A stretch of DNA of 61,698 nt, filler included. It is 11 parts of 11 records of this genome, joined end to end, with 100 filler letters (N's around TTAATTAATTAA, not from the genome) between each part and the next. Parts side by side here need not be neighbours in the genome. Positions count along the whole stretch, not along the records: positions 11,905 to 16,844 come from SRR7504441_20368; 10 more parts are not named here. The stretch is one strand, 5' to 3'. Position numbers and translations under genes: made by a program. Shown here in pieces: positions 1 through 61,698 of the stretch. How positions within the stretch are numbered: position 1 is the stretch's first letter; every line of letters begins with the position of its first letter. The notes beneath the pieces are model-generated. The model had not been told where the DNA came from and searched no databases. It saw nothing but the letters and a program-made list of their open reading frames with translations.

Positions 1-381
1 AAAGGCAAGGGGAAGGGCAAAGGCAAGGGCGGGGTGCGCCGGCACGCGGACGGGACAATCAAACCGGTGATCACCGCACTGCCTGGGCGCCTCACTGCCT
101 GGGCGCAGGCCGAGCAGCGCGCAGCCGAGGAGGGGCAATTAGAGATCAGTGCAGTGCGTGCGCCACGGTGGGGCCGACCGACTGAAGAGGGGCGGCAGGC
201 GGCCGACGATGGGGTCCGGCCCAAGACGACGCGCGAGCAGATGGTTAGCAAGTTGACGAGGAACGCGCCGGACAAGGATGCGGTCGAGGGCATGGTAGGG
301 GCGCCAGGTGCGGCTCAAATGCTGAGTGTTCGCAGGTTGAGAAGCATGTACGGCACAAGGGCAACAAGACCCAAGTCGTGA
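1..381 (+). CDS. 3' end of a hypothetical basic protein (5'-partial)
   Basis: Open frame from base 1 (KGKGKGKGKGGVRRHADG...) to TGA at 381; no recognisable family. Confidence 0.35.
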   Translation, partial: KGKGKGKGKGGVRRHADGTIKPVITALPGRLTAWAQAEQRAAEEGQLEISAVRAPRWGRPTEEGRQAADDGVRPKTTREQMVSKLTRNAPDKDAVEGMVGAPGAAQMLSVRRLRSMYGTRATRPKS

Positions 382-748
382 CGGTGCTGCCACCCGCTGA
401 GCGCGCGGGCTGATATGCATCCGATTGTGTCAGATCACCCGGCGGCCTGACGCGGCACCGCCGAACATGAAGAATATTACGACGCGCGATCTGTTCCCAA
501 AGGAAATGAAACGCTGCTAAACCGACAGGACCCGGCTCACAGCCCACCGCGCGGGTCGGGGGCTTGGTGTTTCATACCTGGCTGCTACTTGCTTTGGGTG
601 GATCCTGAACTTCCTGAATTCCCGAGCTCGGGTACTGGATTGGTTTGCAGTAGACCTACCGTCAGCCTCATACTTTTATTACGATGTCGTTATTTTCTAT
701 TTACTTCTATGCTATAGTTTAATTTTGCGACTAGATGACTAACTGAAC

Positions 749-2094
749 TCATTGCCCCACGGCCCAGTAGGGAATATAACCTCTGCTCGCAGGCCTGAGT
801 TCATCACCATACATACTTGGTTGCTTTGGGCCAAAAGACTCTGGTCCAAACATATCCTTTGCCACAATCACCGAGCGCGTACCATATTGGGACAAGTCCC
901 ACCACGCCACCAGCTCGTTTAAGGTCATAACCCCTGCCAGCCAGCTCAGCTAGACTCTTCTAGTGGCGCCGACCTTCCTCCCGGTCACATGGATCGAGCT
1001 GGTACACCACCCGCCGGGCCTGTCGACACGCTCAGCCGGCCGAGCACACGCGACGCGCCTGCTCGATTGTCACTCGCAGGCCAACTTCGTGCATCCACTG
1101 CTGCACTTGTTGAGTCGAAGGAAGTTTCCAGCCTGCCACCTCCGTCAGCGGCTGGCTCAGCCCACCAGCCTACCGTCCCCGTCAGAGTAGTTAAAGAACC
1201 GATCATAAACCACAGTGAGCTTCTCCCGGGCATCGCTGCAGCCCAGCGCTCAGCAGCGCCACGTGTTTGCTCGTCACCCCGAAAACTGCTCGAGCTCAGG
1301 AGGGGCGTGCTGCTGCCATTTTTGCTCGAGAATCAACTGGGTTATTATCGCCTGCCTTGTTCATCGACAGTAGACGTTGATGAGCGGCGCTAAAGCTAGA
1401 CGAAGTCGAGAAGCCACCAAACCAAGCAATGGTTGATCCAGCTCATTCTATCAACCAGCTCGCGCATCGTGTGTTCCAAGAAGGCTCCCAGTTTGTCGTC
1501 GCTCAGGCGTTGCGGCTCACAACCGTCCCAATCAAGTTGGACTGCCGCCCCAGAGACGTACGCGCTCCAAACGCAACGTTCGTACTGACCGTAATTGGGC
1601 CCAATTACCGAGTCCACCTCCGCCCGCTGGTGCCACATCCGAGGGTTTACTAACCGGCGCACCTGGGCTGGATCGGGCCGGATCAGCGGGCTGAATCCGG
1701 CGGCAAGCAGCCTATTGTACAGCTTGGTAGCAACTCTCTCCGGGTGAAGCATCAGCTCCCTGTGAGAGACAAGGATTGGCTCACATCCTGCCCCCGCACT
1801 GGGATGCTGGTGTTCGGTCGGGCGGCCCGCCAGAGCATCCCAAGTGAGTTCAACTCCAGGCGGTTGAGGCCACAGCTCAGCAGCAGCAGCCCCGGGAGCA
1901 GCAGCAACGCTGGCCGGTGCGAGAGCCAGGCCCCGGTCCGGGCAGCGCACGCACGGCCCTGCCGCGCCCGTGCCCGCATCCAAGACTGCACTGCAGCTTG
2001 AGCTGACGGGGACCTGAACGCCTCAACGGCGGCCGGGCAGAAAGGAGGCGCGACCGAGGTTTGTGCCAGAGCCCAAGCCGCAGATAGCGAGAGC

Positions 2095-2096
<2 letters not shown>
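749..2096 (-). CDS. Spliced hypothetical protein: signal-like N-terminus, sulfotransferase-like segment, C-terminal EF-hand-like pair
   Basis: Manual splicing of ~8 short GT/GC-AG introns gives one frame: MLSLSAAWALAQTS...CEPILVSHRELMLHPERV...VYDRFFNYSDGDGWKL...VYQLDPCDREEGVMTLNELVAWWD...YWAVGQ*. Confidence 0.5.
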
Positions 2097-2985
<889 letters not shown>

Positions 2986-3093
2986 GAAACTGACTAGTGA
3001 TGGTGCTAAGGCGGCCAGCTTTCCCGCCATATACGTACTGTATGTACAAATACTAGTACAATCATTATCCTAACCTCGTGAGAAAAACCAGTT

Positions 3094-5721
3094 TTATTCC
3101 GAATCGGAGCTGCTGCCCGACCCACTATCAGAAGTCGATCCGCCATCGCCGTCCTCAGGCCCGGCCGAGCTCTCATTGGCCTGCTCCTCTCTAATGACTG
3201 CTAGCGCACATTTGAGCGCCGCCTCGAGCTCATCCGCGCCTAGACCGGTCTGCCGTTGATGCGCTCGGAGCAGCGCAGTGCACTCCTGCACGGCAACCAT
3301 ATCCCCGTCCTCACTCTTGTCCATCACCATCTTCGCAAATTTTCCACCGAGAGCGATCAATTCACTGTGCGAGCCGATTTCTGCGAGCGTGCCATTCTCT
3401 ATCACCGCAACTTTGTCACAATGCGCAATCGAAGACATGCGATGGGCAGCCACGAGCATGGTCTTGCCACGCATCACTCCCTGCAGCGCATTCTGCACCT
3501 CAAGCTCGCTCTCGCTGTCCAATGCGCTAGTGGCTTCGTCCAACAACAGCAACTCGGGCCGTCTAAGTAGTGCCCGCGCAATCGCCAGCCGCTGCTTCTG
3601 GCCGCCGGAAACCGACACGCCTCTCTCACCGAGGATGGTATCGTACCCCTGGGGCATGCCTAGGATGAACTGGTGCGCGTATGCTTGCTGTGCAGCCGTC
3701 TGGATGGCCTCGTCTGTGCAGAGCTGTGGCTGGCGTGCACCGAACAGAATGTTCTGCCGGACTGTGCCCGAGAAGAGGCAAGGCTCTTGGAGCACCACTG
3801 CAATCCGTTGGTGCAGCCACTGAGGGTCGATCAGGCTCATGCGCAGCCCGTCCAGCAGCACAGACCCGCCGGTGGGGTCCCAAAGCCGTGCAACCAGCGA
3901 TATGATTGAAGATTTACCGCAGCCCGAGGCCCCAACAAGGGCCAGGTGGGTCCCCACCGGTAGTTCTAGGTCCATCCCGTGCAGCACCAGCCGCTCAGGT
4001 CTCGACGGGTAGCTGAAATCGACCTGCTCGAGCCGGATGTGTCCCTCCAGCCCACACGGCTGCAGCCCACCCCGGTACGGCAGCAACGCAATCCGGTCAA
4101 AAACTTCGAATATCTTGTGGCTCGAACCCAACGCGCGGGCAAACTCCGGGACAGCTTCAAAGGTCTTCTGCAGGTTGTCGATTGCCTGGTTGGCCAGAAC
4201 CATGAACGAGACGAAGAAGGCTCGGCTGGCCTCATCGTGCTCGGCGCTCGCAATGCCATAGTAAAAGCAGCCGACAATCACACAGCAGAAGCCAGTGTCG
4301 GAAAGCCCTTCGAGCAGCGACTCGGCGAGCGCCTGACGAAGCTGCACCTTGTATGTGGCTTGCACCGCGTCGCTGTAGCTGGACTTGCTGTGCTCCTCTT
4401 TGCCAAAAGACTTGACAGTGTGCATGGACGACAACTGCTCCTGTGACACTCCATTCTGGACCGCTTGCTGCTCCTTGACCCGCCGCTCGAAGCGCTCAGT
4501 GACGTGTCCAGTAATAATCCCAACGGTCAGAGGCACCATCGTAATGCCTAGGAACACTGCGGCCAGTCGAGGGCCCTTGATGAACATATAGCAAAGTAGC
4601 ACCAACGACGTGACCAGTCCTTCAAACGCATCCGCGAGCTGGAAAGTGAGGCAACTCTGTACGTCGTTCACATTGTTGGAAAGAATCGACATTAGCTTCC
4701 CAGTCTTATGCGACTCAAAGTACTCAATGTCTTGCTCCACCATCACCTCGAACGTGAACCGTCGCAGCCTTGCGCCCAGCCTCGCCCCGGCTAGCTCTAG
4801 ACTCACCCCGCCCGCCGCGTCGAACAAGCCCATCAGCACGCTGGCCGCCGCGAACTCGGCGAGCACCACACTCGAGTCTTTGTCGGTGTACACCGCATCA
4901 ATCAGCTTCCCGTAAAGAACAGCCACCCAGAGCCGGCACATTGCATGCGAGGTAAAACCCGCGAGACCAGCCGCAATCACAGGCCAGTCCTTGGCCCCCA
5001 GCCGGAGCAGCCGCAGGACCTGAGACTGGCCGGGCCTCCGGGCCAGCATCCAGACGGTACAACAGACTGCCGAGAGCTCTGACCGCTGTCTCCTGACCAA
5101 GTGCACTGCCACCACTGCCAGCTGGACTGCACACAGCCCGATGGTGAGCCCTGTCCACGTGGCCCAGCCTTGGAGCAGCCAGTGCCGGACCAGCATCGCC
5201 CCGCACAGCCCGTCGGCCACCCACCAGCAGAGCACAGCCCGGGTCCGGGCCTGCGCCAGCCAGCTCTCCAGCAGCAGCACCGCCAGCACAACCCCACACC
5301 CGGCCGTGGCTATCGCCCGGTTCAACGACATTGCCGTAAACCGGTCCGGCTGCTGCTCGGCATGCCACAGCTCGGCGGCCCGGACTGCCGGACCGACCAG
5401 CCCCACGAGCAGGGAGAGCCGCCCTAGCCCCTTGCCCTCCAGCCGCTGAAGCTCCTCCGCCGCGCGCTGTGTGAGCTGTGCATAGGCCTCCGGGCTGCGC
5501 AGCGCGGCCAGCTCGGCGGCCGCGAGCGCCTGCGGGGGGTCCAACTGAAGATACCCGGCCGGTTTGGCGCGCCGGGCAGCTGAGGCAAGTCTGAGAAGAG
5601 CGGGCGCGAGCAGCAGCAGGCAAACCGCACGGACGGCCAGCGCCAGCAGCTCGGCGAAGCACGGCGACAGCCAGCCGTCCTCGATCGGCCCGAAAGACCC
5701 AGCTCCACACACGCCGACCAT
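3094..5721 (-). CDS. ABCB-family half transporter (N-terminal TM extension + TMD + NBD), intronless
   Basis: Walker A GASGCGKS, Q-loop VLQEP, signature VSGGQKQR, Walker B LLLLDEATSALD, H-loop AAHR. Confidence 0.95.
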   Translation of the reverse strand: MVGVCGAGSFGPIEDGWLSPCFAELLALAVRAVCLLLLAPALLRLASAARRAKPAGYLQLDPPQALAAAELAALRSPEAYAQLTQRAAEELQRLEGKGLGRLSLLVGLVGPAVRAAELWHAEQQPDRFTAMSLNRAIATAGCGVVLAVLLLESWLAQARTRAVLCWWVADGLCGAMLVRHWLLQGWATWTGLTIGLCAVQLAVVAVHLVRRQRSELSAVCCTVWMLARRPGQSQVLRLLRLGAKDWPVIAAGLAGFTSHAMCRLWVAVLYGKLIDAVYTDKDSSVVLAEFAAASVLMGLFDAAGGVSLELAGARLGARLRRFTFEVMVEQDIEYFESHKTGKLMSILSNNVNDVQSCLTFQLADAFEGLVTSLVLLCYMFIKGPRLAAVFLGITMVPLTVGIITGHVTERFERRVKEQQAVQNGVSQEQLSSMHTVKSFGKEEHSKSSYSDAVQATYKVQLRQALAESLLEGLSDTGFCCVIVGCFYYGIASAEHDEASRAFFVSFMVLANQAIDNLQKTFEAVPEFARALGSSHKIFEVFDRIALLPYRGGLQPCGLEGHIRLEQVDFSYPSRPERLVLHGMDLELPVGTHLALVGASGCGKSSIISLVARLWDPTGGSVLLDGLRMSLIDPQWLHQRIAVVLQEPCLFSGTVRQNILFGARQPQLCTDEAIQTAAQQAYAHQFILGMPQGYDTILGERGVSVSGGQKQRLAIARALLRRPELLLLDEATSALDSESELEVQNALQGVMRGKTMLVAAHRMSSIAHCDKVAVIENGTLAEIGSHSELIALGGKFAKMVMDKSEDGDMVAVQECTALLRAHQRQTGLGADELEAALKCALAVIREEQANESSAGPEDGDGGSTSDSGSGSSSDSE

Positions 5722-5833
5722 GGCGCCCGCGCCGCTGTGGATTTTTTTTCGGCCGGCGGGATCTCATAGCCCGGCGGACAGTGGGTACTGTGACGTACAG
5801 CTGTAATGTTAATGTTAGAAGAAGTCGAAGAAG

Positions 5834-8255
5834 ATGTCGGACCGGGTGTTTGACACGGTCGAGTTCGTCGAGTTCGCGGTGCGGCCGGAGCGCCGCTGGG
5901 CCGGAGCGCCGGCAGGTGGGCGATGCGCTCGAAGCCCGGGGCGGTGAGCTGGCCAAGTACCAGGGGCTTGGCCCACCGGACCTGTGCTGCCTGGAGAAAG
6001 TGTTTCGGCGGTCGGTGCCGCTGCTCTCGGGCGACGCGCTCCAGACCGGGTACTACCACTGGGTGGCCGGGGTGGATCTGGCCAGCCCGGCGGGAGTAGC
6101 GGGGTACTTTGGGGAGCTGGTCAGAAGGCAGGAGGACGAGAGCTTCACGCTGGGCGGGCGGTGGCACATCACCCGCGGGGTGTTTGCGGCCTGGTGCCCG
6201 CTCTCCAGGGTAGACCTCCGCGTAGAGCTCTCCATACCCGGCGGCATAGAGTCGTACGGGCTGGGGCCTGACGCACAGAAGCTGGAGGCCACAGAACATC
6301 TGTGGCAGGAGGTGTGAGAGCCTGCTCGCGAGCTGAGCCTGGCCGCAGGCACAGGTGGCCGGCGCGCTCAGGGCGCTGGGCCCGCCCCCGTTCAGCTCTA
6401 TGAAGCGGCTGCCGGTCCCGGTTTTGCTGTTTGACGAGCCAGAGCTGCTCAAATGCATCGCTAAGCGGTTCCTGGGCGGCCGTCCGTCGAACGACGTGCG
6501 GCTATCGGAGCAGTTCAGCCCAGAGCAGGTGCGGGAGGTGCGGAAGCTGCTGACAGACCACTTCTTTGACCATGGGCGATATAATCAAGCGGCGGCAATC
6601 TTCTCAGCTCTGGCACAGCTGGACGCTCTATTTGTTGTGCCGTTGGTCACTGCGCTCCGGAAGATTGACGCCGTGGACGATGCTAACGCGATCATCGCCA
6701 AGGCACTGGCCGAACACCCTACGCTGGTGGAGCTGCGGCTGATTCAGTCGGAGATGGCGCTCGATGCCGGACAGCTGCAGATTGCTCTGGAGTACTCGCG
6801 CGCAGCAGTGCAGATGGATACCAAGTGCTGCGACGGCTGGTTCAAGCTGGTCACAGTCTACCTCGCCGCCCGCAATTATGATTTGGTGCGCCCCTCGCGG
6901 CCGCAGCACACGGATTATATTTATATTATATTCGTGCAGGCACTGATTGCACTGAACGTGGTCCCCATGCAACCGGAGCCGCCCGCCCCCAAAGTGATCG
7001 GGGTGCCCGCGCGGCCTGGGCTGTCGTGACTGTCTGGTTCAGATCCCCAAGACTGCAGCAGGCCGGACGGAGCCTAAGATGAGGCTGAGAGCAGAGGCCT
7101 CCGAGGACCAATGGAGTGACGGGGAGGACGAGATGCAGCCCAGCGGGCTCAAACCGGAGCTGGATACGGTCGGAGAGCTGCCGGGCGCCGGGCTGAAGGG
7201 TGGGCGGGCTCGAGTGTCGGGCAAGCCGGGGGCAGGGTATGAGTTAGAGGCGTACGAAGTGCTGGTTAGTCTGTACCTCGCGCTTGGCTGGGACCAACTA
7301 CTGGCAGTGAGGTCTCAGGTGCTAGCCGAGCCGGACGCAGCCGGATGGCGGGTGCAGGTGTTCCTGATGCAAGAGGATATTGTGCCTGCGGGTGAGGGCT
7401 CGGATATAGAGGCAGCCCAGCCCGACCCAGGTGAGCACAGCTGCTGTGTCTGTTCTGTGATTGTGCTGCAGGCGAGCCAGCAAATACTATGGGATCAGGG
7501 GATGAGCTGAGGGACAGTCTGAGGGGCGGCGAGCGCATGGTTGGGAGTGGGAGTGGCAATGGGATGGCCCCAGATGATGCCGGGGATGCATCTGAACCTG
7601 CTGAGCTGCCTGCAGTGGCCTCCGGTGTGCAGTTGGCTCAGATACCCGAGTTTGCTGACCAGCTGAGCGCATCGGATTTGGCTCTAATGGAAGAGCTAAC
7701 GGACGAGGCGGCGCTGGAAGCTGCAGCTGCGATTATGCAACAGGTGCTTGACTGCGTACAATTCACAGTACTGAGCCACACTGCTGCCAGGCCCAGGCTG
7801 ACAATGATCAAGTGGAGGAACCCACGCCGCTCGAGCCGGAGCCAGCAGCACCAGCGTTGGAAGGGGACTCGCAAAAGAAGAAGGCGACGAAGAAGGCCAA
7901 GAAGAAGGCCAAGAAGAAGAATGCTTCCTCGTCTCCTCCTGCTCCTCATCCTCCTCCGGAAGCAGAGCTGGAGCCGGAGCCAGAGCCAGCAGAGCTAGCG
8001 CCTGATCCTGAGCCAGCAGAGCTGGAGCCGGATTCCGAGCCTGAGCCGGAGCCAGCAGAGCTTGAGCCTGAGCCTGAGCCTGAGCCGGAGTCAGCCGAGC
8101 TGGAGCTGGAAACTGGCACAGAGGGTACCAATGAAGGTGGCACCATAATAGAAGGCCAAATAGATGACACAGACGATGGCAAGGAGATTGTTGCGAACCT
8201 GGATCCGACCTTAATGCAACACACAGCATTTGCAGATGACCCGATGGAATCGAGG
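5834..8255 (+). CDS. ChAPs (Chs5p-Arf1p-binding, Bch1/Bud7-like) TPR cargo adaptor, spliced, 3'-partial
   Basis: GDALEAR...LGPPDL...YHWVAGVD...SRVDLRVELSIPGGIESY...LWQE; TPR helices; ALNVVPM; AYEVLVSLYLALGWDQLLAVRSQ|VFLMQE. Confidence 0.85.
7960..8110 (+). repeat. Coding low-complexity Glu/Pro repeat (AELEPEPEP)n
   Basis: Imperfect GAGCCGGAGCCAGCAGAG-type tandem units in the acidic region of the ChAPs protein. Confidence 0.8.
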
Positions 8256-8355
8256 NNNNNNNNNNNNNNNNNNNNNNNNNNNNNNNNNNNNNNNNNNNNT
8301 TAATTAATTAANNNNNNNNNNNNNNNNNNNNNNNNNNNNNNNNNNNNNNNNNNNN
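8256..8355. other. Artificial contig linker
   Basis: N44-TTAATTAATTAA-N44 (stops in six frames). Confidence 0.99.
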
Positions 8356-8939
8356 CGGCCAGGCGCGGCACTTCTCAGAGAGCGAGCTTACTCAGTGGCA
8401 CCAAGCTCGGGCGTCGAATCACGAGATGGTGAAGGCGGCGGGCCTGGACCTGAACAGGTGCTGGCCGGGCTGGTACGTCTCACGCGCGGGCAGGTTGCTC
8501 GAGGGGCTGCTCGAAGTGGACCCAGACGACTGGATCGAGGCTGGGCTGGACGGGGCGGAGAAATTTGTGAGCAACCACTGCACCTGGCACGGCTTGAGGA
8601 CGGTTGCAGGTTGATGCGATCGAAGCGCTTGTCGATGAGCACGGCCTGCCGGGCCAGCATTTGCCGCTTCACATTGATGGCAATACCACTCTGGCGGTGC
8701 CACGCTTGCCGCGCCTGCTGGGCTGAGAGCCGGCAGCTCGGCTCCTACGTGCCGGATCCAAAGCGCCATGGGCGGGCCATCGCGCAAGACCCGCTGGCAA
8801 CACGGGCGGAGACTGGCTTCATTTTAACGAATTGCCTCCGGTGCTGCTGCAAACACTGCTCAGGGCTGACTGAGGGTGCAGGCTCTATTACCAGACGATC
8901 CCGAGCGCATTCTGTATTATTGATCTATTGATCTGTTGA
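8356..8939 (+). CDS. Hypothetical protein, 5'-partial, 4 introns
   Basis: Splicing four 36-43 nt GT-AG introns gives one frame: ...HEMVKAAGLDLNRLLEGLLEVDPDDW...HGLPGQHLPLHIDG...LGSYVPDP... Confidence 0.55.
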
Positions 8940-9008
8940 TCCACCGCAACTCCATCAGCTGCGGACGGCGGGGCTTCCATCTCGCCTCACACCGTCCGTG
9001 CAGCTGCG

Positions 9009-10273
9009 ATGGCTCATCCGGCTGCCGCCGAAGCGCTCGACACGAGCAAGCTGGGGGACCCGGCGTTCTGGGCCGGGCTGAACCCGGAGCTGTCTGTCCA
9101 CGCCGACGACCTGCCCTCGGGCTTCGGCACTGCTGACCTCCCCCAATCCGCGGACCAGCTGGCTGGCCGGATGGCGCGCGATGGCTACTTCACCATCGAC
9201 GGCCTGCCATGGAAGGCGGACGTCAGCAAGCTGAGCGCTGGCGCCGCCGAGCTCAGATCGCGCGGGCTGCCTGCCAGCTTCCTACTGGCCTACTCCGAGC
9301 CTTGGTCGATGGCTTCTCAGGTGAGCCAGGTGCTGCTCGAAACCACCGGGAACAGAATGCTGTTTGATTGGTACTTTTTCCTGGTGGACCCGGCCCGCTC
9401 GCACCAGTCGACTGCGCTCAGCTCCGGCTGGAGCCCGCACAGGGACAGGAGTGCGGGCGGGGAGGAGAGCTTCCGGGCGGATGGCTCACCCAAGTACTGC
9501 ACTGTGTGGATAGCCCTGAGCGAGGCGACTGTGAGCAACAGCTGCATCAGTGTGGTGCCGAGAGGCTCGGATCCTGGGTACATCGCAGACGAGGAGGGAC
9601 AGCACCCGCTCTCTGCCATCTTCAGCAGGCCCGAGGCGCTCCAGGAAGTGAGGCCGTTGCCGAGGTGCAGGCCTTTAGTACTAAGTTAGTATTAATAACA
9701 TTAAGCTTAGTATTAGTATCGAGGTGCACCGCCGCCGGACTCACTAGGGGCAGGCCCGCTGGCGGCACCATCGTGTTCAGTCATCGGTTGATGCACTGGG
9801 GGACTAAGCCGGACCCGAACGTCACCGACCAGCCACCCAGAGTGGCGCTGTCGTTTGCCGCCGCAGCTGATGACTTCGAGGAGCCATATTTAGATAGGCG
9901 CTGGCTACCGTTGCCGCCGCTGCCGTTGAGGATCGGCCTAGTGTGCGGACAGCTGCTAGCCTATGCAATGACGGTGCAGCCGACTGCAGCGGCTACCAAC
10001 CTATACTTTAATACCTTTGTGCAAGTGGCGGGGGAGTTCAATCAGGCGTTCGTTTCCAAGGTTGTAGCAGCGACGCAATGGCTTGCGGGCACACTTAAGA
10101 TGCCTGCCGATCCGACTGCGGTCTGGTGCAGCCGTGCCGTGATAGATCAAAAGAGGGCGCCTGTTAGAATTACGAAACACGATGATGAGGACGACGAAGA
10201 CGACGATGACGACCCGGGCCTGGATATGGACTTAGCAGCGGGCGCAGACTTCTTAGATGCACTAGAAGACTGA
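9009..10273 (+). CDS. PhyH-like 2OG-Fe(II) dioxygenase, intron 9665-9753
   Basis: RDGYF, GWSPHRD (HxD), TVWIALSEATVSNSCISVVP, GGTIVFSHRLMHWG (distal His), RVALSF. Confidence 0.85.
9661..9728. mobile_element. 50-bp AT-rich hairpin insertion flanked by 9-bp direct repeat CGAGGTGCA
   Basis: Repeats at 9661-9669 and 9720-9728; insert has imperfect inverted arms TAGTACTAAG...CTTAGTATTA. Confidence 0.55.
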
Positions 10274-10344
10274 CATCCTGATTCGATTAGATGGTTTCAT
10301 GATCTGACACGCCCTTATGAATACATGTAATCTCTCTCTATGAT

Positions 10345-11804
10345 TTAAGTGATAGTTCCTATGGTCGCTATCCTAGGCCGAGCTGTTCTCCTCGATGGGT
10401 TTTGTGGCTTCGGCACGACCTTGATCAGCGAAGACGTGTACCCTATGGCATCGTCACTGCAACATGCGACGAAGCGGTTGTAGAGCTTATCTCGATTCAA
10501 CTTTCGACCGATGAACACTAGAACTGAGTGTCTAGGTGCGCCCGACCATTCTGAGCTAGGCTGTCCGTCAAAGATCATGTGCACACCTGCATCCACCAAT
10601 AGTCACTAAAGTATTCCGTGTCCGAGCAGCCAATTGCATGCGGCGCACCCTGAAACACGAACTTGCGAGGATCGTCCTTGACAGCAATGATGCCCTTGGC
10701 TGCATCAGATCCAAAGTTAGCTTCCTATCTAGAATGCAGCCCGGACCTCTAAAGATGTCGGGTCCGCTGTCCTGAAGGAGCTTCCCGAGCTCTCTGTTGA
10801 GTTTGGCGAGATCAAAGTCCGTTTCAAACTCCAAGCTGACTGTGTTGAACTGCGTATGCTTGTGCTCCGGCTGCCCACCCAGCAAGCCATTCGCCATTCT
10901 GCCGAGACGCGCTGCGTACCGTCACCCCCGCGAGCTCAATGGCTCTGAGTGGGTCGAAGGCTTCAAGAGAGAGGATCTTGTCGATATCGATGTTGGCGTT
11001 CTGACACCCTGCAGCCCCAACATGAACGATTGAGTCTGCAGCGGCGGACTGGTGAAGAGTGCTGTGGCGTTTATTGAAGAGCATCGCCGCTCAACAAGCT
11101 GCAGCTGCTCCGACTGCACAGCTTGAGCGCCGAACGCCTGCCGCCGGGCGCACCGTGACGAGATCAACTTTGTTGAGTAGAATGTGATCAGCAAATGCAA
11201 TCTGGCGCGCGCACTGGCCCAGCCCTCAGCCGCTGCCTGCACAGCCGATCTGACCTCCCCGCCCTCGTCATCCACGTGCAGCGCGACGTGCTTGGGGTCT
11301 ACCACGCACAGCACCTGCACCGTTGCTCATGACACCAGTGGGGCTCTTACACTATCCAGGCGGCATCGAGCTTTGATCTCGTCGTCCATGTAGAAGAGTT
11401 GAACCACGGGGGCTGGGTCGGCCAGCCCGGTCGTCTCTATCACCTGCGGACAGCTCGCGCCATGCTTGGCGCCGGGCTGAGGACGATGTGCTCGACCATG
11501 AACTGAGCGTCCTGCTTGAGCACGCTCTTTATCGTGAGCACTAAATCCTGTCGCACCTGGACATGAGATCAGCTGGGCCCGAACAGCCCGTCTGGCACCT
11601 TGCAGCAGACGCAGCCGTTGTTGAGCGTGATGATCTCCGCCGTGTCGTCCAGCGCCTGCACCAGCAGCCTGTTGTCCACTGGCACCTGCCGCAGCCGCTC
11701 TGCCGGGCTCCAGCCCGAACCCACCTCGCCAACTTCGTTCTCAATCACCAGGATATGCCGTCCCACTCTGTTCTGGAGTATCCTGTTCACCTGCACTGCC
11801 ATAT
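10345..11804 (-). CDS. cobW: CobW/COG0523 (ZNG1-like) G3E metallochaperone GTPase, spliced, 5'-partial
   Basis: LVIENEVGE, LNNGCVCC (GCxCC), IETTGLADPAP, VVDPKH, IAFADHILLNKVD, FRAKGII...FVFQGVHM, VFIGR. Confidence 0.93.
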
Positions 11805-11904
11805 NNNNNNNNNNNNNNNNNNNNNNNNNNNNNNNNNNNNNNNNNNNNTTAATTAATTAANNNNNNNNNNNNNNNNNNNNNNNNNNNNNNNNNNNNNNNN
11901 NNNN
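11805..11904. other. Artificial contig linker
   Basis: N-TTAATTAATTAA-N. Confidence 0.99.
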
Positions 11905-13842
11905 CGTCGAGGGCTGATGAGGATGCTTCATGCAAAGCTGGCAGCTGCGTTCGGGACCTGGCGAGACGAGTTTTCGCATTCCAATCAGGAGAACAGGCTT
12001 ATGCGCATTGTTATCTCTCGGTTTTCTCGTAATAGGCTGTACTCTGCATGGAACAAATGGCGCCTTGACGCGGCGCGGATTAAGGAAGAGCTAAGATCCC
12101 TGCTGGATTACGGGTTTCAATCCTATAGTCGCAAACTCGTGGCTGCGTTTACACGCTGGCTTGAGTTGTTGAGGTCTGGAGAGCTGAATACAGATTCAAA
12201 AGCTTATGCAAAAGCTGTGGCAGTATACGTGCGAAGGGCTCAATCCAAGTCGTTTCAGATTTGGATCTCTTGTACCTCTCAGTTGCAGCATAATGCTGCC
12301 ATGATGCATTGTGCTGTTTTGTTTGCAAATCAGCACACGTGTCTTTCCGTTCTCAACACGTGGTGTGGGGAAAGGGAGCTCTCTAGAACGGATCAGATGC
12401 TGATAAAAAATGCCGCCCAGAGATTTGTCAATCGGATGTCATGTCAAGCTATTGTCTGCTGGAGGGAATACTGCAAGGATCGCAAGTATGCCATGCGCGA
12501 GGAGGTTGTTACAAAAATGCGCAATGCGCTTGCAGCCAAGAAAAGACAAGCGCTGGGAGACTGGAGGCGCGAGGCAGAATGGGCTCGAGTGAGTCAACTT
12601 CAGATACCAAAGCTGTGGGGAACGAGTCAGAAAGCTGCAGCGTTTGTAAAGTGGCAAGAGTCAAGGGACAACAAGGCCCTCATAGCCTCAATGATGCGAG
12701 ATGCAACACTCACATATGATGACTATGCACTTTTGTGCGCCAGTCGTCTCTGGCGCCACATCTCACAATTGCAGGCACATCACTCAGCCTGGTATGGCTA
12801 TGCGAAGCAGCGATGGGACACTCTTGAGCTGGCATCCGCGAATCACGCCTGGCATGAGCATGCAGTACTGCGTGGCAATGGCCGTGCTAGCCACCGCAGG
12901 GCCATCATGAGATATCATCATTCAGAGCTCGTGGCAGGGATGAGTTCATGGATGAGAGACTTTGCGAGGAAACTTGGTGGACACATCTCTCACAAACAAG
13001 CCATATCTTTTTGGGAGTTGGGTGGTATGGTCAGGGCTGTCCGACTGTGGCATCACGATGCGGCGGAAACGATCTACACCAGTCGCCTGACAGCCAGGGC
13101 AAATCATGGAATTGAGTATGCAGCAAAGCACCGTGGAATGCGCAAATGGCTGCTAGCTTCCCGTGAGAGCCGTTCTGGTAATGATCTGCTCAGCCTCTAT
13201 CACGACCGCAAAAGAAAGCAAGTCCACGATTCCATTTTGGAAGTACTAGTGGAGAACTTCGAGGATCTGAAGCGTTCGGAGATGAGAATGTCGCAGGCTT
13301 CGGCGCAATATAGGTTCATGAGCGCCCTGCAAGGTCTGCAGAATTGGAGGAGAGTTCTGCGCGAGAAATCCAGAGAAGACGACTTGTACCTTTGGATCGA
13401 AGCACAGTGCGCACACCGGGACCGGCTGTGGGGTGTGCAGAGGCTCAGGCATGGGTTACAGAAACCAGAACCAGGTGCTGGCGGAATGGTCAGGGGACAA
13501 TTTGATAATACACGAATGAGCTCACAACTTCGACGAAGTCTGGCTCTGTCCGCATGGAAAACTGCAGTGATGGAAAGAAAGTACAAACCGCTCTTGGGTG
13601 AAAACAAGCTGCTTCGCAGGGACAAAAAAGAATTGATCGATCGACTCGGGCAGCAGCTAGCAGACAATGCGGATATGTCTGATGAGTTGAAAAGCTTGAA
13701 CACTGCTCTTCAAGCTGAGAAAAAATGGTCGAAGGGTCTCGTCGATGACCACAATGAGATGGCCGCTAAGCTGGATGCCGCTCAAGAGCAAATTGAGGGA
13801 TTAACGAGGCAACTAGCAGCCGCTAGACGATCTCAAAACTAG
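11905..13842 (+). CDS. Sfi1-like centrin-binding repeat protein with C-terminal coiled coil, 5'-partial
   Basis: Periodic [AF]xxW[RK] motifs (AAFGTWR, SAWNKWR, AAFTRW, AIVCWRE, ALGDWRR, AFVKWQ, ALSAWK). Confidence 0.7.
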   Translation, partial: RRGLMRMLHAKLAAAFGTWRDEFSHSNQENRLMRIVISRFSRNRLYSAWNKWRLDAARIKEELRSLLDYGFQSYSRKLVAAFTRWLELLRSGELNTDSKAYAKAVAVYVRRAQSKSFQIWISCTSQLQHNAAMMHCAVLFANQHTCLSVLNTWCGERELSRTDQMLIKNAAQRFVNRMSCQAIVCWREYCKDRKYAMREEVVTKMRNALAAKKRQALGDWRREAEWARVSQLQIPKLWGTSQKAAAFVKWQESRDNKALIASMMRDATLTYDDYALLCASRLWRHISQLQAHHSAWYGYAKQRWDTLELASANHAWHEHAVLRGNGRASHRRAIMRYHHSELVAGMSSWMRDFARKLGGHISHKQAISFWELGGMVRAVRLWHHDAAETIYTSRLTARANHGIEYAAKHRGMRKWLLASRESRSGNDLLSLYHDRKRKQVHDSILEVLVENFEDLKRSEMRMSQASAQYRFMSALQGLQNWRRVLREKSREDDLYLWIEAQCAHRDRLWGVQRLRHGLQKPEPGAGGMVRGQFDNTRMSSQLRRSLALSAWKTAVMERKYKPLLGENKLLRRDKKELIDRLGQQLADNADMSDELKSLNTALQAEKKWSKGLVDDHNEMAAKLDAAQEQIEGLTRQLAAARRSQN

Positions 13843-14297
13843 AATCAATTGAGCAACACATGCTCAGATCTACTACAGATCTACTACAATGTCCACAGAT
13901 GATGCATCTCAGACGGCTCTTGATTAATTACTTGTATAATGTGTGAACCATGCGGGAACTATGCGGGAACGTCTAGGAACTTCGGCAGTTCCAACGTTAC
14001 TACAAAACAACTTTAAAAACACAATCATAATAGCGTGAACAATTAAAACGTACTAACACTAAGCTATTTGTTTTAAGCTGATTTAGGCTTGGCAAGACTG
14101 CTGGTTTGGCTAGGTATTGGCTAGGTTTGGCGTAGCTTCTTGTGTACTGTACACTTGCGACACTTAAGTCTACAGCATGATGAAGTGTCATGCACAATTA
14201 TGATTAAATTATGATCAGCTATGTGACCCAAATAAACTTAAGTTAGTTGAACTCATGGTCGAGCGTCGCACACTGCGCCTTTTTGACATGCGTCCGG

Positions 14298-15056
14298 TTA
14301 CGTCCGGTGGTTGTCTGAACTTATGGCGCATCTCCAATCTCTGCCTAGTTCAAACCTACAGCACAATAAACAATCATGCACATGACAGTTTCATGCACGT
14401 GAACGTTGGAAGCCCTCCTAATTATGCAGGCACGCAGGCACAACCATATGCAATTAAAATACCCGTTAGCCTTGAGCTGGAAGTCAACCATCGCCTGATG
14501 CAGCTCAGCGTGACTACTCATGACAAAAGGCCCATGCTGGCAAATGGGCTTGTCGTGGGGGCTAGACGCAGCTAGGACGAATTCGCATCCATCAGCATCA
14601 GCAGTCACAGCTACTCCGTCCCCGGTTTTGTCAAACGTCACAAGATGACCAGCGCTGGCAACAGTATCGTCGTTGCCAAATTTAGCGGCACCAGCGAGTA
14701 CATAACACAGAACATTGTGACGAGAATTGACCTGCGTGCAGAAGATTAAATCAAGCAACCGGATTTGTTGGCGACTACCGGTTGGTCGAGCTTGCTCGAA
14801 GGCTCCATCCTGCAGAAAATGTGAGGCCGGGTAGACTATCGGCGCAAGCGGTACCTGACGTGCAACAGTGTACAGTCGTTTACCGTCTCCACTGGGGCCG
14901 TCGCTCGACACGACTCGCCACAAAGCACCAACACTTGAACCCCATCCTTGATGCCCCTCGTGTGCGGATTGGCCTCGACCACCTGCGGCCGGCGCTCGAA
15001 TGCGCGCGAGCCCGGAGCAAGACCTGCTCGGCGCGGCGACTGTCCAGCCGGGGCAT
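14298..15056 (-). CDS. Pirin-family protein, apparently C-terminal cupin half only, spliced
   Basis: DGVQVLVLCGESCRATAPVET...NVLCYVLAG...KPICQHGPFVMSSHAELHQAMVDFQLKANG|FELGRDW. Confidence 0.75.
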
Positions 15057-15632
15057 CCTACCCCATGCACCGCCGGCTTCCCGGCTTGTTGTTGTTGCAG
15101 TTGTTGTACATGTTGTGGAACAGTACGTACCTGGTACTTGTAGTGCGTCCTAAAAGAAAAGGGGTGGAACAATGTCTCTCGTGGTTTTTGTTGGGTCACT
15201 CCGCGATTGGTGGCGTCGTAGATTCCCCAATCCCATAGCGAGTTGTTCGGCACGGTCAGTCCAGGGATGTTCAGTTGGCCGCGTGCGGGCACAAGACTCA
15301 TTTCCACTCGCGCTTCCTTTTGGATGAGCGCAGGTCCATCGCCACGTGCTCGTTGTCATTCAGTTCAACAAGCATCCGTGCGTCGAACCCCCTCGGCGCG
15401 ACCCAAAACGGCTCGCGCCACCGGAGACCCCACTCCTTGAAGTTCACCTTCGGACTCGTCGAGCGGCTCGCCCCTCCTCATCTTTGATCTTTCCTTGGAA
15501 ACTTGTTGCCTCGCTGTAACAGACATTAAAAAATAAAGCCAATCCGGTGGCTGGCACCGGATCTCACACGCCGTGGAAGGGTCACAGGCGCCGGAGTACG
15601 GCGCCGCGAGTGGACGCTCTGGGCCTCTCTGA

Positions 15633-16844
15633 ATGGCGCCCGTCTTTATCTCGCTCCGATTCGGCGAAGTACGCGACCGACCGGCCGGTGTTGCTCATCG
15701 GGGGGCAGGCCATCGAGGCCGCCAAATCCCTGCGCGCCGAGCTACTGAGCAAGTACGGTATCGAGGTGAGCCGTAGGCTGGAATACGGGCCGAAGTACGG
15801 GCAGGCGCTGCTGTGCGAGGTGCCCGAGGGCCAGAACATCAAAGAGGTGGTGGTTGATGGGCTGGACGGCTGCGAGCTCGCCGTGCTCCTGGGCACCAAG
15901 ACATACGGGACAAAGACCGTGAGCTTCTCCACCTACGAGGAGATGGAGTTCGTGATCGCGGAGGGCAAGCCGTTCTTCCTGGTCAAAATGTGCGACCGCT
16001 TCGAGCAGGCTGCCACTCGGTTCAACTTCAGGGACTCCATGAGGTGCCTCCGCCCGCGCTCAACCTGCTGACTGCGCGCAGTTACTTCCAGTGGATCCCC
16101 CAAACGCGCGCGGAGACGCCGCCAGCAGCATTGCTCGCTAATATTGCCTCGAGGCTCTCTCGGTGCCAGAGGGCCATGCAGCCGCCACCCGTGGTTGAGC
16201 CACCCGCCCCAGCTGTCGGGCGAGGGGAGTACGCAAATCTGAACGAGCATTTCGATATCATATTGAGCTACCGGGGTGAAGTCGAGCAACAGATGCTAAA
16301 ACTGGCCTCGGCCCTTCAATCCCAGTTCGGGGCTCGCGCGGTGGTACACGGACTGATGTGCAGGCCCGGGCAACCGTGGGACGCCGGCTACTTTACTTGG
16401 AACAAGCACGCTAAGGTGCGGCTCATGCTGATCTCTGAGGGGTATTTCCAAAGCGCCGCGTGCAAGCTCGAATTCAAGGCCGCCTGCAACCAAGTGCCCG
16501 ATCCGAGGGCCACCGACCAAGCGGTGATACCGGTGATACTCAGGCGGCTGCCATGGGAGTACCCGGCTGCCGATCCTCACTGCCCCGAGGACCTCAAAGT
16601 TCAGCTCGATCAGCGCAACTGCTTCCCCCGGCCCGAGGCCGGCGGGCTGATCGATAACTCCGGCCAGCTCAAGCCAGAGCTGATGCAATCGCTGCTCAAG
16701 CTCATACAAAGTTACGGCCTGGCGATCCAAGAAGACCCAGCCTGTGACAGCCCGTCTTCTGGCGCCGGACCGGACAAGCAACTCGCACCAGCGAAGGAGC
16801 CGTCCGCCCCGACCGAGCGGCCGTCTGCGCCAGATAAGCAGCCA
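15633..16844 (+). CDS. Tandem TIR-domain protein, 3 introns, 3'-partial
   Basis: TIR1 MAPVFISLRFGE|AIEAAKSL...LAVLLGTKTYG...STYEEMEF...KPFFLV; TIR2 FDIILSYR...LMLISEGYFQSAACKLEFKAA...VIPVIL. Introns 15669-15708, 15766-15804, 16044-16081. Confidence 0.85.
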
Positions 16845-16944
16845 NNNNNNNNNNNNNNNNNNNNNNNNNNNNNNNNNNNNNNNNNNNNTTAATTAATTAA
16901 NNNNNNNNNNNNNNNNNNNNNNNNNNNNNNNNNNNNNNNNNNNN
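16845..16944. other. Artificial contig linker
   Basis: N-TTAATTAATTAA-N. Confidence 0.99.
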
Positions 16945-19128
16945 CGGGGGGGGGGGGGGGGCCAGCCCAGATCAGGTGCCGCTGGCCGCTCTGGAGCAGT
17001 TTGAGATCCGGGGCGGGCTGTTCGGGCCGGGGCTCGTGTGGTGCGCTCCGGCCAGGCCGGGGCGAGCCTCGGCAGGTGGGACGCGGTCACAGCGACTGTG
17101 TCTGAAAGCCCAACCGGCGAGCAAAGGCTGATTGTCGACGTCTCGCACCGGCGCGGCATGCACGCCGTGGTGTACCTGGCTGCCCAGGCGAGTGCTCGGG
17201 CGCGCTCGGCTCACCCGGTGACAGCACGCCGCGGCGCTAAGCGACCTGCGCGAGCGGTTTGTCTTCCCTGCCAGGCGTGTGGGACTGTTCGCTTTCGCGC
17301 ATCGGTGCCGGCTGCGCCACAGCCCGGGCGAGCTGGGGGGCAGGCCGCATATGGTGACAGTGGCCGGGATGCTCGACCGTCAAGCCGACTGGCGCCGGCA
17401 GGTGGGTAGCGGCGCCCGGGTCGGTGCCAGTGACGGCAGGCGATCGGGCATCGTTGGCGGGTGAGCACAGTGAACAGTATTTACCAGCTGTGCGCCAGCT
17501 ACCCCACGGTGCCGGCCGATCCACTGCCAGCCCAGTCGGGGGCAGTTACTAGCGGTCCCTGCCGAGATCACAGACAGGGTGCTGCTCGCGGCGGCTGAAT
17601 TCAGGACGATGGGTCGCATCCCGACCTTGAGCTGGGCCGATAAGGCTACTGGGGCCGGGCTGTGCAGATCCTCCCAGCCTAAGGTGGCTGCCCAGCCTCG
17701 GCCGCGCTGAGCCGCTGCAGTCGGGGCTGCTGGGCCGGGCGTCGGATCACGACGAGCGAATGCTGGAGGAGATTGGAAAGACTGGAAGTGGCAGCCTGAT
17801 GATCGCAGACTGTCGCCCGCAGGTGAACGCGTACGCCAACGCGATGGCCGGCGGTGAGTCGAGCCTACGCGCGGAAGGGCCGTGAGCCGGCCGCAGGTGG
17901 GTACGAGACTGAGGCCAACTACCCTCACGCAGAGCTCGAATTCTTGGAAATTCCAAACATTCACGCGGTCAGAGCTGCGCACCATAAGCTGCGGCAAGCG
18001 GCTGGGGCCCCGGAGCCGCCGCTGACGCTCGAGGCGGGCGAGTGGACCGGTCTGGTGGGCACAATACTGCTTGCGGCGACACGGGTGGTGCACGCACTGC
18101 ATGTGGCGCAGCGAAGCGTGCTGGTGCACTGCAGCGACGGCTGGGACAGAACCCCTCAGGCAGCGTGCGGCTGGGCGGGCTGACGGGCCGGCAGATAGTT
18201 GGGCTGGCGATGATAATGCTCGACCCGTTCTACAGGACGACCCTCGGGTTCTGCTCACTTGTGCAGAACGAGTGGGTGGTGATGGGACACCAATTCTGGC
18301 GCCGGACTGGACCGGGCTGCCCAGATGTGACCTGGCCCGGCCGGCAAGCCAAAGCGTTTGGCAGGCGGACGACTCGCAGCGCTGCCCGATATTGCTCCAG
18401 TGGCTTGATTGCGTGTGGCAACTGGTACAGCAGAACGGGGCACAATTCGAGTACGGCGAGAGGTTGCTGCTGCTGCTGTATCAAGGGTTTGAGGCTGGCC
18501 AATTCGGTACGTTCCTGTACGACAGCCAGCGGGAGGCCACAGCTATGCAGCAGCCAGGTCAGCTTGCCGGCCAGCAGCAGCTGAGTCGGAGGCAGCCCCA
18601 CCCATCTGGGACTGGCTGCTGTCAGAGCACCCACCCTCACACGAGCCACAGGATTTGGGCACAGGCAAGCCAAAGCGTTCGGCAAGCCGCTAACTAGGCT
18701 CTCAGTAATCTCGGTCGACCCATCGGCAGTGCGGGTCTGGGCAGCGATGCATCTAGAGCGGTGCGGCCGCAAGCCAGGCCAGGGCAAATGGTGGCAGGTG
18801 GGGGGTGGCGCTGGCTGCGGTGCCACCCGAGGTCGCAACAAATAGCCAGGGGCTGCTCCAATCGATGGCTGACAACGGCACCGCGGTGCTTGGCAACGGT
18901 GTCAATCAGCTGTCAGCGATCGGGCAACATCTGGGTTCATTCCTCCAAAAGGTTCACACAATCTACCAAGCAGGAGAGCCGCAACCGTCGTTGCATTTGC
19001 CGTTTGAGGAGGGTCCTTTGAATAGTGTCAAGAACCAAGGTGAAAACCCTACATGTACAGACGGATATACAGATGGACCTGAAGCGGGGAACACTAGTAT
19101 GCATGCACAGCCAGTTACCTTACAATGA
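16945..19128 (+). CDS. Myotubularin-related phosphoinositide 3-phosphatase, spliced, 5'-partial
   Basis: Catalytic VLVHCSDGWDRT; IADCRPQVNAYAN, GGYETEANY, IPNIHAVR, LDPFYRT, EWVVMGHQF, QWLDCVWQL, FGTFLYD. Confidence 0.93.
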
Positions 19129-19531
19129 ATACGAGTAAAAGTATTATACCAGTAGACATACCGCGTGACACTGGAGCCAGTGTGTGATAATAATTCGTAA
19201 CTGATTGTAACATCTATTAGAAGTCGAGTACTTGGGTCATACTTGCCGTCTTGGGTCAGGCGGTCAGCCCCACCCCTTATATGATTATCTACCTATACTA
19301 GATCTACGGTACGAGTACATAACCTATTGATGATTGTAGTATCAATTTTAATTAAAAGATATCTACAAAGTTTGTGATGTCGAAATTTGCTTCCTTGTTC
19401 AAGATTTCGACCTCCTGTGTAATCATGATTGTGTGCTCATGTATATAATTATATTGGAAACTGTGTTGTGTTGTGAACATTGTGTGTGTGATTCGCTGAC
19501 TACTACATGTAACTGGATCTCAGCCACTCAG

Positions 19532-20814
19532 TCAAGCTGCGCTCACGCAGGCTAGCAACGCCTTGAGCTCCTTGAGCGCGTCCTGGGCTCCAACACCTGG
19601 CTTGCCCTTCTGACTCTTGTTCTTGCTTTCAACCTCGAGCTTGCGCTTGGTGATGCTGGTGATCCCCTGCAGACGCTTCTTCACCTCTGGGATTGCCCGT
19701 ACGGCCAACGCGCCCTCTGGTGCAGGGCTGGCGTGCATCCGACGGAGGACCTGCCCACACTGCCTCAGAATAGGCTGGCAGCATCGCTTGCCTTAGTGCA
19801 CGAGGTGAGTATCTGGTGGTTGTCCCGAAAGTTTTGGATCACATCGAGCAACACCTCGCCTGTTGGGGCGCCATCTGCGTGCAGCGCCACAAGAGTGCTT
19901 GGGAAGGCCGACAGATTGCTCACAATGGCAATAGCGTGCCGCAGGAGCTCCTGGTGTGGTTGGCTGCGGTTGCAGTTGTGCATCAGCTCGAGAATGATCC
20001 CGACCCCTCGCTGCTCCACCAACCGAACACAGCAACGCACAGAGAACCGTGTGGTAATCCCTAAGTTGCTTAGCGCATGGATCAAAGGATTGATCTGCCG
20101 TTCGCGCAGCAGGCTCTCGAGCGCTCGGGTAGTCCGTTGCTCGAGTGTGGTGCCCTCTGCCACCTGTTGGCTGACACGCGCCAACTGCACCCGGATGGGT
20201 TGCATCTTGCGCCTGCGCTTGGCATCTGGGTCGTGCTTACGCGACAAATATGACCTGCCATCACCAATCAGCTGGCCGCCTGCAGCCTAAATACCTGAAG
20301 GATGCCTGCAGCGTCACGATGCGAAGAGCTTTGAGCTCAGCATACCGCCGGCCGAGGAGCCCGCGCACAAGAGGCTGGATCACGCTAGCTGCAGCCGATC
20401 GCCAGCTCAGCCGTTGCCTGTAGGAATGAGCAATCACACTAACAGCTTGCTTCATCTTCAAGAAGCGCCGGCGGTCTCTGTACAATCTGACAGCAGCAGA
20501 CAGAGTGCCAAACACCGCCTGGAGCCGGGCTGCTCGAGCACGGCTGAGGAAACCACGGAAGGTGCATTGAATCTTGGTGACTGCGGTGTGTCGGATGGCT
20601 AGGACTGCGCGCCATTTCCGCTGAATCATGCACGCCTTTAGCTGACACCTTTCGGCAAATTGGGCTTGGGCTTGCAACCAAAGCTCAGATCGTACAAAAT
20701 TGCGTGCAGAGAAGGCCCGAACAACACTCTGAAGCAGCAATGTACTGGCCTGCCTCTCGGCCTCCTGCCTCGCAGCCAGTGCTATCTTCCGGCCCAGCAG
20801 CCCTCGGGCCACCC
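19532..20814 (-). CDS. ASPM: Abnormal spindle (ASPM/Asp) homolog, IQ repeats + C-terminal ARM region, 5'-partial
   Basis: Multiple IQ motifs (IQRKWR, IQCTFRG, IQPLVRG, LQASFR) followed by RTTRALESLL...TRFSVRCC...CNRSQPHQELL. Confidence 0.85.
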
Positions 20815-20914
20815 NNNNNNNNNNNNNNNNNNNNNNNNNNNNNNNNNNNNNNNNNNNNTTAATTAATTAANNNNNNNNNNNNNNNNNNNNNNNNNNNNNN
20901 NNNNNNNNNNNNNN
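20815..20914. other. Artificial contig linker
   Basis: N-TTAATTAATTAA-N. Confidence 0.99.
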
Positions 20915-21219
20915 GGGGGGGGAGGGACCTCCGACCGGCCAGCGCAGTGCCGTGCGCTGAGACTTGCGCCGGGCGGCCGACCGGCAACGGCACGAACTCG
21001 GTGGCGGTGAGCAGCGGCTCGTACAGCCGGAGCTGGCCGGACTGGTGCCTGCGACCGGACTCAGGCAGGCCGCGGGGCGGGGCGCCTGGGGAGCCCGAAG
21101 CTGTAGAAGGCGCCGGCTGGGGTGGTGCGGTACGCCAACGGACTGCTCGGATCGGCCCGGCCCACCGTGGTCACCACCCGCACCCGGGCCGGGCTCTCCC
21201 ACTGCTGATACGCGGCCAT
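20915..21219 (-). CDS. Hypothetical protein start, possibly RCC1-repeat, 3'-partial
   Basis: MAAYQQWESPAR...GAFYSFGLPR|HQSGQLRLYEPLL...P after removing a GC-AG intron. Confidence 0.35.
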
Positions 21220-21327
21220 CCTGGCGTCCGTTGATTTTTAACGGTGCCACAACGGCACCCCGGCTCCATAACCGGCAACCGCCGCAACAAACGCCATCAG
21301 CTTCCGCGTCCACACGCAAGCGCCTTG

Positions 21328-22263
21328 ATGGCACTCGCGCGGTACGAGGCTCGGGCGCCGAGCTCTTGCGCGCTCGGCGGGTCGGCATGGCAAGGCAATC
21401 CGGCCAAGCTCGACGAGGTACTTGCTTTTCAAGCCAAACAGCGTCCGGGCGAGACCCTCCTAGCCGAGTTCAGGACCCAGCAACGCCAACGACGGGCCGA
21501 CGCCGCCCGCAACCAGGCCCGCAAGCCCGGCCCGGCGGCGATGCCGCTCGTGGTCCCGGCCGAGACCACCCGCACCCCGGAGAGGCGTCCGGATCCGAGG
21601 CCGAATCTGAGCGGGGGCCGGGACGCCGGGGGGCGGTGGTCCGGGGACCCGGGGCGGCTCGACGAGGTGCTGGCGTTCCAGGCCAAGCAGCGGTCGAGCG
21701 GCGAGCTGCTCGCCGAGTTCAAGGCCGAGTGCCGCAGCCGAGGCTCGTCGGCCCGGCATAGCCCGGCCCTGGCGCCGTCTATGCCCAAGTCGATTCTGGA
21801 GCCTCCAGAGGCCGAACCGCAAGCCTCGGAGGGGTTTCAGGCGGGCAGCTGGGACGGGGACGCGGGCAAGTTGGACCAGGTGCTCGCCTTCCATCTGAAG
21901 CAGCGTGACTCGGACGAGATTCTTCAAGAGTTCAAGTCGCAGAAGAACTCACCATCCCCGTCGCCCCGATCGAGCCCAAGATTCTCGCCTCGGATCTCCC
22001 CGGTCGAGCAGTCGGCGATGCTCTTGGAGCGGGCCTGCCCGAGTCCGTTGGTTGGCGGTCTTAAGGGCGAGCTGACACCCCCAACGAGCCCGAACTCAAA
22101 GAGTCCGAACTCGCCTCTGGGGGTCGGCGGGCAGTGGGAGCGGGACCCGAAGCGGCTGGACGAGGTGCTGGCCTATCAGACCAAGATCCGGCCGACCGAC
22201 GTGCTGATCGCCGAGTTCAAGGCCGAGAAGAAGAAGCAAACTGACAAGAAGACCGGCTGGTGA
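21328..22263 (+). CDS. Hypothetical protein with four ~29-aa repeats, intronless
   Basis: Four copies of WxGDPx[KR]LDEVLAFQxKQRxxxELLAEFK separated by Ser/Pro-rich linkers; first ATG at 21328. Confidence 0.85.
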   Translation: MALARYEARAPSSCALGGSAWQGNPAKLDEVLAFQAKQRPGETLLAEFRTQQRQRRADAARNQARKPGPAAMPLVVPAETTRTPERRPDPRPNLSGGRDAGGRWSGDPGRLDEVLAFQAKQRSSGELLAEFKAECRSRGSSARHSPALAPSMPKSILEPPEAEPQASEGFQAGSWDGDAGKLDQVLAFHLKQRDSDEILQEFKSQKNSPSPSPRSSPRFSPRISPVEQSAMLLERACPSPLVGGLKGELTPPTSPNSKSPNSPLGVGGQWERDPKRLDEVLAYQTKIRPTDVLIAEFKAEKKKQTDKKTGW

Positions 22264-22490
22264 GGCTTGTCGAATGAGTCATGTTACGGTAGATATTTAA
22301 TGATATATATACAACAACGATGTTAATTAGATAAACGGCATACGCGGACACTATGCAATAAAAGATGTCAATCTGTCTATAGTGCTTGCGTAGATTTAAG
22401 TTCTCAACCAATCGTCCGAGCAACGTCAGCGGCTCAAAGCCAATCCAGCAATCGCCCATATCAACACAACCCATAATAAAATAGTCACGG

Positions 22491-23717
22491 CTAGCAGGTG
22501 CCCTTGCCGTATCCCATGCACGCGCTCGCCCGAACAGGAACTGCCGGCTGGGGCAGCCCCGCTCTATAGTACTGCCTAAGCACTCCCTCGGCTGGCTTCC
22601 ACTGCGGTGAGAGGAAGTCGTCGTGCGGGTTGTCGCCGTCGTCGCTGTTCCAGTTCCACCAGAACGCCCCGCGGAACCAGGCCTCCTGGCCCCGCATCGC
22701 CTCGAACAGCGCCTGGTACCGCAGCCTCTGAAGCTCGTAGTCAGCAGCGGTCGCATTATGCTGCCGGCTGCACATCCCGGAGCAATACCCGACCTCGGTG
22801 AACACCACCGGCTTGTTATGCCTCGCCGCCAGCTGGGCCAGCCAAGTGACGTACGGCCGCCACTGGGAGACGATATCTGGGAGGTTTGTGCCATTAAACA
22901 CAAAGTAAGCATCGACGCCAATTATATCGAGCGCATCCCACCAGCCGACACCGTCCACGCAGCCGCCGGGCAACTGGCCCGCCGGGATCCCGGCGCACTG
23001 CCCGTGCCCGCCGATGGTGCTTCCGTTGGCGAACTGAGCTGAGCCTGTGCAGCCCTGCGGCATTGCGGCCTCGGTGAGCTGTCCGCTGAACACCCGCCGC
23101 ACCGCAGCCACCACCCTCCGCCAGCGATCGGTCTGACGGTTGGCACAGTACAGCTCGGTGTTGACTGAGAGCATCCTTGCCCCTTCCTGCTCCCCGATCG
23201 TAGCATACTTGAGCAGCATCGTGGTATATGATTCGAACCACCCATCCCACTCCGCGTCTGTGAAGCCCGGGAAGCAGCCAATGTCGCCCCGCCAGTACCG
23301 CCCAGCCGGATGCTTATCGTACAGCAGATCCACATGCGGCTTTAGCATCACTTGCAGCCCTCGCCCGCGAGCCTGTCGGATCGTCCTGCGCAGCTGGTCC
23401 TCTCCGGCGGTTATAAACACGTAGTAGGCTGGCCGCTCGGTGTCGTTGCGCCGAGTGTGAATCGGGCGTATCTGGGTGCTGTCCACCCGGTCTTGGTACT
23501 CGGTAACCACCACACTGACCCAATTGGCGCCCGTGCTACGCAGGTGGCCGAGCGAGTGGTCGCTCTCCGGCCCGCCCAGGCTGCCGGTGCTGTTGGGGCA
23601 GTAGCGCTCGCCCGTGAAGGTGATTCCGCGGATGGGCCAGGCCGCCGGCAGCTCAGCCCGGCCCAACCCGGCCGCTGACACCAGCACGGCCAGCACAGCC
23701 CCCACCCGGCCATACAT
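22491..23717 (-). CDS. Secreted glycoside hydrolase family 113 (beta-mannanase-like), intronless
   Basis: Signal peptide; GANWVSV, VMLKPHVD, WRGDI, WFESY, SVNTEL, WWDALDIIGVDAYF, KPVVFTEVGY, GAFWWNW. Confidence 0.88.
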   Translation of the reverse strand: MYGRVGAVLAVLVSAAGLGRAELPAAWPIRGITFTGERYCPNSTGSLGGPESDHSLGHLRSTGANWVSVVVTEYQDRVDSTQIRPIHTRRNDTERPAYYVFITAGEDQLRRTIRQARGRGLQVMLKPHVDLLYDKHPAGRYWRGDIGCFPGFTDAEWDGWFESYTTMLLKYATIGEQEGARMLSVNTELYCANRQTDRWRRVVAAVRRVFSGQLTEAAMPQGCTGSAQFANGSTIGGHGQCAGIPAGQLPGGCVDGVGWWDALDIIGVDAYFVFNGTNLPDIVSQWRPYVTWLAQLAARHNKPVVFTEVGYCSGMCSRQHNATAADYELQRLRYQALFEAMRGQEAWFRGAFWWNWNSDDGDNPHDDFLSPQWKPAEGVLRQYYRAGLPQPAVPVRASACMGYGKGTC

Positions 23718-24055
23718 TGAGCTATATTCCGTTGCTGATCAGGCGTGTCCAAGCCTGTCTAAGGTCCTGCCAGTAGGGGGTCTGCACGTTTAATGTGTGA
23801 TAACGGGGGCTCTAGGAGCAATATGCAGTTACTCTTGCCGCACACTAACGTTTTACACTTGTACAATATACGGAGTAAAATAATACTTGCGACATTAGCA
23901 ATTGGGAGCTGACAAATGCACAGGGGCAGACCGAGGAGGCATGAATCGGAGCGGTGGCGACACAGTGGCTCGTGATCAACTAAACTAACAGACACAGGTA
24001 AAACACGAGAACGACCCGCGAGCCTGCACTGACACCAACATTACCGCAGCTCATG

Positions 24056-24533
24056 TTACATCGCCTTGGTATGCCGCCCAACCACCGCCAGCTCTCCGTC
24101 GCTGGCCCGGGTGATCTTGACCTCGGTGAATCCCAACCGCTTCCCCAGCTTGAGCACGGTGCCCTCCAGGGCCAGCACCTCACCCACTGGCGCAGGCCGC
24201 ACGAAGCTCAGATTAAGGTCTGTGCTCACCCCGAGCCGGGCCGGGTCCCGGGCCAGCAGCGCCAGCGAGCCGACCAGGTCCACCAGGCTGGCCGCCGCCC
24301 CGCCGTGCAGCGTCTGGTAGGCGTTGGCGACCCGGTCAGTCACTCTCAGCTCGCAGCGCACCCAGCCGGCATCGCTGTGCTCCCGGAGCTGCAGCCCGGC
24401 CAGGCAGGCGTCGAACCGGCCGGGCACGTGCGGGAACGGCTTGCCCTCCAGCGCGGCCAGACCGCCGCCCGCGCGCACTGCCTCGATGAACGGGACGCTG
24501 CACAGCCCCCGCGAGACCCTCTCGCGGCAGCAT
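24056..24533 (-). CDS. PaaI/ACOT13-like hotdog-fold acyl-CoA thioesterase (start uncertain)
   Basis: NAYQTLHGGAAASLVD...GVSTDLNLSFVRPA...LKLGKRLGFTEV...GRHTK. Confidence 0.9.
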
Positions 24534-24563
24534 TGCCGTTGGACGCCGTTATCTATCTGCTGA

Positions 24564-25396
24564 ATGGTGGGGGAGGGGCCGCCGCCCGGTGGGTTGGGCG
24601 AGCTGCGGCGGGACTTGGACCGGTGCTCGGCCAGCTCCCGGGGCTGCCTAGCTGGGACAGGCTGCGCGATCGCATCGGTAAGTACCATAGGTACACGAAT
24701 ATAGTGATCACTCAGGACATCGTCGACGTCTTCGCCCACTGGATAGACCGCCAGCATGGTGCCCCCTCCCCCGGGCCCGGGCGAGCCCCGCCGCAGGCCA
24801 GGTACAGAGCCATCTCCGCCGACACGGCAGCGACTGCCCAGAAGCCGACGAGGTGCGCCGGCTGGGGCGGGCCGGGGCGAACCGGTGGCAGCTGACGGGC
24901 CGGATGGCCCACCTGACGGCGGTGCTGGCGGAGCTGCAGCAGAAGGTGTCCGAGCTGCCGCCCGACGTGCACAGCTTGTCGCCCGACCGGTCGCCGTCGG
25001 TTCGGACGTCTCTAGTGGCAGAGCAGCAGCGACGGCTCGACAGCGAGCGCCGGAGGAGGGATGAGGCGGAGTGTAGGCTGGCGGCCGAGCAGGAGAGCCG
25101 GTGGGCTGGGCCAGGCGAGGCCGGGCCGAGGGGGGGGCAGGGCGGAGTTAGCGGAGGAGTTGCATCGAGCTGAGGCCAAGCTTAGGGATCGGCAGCTGCA
25201 AATTGAGAGGCAGCGGATGCAGCTGAAGAGCGCGGGGACGGAGAAACTGCCCGGGGAAGAGCGGCTGCACGTGGTGCCCGAGCGGAGGGCGAGCATGCGG
25301 GCCAGTCGGCGGTGGGAGAGGGGCACGTCGTGCTGCGAGTACAGGCGGCAGGACGAGCCGGAGAGAAGTAGCAACTTTCGGTGCACAGTGAGCTGA
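24564..25396 (+). CDS. Coiled-coil hypothetical protein, 4 introns
   Basis: Four ~38-nt GT-AG introns join LRRDLDR|LRDRIGKYHRY...|LTGRMAHLTAVLAELQQKV...|AELAEELHRAEAKL. Confidence 0.6.
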
Positions 25397-25520
25397 GCCA
25401 AGTGCTATAGAGCATGCACATACTATATAAACATACTACATACATCTATATACCTACAGTATACGTAGCTACGCGCCCAAGCAGTTAGTTAGCTGGTCGA
25501 TTTCGGCGTCGATTGCCCTT

Positions 25521-25620
25521 NNNNNNNNNNNNNNNNNNNNNNNNNNNNNNNNNNNNNNNNNNNNTTAATTAATTAANNNNNNNNNNNNNNNNNNNNNNNN
25601 NNNNNNNNNNNNNNNNNNNN
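25521..25620. other. Artificial contig linker
   Basis: N-TTAATTAATTAA-N. Confidence 0.99.
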
Positions 25621-26191
25621 GAGTGGGAATTCACCTGGTTCTTGTTCGTCTCTCTTGTTAACATTTTGAGACCTAAAAACCTCCAGTGCGATGCGCATGG
25701 GTATCCGCGCAAGCCAAGCCAAAGCCGAGCGGACATCGGCCCCTTTGGCTGTCGATGTGATGCCTCTGAGTTACACCCAAGCATCCTCACCACGCCCTGG
25801 TGTAGTCGATCCTCTGGCCGGATCAACGCTCCTGAATACCGCACAACTCGGGTTTTAATTAAATAGGTTTACTTTAATACTAATTCTACGCTAGCGCTCC
25901 TCATAGGGGCATGCGTATACGGGCTCCAACGATCTTCTGTCTGCTCCAGCATGGCTACTAGGCGTTACCTAGCTTCGAATACCCTGCGGGAGTGACCTGC
26001 GGGAGTGAAAGCGCGCCTAGTCTCCTAGTTTTACCACCACAGGCGCGGGCAGCTTGTTGATCCCCGGGTGGGGCGGCATTTCAAAACAACGGACCTCAAC
26101 TACGTAGATGATACATAGATGATGAGTTTTTTTCATTGCAAAAGGGATGGAGCGTTGCTTCTAGCGCTAACTCAGTTCGCTCAGTTGGTTA

Positions 26192-27960
26192 TCAGTTGGT
26201 ATCCTTCTTGGACAGCTGCTGTCGTACCGAAAAAAAAAACATCGTCTGCCACAACTTATTCGAACAACAGCTAAAGAATGTGTGAACCTGGCGCATCCGC
26301 TCCTTGAGTGCGTTGCAAAACCGATTGAGAATCTTCTTCTCGCTTAGTCGCAGCTGAATTGCATCCTGCCCCACCGATCAATCTGACCGCAGGCAGCAGC
26401 GCGTGCCCGCTTGCGTCCGGCTGGGCATTGCTCGAGCAGTCGCTCGTCCTCTACCTGCGTGGTGCTGTTCCGACTGAGCAGCCCTGCTGCCCAGTCAGGC
26501 CTGCCGCCCGCGCCCGCACCCTGTGCTAGCCGGAGCAGCGACTTGAGCGCCCGGCTCTCGTTCTTGAGACTGAACGGCTTGCTTGCCGGTCGGCCGGCCA
26601 GCTGCTCGCTGTTCTCTAGGTGCGCTATCCGCATGAACGCGAGCAGCTGGTCTGGGAGCAGCTGAGCCAGCGAGATCGCACTGTGCAGTACAGGCTGCCA
26701 GCTGTCAGCGCAGTGGCTGCTCGGGACTCGCCTGCAAGCGCTGCTCGTTCAGCAGTCGCGCCCGGGTCTGGGCCAGCTCAGGACTGGCCGGATCGGGCTG
26801 CTTGACACACAGAACCACCGCATCATGACGGTTATCTGGCAGTGCGAAGCCGTAATTGAGCAGCAGGTGCGCGTTGGGCTTTGAGCCGTAACAGTCAAAC
26901 ACCTGCTCCGGACTCGCCTGCTCCCGGCAGCCGGCCACCTGCTCGCCCTGGGCATAGTCTTGCCCAGCGCTCAGCCGCACTCGCTGGCTGTCGTAGTCGA
27001 CCTGCGCGCGGCTGCTGGCAAGACAGCCGCCCGGCAGCACCGTGAGCCCGGTCTGCCGGTCCTGGTGGTTGACTAGATCTAGGTACGGGATCATCAGGCA
27101 GCAGCTGCCCCCCGGCTGGCCGGCCGCCCCCAGCGGGAGCTACCCTCCGGCCGGGCCGAGTTCAGCTGACGGCTCGGGCAGCTCCAGATAGAACGACCTG
27201 CCCAGCCTGCTGCCGGACCCCAGCCGCCCCACCGCGACCAGACCATCCCGAGCGCCCATTCGAACAGCCCTAGCAGCCCAACTGCGCCGGCCGCTCCAGC
27301 CATCGGCTCCAGCTGCGCCTTCAGCAGATCAAAGTCGCATCGCACCTGCCCCGGTCGGCACTCCGCCGCAGCCGAGCCACCTTGCGCCGCCGCCCCTCCG
27401 AGTCCTGCCGCCGGTCAGCCCGGCCACGGCGCCCGCTCACCGCGCGCAGCTGCGAGGCGTCCAGCTCGGCCAGTTCGGCGGCCGACCAGAAGTATGTGCT
27501 ATTCAGCTCTGCGCCCGAACATCGGACGGGTCGCGCCGGGGCTCGGACCTGCTGCGCTCGGGAGCTGGTTTATCCAACCGGCCCAGTCCGAGCGGTCCCC
27601 GAGCCCGCGCTGTCCGAGCAGCCACCCGGCCAGCTGGAGTACCTGCCGCCCGCTCGGCCGTGATCAGGCCCGGCGCACCTCCGGCTGAAGCGAGAGCCCG
27701 TCCGGCAGCCACAGACGGCCCCGGGCCGAGCTGACAACCAACTTGAACGGCACTGCCAGCACTTGAGACCCAGCCCGCACCGGGCCGGCCGCCATGAGCC
27801 CCCGGCCAGTGCAGCTGAAATCGGCAGGGCTGGCGAGGCCCGGCTCCCCTCCAGCCTCCTCAAACCACTGTTTCAGGCTACCTGCTGGCAGGCGCTCCGA
27901 CCGCTCGCCCCGGAGCGACCGCTGCAGCGCCGCGGCCTCCGCCTCGGCCTCCTCAAGCAT
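26192..27960 (-). CDS. SET-domain protein methyltransferase (Rubisco-LSMT/SETD3 class), intron-rich; start uncertain
   Basis: TGRGLMA, FEWALGMVWSR, MIPYLDLVNH, VFDCYGSKPNAHLLLNYGF, TTQVEDERLL, AIQLRLSEKKIL. Confidence 0.9.
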
Positions 27961-28044
27961 GAAAGCCGCGCCGAGGTTGTCGTTAAACTCGGCCTCCTCG
28001 CATGATCCGTCAGGCGTCTCTCTCCAAAATTGAGCTGCTGTACC

Positions 28045-28072
28045 TAACTACCTGGTACGTACCAGGTAGTTA
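28045..28072. promoter_or_regulatory. Perfect 28-bp palindrome containing TACCWGGTA
   Basis: TAACTACCTGGTAC|GTACCAGGTAGTTA upstream of the SET gene; regulatory role is inferred. Confidence 0.4.
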
Positions 28073-28269
28073 CTTTGCTTAGCTTTACTCGTATACTGTA
28101 ATAGAATAGGCATCCTTGTTGCTGATTGCTCATGGTTAGCTCATGGTCACATTCGCCACACTCCTCTGATCTCCCCACGCTCCCGTCTATATAAATTATT
28201 CACACTTGGAACTATCGCTTTGCTATGGAATAAATCATATCGCTGTTTTATTACTTAACGTTGTAGGCA

Positions 28270-28809
28270 TTATTCATTTCTAGAGGCCGCACTGTGTCTC
28301 ATTTGCAGAATTTCTACCCGCCTCCATAACTCTGGCTGCAACGTCGATTGAATCCCACGCTCTTTCTCGTTGGCTAGTATCACGTCACGGTAGCACAACA
28401 GAACCTCCATCTCCCCATCTAACCGGTCCCTCGCGAGCGCCTCCTCCACGGCCTCTTCCAGTCCGGCCAGCCCGTTTACCTCCCGGTCCGAGCCTGGCAG
28501 CCGCAGCCTGAAGTCTCCCTTCTTGCACCGGGCGAGCGGGAGTGAACCAATGCAAGCCACAGCAAAAAGCGAGTTGTAGACCAGCAAACGACGATAGACC
28601 CCGGGATAGGCGTGATTTACATATATAAAGGCTTGACCTCTGTTGATAGCCGCGCTTGACGAATGTACTGTACATATACATGTACGCACTTGCCATCCAT
28701 TGGTCTCATACCGGCGGTACCGGACTTCAAGACTCCAGCTCGCTCCTGGCGACCCGGTGGATTTAACAATTAACCCGTCGCCTTCATGAACAGAATCGAC
28801 CAAACGCAA
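28270..28809 (-). CDS. Hypothetical protein or fragment
   Basis: 179-codon ORF with protein-like C-terminal half; TTG start, structure unresolved. Confidence 0.35.
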   Translation of the reverse strand: MRLVDSVHEGDGLIVKSTGSPGASWSLEVRYRRYETNGWQVRTCICTVHSSSAAINRGQAFIYVNHAYPGVYRRLLVYNSLFAVACIGSLPLARCKKGDFRLRLPGSDREVNGLAGLEEAVEEALARDRLDGEMEVLLCYRDVILANEKERGIQSTLQPELWRRVEILQMRHSAASRNE

Positions 28810-28962
28810 GTAATGACGTATTTTTAAGTATGATAATTGGTTTCTTTAATTTACACCGAGTAGAAGAGTAATCGAGAATACGTAAGATAGTCGGCAAATG
28901 CAATAATCGACGAAAGCCTGGGTTGCAAGCAAAGTCGGCAAAGTCCTTGGCCAGCCCACATT

Positions 28963-30105
28963 TTACATCTCGTAGCGGTTGACAGCCTGTACCGCCAGTC
29001 AGTAACGTCCCAAGGCGAGGAAAATGTCACCTTCTCCTTCATGCTATCTTCGTGTACTAAGTATCCGATTTTGATGTTATCGGCTAGTTGCAGGGTCTGG
29101 CGTATCGTTTGGCCGACCCGGCTGCACAGGCGCTCGTGAGCGGGCCGGCCTCTGGCGCCGGCTCACCGGACTGCATCTTCGTTGTTGGCGTTCCTGGTCC
29201 AGATCGCAATCTTGCTCTGGCTCTTCCTTAAGCTCGCGACTGCACCACAAATCTGGGGCCAGAGACTGAGCCAGTCGAGCCCGGCTGCTGGGAACCTCGT
29301 CGGTATCCTCAAAGCTCTCACCGATCAGCGCGAGCAGAATGTGAAGCCAGTACTCGTCTATTACCTCCCGACGGCCCTGCGTCGCAGTCAGCCTACTGAG
29401 GCTGGCGGCCGGGCGTGCCTTGGGGAACACGACCACCCACTTGCCGCCGTGCCTATTGTTCTCGTCCTCCCACATAGGGTTAATGTGGTCGGTGAATAAA
29501 TGGTAGTTGCTCCCTGCAGACACTCTGAGCACACAGCGCGACAGAGGTGGGACGCCCACCGTTCTGAAGACGGCTTGGAGGCATAATGTTGTTGAAGGTG
29601 CACCAGAACTCCTCGACAGTGTTGAAGGTGATGATCCTCTTAATGTTCTCGAACCAGTTCTTCGGGTTCGACCGGCCGCCTGCCGCAAGCTGTGACAGGC
29701 AGGCTGGCTGGCCGCTCGCCTGGGTTGTCGTACCACATGGTCCAGGCCCGTTGCAGCGGGTGGAGCGAAGAGAATTCGGGGCTGGCCGTCTCGCCCGGGG
29801 CTGCCTCACTGGGCGCCGCTTCGACCGCTGCGGCCGGCTCCTCGGCCGCGGGCTCGGCAGCAGCTTCGTCGGCCGCGGGCTCTTCGACTGCGGCAGGCTC
29901 CTCCGCAGCCTCTGCGGCCGGGGCTTCGGCCTCTGTAACCGGGGTTGTCAGCCGGCGGCGGGGCGGAATGGCAGTGTAACAGCACGGGGCACGGGCACAG
30001 CAAGAGGGGCATGAACCGACCTTCGGCCGGTGCGTCTTGTGGCTCCGCGCAAGCGGTCTGATCCGCTGGGGGCGCCGCGGCGGGCTCCTCGATCGAATCA
30101 GACAT
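28963..30105 (-). CDS. eIF4E: Translation initiation factor eIF4E, spliced
   Basis: WTMWYD, FNTVEEFW, NYHLF...INPMWEDENN.HGGKW, W...LLALIGE, ICGAV...KIAIWT, C-terminal AVNRYEM*. Confidence 0.96.
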
Positions 30106-30255
30106 GCTCGGGAACTAGACTCGAGCCGCTACGAGCTTCTGGTGTACCGGGCTGGGTGGTGGTGAGACTGTGCCGGGCTTCCGCGTTGCCACGAGCGTTG
30201 CGATGCCGTTGCTTCAACGGATCGACTCAGCAACACGGGGTATCCGACTGGCGGA

Positions 30256-32338
30256 ATGATCGGGCTGGCGCGGCTTGTGGGGCTGCTTGCGGGGCTGGCT
30301 GGCTGCCTTGGAGGGCTGCCGGTCCCGTCGGCGGCGCAGCTGAGCTACCAGGAGCTCGAGCTCGGGATGATCTTCCAGTTCAACATCGGCGAGTTCGGCC
30401 AGTCCGCCAACAACTACGTGCTAGCCCCCGGCCGCCCGGCCCAGCCCCCGGCCAGGCCTGTGTGCACGGACCGGTCCCCGCCAGCCAGTTCGCGCCGGGG
30501 CTGATCGACACCGACAGCTGGATGGCCGCGGCCGCCGGGCTGGGCGCCCGGTACGCCATGCTCACAGTGCAGGCCGGCTGCGGGTGCGGCCAGCAGCTGC
30601 GCCGTCGGGCCAGCCGGGGGCAGTTTCCTGCTCTGGCCGTCGGCGGAGCGGCTGCCGGGCGGGGGGGTGTACAACTACACTGTCCGTGAGAGCGGCTACC
30701 CGGGCACCGACCTCGTCGGCCAGTTCGTTGCCTCGTGCCGCAAGGCTGGGCTGAAGCCGGGTGCGCCCCCGGGCGGCAGGCCGGCTGAGCTGGCTCCAGC
30801 GCTCTACTACATAGTCAACAGCAACGTGTTCTGCGGCGTGTCCGGCGGCAAGGTGGGCTGGGCGCGCTGGCCACCTCAGCCGGCCGCAGGTGCAGCCCGG
30901 GAGCCTGTGCGGCAACCAGTCCGAGTACGAACTGCTGGTGCTCCGTCAGCTGGCAGAGATCTGGACCAAGTGGCTGCCCGGCCGATCGGCGCTCACCCGG
31001 CCGCAGCTACGGCAACCTGACCGAGCTTTGGTTTGATGGCGGCGTGCTCGGCAGTCGTCGGTGCCACGGCCACTGGCCGGGCTCAGAGCACTCAGGTTTG
31101 CTGACGGGCTGACCGAGCAGATCGGCCGGCTGCAGCCCGATGCCGTCTCGTTCCAGGTGGATGCCGGCCGTCGGGGGTTGACCGGTACCAGGGCCCTTCG
31201 CTCACCGGGACGAACAACCTCCGGTGGGCCGGATCCGAGTCGGGCCAGGCCGCGCCGGACACCTGGTGCACGGCCAACTCATCCACCGCCTACGGGCCCG
31301 GCTCGCCGGACGGGCCGGTCTGGGCGCCGGCTGAGTGCGACTTGACACTCCAGGCGAGCGGGCAGTGGTACTATGTGCCGGGGAGCCCTGTCCGATCGGC
31401 TGGTGAGCTCGAGCGAGTGTACGAGCAGAGCGTCGGGCGCAACTGCAACATGCTGCTCGGCGGGTGCCCCCCCGCTCGGTCCGGCTGAGCCTGGGCAGCC
31501 ACCCGGACTTTGGAGGCCACATCCCGCTGGAGCACCAGGCGGCGTACAAGCAGCTCGGCCAGTGGATCAGACAGGTGCGGCCCTCCGGCGGCGACCCGGA
31601 CCTGCGGGGCAGTGCTACGGGCAGCCGGCGCTCAACAGCACCGGCGGGGTGGTCGGGGTGCCGGGCTCGCTGCTGCTCGAGCTCCCAGACGGCTCCGCGA
31701 CCCGAGTGGTGCTCCAGGAGGGGCTCGCAGCCGGCCAGAAGGCACCCAATGGCACCGGCCGAGCCGAGCGCGAGCCAGGTGCGCCAGTGGAGCCTCGAGT
31801 ACCTGTCGGCGGGCCAGCAGTGGCTGCCGGTGCAGGCCGGGCAGGCGGCTGGTCGGGGCGGCCAAAGCTGATGGCTGGGCTCAGTCGATCGGGCACAAGA
31901 GGATCGTGCAGCTGAGCGCAGCCACCCGGTGACACAAGGCGCGAGCTAGCCAGGCCTGACCGGATGGGCAGCCGGCTCCGGCTCAACATAACGGAAGCAG
32001 TCGGTCAGACGGCTCAGGTTAGGACGCTGGCTGCATTCAGCTGCAGTGGGAGTGGGCCGCCGCCGCCACCTTCAGAGCATTGCCTGACCAAACCGGATCA
32101 AATCTACCTGGGTAACTTGGCTGCGAGCACCCGCAATAGTTCGGAGAAGCTCTGCTGCCAGGCAAATCTGACCACCACAATCATCGGGCTAACAGTGGTT
32201 TCTTAGGCGTGTTACACGCGGACTGACTGTGTCGCTTTCAATTATCTATCCAACCAGACGTGCCAATTGCTGAGTACGGAAGGTGGCGCAGTCAAGCAAA
32301 CAGGAGCCATCTGCGGCTCGCCCAAGCACTACATTTAG
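30256..32338 (+). CDS. Secreted GH29 alpha-L-fucosidase-like enzyme with C-terminal PAN/apple-like module, 13 introns
   Basis: PSAAQLSYQ, IDTDSW, GFLLWPS, FVASCRKAG, YGNLTELWFDGG, RWAGSESG, WAPAECD, SVGRNCNMLL, SIGHKRI; CCQACY..DCVAFNY...TCQL. Confidence 0.92.
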
Positions 32339-32644
32339 GTAGATATTCCGAGAGTTTGTCCTCTGTCATTCTTGTCATTCTGACGATTGCTCACGTTGCT
32401 CAAGACGTGCTTCACCAACGTATACGAGTATGAAAGTCATGAATTGTCAATACACTTACATGTACAAACCTACTTGTACGAGAGGCGCAAATACTAATTT
32501 CAGGGTAGCCAAGTGATGACAATTAATAGTTGACCGTCAACCAGTTTTATGAATACTTTACAAGCTAAGTCGATGATCGGCAACTCAGTGGTCGTCTTGA
32601 GCACGGGATGGTGCGCTTGGTGGGGGGCAGAGTGCTTAGTACTC

Positions 32645-32744
32645 NNNNNNNNNNNNNNNNNNNNNNNNNNNNNNNNNNNNNNNNNNNNTTAATTAATTAA
32701 NNNNNNNNNNNNNNNNNNNNNNNNNNNNNNNNNNNNNNNNNNNN
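32645..32744. other. Artificial contig linker
   Basis: N-TTAATTAATTAA-N. Confidence 0.99.
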
Positions 32745-32836
32745 CAATGCCGGTGCCCTCCCTACCTAGCCCAGCCGGTCCACGATGTGCCTGCTAGGCC
32801 GCCGCCTGCTTACCGTCGGGTCAGGCCCGGTCCGCC

Positions 32837-33450
32837 ATGATCATCTCGTTCGCCCTCCTCGCGCTCCTCACCGGGTCCTGCCGAGCGGATCCTGCCGTTT
32901 CCGTCTCGGCTGCTGACGTCTCGCCACGGTACCACTCCCTGTCTCGGAGGCTTCGCTTGACCTGGCATGACAGCAATGGCGAGATGGGCCCGGGACCCCT
33001 TGTCTCCGACCGAGTGGTCCCGGAGACTGCGTCTGCCAGCATGCCGAGCAACACGCGGGTGAGCTGCTCGGTCGCCCGGGCAAGAGGCAGCCCGGCGCGC
33101 AGGTGGCTGGGTCGCTGGTCAGCACTGAGACATCCGCTGTATACCCCGAGGCCAAACCGCGTGTGATGGAGTTGGTTCAGAAGCTTAAGGACATTGGGGA
33201 CGCCGACTGCAACGTTCCTAAGAAATGCAAGGGCGCCGACTGCAAGGAGAGCTTGGAAGAGATCTTTACGTCATTCACCAAAGGGAACGGACACTTGACC
33301 GGCTTCATCGCGGTCGAGAATTTGTATTACGCAGGGCAGCTTAGAACGGGTGGGATCTCAGCCAAGGATTGGGAAAAGGCAGGGATGAAAAGAGGTGGCA
33401 AGATCAAGTATCCCGAGTATGCTAATTTCCTGTGTGGCCTCGAATGGTAG
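32837..33450 (+). CDS. Small secreted hypothetical protein with degenerate EF-hand-like C-terminus, spliced
   Basis: Signal peptide MIISFALLALL; terminal exon ...LEEIFTSFTKGNG...GGKIKYPEYANFLC. Confidence 0.55.
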
Positions 33451-34031
33451 TGATGCATTTGAGTATGTTTTGTGAGTCACGTTGTTGGCACGAGTTTGGA
33501 CTCTCTTGCTATCAGTTCGAGCATGCAGCAGTACGCGCGGATTAGATTCCAACTAGGTCAACTTCGTACATTGCTTGCGGAATGCGAGCATTAACGAGCA
33601 TATCTACACTCGCATTACAAGATTTCATGTACATGAATTGCGAGCCGTGTCATGTCAAACACCGCGGCCGGAACGTGTCGAAACTATGTCGAAACCCGCC
33701 GACTACAATACCCGCTAAATACCCGCCGACGACAATAACACTTAGTATAACTATTGATCATTGCTGAAAACCCCGACTCGCACTAGTACGAGTACACTTG
33801 TAGTTCTTTTGTATACTGATTTCATTCATTGAATACGTCTTCTATATCTAGCGATCGAAGATAAATTCGATCACAAAGGTGCCATCAAGATTGGTCATTC
33901 GGATTACAGTTCAATGGCACAACATCCAGTATAACTCGTAAGATCATGTGGATCTTGTAATGTCGTATGGTCTCGTATGGTCTCGATTTTTCTCACCTCG
34001 GCTTGGAAGTCGGCTCTGCTAAGTGGGCTCT

Positions 34032-36628
34032 CTAAACGAAGCTGGCCATGAAGGTCCGCACCTCCATCGGTCGAATTGTGACCACCGGATACGCAAACGG
34101 CACCCGCTCCTCAAAGGGCGCGGGGCCAGTTGGATCGGCTGCCATTGGCATCGCAGCAACCGACCAGTCGAACCGAGCGACCTCGGAGAGTGGCCGGTTC
34201 CCGGTGAGGGTTGTCTCGACGGCGCCGGTGATCTTGAGGCCCGCCTTGCTGAACACTTGGCTCAAGTCGACAGTGACCGGCTGGGCCAGAGTCGGGTGCT
34301 CGCCAGCCTCGTACAGGTGCGACAGCCGGAGCAGCAGCTTGCCGTCGTTGTGCGAGGCGTAGTTGTTGGTGAGTGTGACCAGCTTGACGTTCTCTGGCAG
34401 CTCCTTGCCCAACGCGCTGAACGAGCCTCCGCTCGGCTGCTCTGTGAACGCGAGTGTGGCCGGGAAGTTGATCTGCTCGGCTAGCGCCCGACGGGTCTGG
34501 TGCGCCTGCTCGATCTTGTCGAACACGAGCCAGTGCACACCGCGCATGGTCAGCCCGGCGCATTCGCACCCGCCGTCGCCCTCGTGCCCGTGAGCTCCCA
34601 TCGAGCCTGGATCAGCCCCGATGTCGTTGCAGCCGCACATCGTCTCGTTGAGTGGCTCCTGCACGCCGCGCGAGTCGTCGTCCTGGATCCGCCTGTGCAC
34701 CATGAACTCGAGCTCGCCACTGGCCAGCGAGGCGCCGCCCTGCGAGACTGCAACCGGCCAATCAGTCCTCGTGGCATTCTTAAGCGCACCGTCGGTCAGG
34801 ACAGCCAGCTCGCTGGTGCCGTCGTCGAGCGACATGAGCGCATTGACAGGGTAGTAGTTGCCAGCCACAGGCTCGGAGATGTTGTAGTGCGAGGGGTAGG
34901 TGGAGCCGCGCTTGTTGTAAACACGCTTGACCATCTCTTTGCCGTTGGAATCAGTGTACCATGTCTGATTCGACTGGAGCCCGGACGCATACTTGACAAT
35001 AACCTGCCACAGGGCTCGCTTGAATCAGCACTGGGCACGCACCTCTTTGCCCCAGTTGTTGGGCATCGGCTTGCCTTTGTTGAACGCCACGGGCTTCATC
35101 CACGGGGTGTCAATCGGGATCGGGCCTGCGGTCCACTCGACCTCGACGTACGACGCGCCCTCGTACAGCCGAACCACGTGTGTAGCCCACTCAGAGAACT
35201 TCTGGTACACCTCAGTGACGACCTCGCCCTTGACCACAGTGATGGTTGGCTTCTGAGTGGCGCCCGGGAAGTACAGAGTGGAGGAGTTAGGCCGGAAGAT
35301 GTAAGCCCCGCTCTTCTGGCCGCTGCAGGCGCCCTCGCGGTAGTCGGCAGGCACTCCACTCAGGTCTGTGCAGCCTCCCACTGACGAGTTGTACCAGCCC
35401 CAGCTGACGCTCAGCGGAGTGCTCACTCCTGAGATCTTGTTGGTGATCTTGCTCATCATCCCGGTGTCGCTGTCGAACTCAACGGCATACATCGCGTTCT
35501 CTGCAACCACCGGGCCCGCGGGGCTCGCCGGCTGCTGCTCGGCCAGCGTTGCGGGCACGCCGGTGCTGTTGCTGCAGGTCACTGTTGAGAATCCGACAGC
35601 GGGTACAGCCATCTTGAAAGTGAGCATGTGGGTGGCCTTGTTGGCGAGCTGGGCGAGCGCAGCCGCCTTGTCGGCCGGCTTCATCCCGTGAGAGTTGAGG
35701 TAGAGCATTGGGAGTTCGAGAGTCCGGTCATCGATCGGAGCGAGGTCTGCCTTGACAGGCTGTGTGCCAGTGCTGTCTGACACGGTCCAGCCAGTACCAG
35801 TCACAGGGATACGCACAACCTCCTCGGCGCTGTGCCCGTTCGGATTGAACGCGACAACCGAGAATTTGGAAGCTCCGGTGGTGGCGGCGCATACCGACAT
35901 GTTCAGGCAGTTGCCGGCCTCGTTGCAGTTGCAGTGATCAAGCGCTCCGGGCGCCACGCCGAGCATCTTGCCGAGGGATACCGAGATCCCGGCGTCCACC
36001 TCGAAGCTGCTCTCGGAGATCCTTTGCTCATAGTCGTCAGTCACGTCCTGCCGCTCGGTACCGCTCATCCCGTCGTGGTGAGTGGCGACACCGACAGTGC
36101 CTGGACAGAGTTGTGAGCCGGGCGAGCAGGGCTGTGCGCACCTTCGAGCGAGTCGGTCCATGAGGTGCCAACCGGCGGGGACTTCTTGGCGGTGGGCAGG
36201 TTGACATCCCGGGTGGTCGTGTTCGTGATCACCTCCATGAGGCGAGCGGCGGCAAGCAAGTTGGTGCCGAAACGGACCTGACGTTTGAGCCCCGGCCGGG
36301 AAGTGAAGTATCCCGACCAGTAGTTGTGGCTGTTGTCCGCGAGTGGGAAGATGTCATCAGGACGCACTTGGTACTTGCCACGCCCGGCTGAAGCCGCCTT
36401 CTTCTTCTGGTCAGTATACCGCGACGGCGTGCTGTAGAATGCGTTCACGGAGCCGTTCATGTTGACGTAGTGGATCAACTTGTCCAGGTTGTTGTACCAG
36501 TGGTCGGCGTCCTGGTACTGGAAATCCGTACCGCATGCCCACATCTGGTGCTCTGACTCGGTGTGATTCGCCTGGCTGAGAGCGTCCTGCACGAACTTGT
36601 CGACCCACTGGTCCACATTGTAATCGTG
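34032..36628 (-). CDS. GH38 lysosomal-type alpha-mannosidase, 3 introns, 5'-partial
   Basis: GTDFQYQDA.HWY.NLDKLI, FYSTPS, YWSGYFTSRP, HHDGMSGT, SGAYIFRP, YTDSNG, VAGNYYPV, LLLRLSHLYE, PMEVRTF. Confidence 0.95.
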
Positions 36629-36728
36629 NNNNNNNNNNNNNNNNNNNNNNNNNNNNNNNNNNNNNNNNNNNNTTAATTAATTAANNNNNNNNNNNNNNNN
36701 NNNNNNNNNNNNNNNNNNNNNNNNNNNN
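36629..36728. other. Artificial contig linker
   Basis: N-TTAATTAATTAA-N. Confidence 0.99.
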
Positions 36729-36838
36729 GCGCACTGGAGCCAGTCGAACGCCAGTTCCATCAGCATTTCGCCCGTCTGCCCGTTGCGCTGCACCAGGCTG
36801 GACTGCGCACTGTGGCGGTGGGCGGTGTGTGAGCGGCG

Positions 36839-39436
36839 ATGGGGGATGCACCGCGGCGTACGCGGGTCAAGATCCCGGTGGGCAAGGGGAAGGGCAAGGG
36901 CCGCAAGGGCGCGCCCAAGTCGCCCAAGTCGCCCCCGGCGGGCGAGGGGGACGAAGACATCCGGAAGAAGCTGGTTCGGATGACTCTAAAGCAGGAGGAG
37001 CTCAAAGATAACCTAGAGCAGGTGAGCCAGGAGCTCGGAGCCACCCAGCGCGACAAGATCGAGCTCAAGAAGCAGCTCAAGGAGCTGGAGGCCGGCAAAA
37101 TGGGCCACGACCAGCGGGTGGATCAGCTCAACGCTCAGCTGGCGGAGATGGAGGCCAGCATGGTCGGGAGGGGCTCGTCCGAGGAGCTGGACCAGGCCCG
37201 GCTCCAGATCGAGAGCCTGGAGCGCCAGCTGGCCGGGGCGAATCAGGCCCGCCTGAGGGTGGAGCAGAGCCTGGAGCAGCTGCAGGGAACCGACGACCTG
37301 CTCGAACGGACCAAGACCGAGGTGGGCAGCCTGCAGGAGGAGGTCAACCGGGCCAACGAGCAGCGGCTGGAGGCGGAGCAGCGGTCCAAGGAGTTCGGCG
37401 TGACCCTGCAGGAGAAGAAAGCGCTCCAGCTGGAGGTAGACAGGTTGGCTGCAGTCGAGCAGGACAGGGATAAGATGCTGCAGATGGCCCAGACCAGGGA
37501 GAAGGCGCTCGAGGCGGCCGAGCACCAGAAGGAGGAGAACCTGCGCCGGGCCAAGGAGTCCGAGGCTGAGGCTAAACAGCTGAAGGAGCAGCTTAAGCAG
37601 CTCGAGTTGGCCAAGGAGGAGCAGCGTAAGCAGGCAGAGATAGCGCTGCGCGAGGCGGTGGCCGCGGCAGACCAAGCGCACGCGCGGGAGCTGGCCACAG
37701 TGCTGCAGGAGGCACACCTGAAGTATAGGCAGGACCGGGCGAAGGAGTCATCGCATGTGCGCGAGTTAGAGAAGGCGCAACAGCAGCGGGAGCAGGATGT
37801 CGCCAGCAGCCTAGACGGGCTGCTGCAGCAGCTGCCGGGCGGAGCGCTCAATACGGTGCTCGACGTGTTTGAGGCCAATTTGCCCGAGCCTCAACTGGAC
37901 AGGCTAGTAGAGCGGCCATACATCCAGCAGCTGCTCTCTAATATTCAAACAGACGGGATAACTCCGGGCGCCCCCGGCCCCGCACAGACCGCGGCTCGGC
38001 TGCTCGAGATGGCTAACGGCGTGGAGTTTGATTTGATGCAGGCGGTGCTCAAGAAGCCGGCGGTCAATTCTCTCCGGAACTTGTCGCCCTCTAAGGACAG
38101 AAAGCAGGGGATTGAACTGAGCTTGAGCGGGATTCAGACCGCGCTCGAACACATGCAGCGGTATGTGGAGCAGATCGCGGGGCTGACCGAGGCGCGCGAG
38201 CGGGACCAGGCGGCGGCTGAGGCGAGGATTGAGGCGGCAGAGGCCGGCCTCAAGAAGAGCCTAGTGGAGGTGGCTGAGCTCACTCGCGGGTTGGAGGATG
38301 CCAACAGGGTTTGCATCGAGCAGGCTGAACGGCTGGTCGAGGCGGCCGCCCAGCGGGATGCTGACCAGGCCCGGATGGAGCAGCTGCGGGCGGCGCAGCA
38401 GACTGAGCTGAGCGAGCGGCACCAGCGGCACCAGCAGGAGGTCGCGGAGCTGCATGGTCAGATGGACCAGCTGGCTGACCAGCTGGCGCACTCGGAGGCT
38501 GAGCATAAGCAAATGAACCAGGAGCTCGAGCAGCGAGCAAAGCGAGTGGACCAATCCTCGCTCCCACTGGTGCACTGTGTGCATGAAGCCCTGCTCGACA
38601 TGAGTGGCTCGCTCCGAGGGCTGCACGACAGGCTGGGCTGGTGCGAGCAGGCCGCCAGCACAACTCCATTTGGTGGTGCGCTGCCGGGCGGGTGGGGCTC
38701 ACTGGGCGGGGCAGCTGGGAATGTGGCCGCGCTGTTGCCGCGTAGTCGGCCGATCGTGTTCCGGGAGCTCTCCGAGCTGCAGCGGCAGGCTCGCGGGATG
38801 GCGCCTCTGGTCGAGGGGAGTGGGCTGCAGAAGCTAGAGAGCCAGAGCGGCCAGCTGCTCGACCGGGCCTGCCTGGTGGAGCCTGGCACCAACATAGCGC
38901 CGTTGAGTGGAGCTGTCACCCAGATTCGTTCTGCAATAGCTCGGCTGCATAAGGCGGTGATGAGTGCAGGCCAACGGCATGAATGGGCGCTCTGTTGGCT
39001 GATGGACGAGCTCAACGGACGGATGGCTGACCGGCCGTTTGAGCCACCGATGGAGATGGAGCCGATGCCGTTAGAAGCGAGCAGCACGGGCCAGGCAGGC
39101 TCCTCATTCAATCGAGTGGTGCAGGCGGCACATTCGCTGCTGAGCGCGCATGGGGCCGCGGCCGGTGCTGGTGGGAGCACCGAGCTGGGCGCGCCGCCTG
39201 TGGTTGCGGAGTCGGTGGACTCAATAGAGTCGATCCACCGGCAGCTGAACCGGCTTGAAGGCTCAAGATTCGAGCCGCAAATGCAGGGATTTGAGCCGAC
39301 GTTCTCGTCAGATTATAAGCCGGTGTTTGCTGGGAGCATCAGGCGGCAGGCGGCGCCAAGCAGCCTGAGTGAGGCGTCGATAGCTGCTGCGGCCGCCCTA
39401 TTGGACATGCCGCACATGATGCCCAACACGGGCTGA
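36839..39436 (+). CDS. Long coiled-coil protein, intronless
   Basis: 865-aa ORF, E/Q/L/K heptad-rich, strong GC3 bias. Confidence 0.85.
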   Translation: MGDAPRRTRVKIPVGKGKGKGRKGAPKSPKSPPAGEGDEDIRKKLVRMTLKQEELKDNLEQVSQELGATQRDKIELKKQLKELEAGKMGHDQRVDQLNAQLAEMEASMVGRGSSEELDQARLQIESLERQLAGANQARLRVEQSLEQLQGTDDLLERTKTEVGSLQEEVNRANEQRLEAEQRSKEFGVTLQEKKALQLEVDRLAAVEQDRDKMLQMAQTREKALEAAEHQKEENLRRAKESEAEAKQLKEQLKQLELAKEEQRKQAEIALREAVAAADQAHARELATVLQEAHLKYRQDRAKESSHVRELEKAQQQREQDVASSLDGLLQQLPGGALNTVLDVFEANLPEPQLDRLVERPYIQQLLSNIQTDGITPGAPGPAQTAARLLEMANGVEFDLMQAVLKKPAVNSLRNLSPSKDRKQGIELSLSGIQTALEHMQRYVEQIAGLTEARERDQAAAEARIEAAEAGLKKSLVEVAELTRGLEDANRVCIEQAERLVEAAAQRDADQARMEQLRAAQQTELSERHQRHQQEVAELHGQMDQLADQLAHSEAEHKQMNQELEQRAKRVDQSSLPLVHCVHEALLDMSGSLRGLHDRLGWCEQAASTTPFGGALPGGWGSLGGAAGNVAALLPRSRPIVFRELSELQRQARGMAPLVEGSGLQKLESQSGQLLDRACLVEPGTNIAPLSGAVTQIRSAIARLHKAVMSAGQRHEWALCWLMDELNGRMADRPFEPPMEMEPMPLEASSTGQAGSSFNRVVQAAHSLLSAHGAAAGAGGSTELGAPPVVAESVDSIESIHRQLNRLEGSRFEPQMQGFEPTFSSDYKPVFAGSIRRQAAPSSLSEASIAAAAALLDMPHMMPNTG

Positions 39437-39671
39437 TGCAATTTATGAAGGAATTCATGAATATGAGAATACAAGTGGTTTCCAGTGATATTAAAAGTAC
39501 ATTACAATCATGATTGTACATGACATCAATTGTAATATCTTTTAATATGTTTGAATTGTATGAATTGCTTCAGTTTCCCGCATTAAATGTACATGCGACT
39601 AACAGTCATGAATGCATCGGTTTAGGTCCGGTAATGTCTCTTGTTCGCTGCCGCCGCATGCACGTACATCA

Positions 39672-40843
39672 TCAGAACTCGAGCTCGCGCGACTTGACAA
39701 TCGCAGTCACTAGCTCATTGTATGGAGCCTCGGTGCCCACCTGCGCAGCCACCACTGGGACCATTCCGTTGATTGCATCGATCTCCGACTTGCGCCGAGC
39801 CATGTGATCTTGCAGCAACGATGGCTTGGCATCCGGCATCTTTAGCCCAAACTCAGTCACATATTTCTCCGGGTCATCAAACCCGAGATTCACCTCCTTG
39901 GCCACAGCCGCCTCGTACGCCTCAGCTGCGCAACGGATCACTATACTCCAGGCGTGTGGGTCGGCATGCATCTCCTTTACAGACCGATGGAATACAGTGC
40001 AAGGCCCGCTGTAAGCCACGTTAGCAATAAACTTCTCCCAGATTAGCTTGTTAATGTCCTCGAACGCGTTGGCCGTAAATCCGCTCCCCCGCCATACGCC
40101 TGCAACCCGCTCTACCCTCTCCGAAAGCCCTCCGTTCATCTCGCCCAGTCTGATCTCGCTCATTCCATTGTGGTACACGTGACCCGGCCCCTTCATTGAG
40201 GCACCTGCCCGCACCAGCTGACCGGGCCCCGCCAACAGGCCGCACCGAACCCGCCGGCCACTCCGAGCAGAATGTTCCCGGTGGGCATGTGCTGGGCAAT
40301 CCGCTCGCCGGCGCCCAGTCCATTCTGGATGGTCAGCACCAGCGTGTCGCTGCCCGTGTTCACCACCCGGCCCCAGGGGCTCGCACCGGTCTACAATCGG
40401 CTGGATGCTCTGGGCAGCCGGGCCTACCCCGCCCGCCTTGGTGGCGATGATCACTAGCTGGCACGGGCCTGCCTTCCGGTTGGCTCCAGCGGCGTAGCCG
40501 GCAGCGCTGGCCTGCTTCGGCTGGGTCGGAGGTGGTGTGGATGCCCTGGACCAGCCGGTCCCCACTGGCGCCCTCCACCCGCAGCCCCGCCCGCCGTATG
40601 GCTTCCAAATGTTCCTTCCAGACGTCTACAGCCCAGACCTCGTTCCCGCCCTCGGCCAGCAGCCCCTACCGCCACCAGTGAGCCGGAACTCAGGCCAGGG
40701 CGCACCGCATACACCGAGCCCATCGCCCCCGCGCCCACCACCGCGATCTTCATCGGCCCCGACGAGCTGGCGCCGGTGGCGTATCGCCTCACTGCTCTCA
40801 CTGCGCCGCCAGCTCCGCCAGCCCATACCTCCCGGGCCAGCAT
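39672..40843 (-). CDS. panE: 2-dehydropantoate 2-reductase (ketopantoate reductase), spliced, with presequence-like N-terminus
   Basis: MKIAVVGAGAMGSVYA, VIIATK, TIQNGLG, IWEKFIANVA, KPSLLQD...KSEIDAING. Confidence 0.92.
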
Positions 40844-40903
40844 TTCAGGAGTTCTCGCCAACGGATCGGCCGCGGTCTTCGAGACGAAACCCGACCAACT
40901 AGC

Positions 40904-41921
40904 ATGCTATCGGCGCTGCTCCGAGGCGGGGCACGGGCGGTGGCTCCGGTGGGACGGGTGCAAGCTCGGTGCTATGGCGGCCTGGCTCCAGCGGCGGTGG
41001 GTTGGCTAGCCCAGGGGGTGTTCATGCGGGGGCAGCCTATCGGGGCTGCCGGCTGGTGTGGCACCACTATTGTCTCGGTACGCAAGGGCAACCAAGTGGT
41101 GGGCAGCCCAGCCGACCGGCCGGCTTAGGCGGCGAGGCAGGTGATAGCCGGGGATGGCCAAGTTACGGTGGGTCAATCGGTGGTAATGAAACCGAACGCG
41201 ATCAAAGTCCGCCGGCTCGGGGAGAGTCAGAAAGTGATTGCCGGATTCGCAGGTCGGCCCAGGCTCGAGCCTGGCTGACTGAAGCGGCAGGCTCCACCGC
41301 TGACGCCATGACTCTGTTCGAGCGGCTGGAGGGCCGGATCGAGGAGTACCCGGGTCAACTGCTCCGGGCGTGTGTTGAGCTGGCCAAGGCATGGCGGACC
41401 GACAAGTATCTCCGCAGGCTGGATGCCATGATGATTGTGGCCGACGCGGAGGTGTGCGCCCTGTGCCTGCCGCCCGGCAATGCGAAGCAGGTCTCGCTGA
41501 TGCTCACAGGGAATGGCGACGTGCTCGAACCTGCGTACGGAGTCACAGGCACCCCCCCCCCCGCTGCGCTTGCAGCCTGGCTCAGGCCCCTGGCAGCGAT
41601 CGGCTCCGGGGGCTCGTACGCGCTGGCTGCCGCCCGTGCTCTCATGGACTCGGGTGCGGCTCTAGTGATGCATGCGGGAGAGTGGGGGTAGATCACGGGG
41701 CTGAAGAGATCGCCCGGAGGTCCATGGAGATCGCTGCCGAGATGTACGCTTCGGCGGCAGGGCGAGGGTCCCGAGCAGGCGGCAGGTGTGTGTTCACCAA
41801 CAACAAGCTCGTTGTCGAGCTGATCGAAATGGTGGCTGATCGCCCATCGGGGCTGGCCGAGGCGGCTGGGCAGGAGCCGGAGGAGGACGAAGCCACAGCC
41901 GAGTCCAAGTCGTCCGAGTAG
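40904..41921 (+). CDS. hslV: Mitochondrial HslV (ClpQ) threonine protease, ~8 introns
   Basis: Presequence then TTIVSVRKG...IAGDGQVT...[20 protein letters not shown]...[19 protein letters not shown]...GNGDVLEP...IGSGGSYA...CVFTN. Confidence 0.96.
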
Positions 41922-42236
41922 GCGCCGTGCAATCAGCTGGTGACTGCGGTTGTCAAGCCGGGCGAGCTCGAGTTCTGATGATGCTCACAATTGCAAATGC
42001 ATGCACGGTGCACGGGTGCATTGGAATGGGCGTGCTATGATTGTAGTGCTTCAATGGGAGGACTTCATAACTCGTAGGGGGATCGCTCCAAGAAATCAGA
42101 GGTTTCAATAGTCAACACTAGCACTCACTAGTATACGACAATAAACACTAATTGGAAGTAGTCCTGGCATGATATGAATTGCATCAACCGCTGCCTTCAA
42201 GAAAGCCCGTCAAATGCTGCATGAAAGCCCGTGCGG

Positions 42237-43125
42237 TCATGCCTCTACGGTGTCTTTGGGCTCGCCACCACGCGTCGCCCGCAGGCGGCCAGCCGGCTCA
42301 TCGAGCTGGCAAGTGCAGCATTGAGCTCGATCATTTTCATCATACGGTGCTTCTACCACAATCGGCGAGCAGGCCATCCAGGGTCACGCCGCGTCGCTGG
42401 TCTGATCCATTGGCATGGGTGACGTGCTGCGGCGTGTCCGCCCCGCTGATCAGGTGGTGAGTGGCCACTCTCGTCTGCTACCTAAAGGTCCGTCGCCACT
42501 GGTAGCATACACCACGAGCTCTCAGAGCCCAGAGTGGCGTCAAATAAGAAACTGCCACCAGCCGCAGCGCCTGAAGAGCCCGACAGCCCTGCCCACGGGC
42601 TCAGCCGGCAGAGCTCACACGGCCAGTTGCCTGCGATAGCTCGAATCGGCCCACCACTGCAAGAGCCCCCAAGTATTGCCTTTCTTCGGTTTGCCGCCAA
42701 CCGAGCCTCTCGTAAAAGCCGCGGAGCTCGGTCGCCCTGGACCCCGGGAACCAGAGCAGCAGGTGCGGCAGCTGGCAGCTCTCGGCAATCCGGAGCACCC
42801 GATTGACCAGCAGCCGCCCGGTCCCCTTGCCCCGAGCCTCTTCGGCAACGAACAGCGCCGCCAGCCACGGTCCTTGGGCAGGCCTGTCGGCCATGTCTGC
42901 CGTGTCCAGGCTGGCCATCCCGCGCGGCTCGCCCGACGCGTCGAGCGCAACCACGGTGGTCGGCACAGGCGTGCTCGGGTCGGCGTAGTCGGCCGCGAAG
43001 TCGGCTTGGATCTCCGCCACACTCTCCAGGCCGAAGGCCGCGTTCTCGGCCGGCCAGGCAGCCAGGCTCCACTCGGCCAGTCGAGCCGCCAGGCCCGGCG
43101 CAGCGCTCAGCTCGATCAGCTTCAT
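42237..43125 (-). CDS. GNAT N-acetyltransferase, probably extended by splicing into an F-box-like segment
   Basis: PWLAALFVAEEARGKGTGRLL...GFYERLGW; GC-AG intron 42589-42630 leads into LRLVAVSYLTPLWALRARGVCYQWRR; 3' end uncertain. Confidence 0.75.
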
Positions 43126-43229
43126 CGCCTGGCGTCCGTTACCGGCATTAAACGTCCGTTACCGGTGTTTACCTGCAGGGTGAGCATGTGTACACTCCGA
43201 CGAGCGGCCGGCCAGCCTCATCTACCAAC

Positions 43230-43438
43230 ATGGGTTCGACGAGGCTGCGCGCGGTGGTCCAGCAAGCTCTGGGCGCCTGGCTGTTTGGGGCGATCCTGTC
43301 TGCGATCACCCGCCGATGGGACTTTGAGCAAGAGCTGGTGTTCTACGGCTCGTACCACCAGGAGCCGCTCAACCAGGCGATCCACTTCGTGTTCGTCCCG
43401 CTGATCTGGTGGTGCCTGATCACCCTCTTCTGCTACCT
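43230..43438 (+). CDS. Mpo1-like/DUF962 membrane protein, 3'-partial
   Basis: FEQELVFYGSYHQEPLNQAIHFVFVPLIWW. Confidence 0.85.
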
Positions 43439-43538
43439 NNNNNNNNNNNNNNNNNNNNNNNNNNNNNNNNNNNNNNNNNNNNTTAATTAATTAANNNNNN
43501 NNNNNNNNNNNNNNNNNNNNNNNNNNNNNNNNNNNNNN
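43439..43538. other. Artificial contig linker
   Basis: N-TTAATTAATTAA-N. Confidence 0.99.
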
Positions 43539-44441
43539 GCCGCCGAGATTTATCCCAGCTTTGCCATGACTGAGCCGGATACTGTGTCCTCAGACCCTAC
43601 GGGGATCCAAACCAGCGCCGAGCTGGTGGACGGGCACTGGGTGATCAACGGCCGCAAGTGGTGGACCTCCAACGCAGGAATGGCAGCGTTCACCAGCGTG
43701 ATGGTCAAGACTGAGCATGGAGACGAGGTCAACCCGTACTTGAGGTTCTCAATTCTACTGGTCCCGACCGACAGCCCTGGCTATGAAATCCAGCGGGCGA
43801 CCCATGTGCTCGGCGCCGAAGGATTCGACCACTCGGAGGTTGTGTACGACAACGTGCGTGTGCCGGAGTCAAACCTCATAGGCCAGCGCGGCATGGGCTT
43901 CGTCATAGCACAGGAACGGTTAGGCCCTGGTAGAATCTTCCACTGCATGCGCTGGCTCGGGCAGGCTCAGAGGGCGTTCGATCTTATGTGCGCCCGGCTG
44001 GTGTCTCGGCGGCTGGCGGGTGGCCGTCCGTTGGCTAAACTGCAGCTGATGCAGAAGCACGTGTTTGATTCATATGTTGATATCAACTCACACAGGCTGC
44101 TCACACTCGCAGCTGCGGAGAAGATGGACTCGGGTGACTATGCGAGGGTGGAGCTTGCAGCGGCCAAGGCCTTCGGAGCCCAGATGCTGGGCAGAGTGAT
44201 GGACCGAGCCGTGCAGTGCTGGGGCGCCAAGGGGCTAACAGAGGACACGCCGCTGTCATTCATGTTTCGGCATGCTAGGGCAGCCCGATTCTACGATGGC
44301 CCAGACGAAGTGCACATGAGCACTGTCGGACGGCTGATTCTGAAGGAATACGCCAATAAGAAACGCTGGGACTTTTCGTCCGGGGGTACCTCTGATCTCT
44401 CGGACTCTGTGGCGGAAGAGATGTTCCCATCAAAAATGTAA
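43539..44441 (+). CDS. Acyl-CoA dehydrogenase (ACAD10/11/FadE-like), 5'-partial
   Basis: FAMTEPD..SSDPT, WVINGRKWWTS, AQERLGPGRIFHCMR, DRAVQCWGAKG, RFYDGPDEVH. Confidence 0.95.
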   Translation, partial: AAEIYPSFAMTEPDTVSSDPTGIQTSAELVDGHWVINGRKWWTSNAGMAAFTSVMVKTEHGDEVNPYLRFSILLVPTDSPGYEIQRATHVLGAEGFDHSEVVYDNVRVPESNLIGQRGMGFVIAQERLGPGRIFHCMRWLGQAQRAFDLMCARLVSRRLAGGRPLAKLQLMQKHVFDSYVDINSHRLLTLAAAEKMDSGDYARVELAAAKAFGAQMLGRVMDRAVQCWGAKGLTEDTPLSFMFRHARAARFYDGPDEVHMSTVGRLILKEYANKKRWDFSSGGTSDLSDSVAEEMFPSKM

Positions 44442-44788
44442 TCATATAAACTAGGAGATGCTACCTGACCTGCAATCTTATTGTACTGGTTGCATGATTG
44501 TGTTTGGCTATCAGTTGTTCACTCGACTACACTCAAACAAATTAAATTCAAGCCAAGCTACTTCATGCTTGGAAGGGCGAACTCAAGAGTGCTTAGGCTA
44601 CCGTGATCGAGGTTAGTTTAGTTTGCATTATTTTATGAGGATCACTAAAATCAATTCTACTACTCTGAGTAAATCTACACTTTCTCGTCGGCATATCTCT
44701 ACATGACTACTTTACAAGCATTCAACAGGAGCACGGCTAAACCAACGCGCAATGACTTCGTGGTCGCCACGCTCCGTCTTGTGCACAC

Positions 44789-45987
44789 TCACGTATAGCG
44801 AATCCTCTTTGCCCGGAAGTCCTTGCGTGTGAGCTTCTTGTCACCATCGTCCTCCAACACCTTGGTCCACCTGTGACGCCGGGCTCAATCACGCAGCCAG
44901 CAGCAGCCGAACTCACATGGCATGCATCCGGCAGGCGCCATCTTGATGCTTGCCGCCACAGCCGCAACGGATTCGGATCCTCCCGTCGTGTCCGGCTGAT
45001 GAAGAGACGCGGATCTCACCACAGTAGCCGCACCGGTACTTCTTGAGCGTGATGAGGAGCATGTCTTCGGCAGCCGGATCGTGGGTCACAATAAAGAGCG
45101 ACTTGGGCGTATTGGGGACTCCCAACCTGGTCTTTCTTTTCTTCTGGGCCGGTCCATCCTCGTTGAAGTCTTCCTCAGCACGCTCGGCATGCAGGTGGGT
45201 CTCCATGCCTACATTCATGGGGGCTGTATTGTTGCTGAGCCGGGCCAACATGTTGAAGACGTTTGACTCGGAGGGGGAACTATAATTCGGCTTCCGCGGA
45301 TCTGCGCCGGCTTGAACATCCCCGGAGAGTCTTCGCATTCCTTGTTGATTTGCCAGATACGAAGGTATTCCTTGTTGATTTGCCAGATACGCACCGGCGG
45401 GCAACCCTTGTGACGAGGCCCGGCTCAGAGCTTGTTGTTGGCTGAAGAGCCACTGGGCGGTCATGTACGGGTTGTTGTAGCTCCCAAACGAGGCCCCGGG
45501 CGCGGCGAGTCCCCAAGAGCCCGAGAAGTTGTTCGCCTGCAAGACTTGAGTTAGACCGGCCGGTCAAAGCAAGCGGGCGCACCGAGAGCGGCTGAGCTTG
45601 CCGGTAGTTGATCTCGGAGCTTGGTCGGCGGCCATCGGATGGCGGGCCCGTGGGCAAGATCTGGTACTGGGACTGGTATAGGTTGAGCATGTCTTGAAAG
45701 TTGCGCGGGTTGCCCGGGGGCAATACACCGGCTCGGGGCTCAGGGGGTCTCAATCTTACACCGCGCTCGCCGGTTGCGAGTCCGGCCAGGATGTTGAGGT
45801 CTGGGGGAACAGGGGGCTTGTTGGTAGTTGGCTGGTAAGCGGCATGAGGGTTCTTGGGCTCAAAGCCTTCGCCGATGGGGTCGCTGGTGAGGTCTTCGCT
45901 CACGTCGCTTACGGACGATGAGAGTCGCCTCGAGTTGGGCCGGCCGTAGCCCAGACTGCAATGTGCGCTCGCAGGAATCTGTGCCAT
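44789..45987 (-). CDS. Low-complexity protein with C-terminal Cys/His-rich basic domain, 2 introns
   Basis: MAQIPASAH...; KKRKTR NLS-like; KKYRCGYCGEIRVSSSAGHDGRIRIRCGCGGKHQDGACRMHAM|WTKV. Confidence 0.75.
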
Positions 45988-46174
45988 TTGGTGTGTGGGA
46001 GTTGGGGGCGAGCAAGTCAGATCCTGGGGACTCAACCTGAAGTCTTGCTCTAAACCTTCCTTTTTGGGGAAATGTGTCTTGCGATCGCTATTTTTCTCAC
46101 CACAGAATCGCAAAATCCGTTGGTGAAGAAGACTGCGAGACTTCCTTGTTGTGATTTGAGGCAGCGCCGCCAGC

Positions 46175-46209
46175 ACGCGGAATCCGCGCCAGATGCGCGG
46201 ATTCCGCGT
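46175..46209. repeat. Perfect 15-bp inverted repeat with 5-nt spacer
   Basis: ACGCGGAATCCGCGC-cagat-GCGCGGATTCCGCGT. Confidence 0.9.
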
Positions 46210-46222
46210 AGCGGAAATTGAA

Positions 46223-46270
46223 TGGTCGGCGTGGTCGGAGCGTGGTCGGAGCGTGGTGACTGGTCGGAGC
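46223..46270. repeat. Short tandem repeat (TGGTCGGAGCG)n
   Basis: About four imperfect copies. Confidence 0.8.
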
Positions 46271-46549
46271 TAGAGTGTATTAGAGTGCATTATTGTTCAA
46301 ACCACTGTCGATTTGGAAACAACTGTCCGGCCTGTAGCTAGCCTGTAGCCCCCGGCGTACCGGGTACCGGTACCGCCGCATGTATACACACGGTCGCAAT
46401 CCGTCGCATAAAACGCACACTCATACATTTATTCGAAATTCGGGAAGGACCACATAACCAGTTACCTAGGTTGATGATTGTTCAATACTTAAATAATAGT
46501 TGTCAATGAGTGTCCGTCAAGTACAGTATCAGTCTTGTGGCATGATAGC

Positions 46550-49500
46550 TTAATAGTCATCAGAGTCTTCCGCCGCCATCATAGCATAGGCAAGTGCCTG
46601 TTGATCCGGAGGAAGCGATTGAAGCAATGCTTCCCTCGAATCCTTTGGTGGGGGCGGCTTGTTGGTAGCAGTATCAACTGTGACTGGGCTTGACAGTTCA
46701 CTGTTGTCGCTGGCAGGCTTACCATCTGCTACACCAATCAAGCCAAACACCGAGCTTCCCATATCGAGTAGTCCGCCCATGAGCCCGCTTGAGTCCTCTG
46801 CCGCCGCTGCTTTAGGTTCAGGTGCCTGCACCTGACCGGATGAGGCATCTGTAGAGCAGGGCTGTGGCTCTCGTTCTGCTGCGGGTACCTCCGGCACTTT
46901 CTGTGGCGGTTGAGTTGCACTGTCATCACTTTCTGTTGCACTAATCAGTCCAAACATTGAGCTGCCCATATCGAACAGGGCCCCCGCGAGTGTGGGTGCC
47001 TCCGGTAAGCTACACGGCTCGATTTCGACTGCCAAGGGCTTGCCCGGTTCGATCAGTTGCATGAGTTGCTCACCATCAGACTCGGCTATCATTAAGCAGC
47101 AGCCCTCATAGGCCTTTGGAGTGCCTGGCATGTGGAAAGGCCACTCGTCGCCCTTCTGAAGCACAACCACACCAAGCGCACCAGCAGCGGCCGCAGCTTC
47201 TGCCTTTGCCTGGAAAGTAATACGGCCTCGCTCACACAAAGCGATTGCTCCCTTGAGCTTGTCAGCGTTTGAGAGCTGGAAGCCATCAAGCGGTTCCATT
47301 GGTACCAGTGGCGCCTCCAACTTGCTCCTCTTGCTGAATTCAGACCAAGTCCCAATGAATTCAGCTCCCTTGACCACCACGCGAGCCCATTCCTTTTCTG
47401 GGGCAGAATCATCAGCACCACTCCTGCCACTGACGAGCTGCCTCGCCCACTCCAGTCGCAACCGCTGCTTGGCATGTCCACGGCTCAACTGACACCATGG
47501 CCGCTTTGTCGCCGCAGTTCTCACTACACTCGTCCAGTTGCCTTGCGCTAGTCGATCTGTCATCCTCCTCAATGATCTCGCAGCTAATGCTCGCATTCTT
47601 GTACCGCTCAAAGGTGGTGATATGTTGCTCAGTACAATAAGCGTACGAGCCAGGTTAGGGATCGCAACCGCTTGATTGTCGAGTTCGTTAATCGCTTCGA
47701 GGTTTTGTTCTGCGGACTTGAGCTGAGCCTGCACGCCGAGCATTGGCCGCGAGGCTTGTGCGTAAACTGCATTCACCAGTTCAGCCATCTCACTGTACAT
47801 TGTCTTGAGCTGGGAAGCATGTCCTGGCTCCAAGGTGGCATCCAAGATCCACACCGCTTGGCTAGCTGGACCAGTAGCGGGCTGGAGGAGACTTGCCTCT
47901 GGGACTACTGCAGTAGGAGGCAAGACCACAAAGTCTTGCGACTGTACTGCCATCTGGAAGCAGTGTCGCTCGCCTAGCTTTTCCATACCGAGCTGGATCA
48001 ACCTGTTTGCTGAGAGTGTGTGGAAAGACTGAAACTTGACCCCACTTTTGTGGAACGTGTGAATGTGATGCCTGAGTCCTATCCTCTCAAGGAAAGCTGC
48101 TGCCTCGTCATCTTTGGGAGAAGCAACATTGTCATTATGCAACTTGCCCACAAGAACCAGCGCTACAATTGCTTGCTGGTCCAAGTCGAGGATGTACTCT
48201 CTTGCAAATGCACGCGCAGCAGAGGCTGGCACTGTCTGACCTCCCACAGTGGGCAGACGGAGTACGAGGACAACTGTGCCGACACTAGGCAGCTGAAGCT
48301 GTGTCTTGTCTTCAGGTGCAAGCACAAGCCGCCCAACCACACCAGAACCTGGCCAATACGGCGCTCCAGGCAGCACGTATCCGAGCACTGTTTGCTGCAT
48401 TCCTTGAGTCGACTGCCAGTCTGGATAGAGCATGCAGATTGGTACCACATCGCTGGAGTCAGCCAAGTCCTCCGTACCCACCAGGCTGACTTCTTCTTGC
48501 TCAGCTGGTACAATCGGCGAGTCAGGCTGCACATCAATCGGTCCTACTGTAACTGATGGCACTGGGTTGCTCACTTCCGTCAGGCAACGCAACGTGGCCG
48601 CAATACAACGCAGTCGATATGCCTTTTGCTTGTGTACAGCAATGTTCCTTTCAAGGAAGACTAGCTTAGCTATTGCTTCGAGCCTCACCTCTTTGCTGGC
48701 TGCACTGCCGATTTTTGCTCGGAGTTTTCTCGCCTGTGCAATCTTATGCATGCCTAATAGCATAAACCGAGCCTTGAGTGCCCCTAGCCGATCTCGCCGA
48801 GGGTTACCAACTGGGATGTCGTCCTCAGGGGCTCGTGCTAACACATCTGCACCTGTCTCGATACAGCAATCCAATGTCCCCAGCACATCTAACTGTTGCT
48901 GCAGTGCCAGCCCTGATTGATAATCCACCATGATGCATGGAATGTCCACCTTATTGCCAGTGTCTGCACCAGGCATCACAAAAGGCCAGTCGCCCTCTTC
49001 ACTCTGCACCACTACCATTGCCCTGCAGCCACACTCTGCCAGTTGCATGGCTTTCTGAGTAAATGTTACCCCTCCGCCTCGCCTACAAAGACCTATGCAC
49101 CCGATAAGCTCTTTCCCATTGGAGATCGATGGGCTGCACGTATCAGGATCGGCCATTTTGAGCATGCCACGCAATGGTTGCACATCAGGCCCAAACGATG
49201 CAGTCATTCCAAGAATATACTTGTCGTCATAGCGCAGCCAGCAACCTTGTGCTTTTGCAACCACCGATAGCTCAGACCAGCTCTGTTGGGCCACAGAAAG
49301 TGCAGACTGAGGAGACGATTGGATCATGGACAGTGCAATGCTCCCCAGGTCAGCCATTCCATCTGTCACGGCCCCAGTCAGGGAAGGCCCGCTCATTGCA
49401 AGATCGAGATCCGACTCCTCAAATCTGGCAGCCACTTTGTTCAGCGTTGCCAACCCCCGCACCACTGCACGAGGGAGCAACTGGCTCCATGGCCGCCTAC

Positions 49501-51016
49501 TGAGTACTTCCACCAGCTGGGCCAGGTTCACCTCTTGGCCCCGGGCATAAGGGTGGTTGCCGGCCATCCGAGCAATAACAGCAGCAAACCTCGCCTTCTC
49601 TTGGTGCCGCCAATTTCCAAGCCCACTGTGACTGCAGCATATTTGAGCGATTCTGGCAGCTGCAGAGCTGACATGAACTCCTGGGGGCTCTCTGCCCAGC
49701 TTACTTGGTGGGTTGATTGAGCTACACAAATCCACCACAGAACGGACAGTGGAGTTGTAATGCTGCTTCCTAATACAGGAAAGCTCTCCCTCCAAGGATG
49801 TGAGAGTAGAGGTCAGATTAATAGAACCAGGATCTGGATGATCAACTAAAAGGCAAGGGATTGTGATTTGCTCTGGAGACAATGCTGTGAATGTTGCTGC
49901 TCTTTCTCTAAATGCTACCAGATTTGATTCCTCATTGTCCAAAGCTGGATTGTCTATTATCCCCAACGAGGCCAGCTCCTGAGGTGTAAGCGTTTGGAAC
50001 ATGCCCAGCTTAATCTTGTGGTGCAGCACTAGTCCCACGCAGCGCTCACGGTCATTTTCTCTGAGAAACATCTCCTCAGGGCTATAGGACCGCGCCTCTA
50101 GCCGCCTCGGCCAATCTGCTGCTCTCTGAGAGCTCAGCACTACAACTCCAACAGCCCCAGCACACTGCAGTCTATAGCACTGAGTGGTGGCAGGGATGCA
50201 GCATTCTTGGCACACTACAATCTTGCCTTCAAACACAGCATCCTGGATGGGCTCAGACACTGTAAGTGGACTAGCTAGTGCAAAAGTCGCTCGCAGAGGT
50301 TTGCTGAGTGGCTCTCCGAATCCAGCAAGAGTTGCATCCAGCAACATTGGTCCAAGCCAGACCTGGGCATCGAACGTCTGGCCACCAATCTCATCGGACT
50401 GGCTACTGAAGAGTGTTGGCATCTCAAGCTTTGGGAGCCAATCCGAGTCGATCGGGCCAGCCCCACTCCCATGGGCGTTCCCGCTTTGTCGGATTGCGTT
50501 AGCAAGCCTGAGACTGTCAGCTTCCAGCAGATCAGCTGCAGCCAACACATCGTGCTGTTGTTGTGCTAGGATTTCTTCCAGCACTGCCTCCATCTCTGAC
50601 TCGGACCAAGGCTTCATCTCGGCTATGTATTGATCAGTGAAGTCTGCGCATGGACATTCCAGGCCGAGTTCTCGTAATGCCGCATGAAACTCACGGGTTG
50701 AACTAGATCTGGCCTTGATTCGACCAATATACCTGCGAAAATCACTGCAGCACAGCAGGCCATTGTCGTCGATCCCAACAAAATCCATTAGCTCCACCCG
50801 ACGAGATGAGGTTGCAAAGCATGTTTCTGAGAATCTTGCTGTCTCTTCGCCGCCTGAAGCCTTGCTAAACATCTCTTCAGCACAACGCTGCTCGCAAACA
50901 GAAAGCACCTTGCAGATGCTAGGGTGAAATGCTCGCCTCAGCAATTCTTCCATCCGACTGCTCAGCCCTTGCTGCCCAGTCTCAGGGCTGTGCCCCTGAG
51001 ACTGTTCAAGCGCGTT
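46550..51016 (-). CDS. Large multi-PA-domain protein with EF-hand-like and SAM domains, 5'-partial, intronless
   Basis: PA motifs GCIGLCRRGGGVTFTQKA...GCRAMVVV...IPCIMV and GAIALCERGRITFQAKA...GALGVVV; SAM FLERIGL..HIHTF...LIQLGMEKLGER; frame open to the contig edge. Confidence 0.85.
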   Translation of the reverse strand, partial: NALEQSQGHSPETGQQGLSSRMEELLRRAFHPSICKVLSVCEQRCAEEMFSKASGGEETARFSETCFATSSRRVELMDFVGIDDNGLLCCSDFRRYIGRIKARSSSTREFHAALRELGLECPCADFTDQYIAEMKPWSESEMEAVLEEILAQQQHDVLAAADLLEADSLRLANAIRQSGNAHGSGAGPIDSDWLPKLEMPTLFSSQSDEIGGQTFDAQVWLGPMLLDATLAGFGEPLSKPLRATFALASPLTVSEPIQDAVFEGKIVVCQECCIPATTQCYRLQCAGAVGVVVLSSQRAADWPRRLEARSYSPEEMFLRENDRERCVGLVLHHKIKLGMFQTLTPQELASLGIIDNPALDNEESNLVAFRERAATFTALSPEQITIPCLLVDHPDPGSINLTSTLTSLEGELSCIRKQHYNSTVRSVVDLCSSINPPSKLGREPPGVHVSSAAARIAQICCSHSGLGNWRHQEKARFAAVIARMAGNHPYARGQEVNLAQLVEVLSRRPWSQLLPRAVVRGLATLNKVAARFEESDLDLAMSGPSLTGAVTDGMADLGSIALSMIQSSPQSALSVAQQSWSELSVVAKAQGCWLRYDDKYILGMTASFGPDVQPLRGMLKMADPDTCSPSISNGKELIGCIGLCRRGGGVTFTQKAMQLAECGCRAMVVVQSEEGDWPFVMPGADTGNKVDIPCIMVDYQSGLALQQQLDVLGTLDCCIETGADVLARAPEDDIPVGNPRRDRLGALKARFMLLGMHKIAQARKLRAKIGSAASKEVRLEAIAKLVFLERNIAVHKQKAYRLRCIAATLRCLTEVSNPVPSVTVGPIDVQPDSPIVPAEQEEVSLVGTEDLADSSDVVPICMLYPDWQSTQGMQQTVLGYVLPGAPYWPGSGVVGRLVLAPEDKTQLQLPSVGTVVLVLRLPTVGGQTVPASAARAFAREYILDLDQQAIVALVLVGKLHNDNVASPKDDEAAAFLERIGLRHHIHTFHKSGVKFQSFHTLSANRLIQLGMEKLGERHCFQMAVQSQDFVVLPPTAVVPEASLLQPATGPASQAVWILDATLEPGHASQLKTMYSEMAELVNAVYAQASRPMLGVQAQLKSAEQNLEAINELDNQAVAIPNLARTLIVLSNISPPLSGTRMRALAARSLRRMTDRLAQGNWTSVVRTAATKRPWCQLSRGHAKQRLRLEWARQLVSGRSGADDSAPEKEWARVVVKGAEFIGTWSEFSKRSKLEAPLVPMEPLDGFQLSNADKLKGAIALCERGRITFQAKAEAAAAAGALGVVVLQKGDEWPFHMPGTPKAYEGCCLMIAESDGEQLMQLIEPGKPLAVEIEPCSLPEAPTLAGALFDMGSSMFGLISATESDDSATQPPQKVPEVPAAEREPQPCSTDASSGQVQAPEPKAAAAEDSSGLMGGLLDMGSSVFGLIGVADGKPASDNSELSSPVTVDTATNKPPPPKDSREALLQSLPPDQQALAYAMMAAEDSDDY

Positions 51017-51116
51017 NNNNNNNNNNNNNNNNNNNNNNNNNNNNNNNNNNNNNNNNNNNNTTAATTAATTAANNNNNNNNNNNNNNNNNNNNNNNNNNNN
51101 NNNNNNNNNNNNNNNN
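51017..51116. other. Artificial contig linker
   Basis: N-TTAATTAATTAA-N. Confidence 0.99.
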
Positions 51117-51118
51117 AC

Positions 51119-52513
51119 ATGGACTTTTCGGAGCCGATCAGCTCGAGCGGACGGGCGTGCTTCTCGCCGGACGGGAACCACCTGGCGCACATGCGCGAGC
51201 AGAGCCTGGCGCTGCTCCAGACCGAAAGTCTCCAGCTGGTCCAACTGTACGCCTGCGCCGAGAAGGCAACCGGCGGCTGCCAGCCCGGCCCGAGCCCCAG
51301 ACGGCAGGTGCACCAACTCGAGTGGTCCAACGACTCTAAGTACGTGCTCTGCGTGATGCACGGCCGCGGGATCGTCCAGGTCCTCCCCGACCAGCCCCCG
51401 CCCGCCCCAGCCAGTCACAGGTCTGGTCCCTGGAGCGACCGCAGTGGCGGTGCCGAATAGACGAGGGCGCGGCCGGAGTGTGCCACGCGCGGTGGTCGCC
51501 GGACGGCCGGCACATCGTCACGGTGGCCGAGTTTCAGATCCGAGTGGCGGTGCGCTCGCTGGTGACAAAAACGGTAAACTACCTGCCTGGGTGCAAGTTT
51601 GGAGGACGTGGGCTCTCCTTCTCCACCAACGGAAAGTGGCTGGCGCTCCTTTCCCGGCAGGAGTGCCAGGACTCACTGGCCATATTCAGCGCGTCTGAGT
51701 CCTGGGCGCAATCGGCGAGGTTCAAACTGGATACAGAGGACGCAGCCGGGGTGGCTTTCTGTCCGGACAGTAGTTGCGTGGCTGTATGGGACAACCCGCT
51801 CAATTATCGCGTGCTGATCTACCGGCTCGACGGGGACCTGATCGCGCAGTACGCCGCGTATGAGAACCAGCTCGGCATCCGGGTGGCGAGCTGGGCACCG
51901 AGCGGGCAGTTCCTAGCACTCGGTAGCCACGACGGGACGGCGAGGCTGATCAACAATATATCCTGGAAGTCGATTGCAGAGTATACCCACCCGAGCAACC
52001 TCACCGCCCAGGGGGCTGTGCTCTACAACGAGCTAGGTGCCGGCCTGGGTGACGCTGGGTGACGGGGTGTGTGTAGGAGGGTCTGATGCCTCAGAATATG
52101 TAATACAGGAGCTACCCAGCAACCTACCGACCGAGCACAACGCTAACAACGACCCGGTGGCCGTCTCGCACTGCGCCTGGAGCAGCGACTGCCGTTACAT
52201 GGCCAGTCGCTGCGAGAGCATGCCACGTGTGCTCTGGATATGGGATACAACACGCCTCGGACTGGCCGCTGTGCTGGTCCAGAGAGACCCGATCACGCAG
52301 GCCAAGTGGACCCCGCGCGAAGGCGCCCGGCTGGCGCTCTGCACGGGCGGTACCAAGGTATATCTGTGGTCACCTCGTGGCTGCTCGTGTGTGGATATAC
52401 CGAGTGCTGGGGTGGAGGCCTCCCAGCTAGGCTGGAGCCAGTGCGGCCGGTACATGGTCGTGTCGGGCGCCCGGGCGCTGTGTGTCTGCTACGTCGAGAA
52501 TGTGGAGTTTTAG
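51119..52513 (+). CDS. WRAP73: WD40 centriole/cilia protein WRAP73/WDR8, spliced
   Basis: MDFSE...FSPDG...LEWSNDS...IDEGAAG...WSPDGRHI.TVAEFQIRV...VWDNPLNY...LGIRVASWAPSGQFLALGS...MPRVLWIWD. Confidence 0.9.
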
Positions 52514-52728
52514 GCGGCTCAAACGCTACGAGTGAGCGGTTGAAATCACGAGTTTGATGCCAAGTAATATCGGAAAATAATTATAGTAAGTACATGTAAT
52601 GCAACAAAGTGCATACATTAACTCGTAAATGCTCCATCCCCGGATTCAAAATCGACTAATTCAAACGCGCTTTGTAACGCCGAGTGCTCATGTGGCGGGA
52701 GCCCTGCGTACAGCTCACGCAATTATAC

Positions 52729-53186
52729 TCACCGGAACCGTCCCATGCTCTTTTGGGACGCCACAGCAGAGAGCGCCCGGGCCTCGGCAGCCCGCCGCCT
52801 CTCCATCTGTACGGCAGCGTATTCGGTGGCCGGGGTGGCGTGGATGGTGCCGGTGCCGATATCTCTGTCAGTCATGCCCCAGCTCGTCCCCCAGGAGAGC
52901 GAATCCGGCCGGTCGTAAGGTCGATTGTAGAAGTCCGGGATCCGGCGGGGCGGGTACATCGGCGGCCCGAGCGGTGCCACGGCGGGCGGGGCCGGGGCCA
53001 GGGTGTCGAGGCGGGTGGCGAGGCTGGCCTTCTTAACCTTGAGAGCCTCGAGCTCCTGTTGCTTCTTGAGGATTTCCAGTTCTGCCGGCCGGTTAGCTGG
53101 AGCGCATGCGGGGGCGCACCAATCGACTTGAGCTCCATCTCGGCCTCCACGCCGGCCAGCTCCTCCTCGACCTGTTGCTTTTCCAT
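52729..53186 (-). CDS. Small hypothetical protein, spliced
   Basis: MEKQQVEEELAGVEAEMELKSI|ELEILKKQQELEALK...|...PMYPPRRIPDFYNRPY... Confidence 0.55.
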
Positions 53187-53482
53187 GGAACGATCAGACG
53201 CGACTGTTGGTCTCTAACGGCAGTACCAGGTACCTGGTATACTCGTGCTCTAAGGATTAAGTCGATCAACTGACAAAACCACCGATATAGCCAACATTTC
53301 GGCGTGGCTGTTCGCACAGGATGTATCTAGGATCGGCAAGGCAGCGCCTCTCCGATAAGCCTCACCTTGACATCTTTACTTACGAAATAAAGCGCTCACC
53401 GATCGCGATGATCGCAACAACGCGCATCCAACAAAATAGGGACACGGACATCGGGACACGACCTGGGCAGCAGTTCACCCGA

Positions 53483-54047
53483 TTAGAACACCAGCTTCTT
53501 CTCCTTGAGCGCCGGCTTGAGCTTCGCCTCCTGCAGCGCCTCATCGTACACGTTCACCTGCCTGCGCTGCCGCCGGCCGGTCGGCCGCCCGCACCGCGAA
53601 CCCTCGGCGGAACGGGCTGTAGACAAACTCGGCGGCGATGCTCGGCTGTTTGGCCGTGTTCTTTATCACCATCAGCTTCTGCTCAGCCTTGTGGTTGGCC
53701 CCTGCCCCCCGGCTGGCCCCCAGGCCGCCCCAGCTCCACCGTCGACGATCTCGTAAACGCGCAGGTTGAGCCGCTTCTGGAGCTCCTGCGGGCGGCTCGC
53801 GGGCCCGGGCTGGCCGTGCGCCTGTTTGAGCGCGTCGGTGCTGGCCTTTGGGGCCATGTTCTTGGGGGTTTGGTCGAAGCTCTGGCCCGGCTGCTGGCAC
53901 AGGCCCCGGGGAGCGGCGGACCGAGCGGCCGACGATGTAGCAGGCGATTCCAACCGAAATGAGCAGGATCATCCCCTGCCGCCGCCAGTTGACCCCGCCC
54001 GCCGCCGCCTTGGTGTTGGCCGGATTGCCCCCGGGTGCTGCTGTCAT
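53483..54047 (-). CDS. Small single-pass membrane hypothetical protein, spliced
   Basis: TM segment GMILLISVGIACYI; exons joined by ~40-nt introns, ending KPALKEKKLVF*. Confidence 0.55.
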
Positions 54048-54073
54048 CGTCCACGAAAATTAACGGCAATCTG

Positions 54074-54901
54074 ATGACGAGCGGGCGTGCATCAATGTCG
54101 CCGGAGGAGATGGCTAGTGCAGAGCAACCGCTGAAGAAGGCCATCGATCGGTCAGACCCGGTGGCCTGGGAGAAGGCGGCCAACGCCGCGCTGACCGCCG
54201 CCAAGCGCGAGTGCGCGGCCCATCCCAAGGACGAGCAGAGGACCAAGCGGTACCTGGCGCTCAAAGAGGACTACAAACAGGCGGCGGCGGCCAAGGCGGC
54301 GGCCCAGCCCGGTGCGTGCCGGGGGCCCAAGCCCAAGAAGCTGTGCAATCAGTACGTCAAGACTGGGGCCTGCTCTTTTGGCCATAAGTGCCGGTTCAGT
54401 CACCAGGTCGAGCCGGCGGCCGCGGGCGACTGGACCTGCAAGACGTGTAGCAAGACGCTGCCAGTGGCCGACAGGCAGCGGCACGAGCAGAGCCGGGCCC
54501 ACTTGAAGGCGCTGCACCTGGCAATGGCCAGCGAGCTGATGTGGAGCTGCGCCGCATGCCAGATCACGATCTCGATCAGCGGCAAGCAGGCGCACCTGGA
54601 GGGCAAGCGGCACCGGGCCCGGACCGAGCGGGCCAAACCGGGCGACTGGTGGTGCGCGTGCGGTCAGCTCAACTACGCCAGCAAGGAGCGGTGTGTGCGC
54701 CAGCGGGAGGGGAAGCCCCCCTGTGGGAGGTTATGGTCAGAGGAGGGGAATCAGCCTGTTCTAGCTCAGGGATGGTCAGAGGAGGGCGCACCCCCGACAG
54801 AGCAGACGGTTCAGCCGAGCACGAAATCGAAAAAGAAGCGAAAGATAAAGAGTGAGGCGGTATCTCCGAACTCGAGGCCACGGGTTGAGGAGCAGCTTTA
54901 G
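54074..54901 (+). CDS. Multi-zinc-finger RNA-binding protein (CCCH + 2 U1/matrin-type C2H2 + RanBP2-like)
   Basis: CNQYVKTGACSFGHKCRFSH; CKTC...HEQSRAH; CAAC...HLEGKRH; KPGDWWCACGQLNYASKERC. Confidence 0.88.
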   Translation: MTSGRASMSPEEMASAEQPLKKAIDRSDPVAWEKAANAALTAAKRECAAHPKDEQRTKRYLALKEDYKQAAAAKAAAQPGACRGPKPKKLCNQYVKTGACSFGHKCRFSHQVEPAAAGDWTCKTCSKTLPVADRQRHEQSRAHLKALHLAMASELMWSCAACQITISISGKQAHLEGKRHRARTERAKPGDWWCACGQLNYASKERCVRQREGKPPCGRLWSEEGNQPVLAQGWSEEGAPPTEQTVQPSTKSKKKRKIKSEAVSPNSRPRVEEQL

Positions 54902-55097
54902 CAATACACCACTCGTATTCCGTATTAAATTGCATATCCGCCATTGGTCTACCCTAGTACACAAGTACGTTTATTAGAAGAAGAAGCCCTAAGGCCCACA
55001 TAATCTACTAATAGTTCAATTGGTCACGGGTCTACGAGTACCCGTCTACCCTCGACTGCAGCTCCGCTACATAAAAAGGCTATGTATCAAGTGTCAC

Positions 55098-56852
55098 TCA
55101 GTACGGCTGACTATCCTGCAGCTCCGCTACACTCCCGTGCCCGGCCGCGACCTGGCCAAACGGGTCTGTTGCATCCCTGATCCACCACGGGTAGCTCTGG
55201 CCGAGCAGCGGGCAAGAGTCCACCCATATCTGGATCAGCTCACCCTCCTCAAACTGGCACGCTTGCTGCACCGAACTGAGCAGCATGGAGCCATGCAGGT
55301 GGCCATCGCCAAAGTTGTACCCTAGAGCGACTGCAGCTGCCATCTCGCCCACATACAAGTGGTACTCATCAATCCGATCGGGTGAGACCGCCTTGGGCAG
55401 CAGCCTCGGGAACAGCCGGCCATGCAGGTGAAGGCACAGCCACCCGATGACCTTGATCGAGACCGTGAGCAGCCCGTCAGGCCCCCACAGCCGCTCGGCC
55501 TCCGACCGATGCATCGAGTTACCTGCGACAGGTCAGACCGGCCACTTGCTCGCTGCACCGAAGGTTTTGAGCCGGTCCATCTTGTGGCTAGCAGACTTCT
55601 TGATAAGCCAGACCGAGATCGGCCAGTTTCCGGCATAGTAACGCATCGCGGGGAGGAAGCTCACCAAATTGGGGTAAAAGTTACCTACCAGCGGGATAAC
55701 CAGCTCAGCCACCAGCAGGAAGAGCGCGAGGCCAACCGGCAGCCCAGCTAGCTCTGCCCACGTGAGGCCTTCCATTGTCCCGAAGAGCATCCAGGCGTTC
55801 ACAACACAGAAGATGTTCCACTCTTGCGGCGCGCCCATCGCCACGTTCACGAAAATGAATGCATGGAAGCCTAGAGCAATCAGCAGCCCAGCACCGCCGC
55901 ACACGTCGCCCCCAACCAGCAGCAGCAGCGGGAATACAAACTCCATGGTCGCCCCGAATCGGGCAATCCCAACGCACAGGCTTGAGAGCCTGAGGTCATC
56001 GGGGTACTCTCTGAACATGGCGCGGTGGATTCTTGTGCTTGAGAGAGGCCAGATCCACGAATTGCAAACCATCGCCTGGATCACGTACGCGAACCAAGGC
56101 CCGCACTTGGATACGGCTGCCCACAGCCAGATGCCGAGCTGGACCAGCTTGAGCCCGGTGAGCAACGAGGCGGTTGAATTGGCCAGACAGATGACAGCAA
56201 GCATGTAGCAATACACCTCGCCCCGAGCAGCCAGCCAGATGGTCATATCACTCAGCCCGAGTAACGACAGCACCAGCACCACCGGAGCGCACTGGTCCCA
56301 GCCGATCGGCCGCGGATCGTACAGCCCGGCCACCGCCAGCCCGATCAAGCCCAGGTAGAGCCCCACATCCAACCAGCCTCGCCGCGTCCCGACGAACGGT
56401 AGCAGCGGCTGTTGCCCGTCGCGCAGGTCTAGACGGAAGGGCATTTTGAGCGTGCCGGGCCGGAGCCAATAGAACGGGCCGGTGGATGGGACGAGAAACT
56501 TGCCCGTGAGCGGACCGGAGCCGCAGCCGAGGTGAAGGACCTCGAAGAGAAGGCTCCAGAGCACGAGCCGCTGGAGGCCCTCCAGGCTGAGCATCGGGTG
56601 CTGGTGGCAGCAGGCCCGCCACACGCCGAGGTAGAGCACGTGCTTGGCCAGGTACAGAAGGTAAGCGAGCTTGGGCGCCCCGAGCCCGTCCCGTGCCCAG
56701 GACAAAGCGCTCTGGTGCAGCCGAGCCGATAGCCCGCTGCGCCGCCACAGTGCCAGGTCAACATCGGCCAGCGGGATCAGCCGGCCCACTCGCCGGGCCC
56801 AGTCGGCATGGGCGTGCCGTCCGGGACCCGGATACCAGCGCGAAGAAGGCAT
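55098..56852 (-). CDS. DUF3556-family polytopic membrane protein, intron 55523-55558
   Basis: LWSLLFEVLHLGCGSGPLTGKF...YWLRPGTLKMP...WLAARGE.Y...WAAVSK.GPWF...YPDDLR...PQEWN...VSFLPAMRYYAGNW...GYNFGDGHLH. Confidence 0.85.
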
Positions 56853-56960
56853 GATGAGCGGGCCGGGGCAGCGGGCAGATTTAACGGCCGCGCGAAGAGG
56901 CACCCTCCGCTGGCCCAGCACCTGAAGGAGTTCCAGCACGCCTCCCGGCTGCTGCCGAGC

Positions 56961-57190
56961 ATGGCCGAGGTCGGTGCGCTGTTCGATCAGATCGACCTGG
57001 ACGGCGACGGGCTGATCTCGCCTGCCGAGTTCAGGCGGGCGCTCACCGGCAAGCGGAAGGCCAAGCTGCGCGAGTTGCTCGGGGCTGCAGGCCGGTCGTG
57101 GCGCCAGGTGTTTGACTCGATGGACGCCAGCCGGGACCAGCAAATTAGCCGGCCCGAGTTTGAGGCGGCGCTGCGCAGCTGCCCGCCCGA
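56961..57190 (+). CDS. EF-hand protein, 3'-partial
   Basis: DLDGDGLISPAEF and DASRDQQISRPEF loops. Confidence 0.85.
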
Positions 57191-57290
57191 NNNNNNNNNN
57201 NNNNNNNNNNNNNNNNNNNNNNNNNNNNNNNNNNTTAATTAATTAANNNNNNNNNNNNNNNNNNNNNNNNNNNNNNNNNNNNNNNNNNNN
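57191..57290. other. Artificial contig linker
   Basis: N-TTAATTAATTAA-N. Confidence 0.99.
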
Positions 57291-57379
57291 ACATGCACAA
57301 TTTAGTGCTCAACTAAAATTATAACTGACTGCTTGATGAGGCTCCTCGTCCAGGCTCGTGAATAACATTTGGCATTTCA

Positions 57380-59133
57380 TCAATCGTGCAACTGGGCAGC
57401 TAACCTCTTACAATCAGCCTTGTGCGCCTTCCAATGGGCCCGTTGGTGGTCCTGACCGCAGTAGTGCACTGCGTGACAGCGCGAGCATTGGGACAGGAAG
57501 TCGAGCGCCCCACATACTGCACATTTGGGCACCTGTCCACCTTCTCCTGCCTGGCCCCTGCCCGCCGGCACCTTCTCCTGCTTGGCGGCGTCGTGGTTGA
57601 TGGCTGTTCTATCATAGATCTCCTTATACTCTTCCTGGCACTTGGCTTTATGTCCCGCCTGTCCCAGGCTCGAGCGCCCACCGGCTCAGCCACCACACCT
57701 TCCAGTGCGCCTTTTGGCATTCCTCGCTGCAATAGAACACTTTCTTGCAGTTGGCGCACCGTTGCGTCTGGCCAGCCGCGTCAACAGCCGTAACGGCAGC
57801 AGCCGCACCCCAGGTCCCTTGCCACAGTTGGAGCAAGTCGGTATCATTTTCAGAGCCCCCTTTGGGGTAGACTCAAGGTTGTATTCCTTTGAATCCTACC
57901 CGCAAGCTCGCCCGCCGCATGCCCTGCCGAACCCACCTCCGAGAACCGGGCCTTAAAGGCGGCCCCGTCTGCTTCTTGGTCCCAGTGCTGCCCCACCGCT
58001 CAGAGCAGCACTGAAAGCTCGCAGGCACCGGATCCTGAAGCACGTCGCCGTGCTCCTTGAGCCTATCGTGGATTTGCTGTGCTCGCAGCCGCGCCGCACA
58101 CGACCGCTGCCGGGCCTCCGTCTCGATCGGCTCGTGCTCCTTTCTGAACTGCTTGGTGGCCTCGTATAACTCTGCGGAGTGAAGATAGTGCCTCATAGTC
58201 AGCCTGCCCGCTATTCAGCCCGGCCCCGCCTGCTGGGGGGCACTTGTCGTCTCGCAGCCGCTCCCAGCCCTCCCGTGCCGCCCGGTCGCCCTTTTGCCCG
58301 AGCTCAAAATACTCCTGACCTGCGCCCGGGCTCACAGCCACCCTCACCCGATGTGCGCACCGGCATCCTTCAGGATCTCATCTCCCGTCCTACTCAGCAG
58401 CGCAGCGTCCGCATCGGGCTTCCGCTGCACCCGCAGTCTCTAGCCTGAGCCGCTGGCCTGTCACCTGCTCGTACTCGGACCGGAGCCAGGCTATGGCAAA
58501 ATTGATATCATCCTGCAGACACTTGTACTCACACGTGTCAGCTACACGCTCCGCACCTCCTCCTCCGGGTGCTCGTTCCGCACCTTCATCGCCTTCTGCA
58601 CCGCCCAGGTCTCGCCTGCCGCCCCGTCGGCCGCCGCCCGGGCCGCGAGTCACAGAAGTAGGCGGCGGCCGGATTTTTCTTCTTTATGAACCGCGACGTG
58701 TTGATCAACCCAGCGATGCAGTCGAGCTTGTGGCTCCAGATTACGTCCAGATGCTGCCCCACACTCACCGCCTGACCGCCCGGGGGCTGCCTTCTCGTAG
58801 TTATCCTGGAAGCTGCCCAGCCTGTCCGGCCGCTGCTGTGGGAATGGCGCCACCGTGAGCCCCTGGCCCGCTCTCAGGCTACCCCAGCCCCGGCTCACAC
58901 CTCCAGCTTGCCGCGCGCCCGCGGGCCCTGCTCGGCCGTGCCGGCCATGTACTCCTGCGGCCGGGGCTCAGCGGCTGCGGCCGGCTGGCGGGTGCCGCGA
59001 GGTCGAACTGTTCCTCGATCTTCTCCAGCGCCGGGTCGGACAGCTGGGCCCCGTGGAACTGGACCAGGCCCTCCGCAGGCTCGGCGCAGCTGGCGGACGG
59101 CCCCGCTGCGGCCGAGTCGCCGCCCTCTTCCAT
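57380..59133 (-). CDS. Intron-rich protein with two C-terminal MYND zinc fingers
   Basis: CSNC...RCANCKKVFYCSEECQKAHWK..HKAKC and CAVC...CSRCHAVHYCGQDHQRAHWKAHKADC; N-terminal exon joins are tentative. Confidence 0.75.
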
Positions 59134-59413
59134 CCTGTGGTGCGCTCGCTTGCTCGTCGTGGTTGCCTCGCGTGCGGCCGGTCAAGATGATCTAACGGCA
59201 CGGCCCGGCGCGTCACTCTAGTCGGAGCGCCAGCTGAGGTCCCGAATGTATACTCGGATCAGGAGGTAGTTCTTAGGAATCGATCGGATTCTGATACTTA
59301 GAGTGATTGCTCTGCTTAATGTTATGTGGTGGGGTTTTACTCACTCGACCTTAATAAATGTAATTGATCACACGCGAATGATAATCACTTTAATATATAC
59401 ATATTCAATCGTC

Positions 59414-60277
59414 TTACCGTTGGCCGAATTGGGCGTCTTGACGACTGTACTCGTATTTCAACGCGTTTGCCCAGTCGTCTATCACATTGCGTGTCTTTGG
59501 ACTGATTGGCTCGTCCTTCTCCACTAGTTGTCCGGCCGCCAGCACCTCAACTTGTGACGCTTCGAGCTCGGCTCGTAGCGCCTTGACTCTGGCCTCGTGC
59601 TCGGGCCAGCCTCGGAGCGCCTCGATGTCCAGCCCCGATAGTTCCTCCTTCAGCTCTTCGGTTCGCTCCACGCTTCGCTCGAGACATGCTTGCCGCTCGT
59701 CCATGATCTGCTGGTTCCCGGCCTCGTCCAGCGCAGCCAGCTTGGCCAGCAGCTCCCGCTTGTGCTCCACCACGCAGGCCGGGATCTCCCCACGCAGCGA
59801 GGAAGGCGACCACTCCCTGTGGTGCCGATCCAGTTCGCCCCGCCACTCGGACCCCTTCTGTTTGGATGGGCTCGACCTCAACTCCGCCAGCTCGGCCCGC
59901 AGCCTCTGATTCTCCCTAGCCAGCCGCTCCGCCTCTCCCCGCCACGCAGCGGCCGCCTCCTCGGCCGCCACTAGCTCCCTCTCCAGCCCACCCGCTCTGG
60001 CCTCCAGCGCGGCGTCCGGTGCAGGCTCGGGCTCGGGGGGCGGCTCCGAGTCGCTGGCCAGCGCGAGCCGGCACCGCGCGTCCGGCGGCAAGAAGCAGAC
60101 CGGCTCGTCGTCGTCGAGCGGATCCGCTGAATCATGCAAGCAGAGCGCGCAGTCGGTCGGGCCGCACGGAAGGCTGAGGGCGTGGATGATGGCCTGCTTG
60201 GCCGCGGCCACGTCGCCGTGCATGTCCACCGTCACCTTGGCTGCCGGCTGATTCCCCACCGCGACCCAGAGCAGCAT
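59414..60277 (-). CDS. Protein with ubiquitin-like N-terminus and coiled coil
   Basis: MLLWVAVGNQPAAKVTV...DVAAAKQAI...LDDDEPV beta-grasp-like pattern, then E/R-rich helices. Confidence 0.7.
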   Translation of the reverse strand: MLLWVAVGNQPAAKVTVDMHGDVAAAKQAIIHALSLPCGPTDCALCLHDSADPLDDDEPVCFLPPDARCRLALASDSEPPPEPEPAPDAALEARAGGLERELVAAEEAAAAWRGEAERLARENQRLRAELAELRSSPSKQKGSEWRGELDRHHREWSPSSLRGEIPACVVEHKRELLAKLAALDEAGNQQIMDERQACLERSVERTEELKEELSGLDIEALRGWPEHEARVKALRAELEASQVEVLAAGQLVEKDEPISPKTRNVIDDWANALKYEYSRQDAQFGQR

Positions 60278-60404
60278 TGTAGTGCGCTCTTATAGAGCCC
60301 AGCTTCCCCCTGCCCTCTCTGCGTAGTTGAGGCGGTATGCCCAACCGACAGACAGCTGCAAACCGCAGCTGCCTGTCGCGGAGCAGGTTGCTGGGTGCTC
60401 GGCG

Positions 60405-61556
60405 ATGGGCGGCACGGCTTCCCAGCCGGAGACGGCGGTGCGGGCGGTGGTGACTGCGGCCCTGCTGGTTCGGCGGCCAGCGAGGGCCAGGTGGATCAGC
60501 GCTTCCCTGGCCATTCGGGCGGGCTGGAGCTCGATGAGCTGGTGGACCTGGCTCACGACTGCGCCCTGCAGCTGCATCTGCCCTGGGACCCGGTGGATGC
60601 CACTGTGCTGCTCGAGCCGGCGGACAGCCCTGGGACGATCCCGAGGGGCACGGCCCGGGCCCAGGCGCGTGCGTGCGGCCGGGCTCGAGCCTGAGCGGTG
60701 GGTAGTTGGAGAGCTTCTTGCTGCAGCTGTACCAACGGAACCCGATCCCAGAGCTGCCTCAGCACCCGTACCGCCCCTCGACCGCCAGCCGCCAGCCGGG
60801 GCAGGCCGGTCGGACGGGCGGAGTTGCAGGCGGCACGAGCGGTGCTGGAGAGCTTCGATGAGCTCTCCAGCCTGGTGCGCGTTGGTGGCTGCGCGGGGCC
60901 AAACGGCTGTGGCCAGGTGGGGGTGAGGGTAGTTCCAGCCGACGAGGCCAGGAGGTTAGACGTGCCTGCGCTGTCAGTTCGGCCTAAGCAGGTAGCGACC
61001 ATGAGGCTGGTCACGAGTGAGCGACTCGGGCAGGGCTATGACATAGCAGACGTGACCACGCTGTACATATATACCTGCGCGGAGCTCAAGCTGATTGTGT
61101 ACGAGGACCCGGATGTGGACAAGCAGGCTCTAGATGCGGCCCAGGTCTAGGGCTGTGGCCTAGCTGAGAACCAGCCGCGGGCAGGCGGCGATGGCGGGGA
61201 ATCACGTGGTCTCACTAGAGCACGCGATTGCCTGTGTGGCGGCGGCGTTGAGGGTGAAGGTGGAGCATGCGGAGGGGGCAGCAGAGGAGGAGGAGGAGGC
61301 GGAGGTCGATCCGGGCGAGGCAGCTCCTAGTTGGGGGCAACGGTATGAAAAGACTGTCGCAGAATGTGAAGACACGCCAGTGCCGGCAGAAAGTTCTGTT
61401 GAAGAGCTAGAGGAGGAGGCTCCAGTGCCTGACAAAACTTTGGAATCGGCCGGTGAAGACGCCACGGAAAGCATCGAAGAGCCAGTAGTGCAGTGTCCTG
61501 TTAGTCCACCTGTCATTGAGGACGTGGGGGGTGGAGAGCTAGTGGCTGAGATATAG
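60405..61556 (+). CDS. Hypothetical protein, spliced, acidic C-terminus
   Basis: MGGTASQ (myristoylation-like) start; several ~40-nt introns link the ORF pieces; TAG at 61556. Confidence 0.5.
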
Positions 61557-61698
61557 GGATTGCGATGCTACAATGGTTTAATAATGGCTTTAGCGGAAAA
61601 CTGAACACCACGTGTGTGTGTTTTCCAACGGAAATTTGACCTAAATCCCAACAGACATTAATTTTGACACCTAAACCCATGCCTCGCTTCAGATCCAT

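Follow-up and report, generated by a model that had tools for sequence, protein, structure and literature searches.

TIR enzymes are an immune currency common to bacteria, plants, and animals, and the TIR domains of MyD88, MAL, and most TLRs are pure protein-protein interaction modules. Assays of protist TIRs began only in 2025-2026. In a published screen, TIRs of a choanoflagellate, an amoebozoan, a cryptophyte, and an oomycete produced cADPR in a Glu-dependent manner, a green-alga TIR made 3'cADPR, and activity was seen in just 4 of the 29 Glu-bearing TIRs from unicellular eukaryotes, while TLR2, IL-1R9, and IL-1R10 have kept the Glu yet are inactive (bioRxiv 10.64898/2026.04.20.719644). The presence of the Glu is a weak predictor of NADase activity.

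Several described systems invite comparison with the gene reported here, a marine protist gene that encodes two N-terminal TIR domains, TIR1 and TIR2. SARM1 (TIR-1) has one C-terminal TIR, whereas the TIRs of this gene are doubled and N-terminal; TIR1 starts at residue 3, and no SAM or ARM domain that would make the architecture SARM1-like was found in the 365 residues sequenced. Compared with the plant TNL receptors, neither NB-ARC nor LRR is seen in the sequenced part of the gene. TirE of Dictyostelium discoideum resembles our protein in having tandem diverged TIRs of which at least one is invisible to Pfam; TirE carries RCC1 repeats and has an amoebozoan host rather than a marine protist one, and the two are likened by description only (bioRxiv 10.64898/2026.04.30.722052). 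The same preprint presents a tree of eukaryotic TIRs in 13 clades, of which clades 9-13 are uncharacterised. Also compared by description, the Glu-bearing TIR genes of the marine microalga Gephyrocapsa huxleyi and the 3'cADPR-producing TIR clade of Chlamydomonas resemble this gene in coming from marine or algal protists and in conserving a catalytic Glu, for which this gene has a candidate in each domain. One clade takes in green algae, dinoflagellates, thraustochytrids, and haptophytes (bioRxiv 10.64898/2026.04.20.719644), and 15 G. huxleyi TIR genes show differential expression in the course of viral infection and the recovery from it (PMC12489294). Earlier papers already describe Glu-bearing TIRs of protists as well as diverged TIRs in tandem (TirE); the gene extends known biology rather than overturning it. 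It is a sound, fairly ordinary addition to the many known protist TIR genes.

Exon-intron structure and expression of the gene

Positions 15633-16844 of the window (the whole stretch of DNA analyzed, 61,698 nucleotides with filler) contain the 5' part of a single gene, whose four exons are separated by three introns (40, 39, and 38 nt; Table 1). An in-frame TGA immediately precedes the ATG at 15633. At the other end, the gene is truncated with its 4.9-kb contig: the sequence stops at 16844, the contig linker N44-TTAATTAATTAA-N44 follows from 16845, and the C terminus is missing, as the original prediction had noted in describing a Pro-rich stretch that runs off the contig and leaves the C terminus unseen. 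The last 37 residues of the translated product include 9 Pro, 6 Ala, and 5 Ser.

We consider this to be a marine protist's nuclear gene that is transcribed and spliced, and we adopted the gene model because an RNA contig contains a splice joint, homologues are colinear over all three introns, and variation between strains is synonymous only. Metatranscriptome contig X5 joins 15763 to 15803, leaving out 39 nt bounded by GT..AG, and oligo-dT RNA contig X1 begins at 15803 with a loose end that is the end of exon 2. Splicing of intron 2 was seen in two studies, and this is the only intron for which RNA demonstrates splicing; the X5 contig that starts at 16080 carries 5 unplaced letters, too few to demonstrate the intron 3 joint. 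RNA contigs differ from the window at 11 positions attributable to strain, of which 8 are exonic, all of them synonymous and at third codon positions, and the remaining 3 are confined to the 5' leader and intron 2. The spliced product aligns colinearly, over all three junctions, with its closest homologue, P0002 (73% identical), and P0001, an unspliced ORF call that is 98% identical, differs at only 2 residues, both within the 13 codons that read through intron 2.

Table 1. Features of the two-TIR gene, in positions of the window
Feature	Positions	Strand	Evidence or remark
Exon 1	15633..15668	+	Start codon and TIR1 betaA, M-A-P-V-FISLRF-G-E; TIR1-family profile positions 23-35
Intron 1, 40 nt, GT..AG	15669..15708	+	Required for in-frame betaA-alphaA join; P0002 colinear across it
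Exon 2, TIR1 helix alphaA	15709..15765	+	Splice model, P0002 alignment, family profile
Intron 2, 39 nt, in frame, GT..AG	15766..15804	+	RNA joint; family alignments resume at the first residue after intron 2
Exon 3, TIR1 betaB to alphaD with invariant Glu	15805..16043	+	phmmer family matches; profile positions 50-130
TIR1 Glu codon, E77, in Y-E-E-M-E-F	15940..15942	+	Catalytic-equivalent candidate, aligned to ROQ1 E86
Intron 3, 38 nt, GT..AG, phase 2	16044..16081	+	Frame join brings in family betaE/alphaE (S-Y-F-Q-W...)
Exon 4	16082-16844+	+	Open at contig end
Exon 4 start, TIR1 betaE and alphaE	16082..16190	+	Profile positions 124-163; equivalent of helix 132-145 in the P0002 model
Pro-rich inter-TIR linker	16191..16250	+	Translation; RNA contigs 16080-16225 and 16090-16240
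TIR2 domain, F-D-I-I-L-S-Y-R box to last conserved helix	16251..16712	+	Pfam TIR_2; five relatives
TIR2 Glu codon, E241, in C-K-L-E-F	16470..16472	+	Catalytic-equivalent candidate, C-x-x-E position
Pro/Ala/Ser-rich tail, cut at contig end	16713..16844	+	Composition

A profile scan located TIR1 as three pieces, in order and in three different frames. With the TIR1-family profile, the spliced product reached 200.1 bits as a single domain (residues 3-147), compared with 184.0 bits when intron 2 was retained and 134.9 bits for the single ORF. The proposal that splicing would reveal an N-terminal TIR hidden from the ORF track is borne out by these scores and by the elements of Table 1, and the locus is a clean RNA-supported case of a gene broken into meaningless pieces by prokaryote-style ORF calling.

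The same data bear on whether the model itself could be an artefact, with TIR1 and TIR2 belonging to two adjacent genes or the introns being unreal. RNA run X14 has two contigs, 15565-15715 and 15717-15867, that match the DNA colinearly and are hence unspliced over introns 1 and 2, and RNA covers 16080-16240 and 16276-16516 with no contig bridging 16241-16275 and none spanning both domains. Such an artefact is nevertheless highly improbable in our judgment: the last strand and helix of TIR1 share an uninterrupted frame and exon with TIR2 (16082-16844), RNA contigs lie on either side of the unbridged segment, splicing of intron 2 recurs between studies, the spliced join adds 65 bits to the family-profile score, and introns equally tiny occur in other genes of the window. 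The single spliced gene is the reading that we retain.

The gene is expressed, with oligo-dT RNA contigs over both TIR domains. The shares of individual run labels were just 0.06-0.14, and our statement on habitat is therefore limited to presence in contigs from marine (meta)transcriptomes.

Two TIR domains of different subfamilies

TIR1 occupies residues 3-147 of the spliced product. The bare ORF pieces, which lack betaA, matched no Pfam family at E<=1 or at E<=1e-4, and a phmmer search with TIR1 returned at least 437 representatives (clusters at 50% identity) at E<=1e-3, 199 of them at E<=1e-10. Pfam TIR_2 matched 45 of the 58 family members scanned at E<=0.01, each match starting at the F-I-S-x-R box with profile position 1 (in one of the 45, P0028, the match is on a second domain), and 6 of the 58 reached the 28-bit cut-off; P0002 scored 16.8 bits, below this gathering cut-off. 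Within the betaA box, the Ser is present in 127/127 and the Arg in 123/128 family domains, and a further signature consists of K-P-F-F-L-V-K-M-C and an invariant Trp. The subfamily is notable as one that is very large, mostly missed by Pfam, invariant in its Glu, and module-shuffled, its members being fused to LRR, WD40, MORN, ARM, Roc-COR, PDZ, Ras/Roc, and Ank modules. The partner domains WD40, MORN, ARM, PDZ, Ras/Roc, and Ank are general signalling modules and not specifically immune.

Evidence on the fold of TIR1 comes from an AlphaFold2 model of P0002, built from an alignment of 91 sequences. The model had pLDDT >90 over residues 1-150, with elements in the order (beta-alpha)x5. Foldseek with this model returned 84 PDB matches at E<=1e-3, beginning with TIR-STING, SARM1, RUN1, AbTir, and L6; the top matches are TIRs with E values of 8e-6 to 5e-4. 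VIA-align gave TIR entries for 50 of the 50 matches listed (Z 12.3-15.3 over 120-140 residues); structures of SARM1, RUN1, and MyD88 matched at Z 12-15, and SARM1 561-700 superposed on model residues 4-143 at Z 14.2 with an rmsd of 2.9 A over 127 aligned residues. The TIR1 family is accordingly modelled as having the flavodoxin-like TIR fold, with five parallel strands (betaA-betaE) and helices alphaA-alphaE, and the check on the fold that had been proposed for this locus came out in its favor, the modelled homologue superposing on solved TIRs over the whole domain.

At the level of sequence, the TIR1-family profile matched, in order, Roq1 (E 2e-4), RPV1 (4e-3), RUN1 (9e-3), and SARM1 (0.014), all of which are NADase TIRs. 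The likeness to SARM1 lies in the N-terminal half. The plant TNL TIRs (ROQ1, RUN1/RPV1, L6, and RPS4) are the best PDB sequence matches of the family; they share the betaA F-x-S-x-R box with TIR1 and match the P0002 model in fold at Z 12-14, whereas identity to TIR1 is 12-15% and TIR1 has a 4-residue insertion before alphaC.

TIR2 belongs, by profile score, to Pfam TIR_2 (PF13676): two cuts of the window ORF scored 39.9 and 41.6 bits against a cut-off of 28, the 39.9-bit match spanning residues 59-162 of ORF 16083-16844. A word-based search for relatives at near length gave no match; one relative came from the "longer" word-based search and 4 more from an alignment-based search. These five are 45-63% identical to TIR2, all five exceed the TIR_2 cut-off (29.7-39.7 bits), and the other domains found in these relatives (WD40; kinesin and kinase) lie N-terminal to the TIR. 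The relative with a WD40 part, P0151, bears a EukProt transcriptome label. An AlphaFold2 model of TIR2 from the 6-sequence alignment had a mean pLDDT of 46 and was unusable; Foldseek with this low-confidence model gave TIRs as its best rows (RUN1, 4.4e-3), with 0 rows at E<=1e-3.

The two domains are quite different from each other, as had been predicted of a second TIR in the same spliced gene: hhalign between the subfamilies gave probabilities of 6-41%, and phmmer found no cross-match between them. A pair drawn from unrelated subfamilies could consist of one catalytic TIR and one degenerate helper TIR that serves as a restraint or packing surface, in which case the pair would be a self-contained regulatory unit and not two enzymes. 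Tandem copies do recur in the TIR1 family (2-3 domains in each of P0068, P0079, and P0112, and a second TIR-like stretch in P0028), and TirE of Dictyostelium has two diverged tandem TIRs (bioRxiv 10.64898/2026.04.30.722052). We regard this arrangement as unlikely, since the Glu and the betaA Ser-x-Arg box are kept in both domains and neither looks degenerate.

Candidate catalytic glutamates and the enzyme reading

Each TIR domain has a family-invariant Glu in helix alphaC, in agreement with the original prediction of a Glu at the alphaC position in both. The Glu of TIR1 is present in 155/155 family domains and is placed by the P0002 model in the first turn of alphaC (residues 76-85). In the alignment of the family profile with PDB sequences, it stands opposite ROQ1 E86 with a posterior of ~0.8; ROQ1 E86A is among listed catalytic-Glu mutants (bioRxiv 10.64898/2026.02.03.703613). 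The Glu of TIR2 is invariant in the 6/6 subfamily sequences and aligns with the Glu of S-C-W-C-Q-Y-E-L (a W-C-x-x-E-L motif) in the TLR15 TIR. A low-confidence hhalign comparison of the two subfamily profiles placed the TIR2 Glu opposite a variable TIR1 position that comes 2 residues after the invariant Glu. This two-residue shift disagrees with the ROQ1 alignment; the window protein has a Glu at both positions.

Our reading is that one spliced gene encodes two unlike N-terminal TIRs of which at least one is an NAD+-consuming enzyme, and we hold the chances for and against it to be about equal. Activation would occur by head-to-tail packing of TIRs, as in SARM1, plant TIRs, and ThsB, and the two unlike TIRs in cis could serve as each other's packing partner. 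The Glu would assist cleavage of the nicotinamide-ribose bond, and the outcome would be ADPR or a cyclic ADPR isomer acting as a messenger, or depletion of NAD+. NADase activity of the candidate TIRs is inferred, as is an immune role, and sensor domains beyond the contig end would be a guess at what the missing C terminus holds: the C-terminal part of P0002, the nearest TIR1 homologue, is an acidic tail, and the TIR2 relatives have their additional domains before the TIR. If active, the TIR1 family would be a promising place to search for new NAD-derived messengers and for antiviral signalling in marine plankton.

The same domains could instead act solely as a scaffold, in which both TIRs would be interaction modules seeding a signalling assembly together with the cell's other TIR proteins, and the Glu would have a structural role or be a vestige. 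The nearest solved sequence matches of TIR2 are scaffold TIRs (TLR15, E 0.014; MyD88, E 0.12; and IL-1RAcP), interaction modules of many kinds are shuffled with TIR1-family domains, and in the published screen 25 of the 29 Glu-bearing TIRs of unicellular eukaryotes gave no product (bioRxiv 10.64898/2026.04.20.719644). MyD88 itself, however, has a Gln opposite the TIR2 Glu, the TIR1 profile ranks NADase TIRs before scaffold TIRs, and retention of the Glu in 155/155 TIR1-type and 6/6 TIR2-type domains despite divergence to ~30% identity would be difficult to account for if the residue had no chemical role. We therefore judge a pure scaffold to be possible but rather doubtful, and continue with the enzyme reading.

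A more specific version of the enzyme reading can be put forward, which we consider quite unlikely. The TIR1-type domain would represent a large eukaryote-only TIR clade with a chemistry or product of its own, involving its invariant Lys, Cys, and Trp, and would be wired in cis to a TIR from a different clade to form an obligate hetero-TIR active site, a self-contained enzyme that needs no homo-oligomer. The proposed marks of the clade are the F-I-S-x-R box, the 4-residue insertion before alphaC, the invariant Glu, K-P-F-F-L-V-K-M-C, and the invariant Trp; the alignments with Roq1, RPV1, and RUN1 stop before the last two of these or mismatch them.

Searches for paralogues and relatives

No other TIR was found among the 145 ORFs of >=128 aa in the window, and a six-frame scan of the window with both TIR profiles detected no further TIR. 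In JGI metagenomes, 56 pattern matches examined for contig extension or relatives yielded 0 relatives. Viral contigs contained no TIR1-type relative; two weak 43-residue TIR2 matches among them were rejected, being on no convincing ORF. A pattern-based scan of 185,579 prokaryotic species genomes, which is weak evidence of absence, found no relative with the TIR1 signature.

Likeness to bacterial TIR-like families was confined to weak local matches. For TIR2 the scores were 19.7 bits with Thoeris ThsB1 (PADLOC) and 20.9 bits with FxsC_Nterm (cut-off 130), and for TIR1-type members ~25 bits with ThcB4 (cut-off 220); matches of TIR1 and TIR2 miss the cut-offs of the ThsB and TIR-like families (130-220 bits) by far.

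The C-terminal regions of TIR1-family members were also considered. Several members of the family share a conserved C-terminal helical tail. A SAM-like identity for this tail, which might have pointed to what the present gene lacks at its C terminus, was rejected, as no Pfam SAM match at E<=0.5 was obtained in 9 tail-bearing proteins (P0165 and eight TIR1-type proteins); a further member, P0009, has a sub-threshold SAM_1 match (E 0.006; 17.3 bits, cut-off 23).

Gene model and splicing

The tandem-TIR feature is real and was rightly read in the original prediction, which held that splicing reveals an N-terminal TIR domain (TIR1) concealed from the open reading frame (ORF) track. The gene lies on the contig at 11905-16844 and starts at an ATG at 15633, directly after an in-frame TGA; joining of four exons gives a 365-codon open frame truncated at the contig end at 16844, so the gene does run off the contig as had been stated. 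This model has five lines of evidence behind it. A metatranscriptome contig (run X5) joins 15763 to 15803, skipping the 39 nt of intron 2 with its GT..AG ends, and an oligo-dT RNA contig from a separate study (run X1) starts at 15803 and carries a loose end identical in sequence to the 3' end of exon 2; further RNA contigs cover 16080-16240, 16276-16426, and 16366-16516. P0002, the closest TIR1 homologue (252 aa), is 73% identical to the spliced product and colinear with it over all three junctions. Against a profile built from 91 TIR1-family members, the spliced product scores as a single domain (residues 3-147) with 200.1 bits, versus 184.0 bits with intron 2 retained and 134.9 bits for the lone ORF; the same profile finds TIR1 split into three parts that lie in three frames in the correct order. 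The window and the RNA contigs differ at 11 positions; eight are exonic, all eight of them synonymous third-position changes, and the remaining three fall in the leader or intron 2. Finally, P0001, a 98% identical protein called from an unspliced ORF, has its sole two residue differences inside the stretch of 13 codons that comes from reading through intron 2.

On the other side, two RNA contigs from run X14 follow the DNA without a break through introns 1 and 2, and no joint for introns 1 and 3 was found among the RNA contigs; both observations count against the model. The unspliced X14 contigs could represent DNA carry-over or pre-mRNA. This organism seems to have introns of 35 to 40 nt as a rule, and Pfam matches jump frame at candidate introns in the myotubularin and eIF4E genes. 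It is very improbable that the tandem TIR is an artifact of the gene model.

Two unlike TIR domains and their glutamates

Searched as a bare ORF piece, TIR1 matched neither a Pfam family (E ≤ 1) nor a PDB sequence (E ≤ 10). When 1.84 billion representatives were searched with HMMER, 437 related proteins came up at E ≤ 1e-3 (199 at E ≤ 1e-10), and nearly all alignments begin at the first residue past intron 2. We scanned 58 of the 150 matches listed (the best 150 of 437) against Pfam. TIR_2 was found at E ≤ 0.01 in 45 of the 58, on the second domain in the case of P0028, and always from profile position 1, which is the F-I-S-x-R box; 6 reached the 28-bit cut-off, while TIR_2 was absent in 8 and not among the best 25 families listed in 5. 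Partner domains include LRR, WD40, MORN, ARM, Sel1, Ank, Roc-COR, Ras, PDZ, and beta-helix, among others. Four members (P0068, P0079, P0112, and P0028) carry two or three TIR-like domains per chain; therefore, TIR doubling recurs in the family.

An AlphaFold2 model of P0002, built from a 91-sequence alignment, has pLDDT >90 over residues 1-150 and the order betaA, alphaA, betaB, alphaB, betaC, alphaC, betaD, alphaD, betaE, alphaE. Foldseek returned 84 PDB matches at E ≤ 1e-3 with TIR-STING, SARM1/TIR-1, RUN1, AbTir, and L6 on top and a few flavodoxin-like non-TIR entries in lower rows, and all of the 50 best VIA-align rows listed were TIR entries (Z 12.3-15.3, 120-140 residues). TIR1 is predicted to have the TIR fold, as modeled on this close homologue rather than on the window's own spliced protein. 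The second domain (TIR2) matches TIR_2 at 39.9 bits (cut-off, 28), and the five relatives found (P0151, P0156, P0161, P0165, and P0190) also score above the cut-off. P0151, from a EukProt transcriptome, runs from a partial WD40 through the TIR to a tail. P0161 runs from a kinesin motor through a protein kinase to a TIR2-type TIR, an architecture of which we know no description. The TIR2 model, built from only six sequences, failed with a pLDDT of 46; TIRs fill its best Foldseek rows, none at E ≤ 1e-3. phmmer detected no similarity between TIR1 and TIR2, and hhalign only marginal similarity, in keeping with the claim that the second TIR is quite different.

Conservation was counted over 155 TIR1-type domains (the 150 listed matches plus the window, three proteins having two or three copies). 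A single Glu and a single Gly occur in all of them (155/155); betaA keeps Ser (127/127 present) and Arg (123/128), the signature after betaD keeps Lys (150/155) and Cys (152/154), and a Trp is kept in 148/149. PDB matches of the 91-sequence profile were Roq1 (E = 2e-4), RPV1, RUN1, and SARM1, and given a 4-residue insertion before alphaC, the invariant Glu (E77) aligns opposite Roq1 E86. Catalytic-Glu mutants include ROQ1 E86A, L6 E135A, RUN1 E100A, and RPP1 E158A (excerpt of bioRxiv 10.64898/2026.02.03.703613). In the six-sequence TIR2 alignment, C-K-L-E-F has an invariant Cys and an invariant Glu, and this Glu (E241) lies opposite the one in the S-C-W-C-Q-Y-E-L stretch of the TIR of chicken TLR15 and opposite Gln in MyD88. 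A low-confidence profile-profile alignment places it opposite a variable TIR1 position two residues past the invariant Glu, where the window TIR1 also carries Glu; of the TIR1 Glu residues here, the invariant one alone likely matters. Each of the two TIR domains in this single expressed gene carries a Glu that is invariant in its family, at or adjoining the catalytic position, which bears out the Glu assignment originally made for both.

Proposed function and known relatives

By analogy with SARM1, plant TNLs, ThsB, and AbTir, the TIR domains would be switched on by packing together, the Glu would help cleave NAD+, and the outcome would be an ADPR-type messenger or NAD+ depletion; this function is plausible. 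Glu-bearing TIRs are reported across protists, and four are shown to be active. The enzyme inference is weakened by published data: those four were the active ones among 29 Glu-bearing TIRs of unicellular eukaryotes, and TLR2, IL-1R9, and IL-1R10 keep the Glu and are inactive (excerpt of bioRxiv 10.64898/2026.04.20.719644). We give an even chance that at least one of the two domains is an NAD+-cleaving enzyme; a pure scaffold is less probable, and a pair of one active and one helper TIR is unlikely. An immune role is a reasonable proposal for a marine protist, because 15 TIR genes of Gephyrocapsa huxleyi shift expression in virus infection and recovery (PMC12489294, in part).

No TIR2-type domain occurs in the 150 TIR1-type matches listed; thus, the pairing lacks a second example among the proteins compared. 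Tandem TIRs exist in mollusc Tolls (PMC4929906, in part), and an excerpt of a eukaryotic TIR atlas (7,432 domains, 13 clades, of which 6 are eukaryote-only and uncharacterized) describes Dictyostelium TirE, with two diverged tandem TIRs undetected by Pfam (bioRxiv 10.64898/2026.04.30.722052). When the TIR1 signature was used for pattern-based scans of IMG/VR viral contigs and of 185,579 prokaryotic species genomes, neither scan yielded a relative. Many family members have a conserved helical module of ~60 residues behind the TIR, after a low-complexity linker (P0005, P0010, P0014, P0016, P0022, P0025, P0041, P0099, and TIR2-type P0165); Pfam returns nothing for this module at E ≤ 0.5, and it is a possible candidate for the region past the contig end.

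Contig setting

The 61,698-base window consists of 11 short contigs of 3.5 to 8 kb rather than one chromosome stretch, and therefore genes on either side of a linker are not genome neighbors. Its G+C content is ~50 to 70%, and its genes, among them those for an ABC transporter, ChAPs, myotubularin, eIF4E, and GH38, are eukaryotic. Upstream of the TIR gene, a frame running off the 5' contig end encodes helical repeats, in which an aromatic/Trp-Arg/Lys pattern recurs, and a coiled-coil-like stretch at its end; it matches no Pfam family at E ≤ 0.1 and may resemble centrin-binding Sfi1-type repeats. A pirin-like gene lies head-to-head with the TIR gene across ~280 nt. Neither looks linked to the TIR gene.

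Coordinates of features along the window
Feature	Position	Strand	Detail
Contig linkers	8256-8355, 11805-11904, 16845-16944, and seven more		N44-TTAATTAATTAA-N44
645-codon open frame	11905-13839	+	Same contig as TIR gene
Pirin-like gene	14348-15355	-	Same contig; Pirin_C, 62.7 bits
Intron 1	15669-15708	+	40 nt; GT..AG
Intron 2	15766-15804	+	39 nt; GT..AG
Intron 3	16044-16081	+	38 nt; GT..AG
TIR1 Glu E77	15940-15942	+	Middle Glu of Y-E-E-M-E-F
TIR2 Glu E241	16470-16472	+	C-K-L-E-F
G run	16945-16962		~16 G
Candidate intron, myotubularin gene	18327-18364	+	38 nt
Candidate intron, eIF4E gene	~29524-29558	-	35 nt
PA/SAM frame	46553-51016	-	1,488 codons

The G run at the start of the next contig looks like a sequencing or assembly artifact at a contig end. 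Elsewhere in the window, an uninterrupted frame has the unusual combination of a SAM domain with two PA-domain stretches.

Follow-up and report, generated by a model that had tools for sequence, protein, structure and literature searches.

Introns of about 40 nt, rich in GC and without a polypyrimidine tract, in HslV and other genes of a marine protist

Introduction

Introns of about 39 nt that are richer in GC and in G than their exons, and that lack a pyrimidine tract, are nevertheless removed precisely from the RNA of a marine protist. Short introns usually stand out from exons by AT- or U-richness, and the composition contrast found here, with intron GC above exon GC, is the reverse of that in AT-rich short introns such as BOC1. 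The introns extend beyond the HslV gene and are very probably a genome-level property of a compact, GC-rich marine protist. We consider it very probable that they are ordinary U2-type spliceosomal introns near minimal length, present genome-wide and recognised across the intron. They represent a compact variant of ordinary splicing, with no evidence of a new mechanism.

The window analysed here is a stretch of 61,698 bases composed of 11 contigs of 3.4–8.3 kb each. It is not one molecule, and the contigs are separated by spacers of 44 N, TTAATTAATTAA and a further 44 N. GC content varies between about 0.50 and 0.71 across the window in 2-kb steps and lies at 0.60–0.66 in the region around HslV, which sits on the contig at 36729–43438. 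Open frames with eukaryote-flavoured Pfam matches include eIF4E, myotubularin, ChAPs, MYND, WD40, GH38 and an ABCB half-transporter, among others. No tRNA or rRNA was found within the 61,698-base window, and the whole of it gave no Rfam match at gathering score, snRNA included. Animals, fungi and plants are reported to lack HslUV (PMC7050145), and the host of the HslV gene is therefore a protist. Marine and aquatic runs, nine of them RNA on record, contain 5–13% of the words sampled from 38000–46000, a share per run that supports the description 'marine/aquatic' only and carries no claim on abundance or habitat.

Results

Eight short segments are skipped in HslV RNA. When the region 40880–41930 is read in three frames, HslV-like peptide pieces jump from frame to frame. 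Contigs placed on the HslV contig came from the RNA runs X2, X3 and X4, which belong to three marine metatranscriptome studies, and from the DNA run X1, whose coverage has a gap at 40863–42903 that spans the HslV gene. The RNA contig pieces from X2, X3 and X4 delimit an HslV transcript at 40897..42083 on the plus strand, and they skip eight segments of 39, 42, 38, 39, 48, 38, 42 and 42 nt. The coding sequence (40904–41921, plus strand) comprises nine exons, which when joined encode a complete 229-aa mitochondrial-type HslV (ClpQ) peptidase from the ATG at 40904 to the stop codon at 41919–41921. This spliced protein is 81% identical (193 columns, 2 gap columns) to the transcript-derived P0008 from a marine eukaryote transcript catalogue. 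Identity is 68–75% with six further eukaryote-type proteins and 70% with the bacterial HslV P0009. The closest HslV proteins are EukProt Trinity and MERC transcriptome entries, with 74–81% identity over the full length.

All eight introns lie on the plus strand. Intron 1 (40997–41035; 39 nt, GT-AG, phase 0, GC 0.69) has joints in X2 and X4 and would bring an in-frame stop if retained. Intron 2 (41099–41140; 42 nt, GT-AG, GC 0.79) is a stop-free multiple of three (3n) joined in X2 and X3, and a loose end of X4 at 41101 runs on into the next exon. Intron 3 (41253–41290; 38 nt, GT-AG) is joined in X2, X3 and X4, and the A of its CTGAC lies 13 nt from the 3′ end. Intron 4 (41452–41490; 39 nt, GT-AG, 3n, stop-free) is joined in X3 and X4, while intron 7 (41744–41785) and intron 8 (41832–41873), each 42 nt, GT-AG, 3n and stop-free, are joined in X2 and X3. 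Among the pieces listed, six of the eight joints thus appear in two or three runs from different studies, and those at 41549–41596 and 41654–41691 appear in run X2 only, in one contig each. The latter is intron 6, of 38 nt, which is GT-AG with the acceptor TAG.

Intron 5 (41549–41596; 48 nt) is the exception at the donor. It begins with GCA followed by 11 C and carries CTCAG with the A 13 nt from the 3′ end. The shorter side of its X2 joint is 30 letters, and a contig of X3 ends at 41548, the last exon base before the intron. Four cuts are possible at this joint (CA..GG, AG..GC, GG..CA and GC..AG), and since GC..AG is the sole splice-like cut among them, we read the intron as GC-AG. Within the cut ambiguity of the joints, seven of the eight HslV introns are therefore GT-AG and one is GC-AG.

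These results bear out the initial annotation, which had proposed about eight introns for HslV, with lengths of 35–48 nt and a density of about 6–8 per kb: the eight RNA joints enclose segments of 38–48 nt, one of them with a GC donor, at a density of 8 in 1018 nt. The check on RNA that it had called for gave the same answer, as in contigs of three studies the claimed segments are absent and the exons are joined. No intron retention was seen in HslV among the RNA contig pieces listed, which are assembled (Logan) contigs that cover this one gene, lose rare forms and leave retention levels invisible. Six of the eight introns are a multiple of three in length and five are stop-free 3n introns; retention of any of these five would add 13–16 residues and leave the frame intact.

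The HslV introns have a composition of their own. Their GC content ranges from 0.63 to 0.79 and is 0.73 when pooled, against 0.64 in the exons, and T makes up 0.07–0.21 of the whole intron. The absence of a polypyrimidine tract, as first read from the DNA, holds: the pyrimidine share at positions -23 to -4 is 0.25–0.55, and over the windows from -25 to -4 of predicted introns the longest pyrimidine run averages 2.9, compared with 3.3 in CDS windows. The 3′ ends, in order, read GGGGGCAG, GAGGCAG, GCGGCAG, GAAGCAG, CTGGCAG, GGGGTAG, GGCGGCAG and TGGGCAG. Purine-rich 3′ ends with a branch-like motif upstream had also been noted, and an A stands 11–14 nt from the 3′ end in all eight introns, in the contexts CTGAC, CTCAG, CTTAG, CCGAG or similar.

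Homologues support further introns in two other genes. A ketopantoate reductase (ApbA/PanE-like) gene with Pfam ApbA and ApbA_C matches lies on the minus strand at 39675..40753, divergent from HslV, with its start 150 nt from the HslV start codon. It contains four mini-introns, at 40205–40245 (41 nt), 40350–40386 (37 nt), 40469–40511 (43 nt, GC-AG) and 40666–40705 (40 nt); a fifth predicted intron, upstream of the likely start codon, was left out of the count. Once these are removed, the protein aligns end to end and with zero gaps to the 306-aa bacterial-type proteins P0123 and P0126. Matches to the ApbA protein include bacterial-type entries.

The second gene encodes a myotubularin-like phosphatase (16946..18924, plus strand), with Pfam Myotub-related matches on successive frames and 12 predicted mini-introns. 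Six of the 12 predicted junctions fall within conserved, gap-free alignment to P0361, the best homologue from an exhaustive protein search, and correspond to introns at 17509–17545, 17684–17720, 17854–17896, 18160–18194 (GC-AG), 18327–18364 and 18761–18797. Around four other junctions (aa 31.7, 69.0, 95.7 and 115.0) conservation is poor and a gap is close by; those at aa 424.3 and 432.7 are plausible candidates as judged from the alignment. Together, 18 introns have support independent of any prediction program, eight from RNA (HslV) and ten from homology (four in ApbA and six in myotubularin). All are GT/GC-AG introns of 35–48 nt, and three of the 18 are GC-AG (at 41549, 40469 and 18160). None of the 18 has a U12-type 5′ site (ATATCC/GTATCC type), the site that is highly conserved in U12-type introns.

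Mini-introns are predicted on almost every contig. We built a gene and intron finder in which dynamic programming joins codon log-odds to a length model and to weight matrices for donors and acceptors. The eight HslV introns served as its seed, followed by three rounds of retraining on its own output. Reversed, non-complemented contigs put through the same procedure served as decoys. An early version without splice-site models had recovered one of the eight HslV introns exactly and was replaced. The first pass gave 126 introns, compared with 35 in decoys. After retraining, genes scoring at least 30 contained 140 introns in 34 genes, against nine introns in eight decoy 'genes'. Seven of the eight HslV introns are recovered exactly, and for intron 1 the finder picks the wrong donor. 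Known errors of the finder also include antisense 'genes' that overlap real ones.

The predicted introns have a median length of 39.5 nt (sd 3.7, 5–95% range 35–45 nt, n = 140), and 136 of the 140 fall within 35–49 nt. Phases 0, 1 and 2 account for 79, 35 and 26 introns, respectively. Introns are predicted on 10 of the 11 contigs, the contig at 43539–51016 having none. Their density of 3.9 per kb CDS is very uneven (chi-square 145, 33 df, p 5.5e-16): the myotubularin, SET/LSMT-like, GH29-like and MYND genes carry 12–13 predicted introns each, and the 867-aa ORF adjoining HslV, the ABC transporter and GH113 carry 0–1.

Two of the genes singled out by the initial annotation were followed in this set. 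The mitochondrial uL15 gene (2095..2985, plus strand), identified from frame reading and prediction with weak Pfam Ribosomal_L27A matches (E 0.00029 and 0.013), had been given six introns, and six are predicted in its CDS, at 2224–2260, 2359–2398, 2484–2524 (GC), 2609–2651, 2703–2740 and 2819–2859 (plus strand). For the GH29-like (alpha-L-fucosidase-like) gene (30256..31987, plus strand), 12 mini-introns are predicted in place of 13, with GC-AG introns at 31742–31778 and 31845–31884. The GH29 label itself comes from one weak Pfam Alpha_L_fucos match on one exon (E 0.039, below the cut-off), obtained when that single exon was the query; with ORF fragments as queries, Pfam gave no GH29 match. 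In the ABC transporter, whose closest protein is a transcriptome entry with 64% identity, we rejected a predicted GC intron at 5127–5168: the stretch around it is not conserved, and the closest homologue gives it no support.

Splice signals are modest at the donor and stronger at the acceptor. Motif frequencies in the 140-intron set are partly circular, as the model was trained iteratively on its own output. Within this set the donor consensus is (A)G|GTGCG: G stands at -1, +3 and +5 in 89%, 71% and 59% of introns, respectively, A at -2 in 49% and C at +4 in 51%. The donor carries about 6 bits. The earlier reading that donors share little beyond GT/GC is right only in part, given the preference for G at -1 and +3. 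At the acceptor, a G-rich stretch leads into GCAG|G. Among the 140 predicted introns, position -3 is C in 95% and position -4 is G in 81%, each position from -5 to -8 is G in 51–63%, and the first exon base (+1) is G in 67%. G occupies about half of positions -12 to -4. The acceptor carries about 8.5 bits in the predicted set, and 12 supported introns give similar values (donor 5.7 bits, acceptor 8.5 bits).

A branch-like signal is present close to the 3′ end. A is counted 40, 47 and 39 times at 11, 12 and 13 nt from the 3′ end of the 140 predicted introns and about 4–24 times at other interior positions. The acceptor matrix spans 14 nt, so that this peak is partly self-reinforced in the predicted set; in the eight RNA-supported introns it is seen independently of the model. 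Of the 140 introns, 69 contain YTNA with its A 7–25 nt from the 3′ end, compared with 21 expected from shuffled interiors, and CTGA and TGAC are enriched four- to fivefold in the branch region of the predicted introns. The 140 predicted introns show no excess folding relative to dinucleotide shuffles (mean z -0.19, 5% below -2).

In Paramecium, Jaillon et al. (2008) reportedly found a deficit of stop-free 3n introns. No such deficit is seen here among the 140 predicted or the 18 supported introns, of which 36 and five, respectively, are stop-free 3n introns; we estimate about 26% to be expected from composition.

GC donors are frequent. The usual share of GC-AG introns is about 1%, and genuine GC-AG introns elsewhere have a strong exon context. 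Among the 140 predicted introns, 116 donors are GT and 24 are GC, and most GC donors likewise stand in a strong exon context: AG precedes 21 of the 24, and several have the sequence GCGAG or GCAAG. For 104 introns, removal is needed if the reading frame is to stay open; 16 of these are GC introns, nine of which have no in-frame GT-AG alternative within 30 nt. The finder was also run with no preference at +2, allowing GT, GC, GA or GG, and returned 108 GT, 33 GC, 13 GG and 3 GA donors, compared with 8 GT, 7 GC, 4 GG and 0 GA in decoys. As the GG calls make plain, noise accounts for some of the non-GT calls, and part of the 33 GC calls may be noise as well; we therefore place the GC-AG share at about 10–20%. 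For the three genes in which the initial annotation had counted five GC-AG introns among 27, the finder models give four of 26.

On this analysis, a GC-AG share of about 10–20% is reached with no need for a divergent U1. High genomic GC would explain why such a level is tolerated, as it is in other GC-rich marine algae. In the accessible portion of a study of Emiliania huxleyi, 56% of 241 hand-mapped junctions are GC-AG, which is ascribed to high genomic GC (PMC4028052). The same cause is given, in the available part of a preprint, for GC-AG shares of 14–17% in Aureococcus and Pelagomonas, whose introns average 103–177 bp (bioRxiv 10.1101/2024.10.30.620910).

Discussion

Boundaries, removal from RNA, lengths, composition, motifs and contig spread are matters of observation here, and they very probably reflect ordinary U2-type introns under intron definition, in which recognition takes place across the intron and length would be part of the signal. 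The modest donor, (A)G|GT/GC-G-C-G, would pair with U1 and U6. A branch site of the CTGA(C/G) or CTCAG type would then set the adenosine 11–14 nt from the 3′ end. With the branch A so close to the AG, there would be no room for a pyrimidine tract, and the 3′ splice site would be marked instead by a G-rich stretch and the strongly conserved GCAG|G. Choice of the 3′ site is probably governed by GCAG|G together with a fixed spacing between branch and AG, which suggests that 3′ reading falls mainly to an AG-reading part, the U2AF small subunit or an equivalent. Further information would come from the narrow range of lengths (about 39 ± 4 nt). Which factors read these signals, and that length itself is measured, we infer. 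The initial annotation had gone further in holding that the introns are defined largely by length and geometry: the narrow length fits this proposal, but donor, acceptor and branch signals exist as well. Many protist and fungal U2-type introns also lack a polypyrimidine tract.

A more far-reaching reading, which extends the initial annotation's suggestion of a divergent U1 or U2AF, is that the spliceosome has been remodelled through a changed U1 or through loss or retargeting of SF1 or of the large U2AF subunit, so that G-rich 3′ ends are read and length is measured. It is compatible with ordinary, near-minimal U2-type introns but goes further, and we regard it as unlikely. The absent pyrimidine tract, the G at about half of positions -12 to -4, the higher GC of introns than of exons (0.73 vs 0.64) and the weak donor of about 6 bits would all suit it, and human short introns with truncated pyrimidine tracts use SPF45, not the U2AF heterodimer, according to the accessible part of one report (bioRxiv 10.1101/784868). 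The window itself, however, is silent on the machinery, with zero Rfam matches at gathering score. The GTGCG donor, moreover, resembles the canonical AG|GTGCGT of Micromonas as it appears in the available text of PMC3879977, and similar GC-AG levels in algae are, in the accessible portions of two sources, ascribed only to high genomic GC (PMC4028052; bioRxiv 10.1101/2024.10.30.620910). A specific version of this reading can be put forward tentatively, and as doubtful: 3′ sites would be read without a pyrimidine tract through the G-rich stretch and GCAG at a fixed 11–14 nt from the branch, and a ruler set at about 39 nt would gauge intron length, perhaps with the large U2AF subunit lost or retargeted (for example, to an SPF45-like or G-tract-binding replacement). 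If true, it would offer a natural model for pyrimidine-independent intron definition.

The other explanations fare worse. Recent spread of a mobile intron family, of the kind of introner-like elements, would agree with the strong differences in density between genes (chi-square 145, 33 df, p 5.5e-16) and with the four introns of the bacterial-type gene ApbA; a family of this kind is very unlikely, as all-against-all comparison of the 140 introns gave a best global score of 15 against 13 in shuffles, with only the end motifs in common, and the excess of shared 10-mers (162 vs 74) is largely of acceptor type (...GGCAG) and branch type (...GCTGAG). The BOC1-type introns of the big outlier chromosome of Mamiellophyceae also occur many per gene and measure 40–65 nt, according to the available parts of two studies (PMC3491373, PMC3879977), and the sample here is marine; their length criterion of <75 nt would take in the HslV introns at 38–48 nt. 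In the accessible text of PMC3879977, however, BOC1 introns are defined as AT-rich (<43% GC), within a low-GC region and with no discernible branch motif. The present introns are 63–79% GC, lie in DNA of 60–66% GC and have a branch-like motif, and the closest proteins are transcriptome entries, not Mamiellales, which makes this identification extremely improbable. Broken reading frames, taken by themselves, would be expected also from assembly or frameshift artefacts, or from euglenid-type non-conventional introns excised via end pairing. The RNA joints with GT/GC..AG ends in three studies, and folding no stronger than in dinucleotide shuffles (mean z -0.19), leave this with a vanishingly small probability.

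The introns can be set beside several known systems. They resemble the BOC1 introns of Ostreococcus, Micromonas and Bathycoccus in belonging to marine picoeukaryotes and in being many per gene, with intron-poor genes alongside; BOC1 introns are AT-rich and confined to one low-GC chromosome region, whereas those described here are GC-richer than exons and spread over 10 of 11 contigs. With the GC-AG-rich marine algae they share a GC-rich genome, GC donors far above 1% and an acceptor that stays AG. Pelagophytes differ in having introns of 103–177 bp at <1 per gene, as reported in the available part of bioRxiv 10.1101/2024.10.30.620910, compared with about 39 nt and up to 13 predicted per gene here. 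Chloropicon introns average 122–154 bp (PMC12301720). Human ultra-short introns, which depend on SPF45/RBM17, are alike in their 43–65 nt, GC- or G-rich context and lack of a proper pyrimidine tract, as far as the accessible portion of that literature goes. They form a small subset beside long introns, whereas the short introns here appear, on our predictions, to be the default class.

Tiny introns are known from Paramecium (about 25 nt) and Babesia microti (about 20 nt). In Porospora, according to the available part of its description, introns measure 28 nt and the A at 6 nt from the acceptor is conserved (PMC9250747). Genomes of this kind share with ours the narrow, near-minimal intron length and the branch A near the 3′ end; the introns here differ in being longer (35–48 nt) and GC-rich, and a depletion of stop-free 3n introns of the Paramecium type is absent. 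Within the literature searched, which was covered incompletely and without supplements, we found no prior description of G-tailed, GC-rich introns of about 40 nt, a result that is weak evidence of novelty.

If the pattern is genome-wide, it would provide a natural test case for how a 3′ site is found without pyrimidine reading of the U2AF65 type, and for the role of length. There is also a practical side. Gene callers of the prokaryotic kind, or eukaryotic ones at default settings, will break such genes into pieces, and an intron model built on GT/GC donors, a length of 35–48 nt and GCAG would improve the annotation of marine eukaryotic bins.

Relatives of the genes discussed here were sought at the DNA level. 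When metagenomes were scanned with the 867-aa ORF beside HslV, no related DNA was found, and this ORF has weak atlas matches only (0.91), from mixed taxa. With HslV exon 4 as the query, 80 loci were kept, and in 77 of them the HslV frame is uninterrupted, as in bacteria; two of the other three are cut by a contig end and one is without the search motif. In protein databases, relatives show up as exon-sized fragments.

Results and discussion

The HslV gene (40904-41921, plus strand) has as its neighbour a ketopantoate reductase (ApbA/PanE-like) gene, ApbA (39675-40753, minus strand). ApbA is bacterial-type, and its protein aligns full length and gap-free to two 306-aa database homologues, P0123 and P0126 (54-55% identity as listed). 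Four mini-introns lie within this gene, and their presence in a gene of bacterial type suggests that they were gained following its transfer from bacteria. Three fragmentary metagenome proteins (P0122, P0125 and P0121) start at or near two ApbA exon junctions, hinting that relatives have these two intron positions in common. ApbA and HslV have divergent start codons with only ~150 nt between them (40753-40904), and HslV RNA contigs from two marine runs start 7 nt upstream of the HslV ATG. Genes are packed very compactly in this genome, and one promoter region is probably common to both genes.

Five of the eight HslV introns (within 41099-41873) have a length that is a multiple of three and contain no in-frame stop. 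If retained, these five would evade nonsense-based surveillance and add 13-16 residues. In the longest of the eight, a GC-AG intron at 41549-41596, the initial GCA leads straight into 11 consecutive C.

Mini-introns are distributed strongly unevenly among the predicted genes of the whole window (chi-square p 5.5e-16). Some predicted genes with ~1.1-1.5 kb of coding sequence hold 12-13 each, and 2.5-kb coding sequences on those same contigs hold 0-1 predicted mini-introns. An 867-aa open frame (36833-39433, plus strand), for which no Pfam family was found, has a single predicted in-frame intron of 39 nt (38676-38714). A 151-nt RNA contig from the marine run X4 covers 38538-38675 and ends exactly at the predicted start of this intron, with 13 letters unplaced.

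The 11 contigs of the window, presumably a draft bin, are linked by spacers of the form N44-TTAATTAATTAA-N44 (8256-8355, 11805-11904 and eight more), and gene neighbourhood across a spacer has no meaning. Two contigs, 43539-51016 and 11905-16844, have lower GC (~0.50-0.56) and few confident genes, with zero and two predicted mini-introns, respectively; four Pfam scans gave no match on the former. These two contigs may represent another region of the genome or a mis-binned organism.

In the predicted model of the myotubularin-like gene (16946..18924, plus strand), a 25-nt micro-exon (18596-18620; PPIWDWLL) is flanked by two mini-introns. The homologous database protein P0361 contains WDWLL at the position matching this micro-exon.
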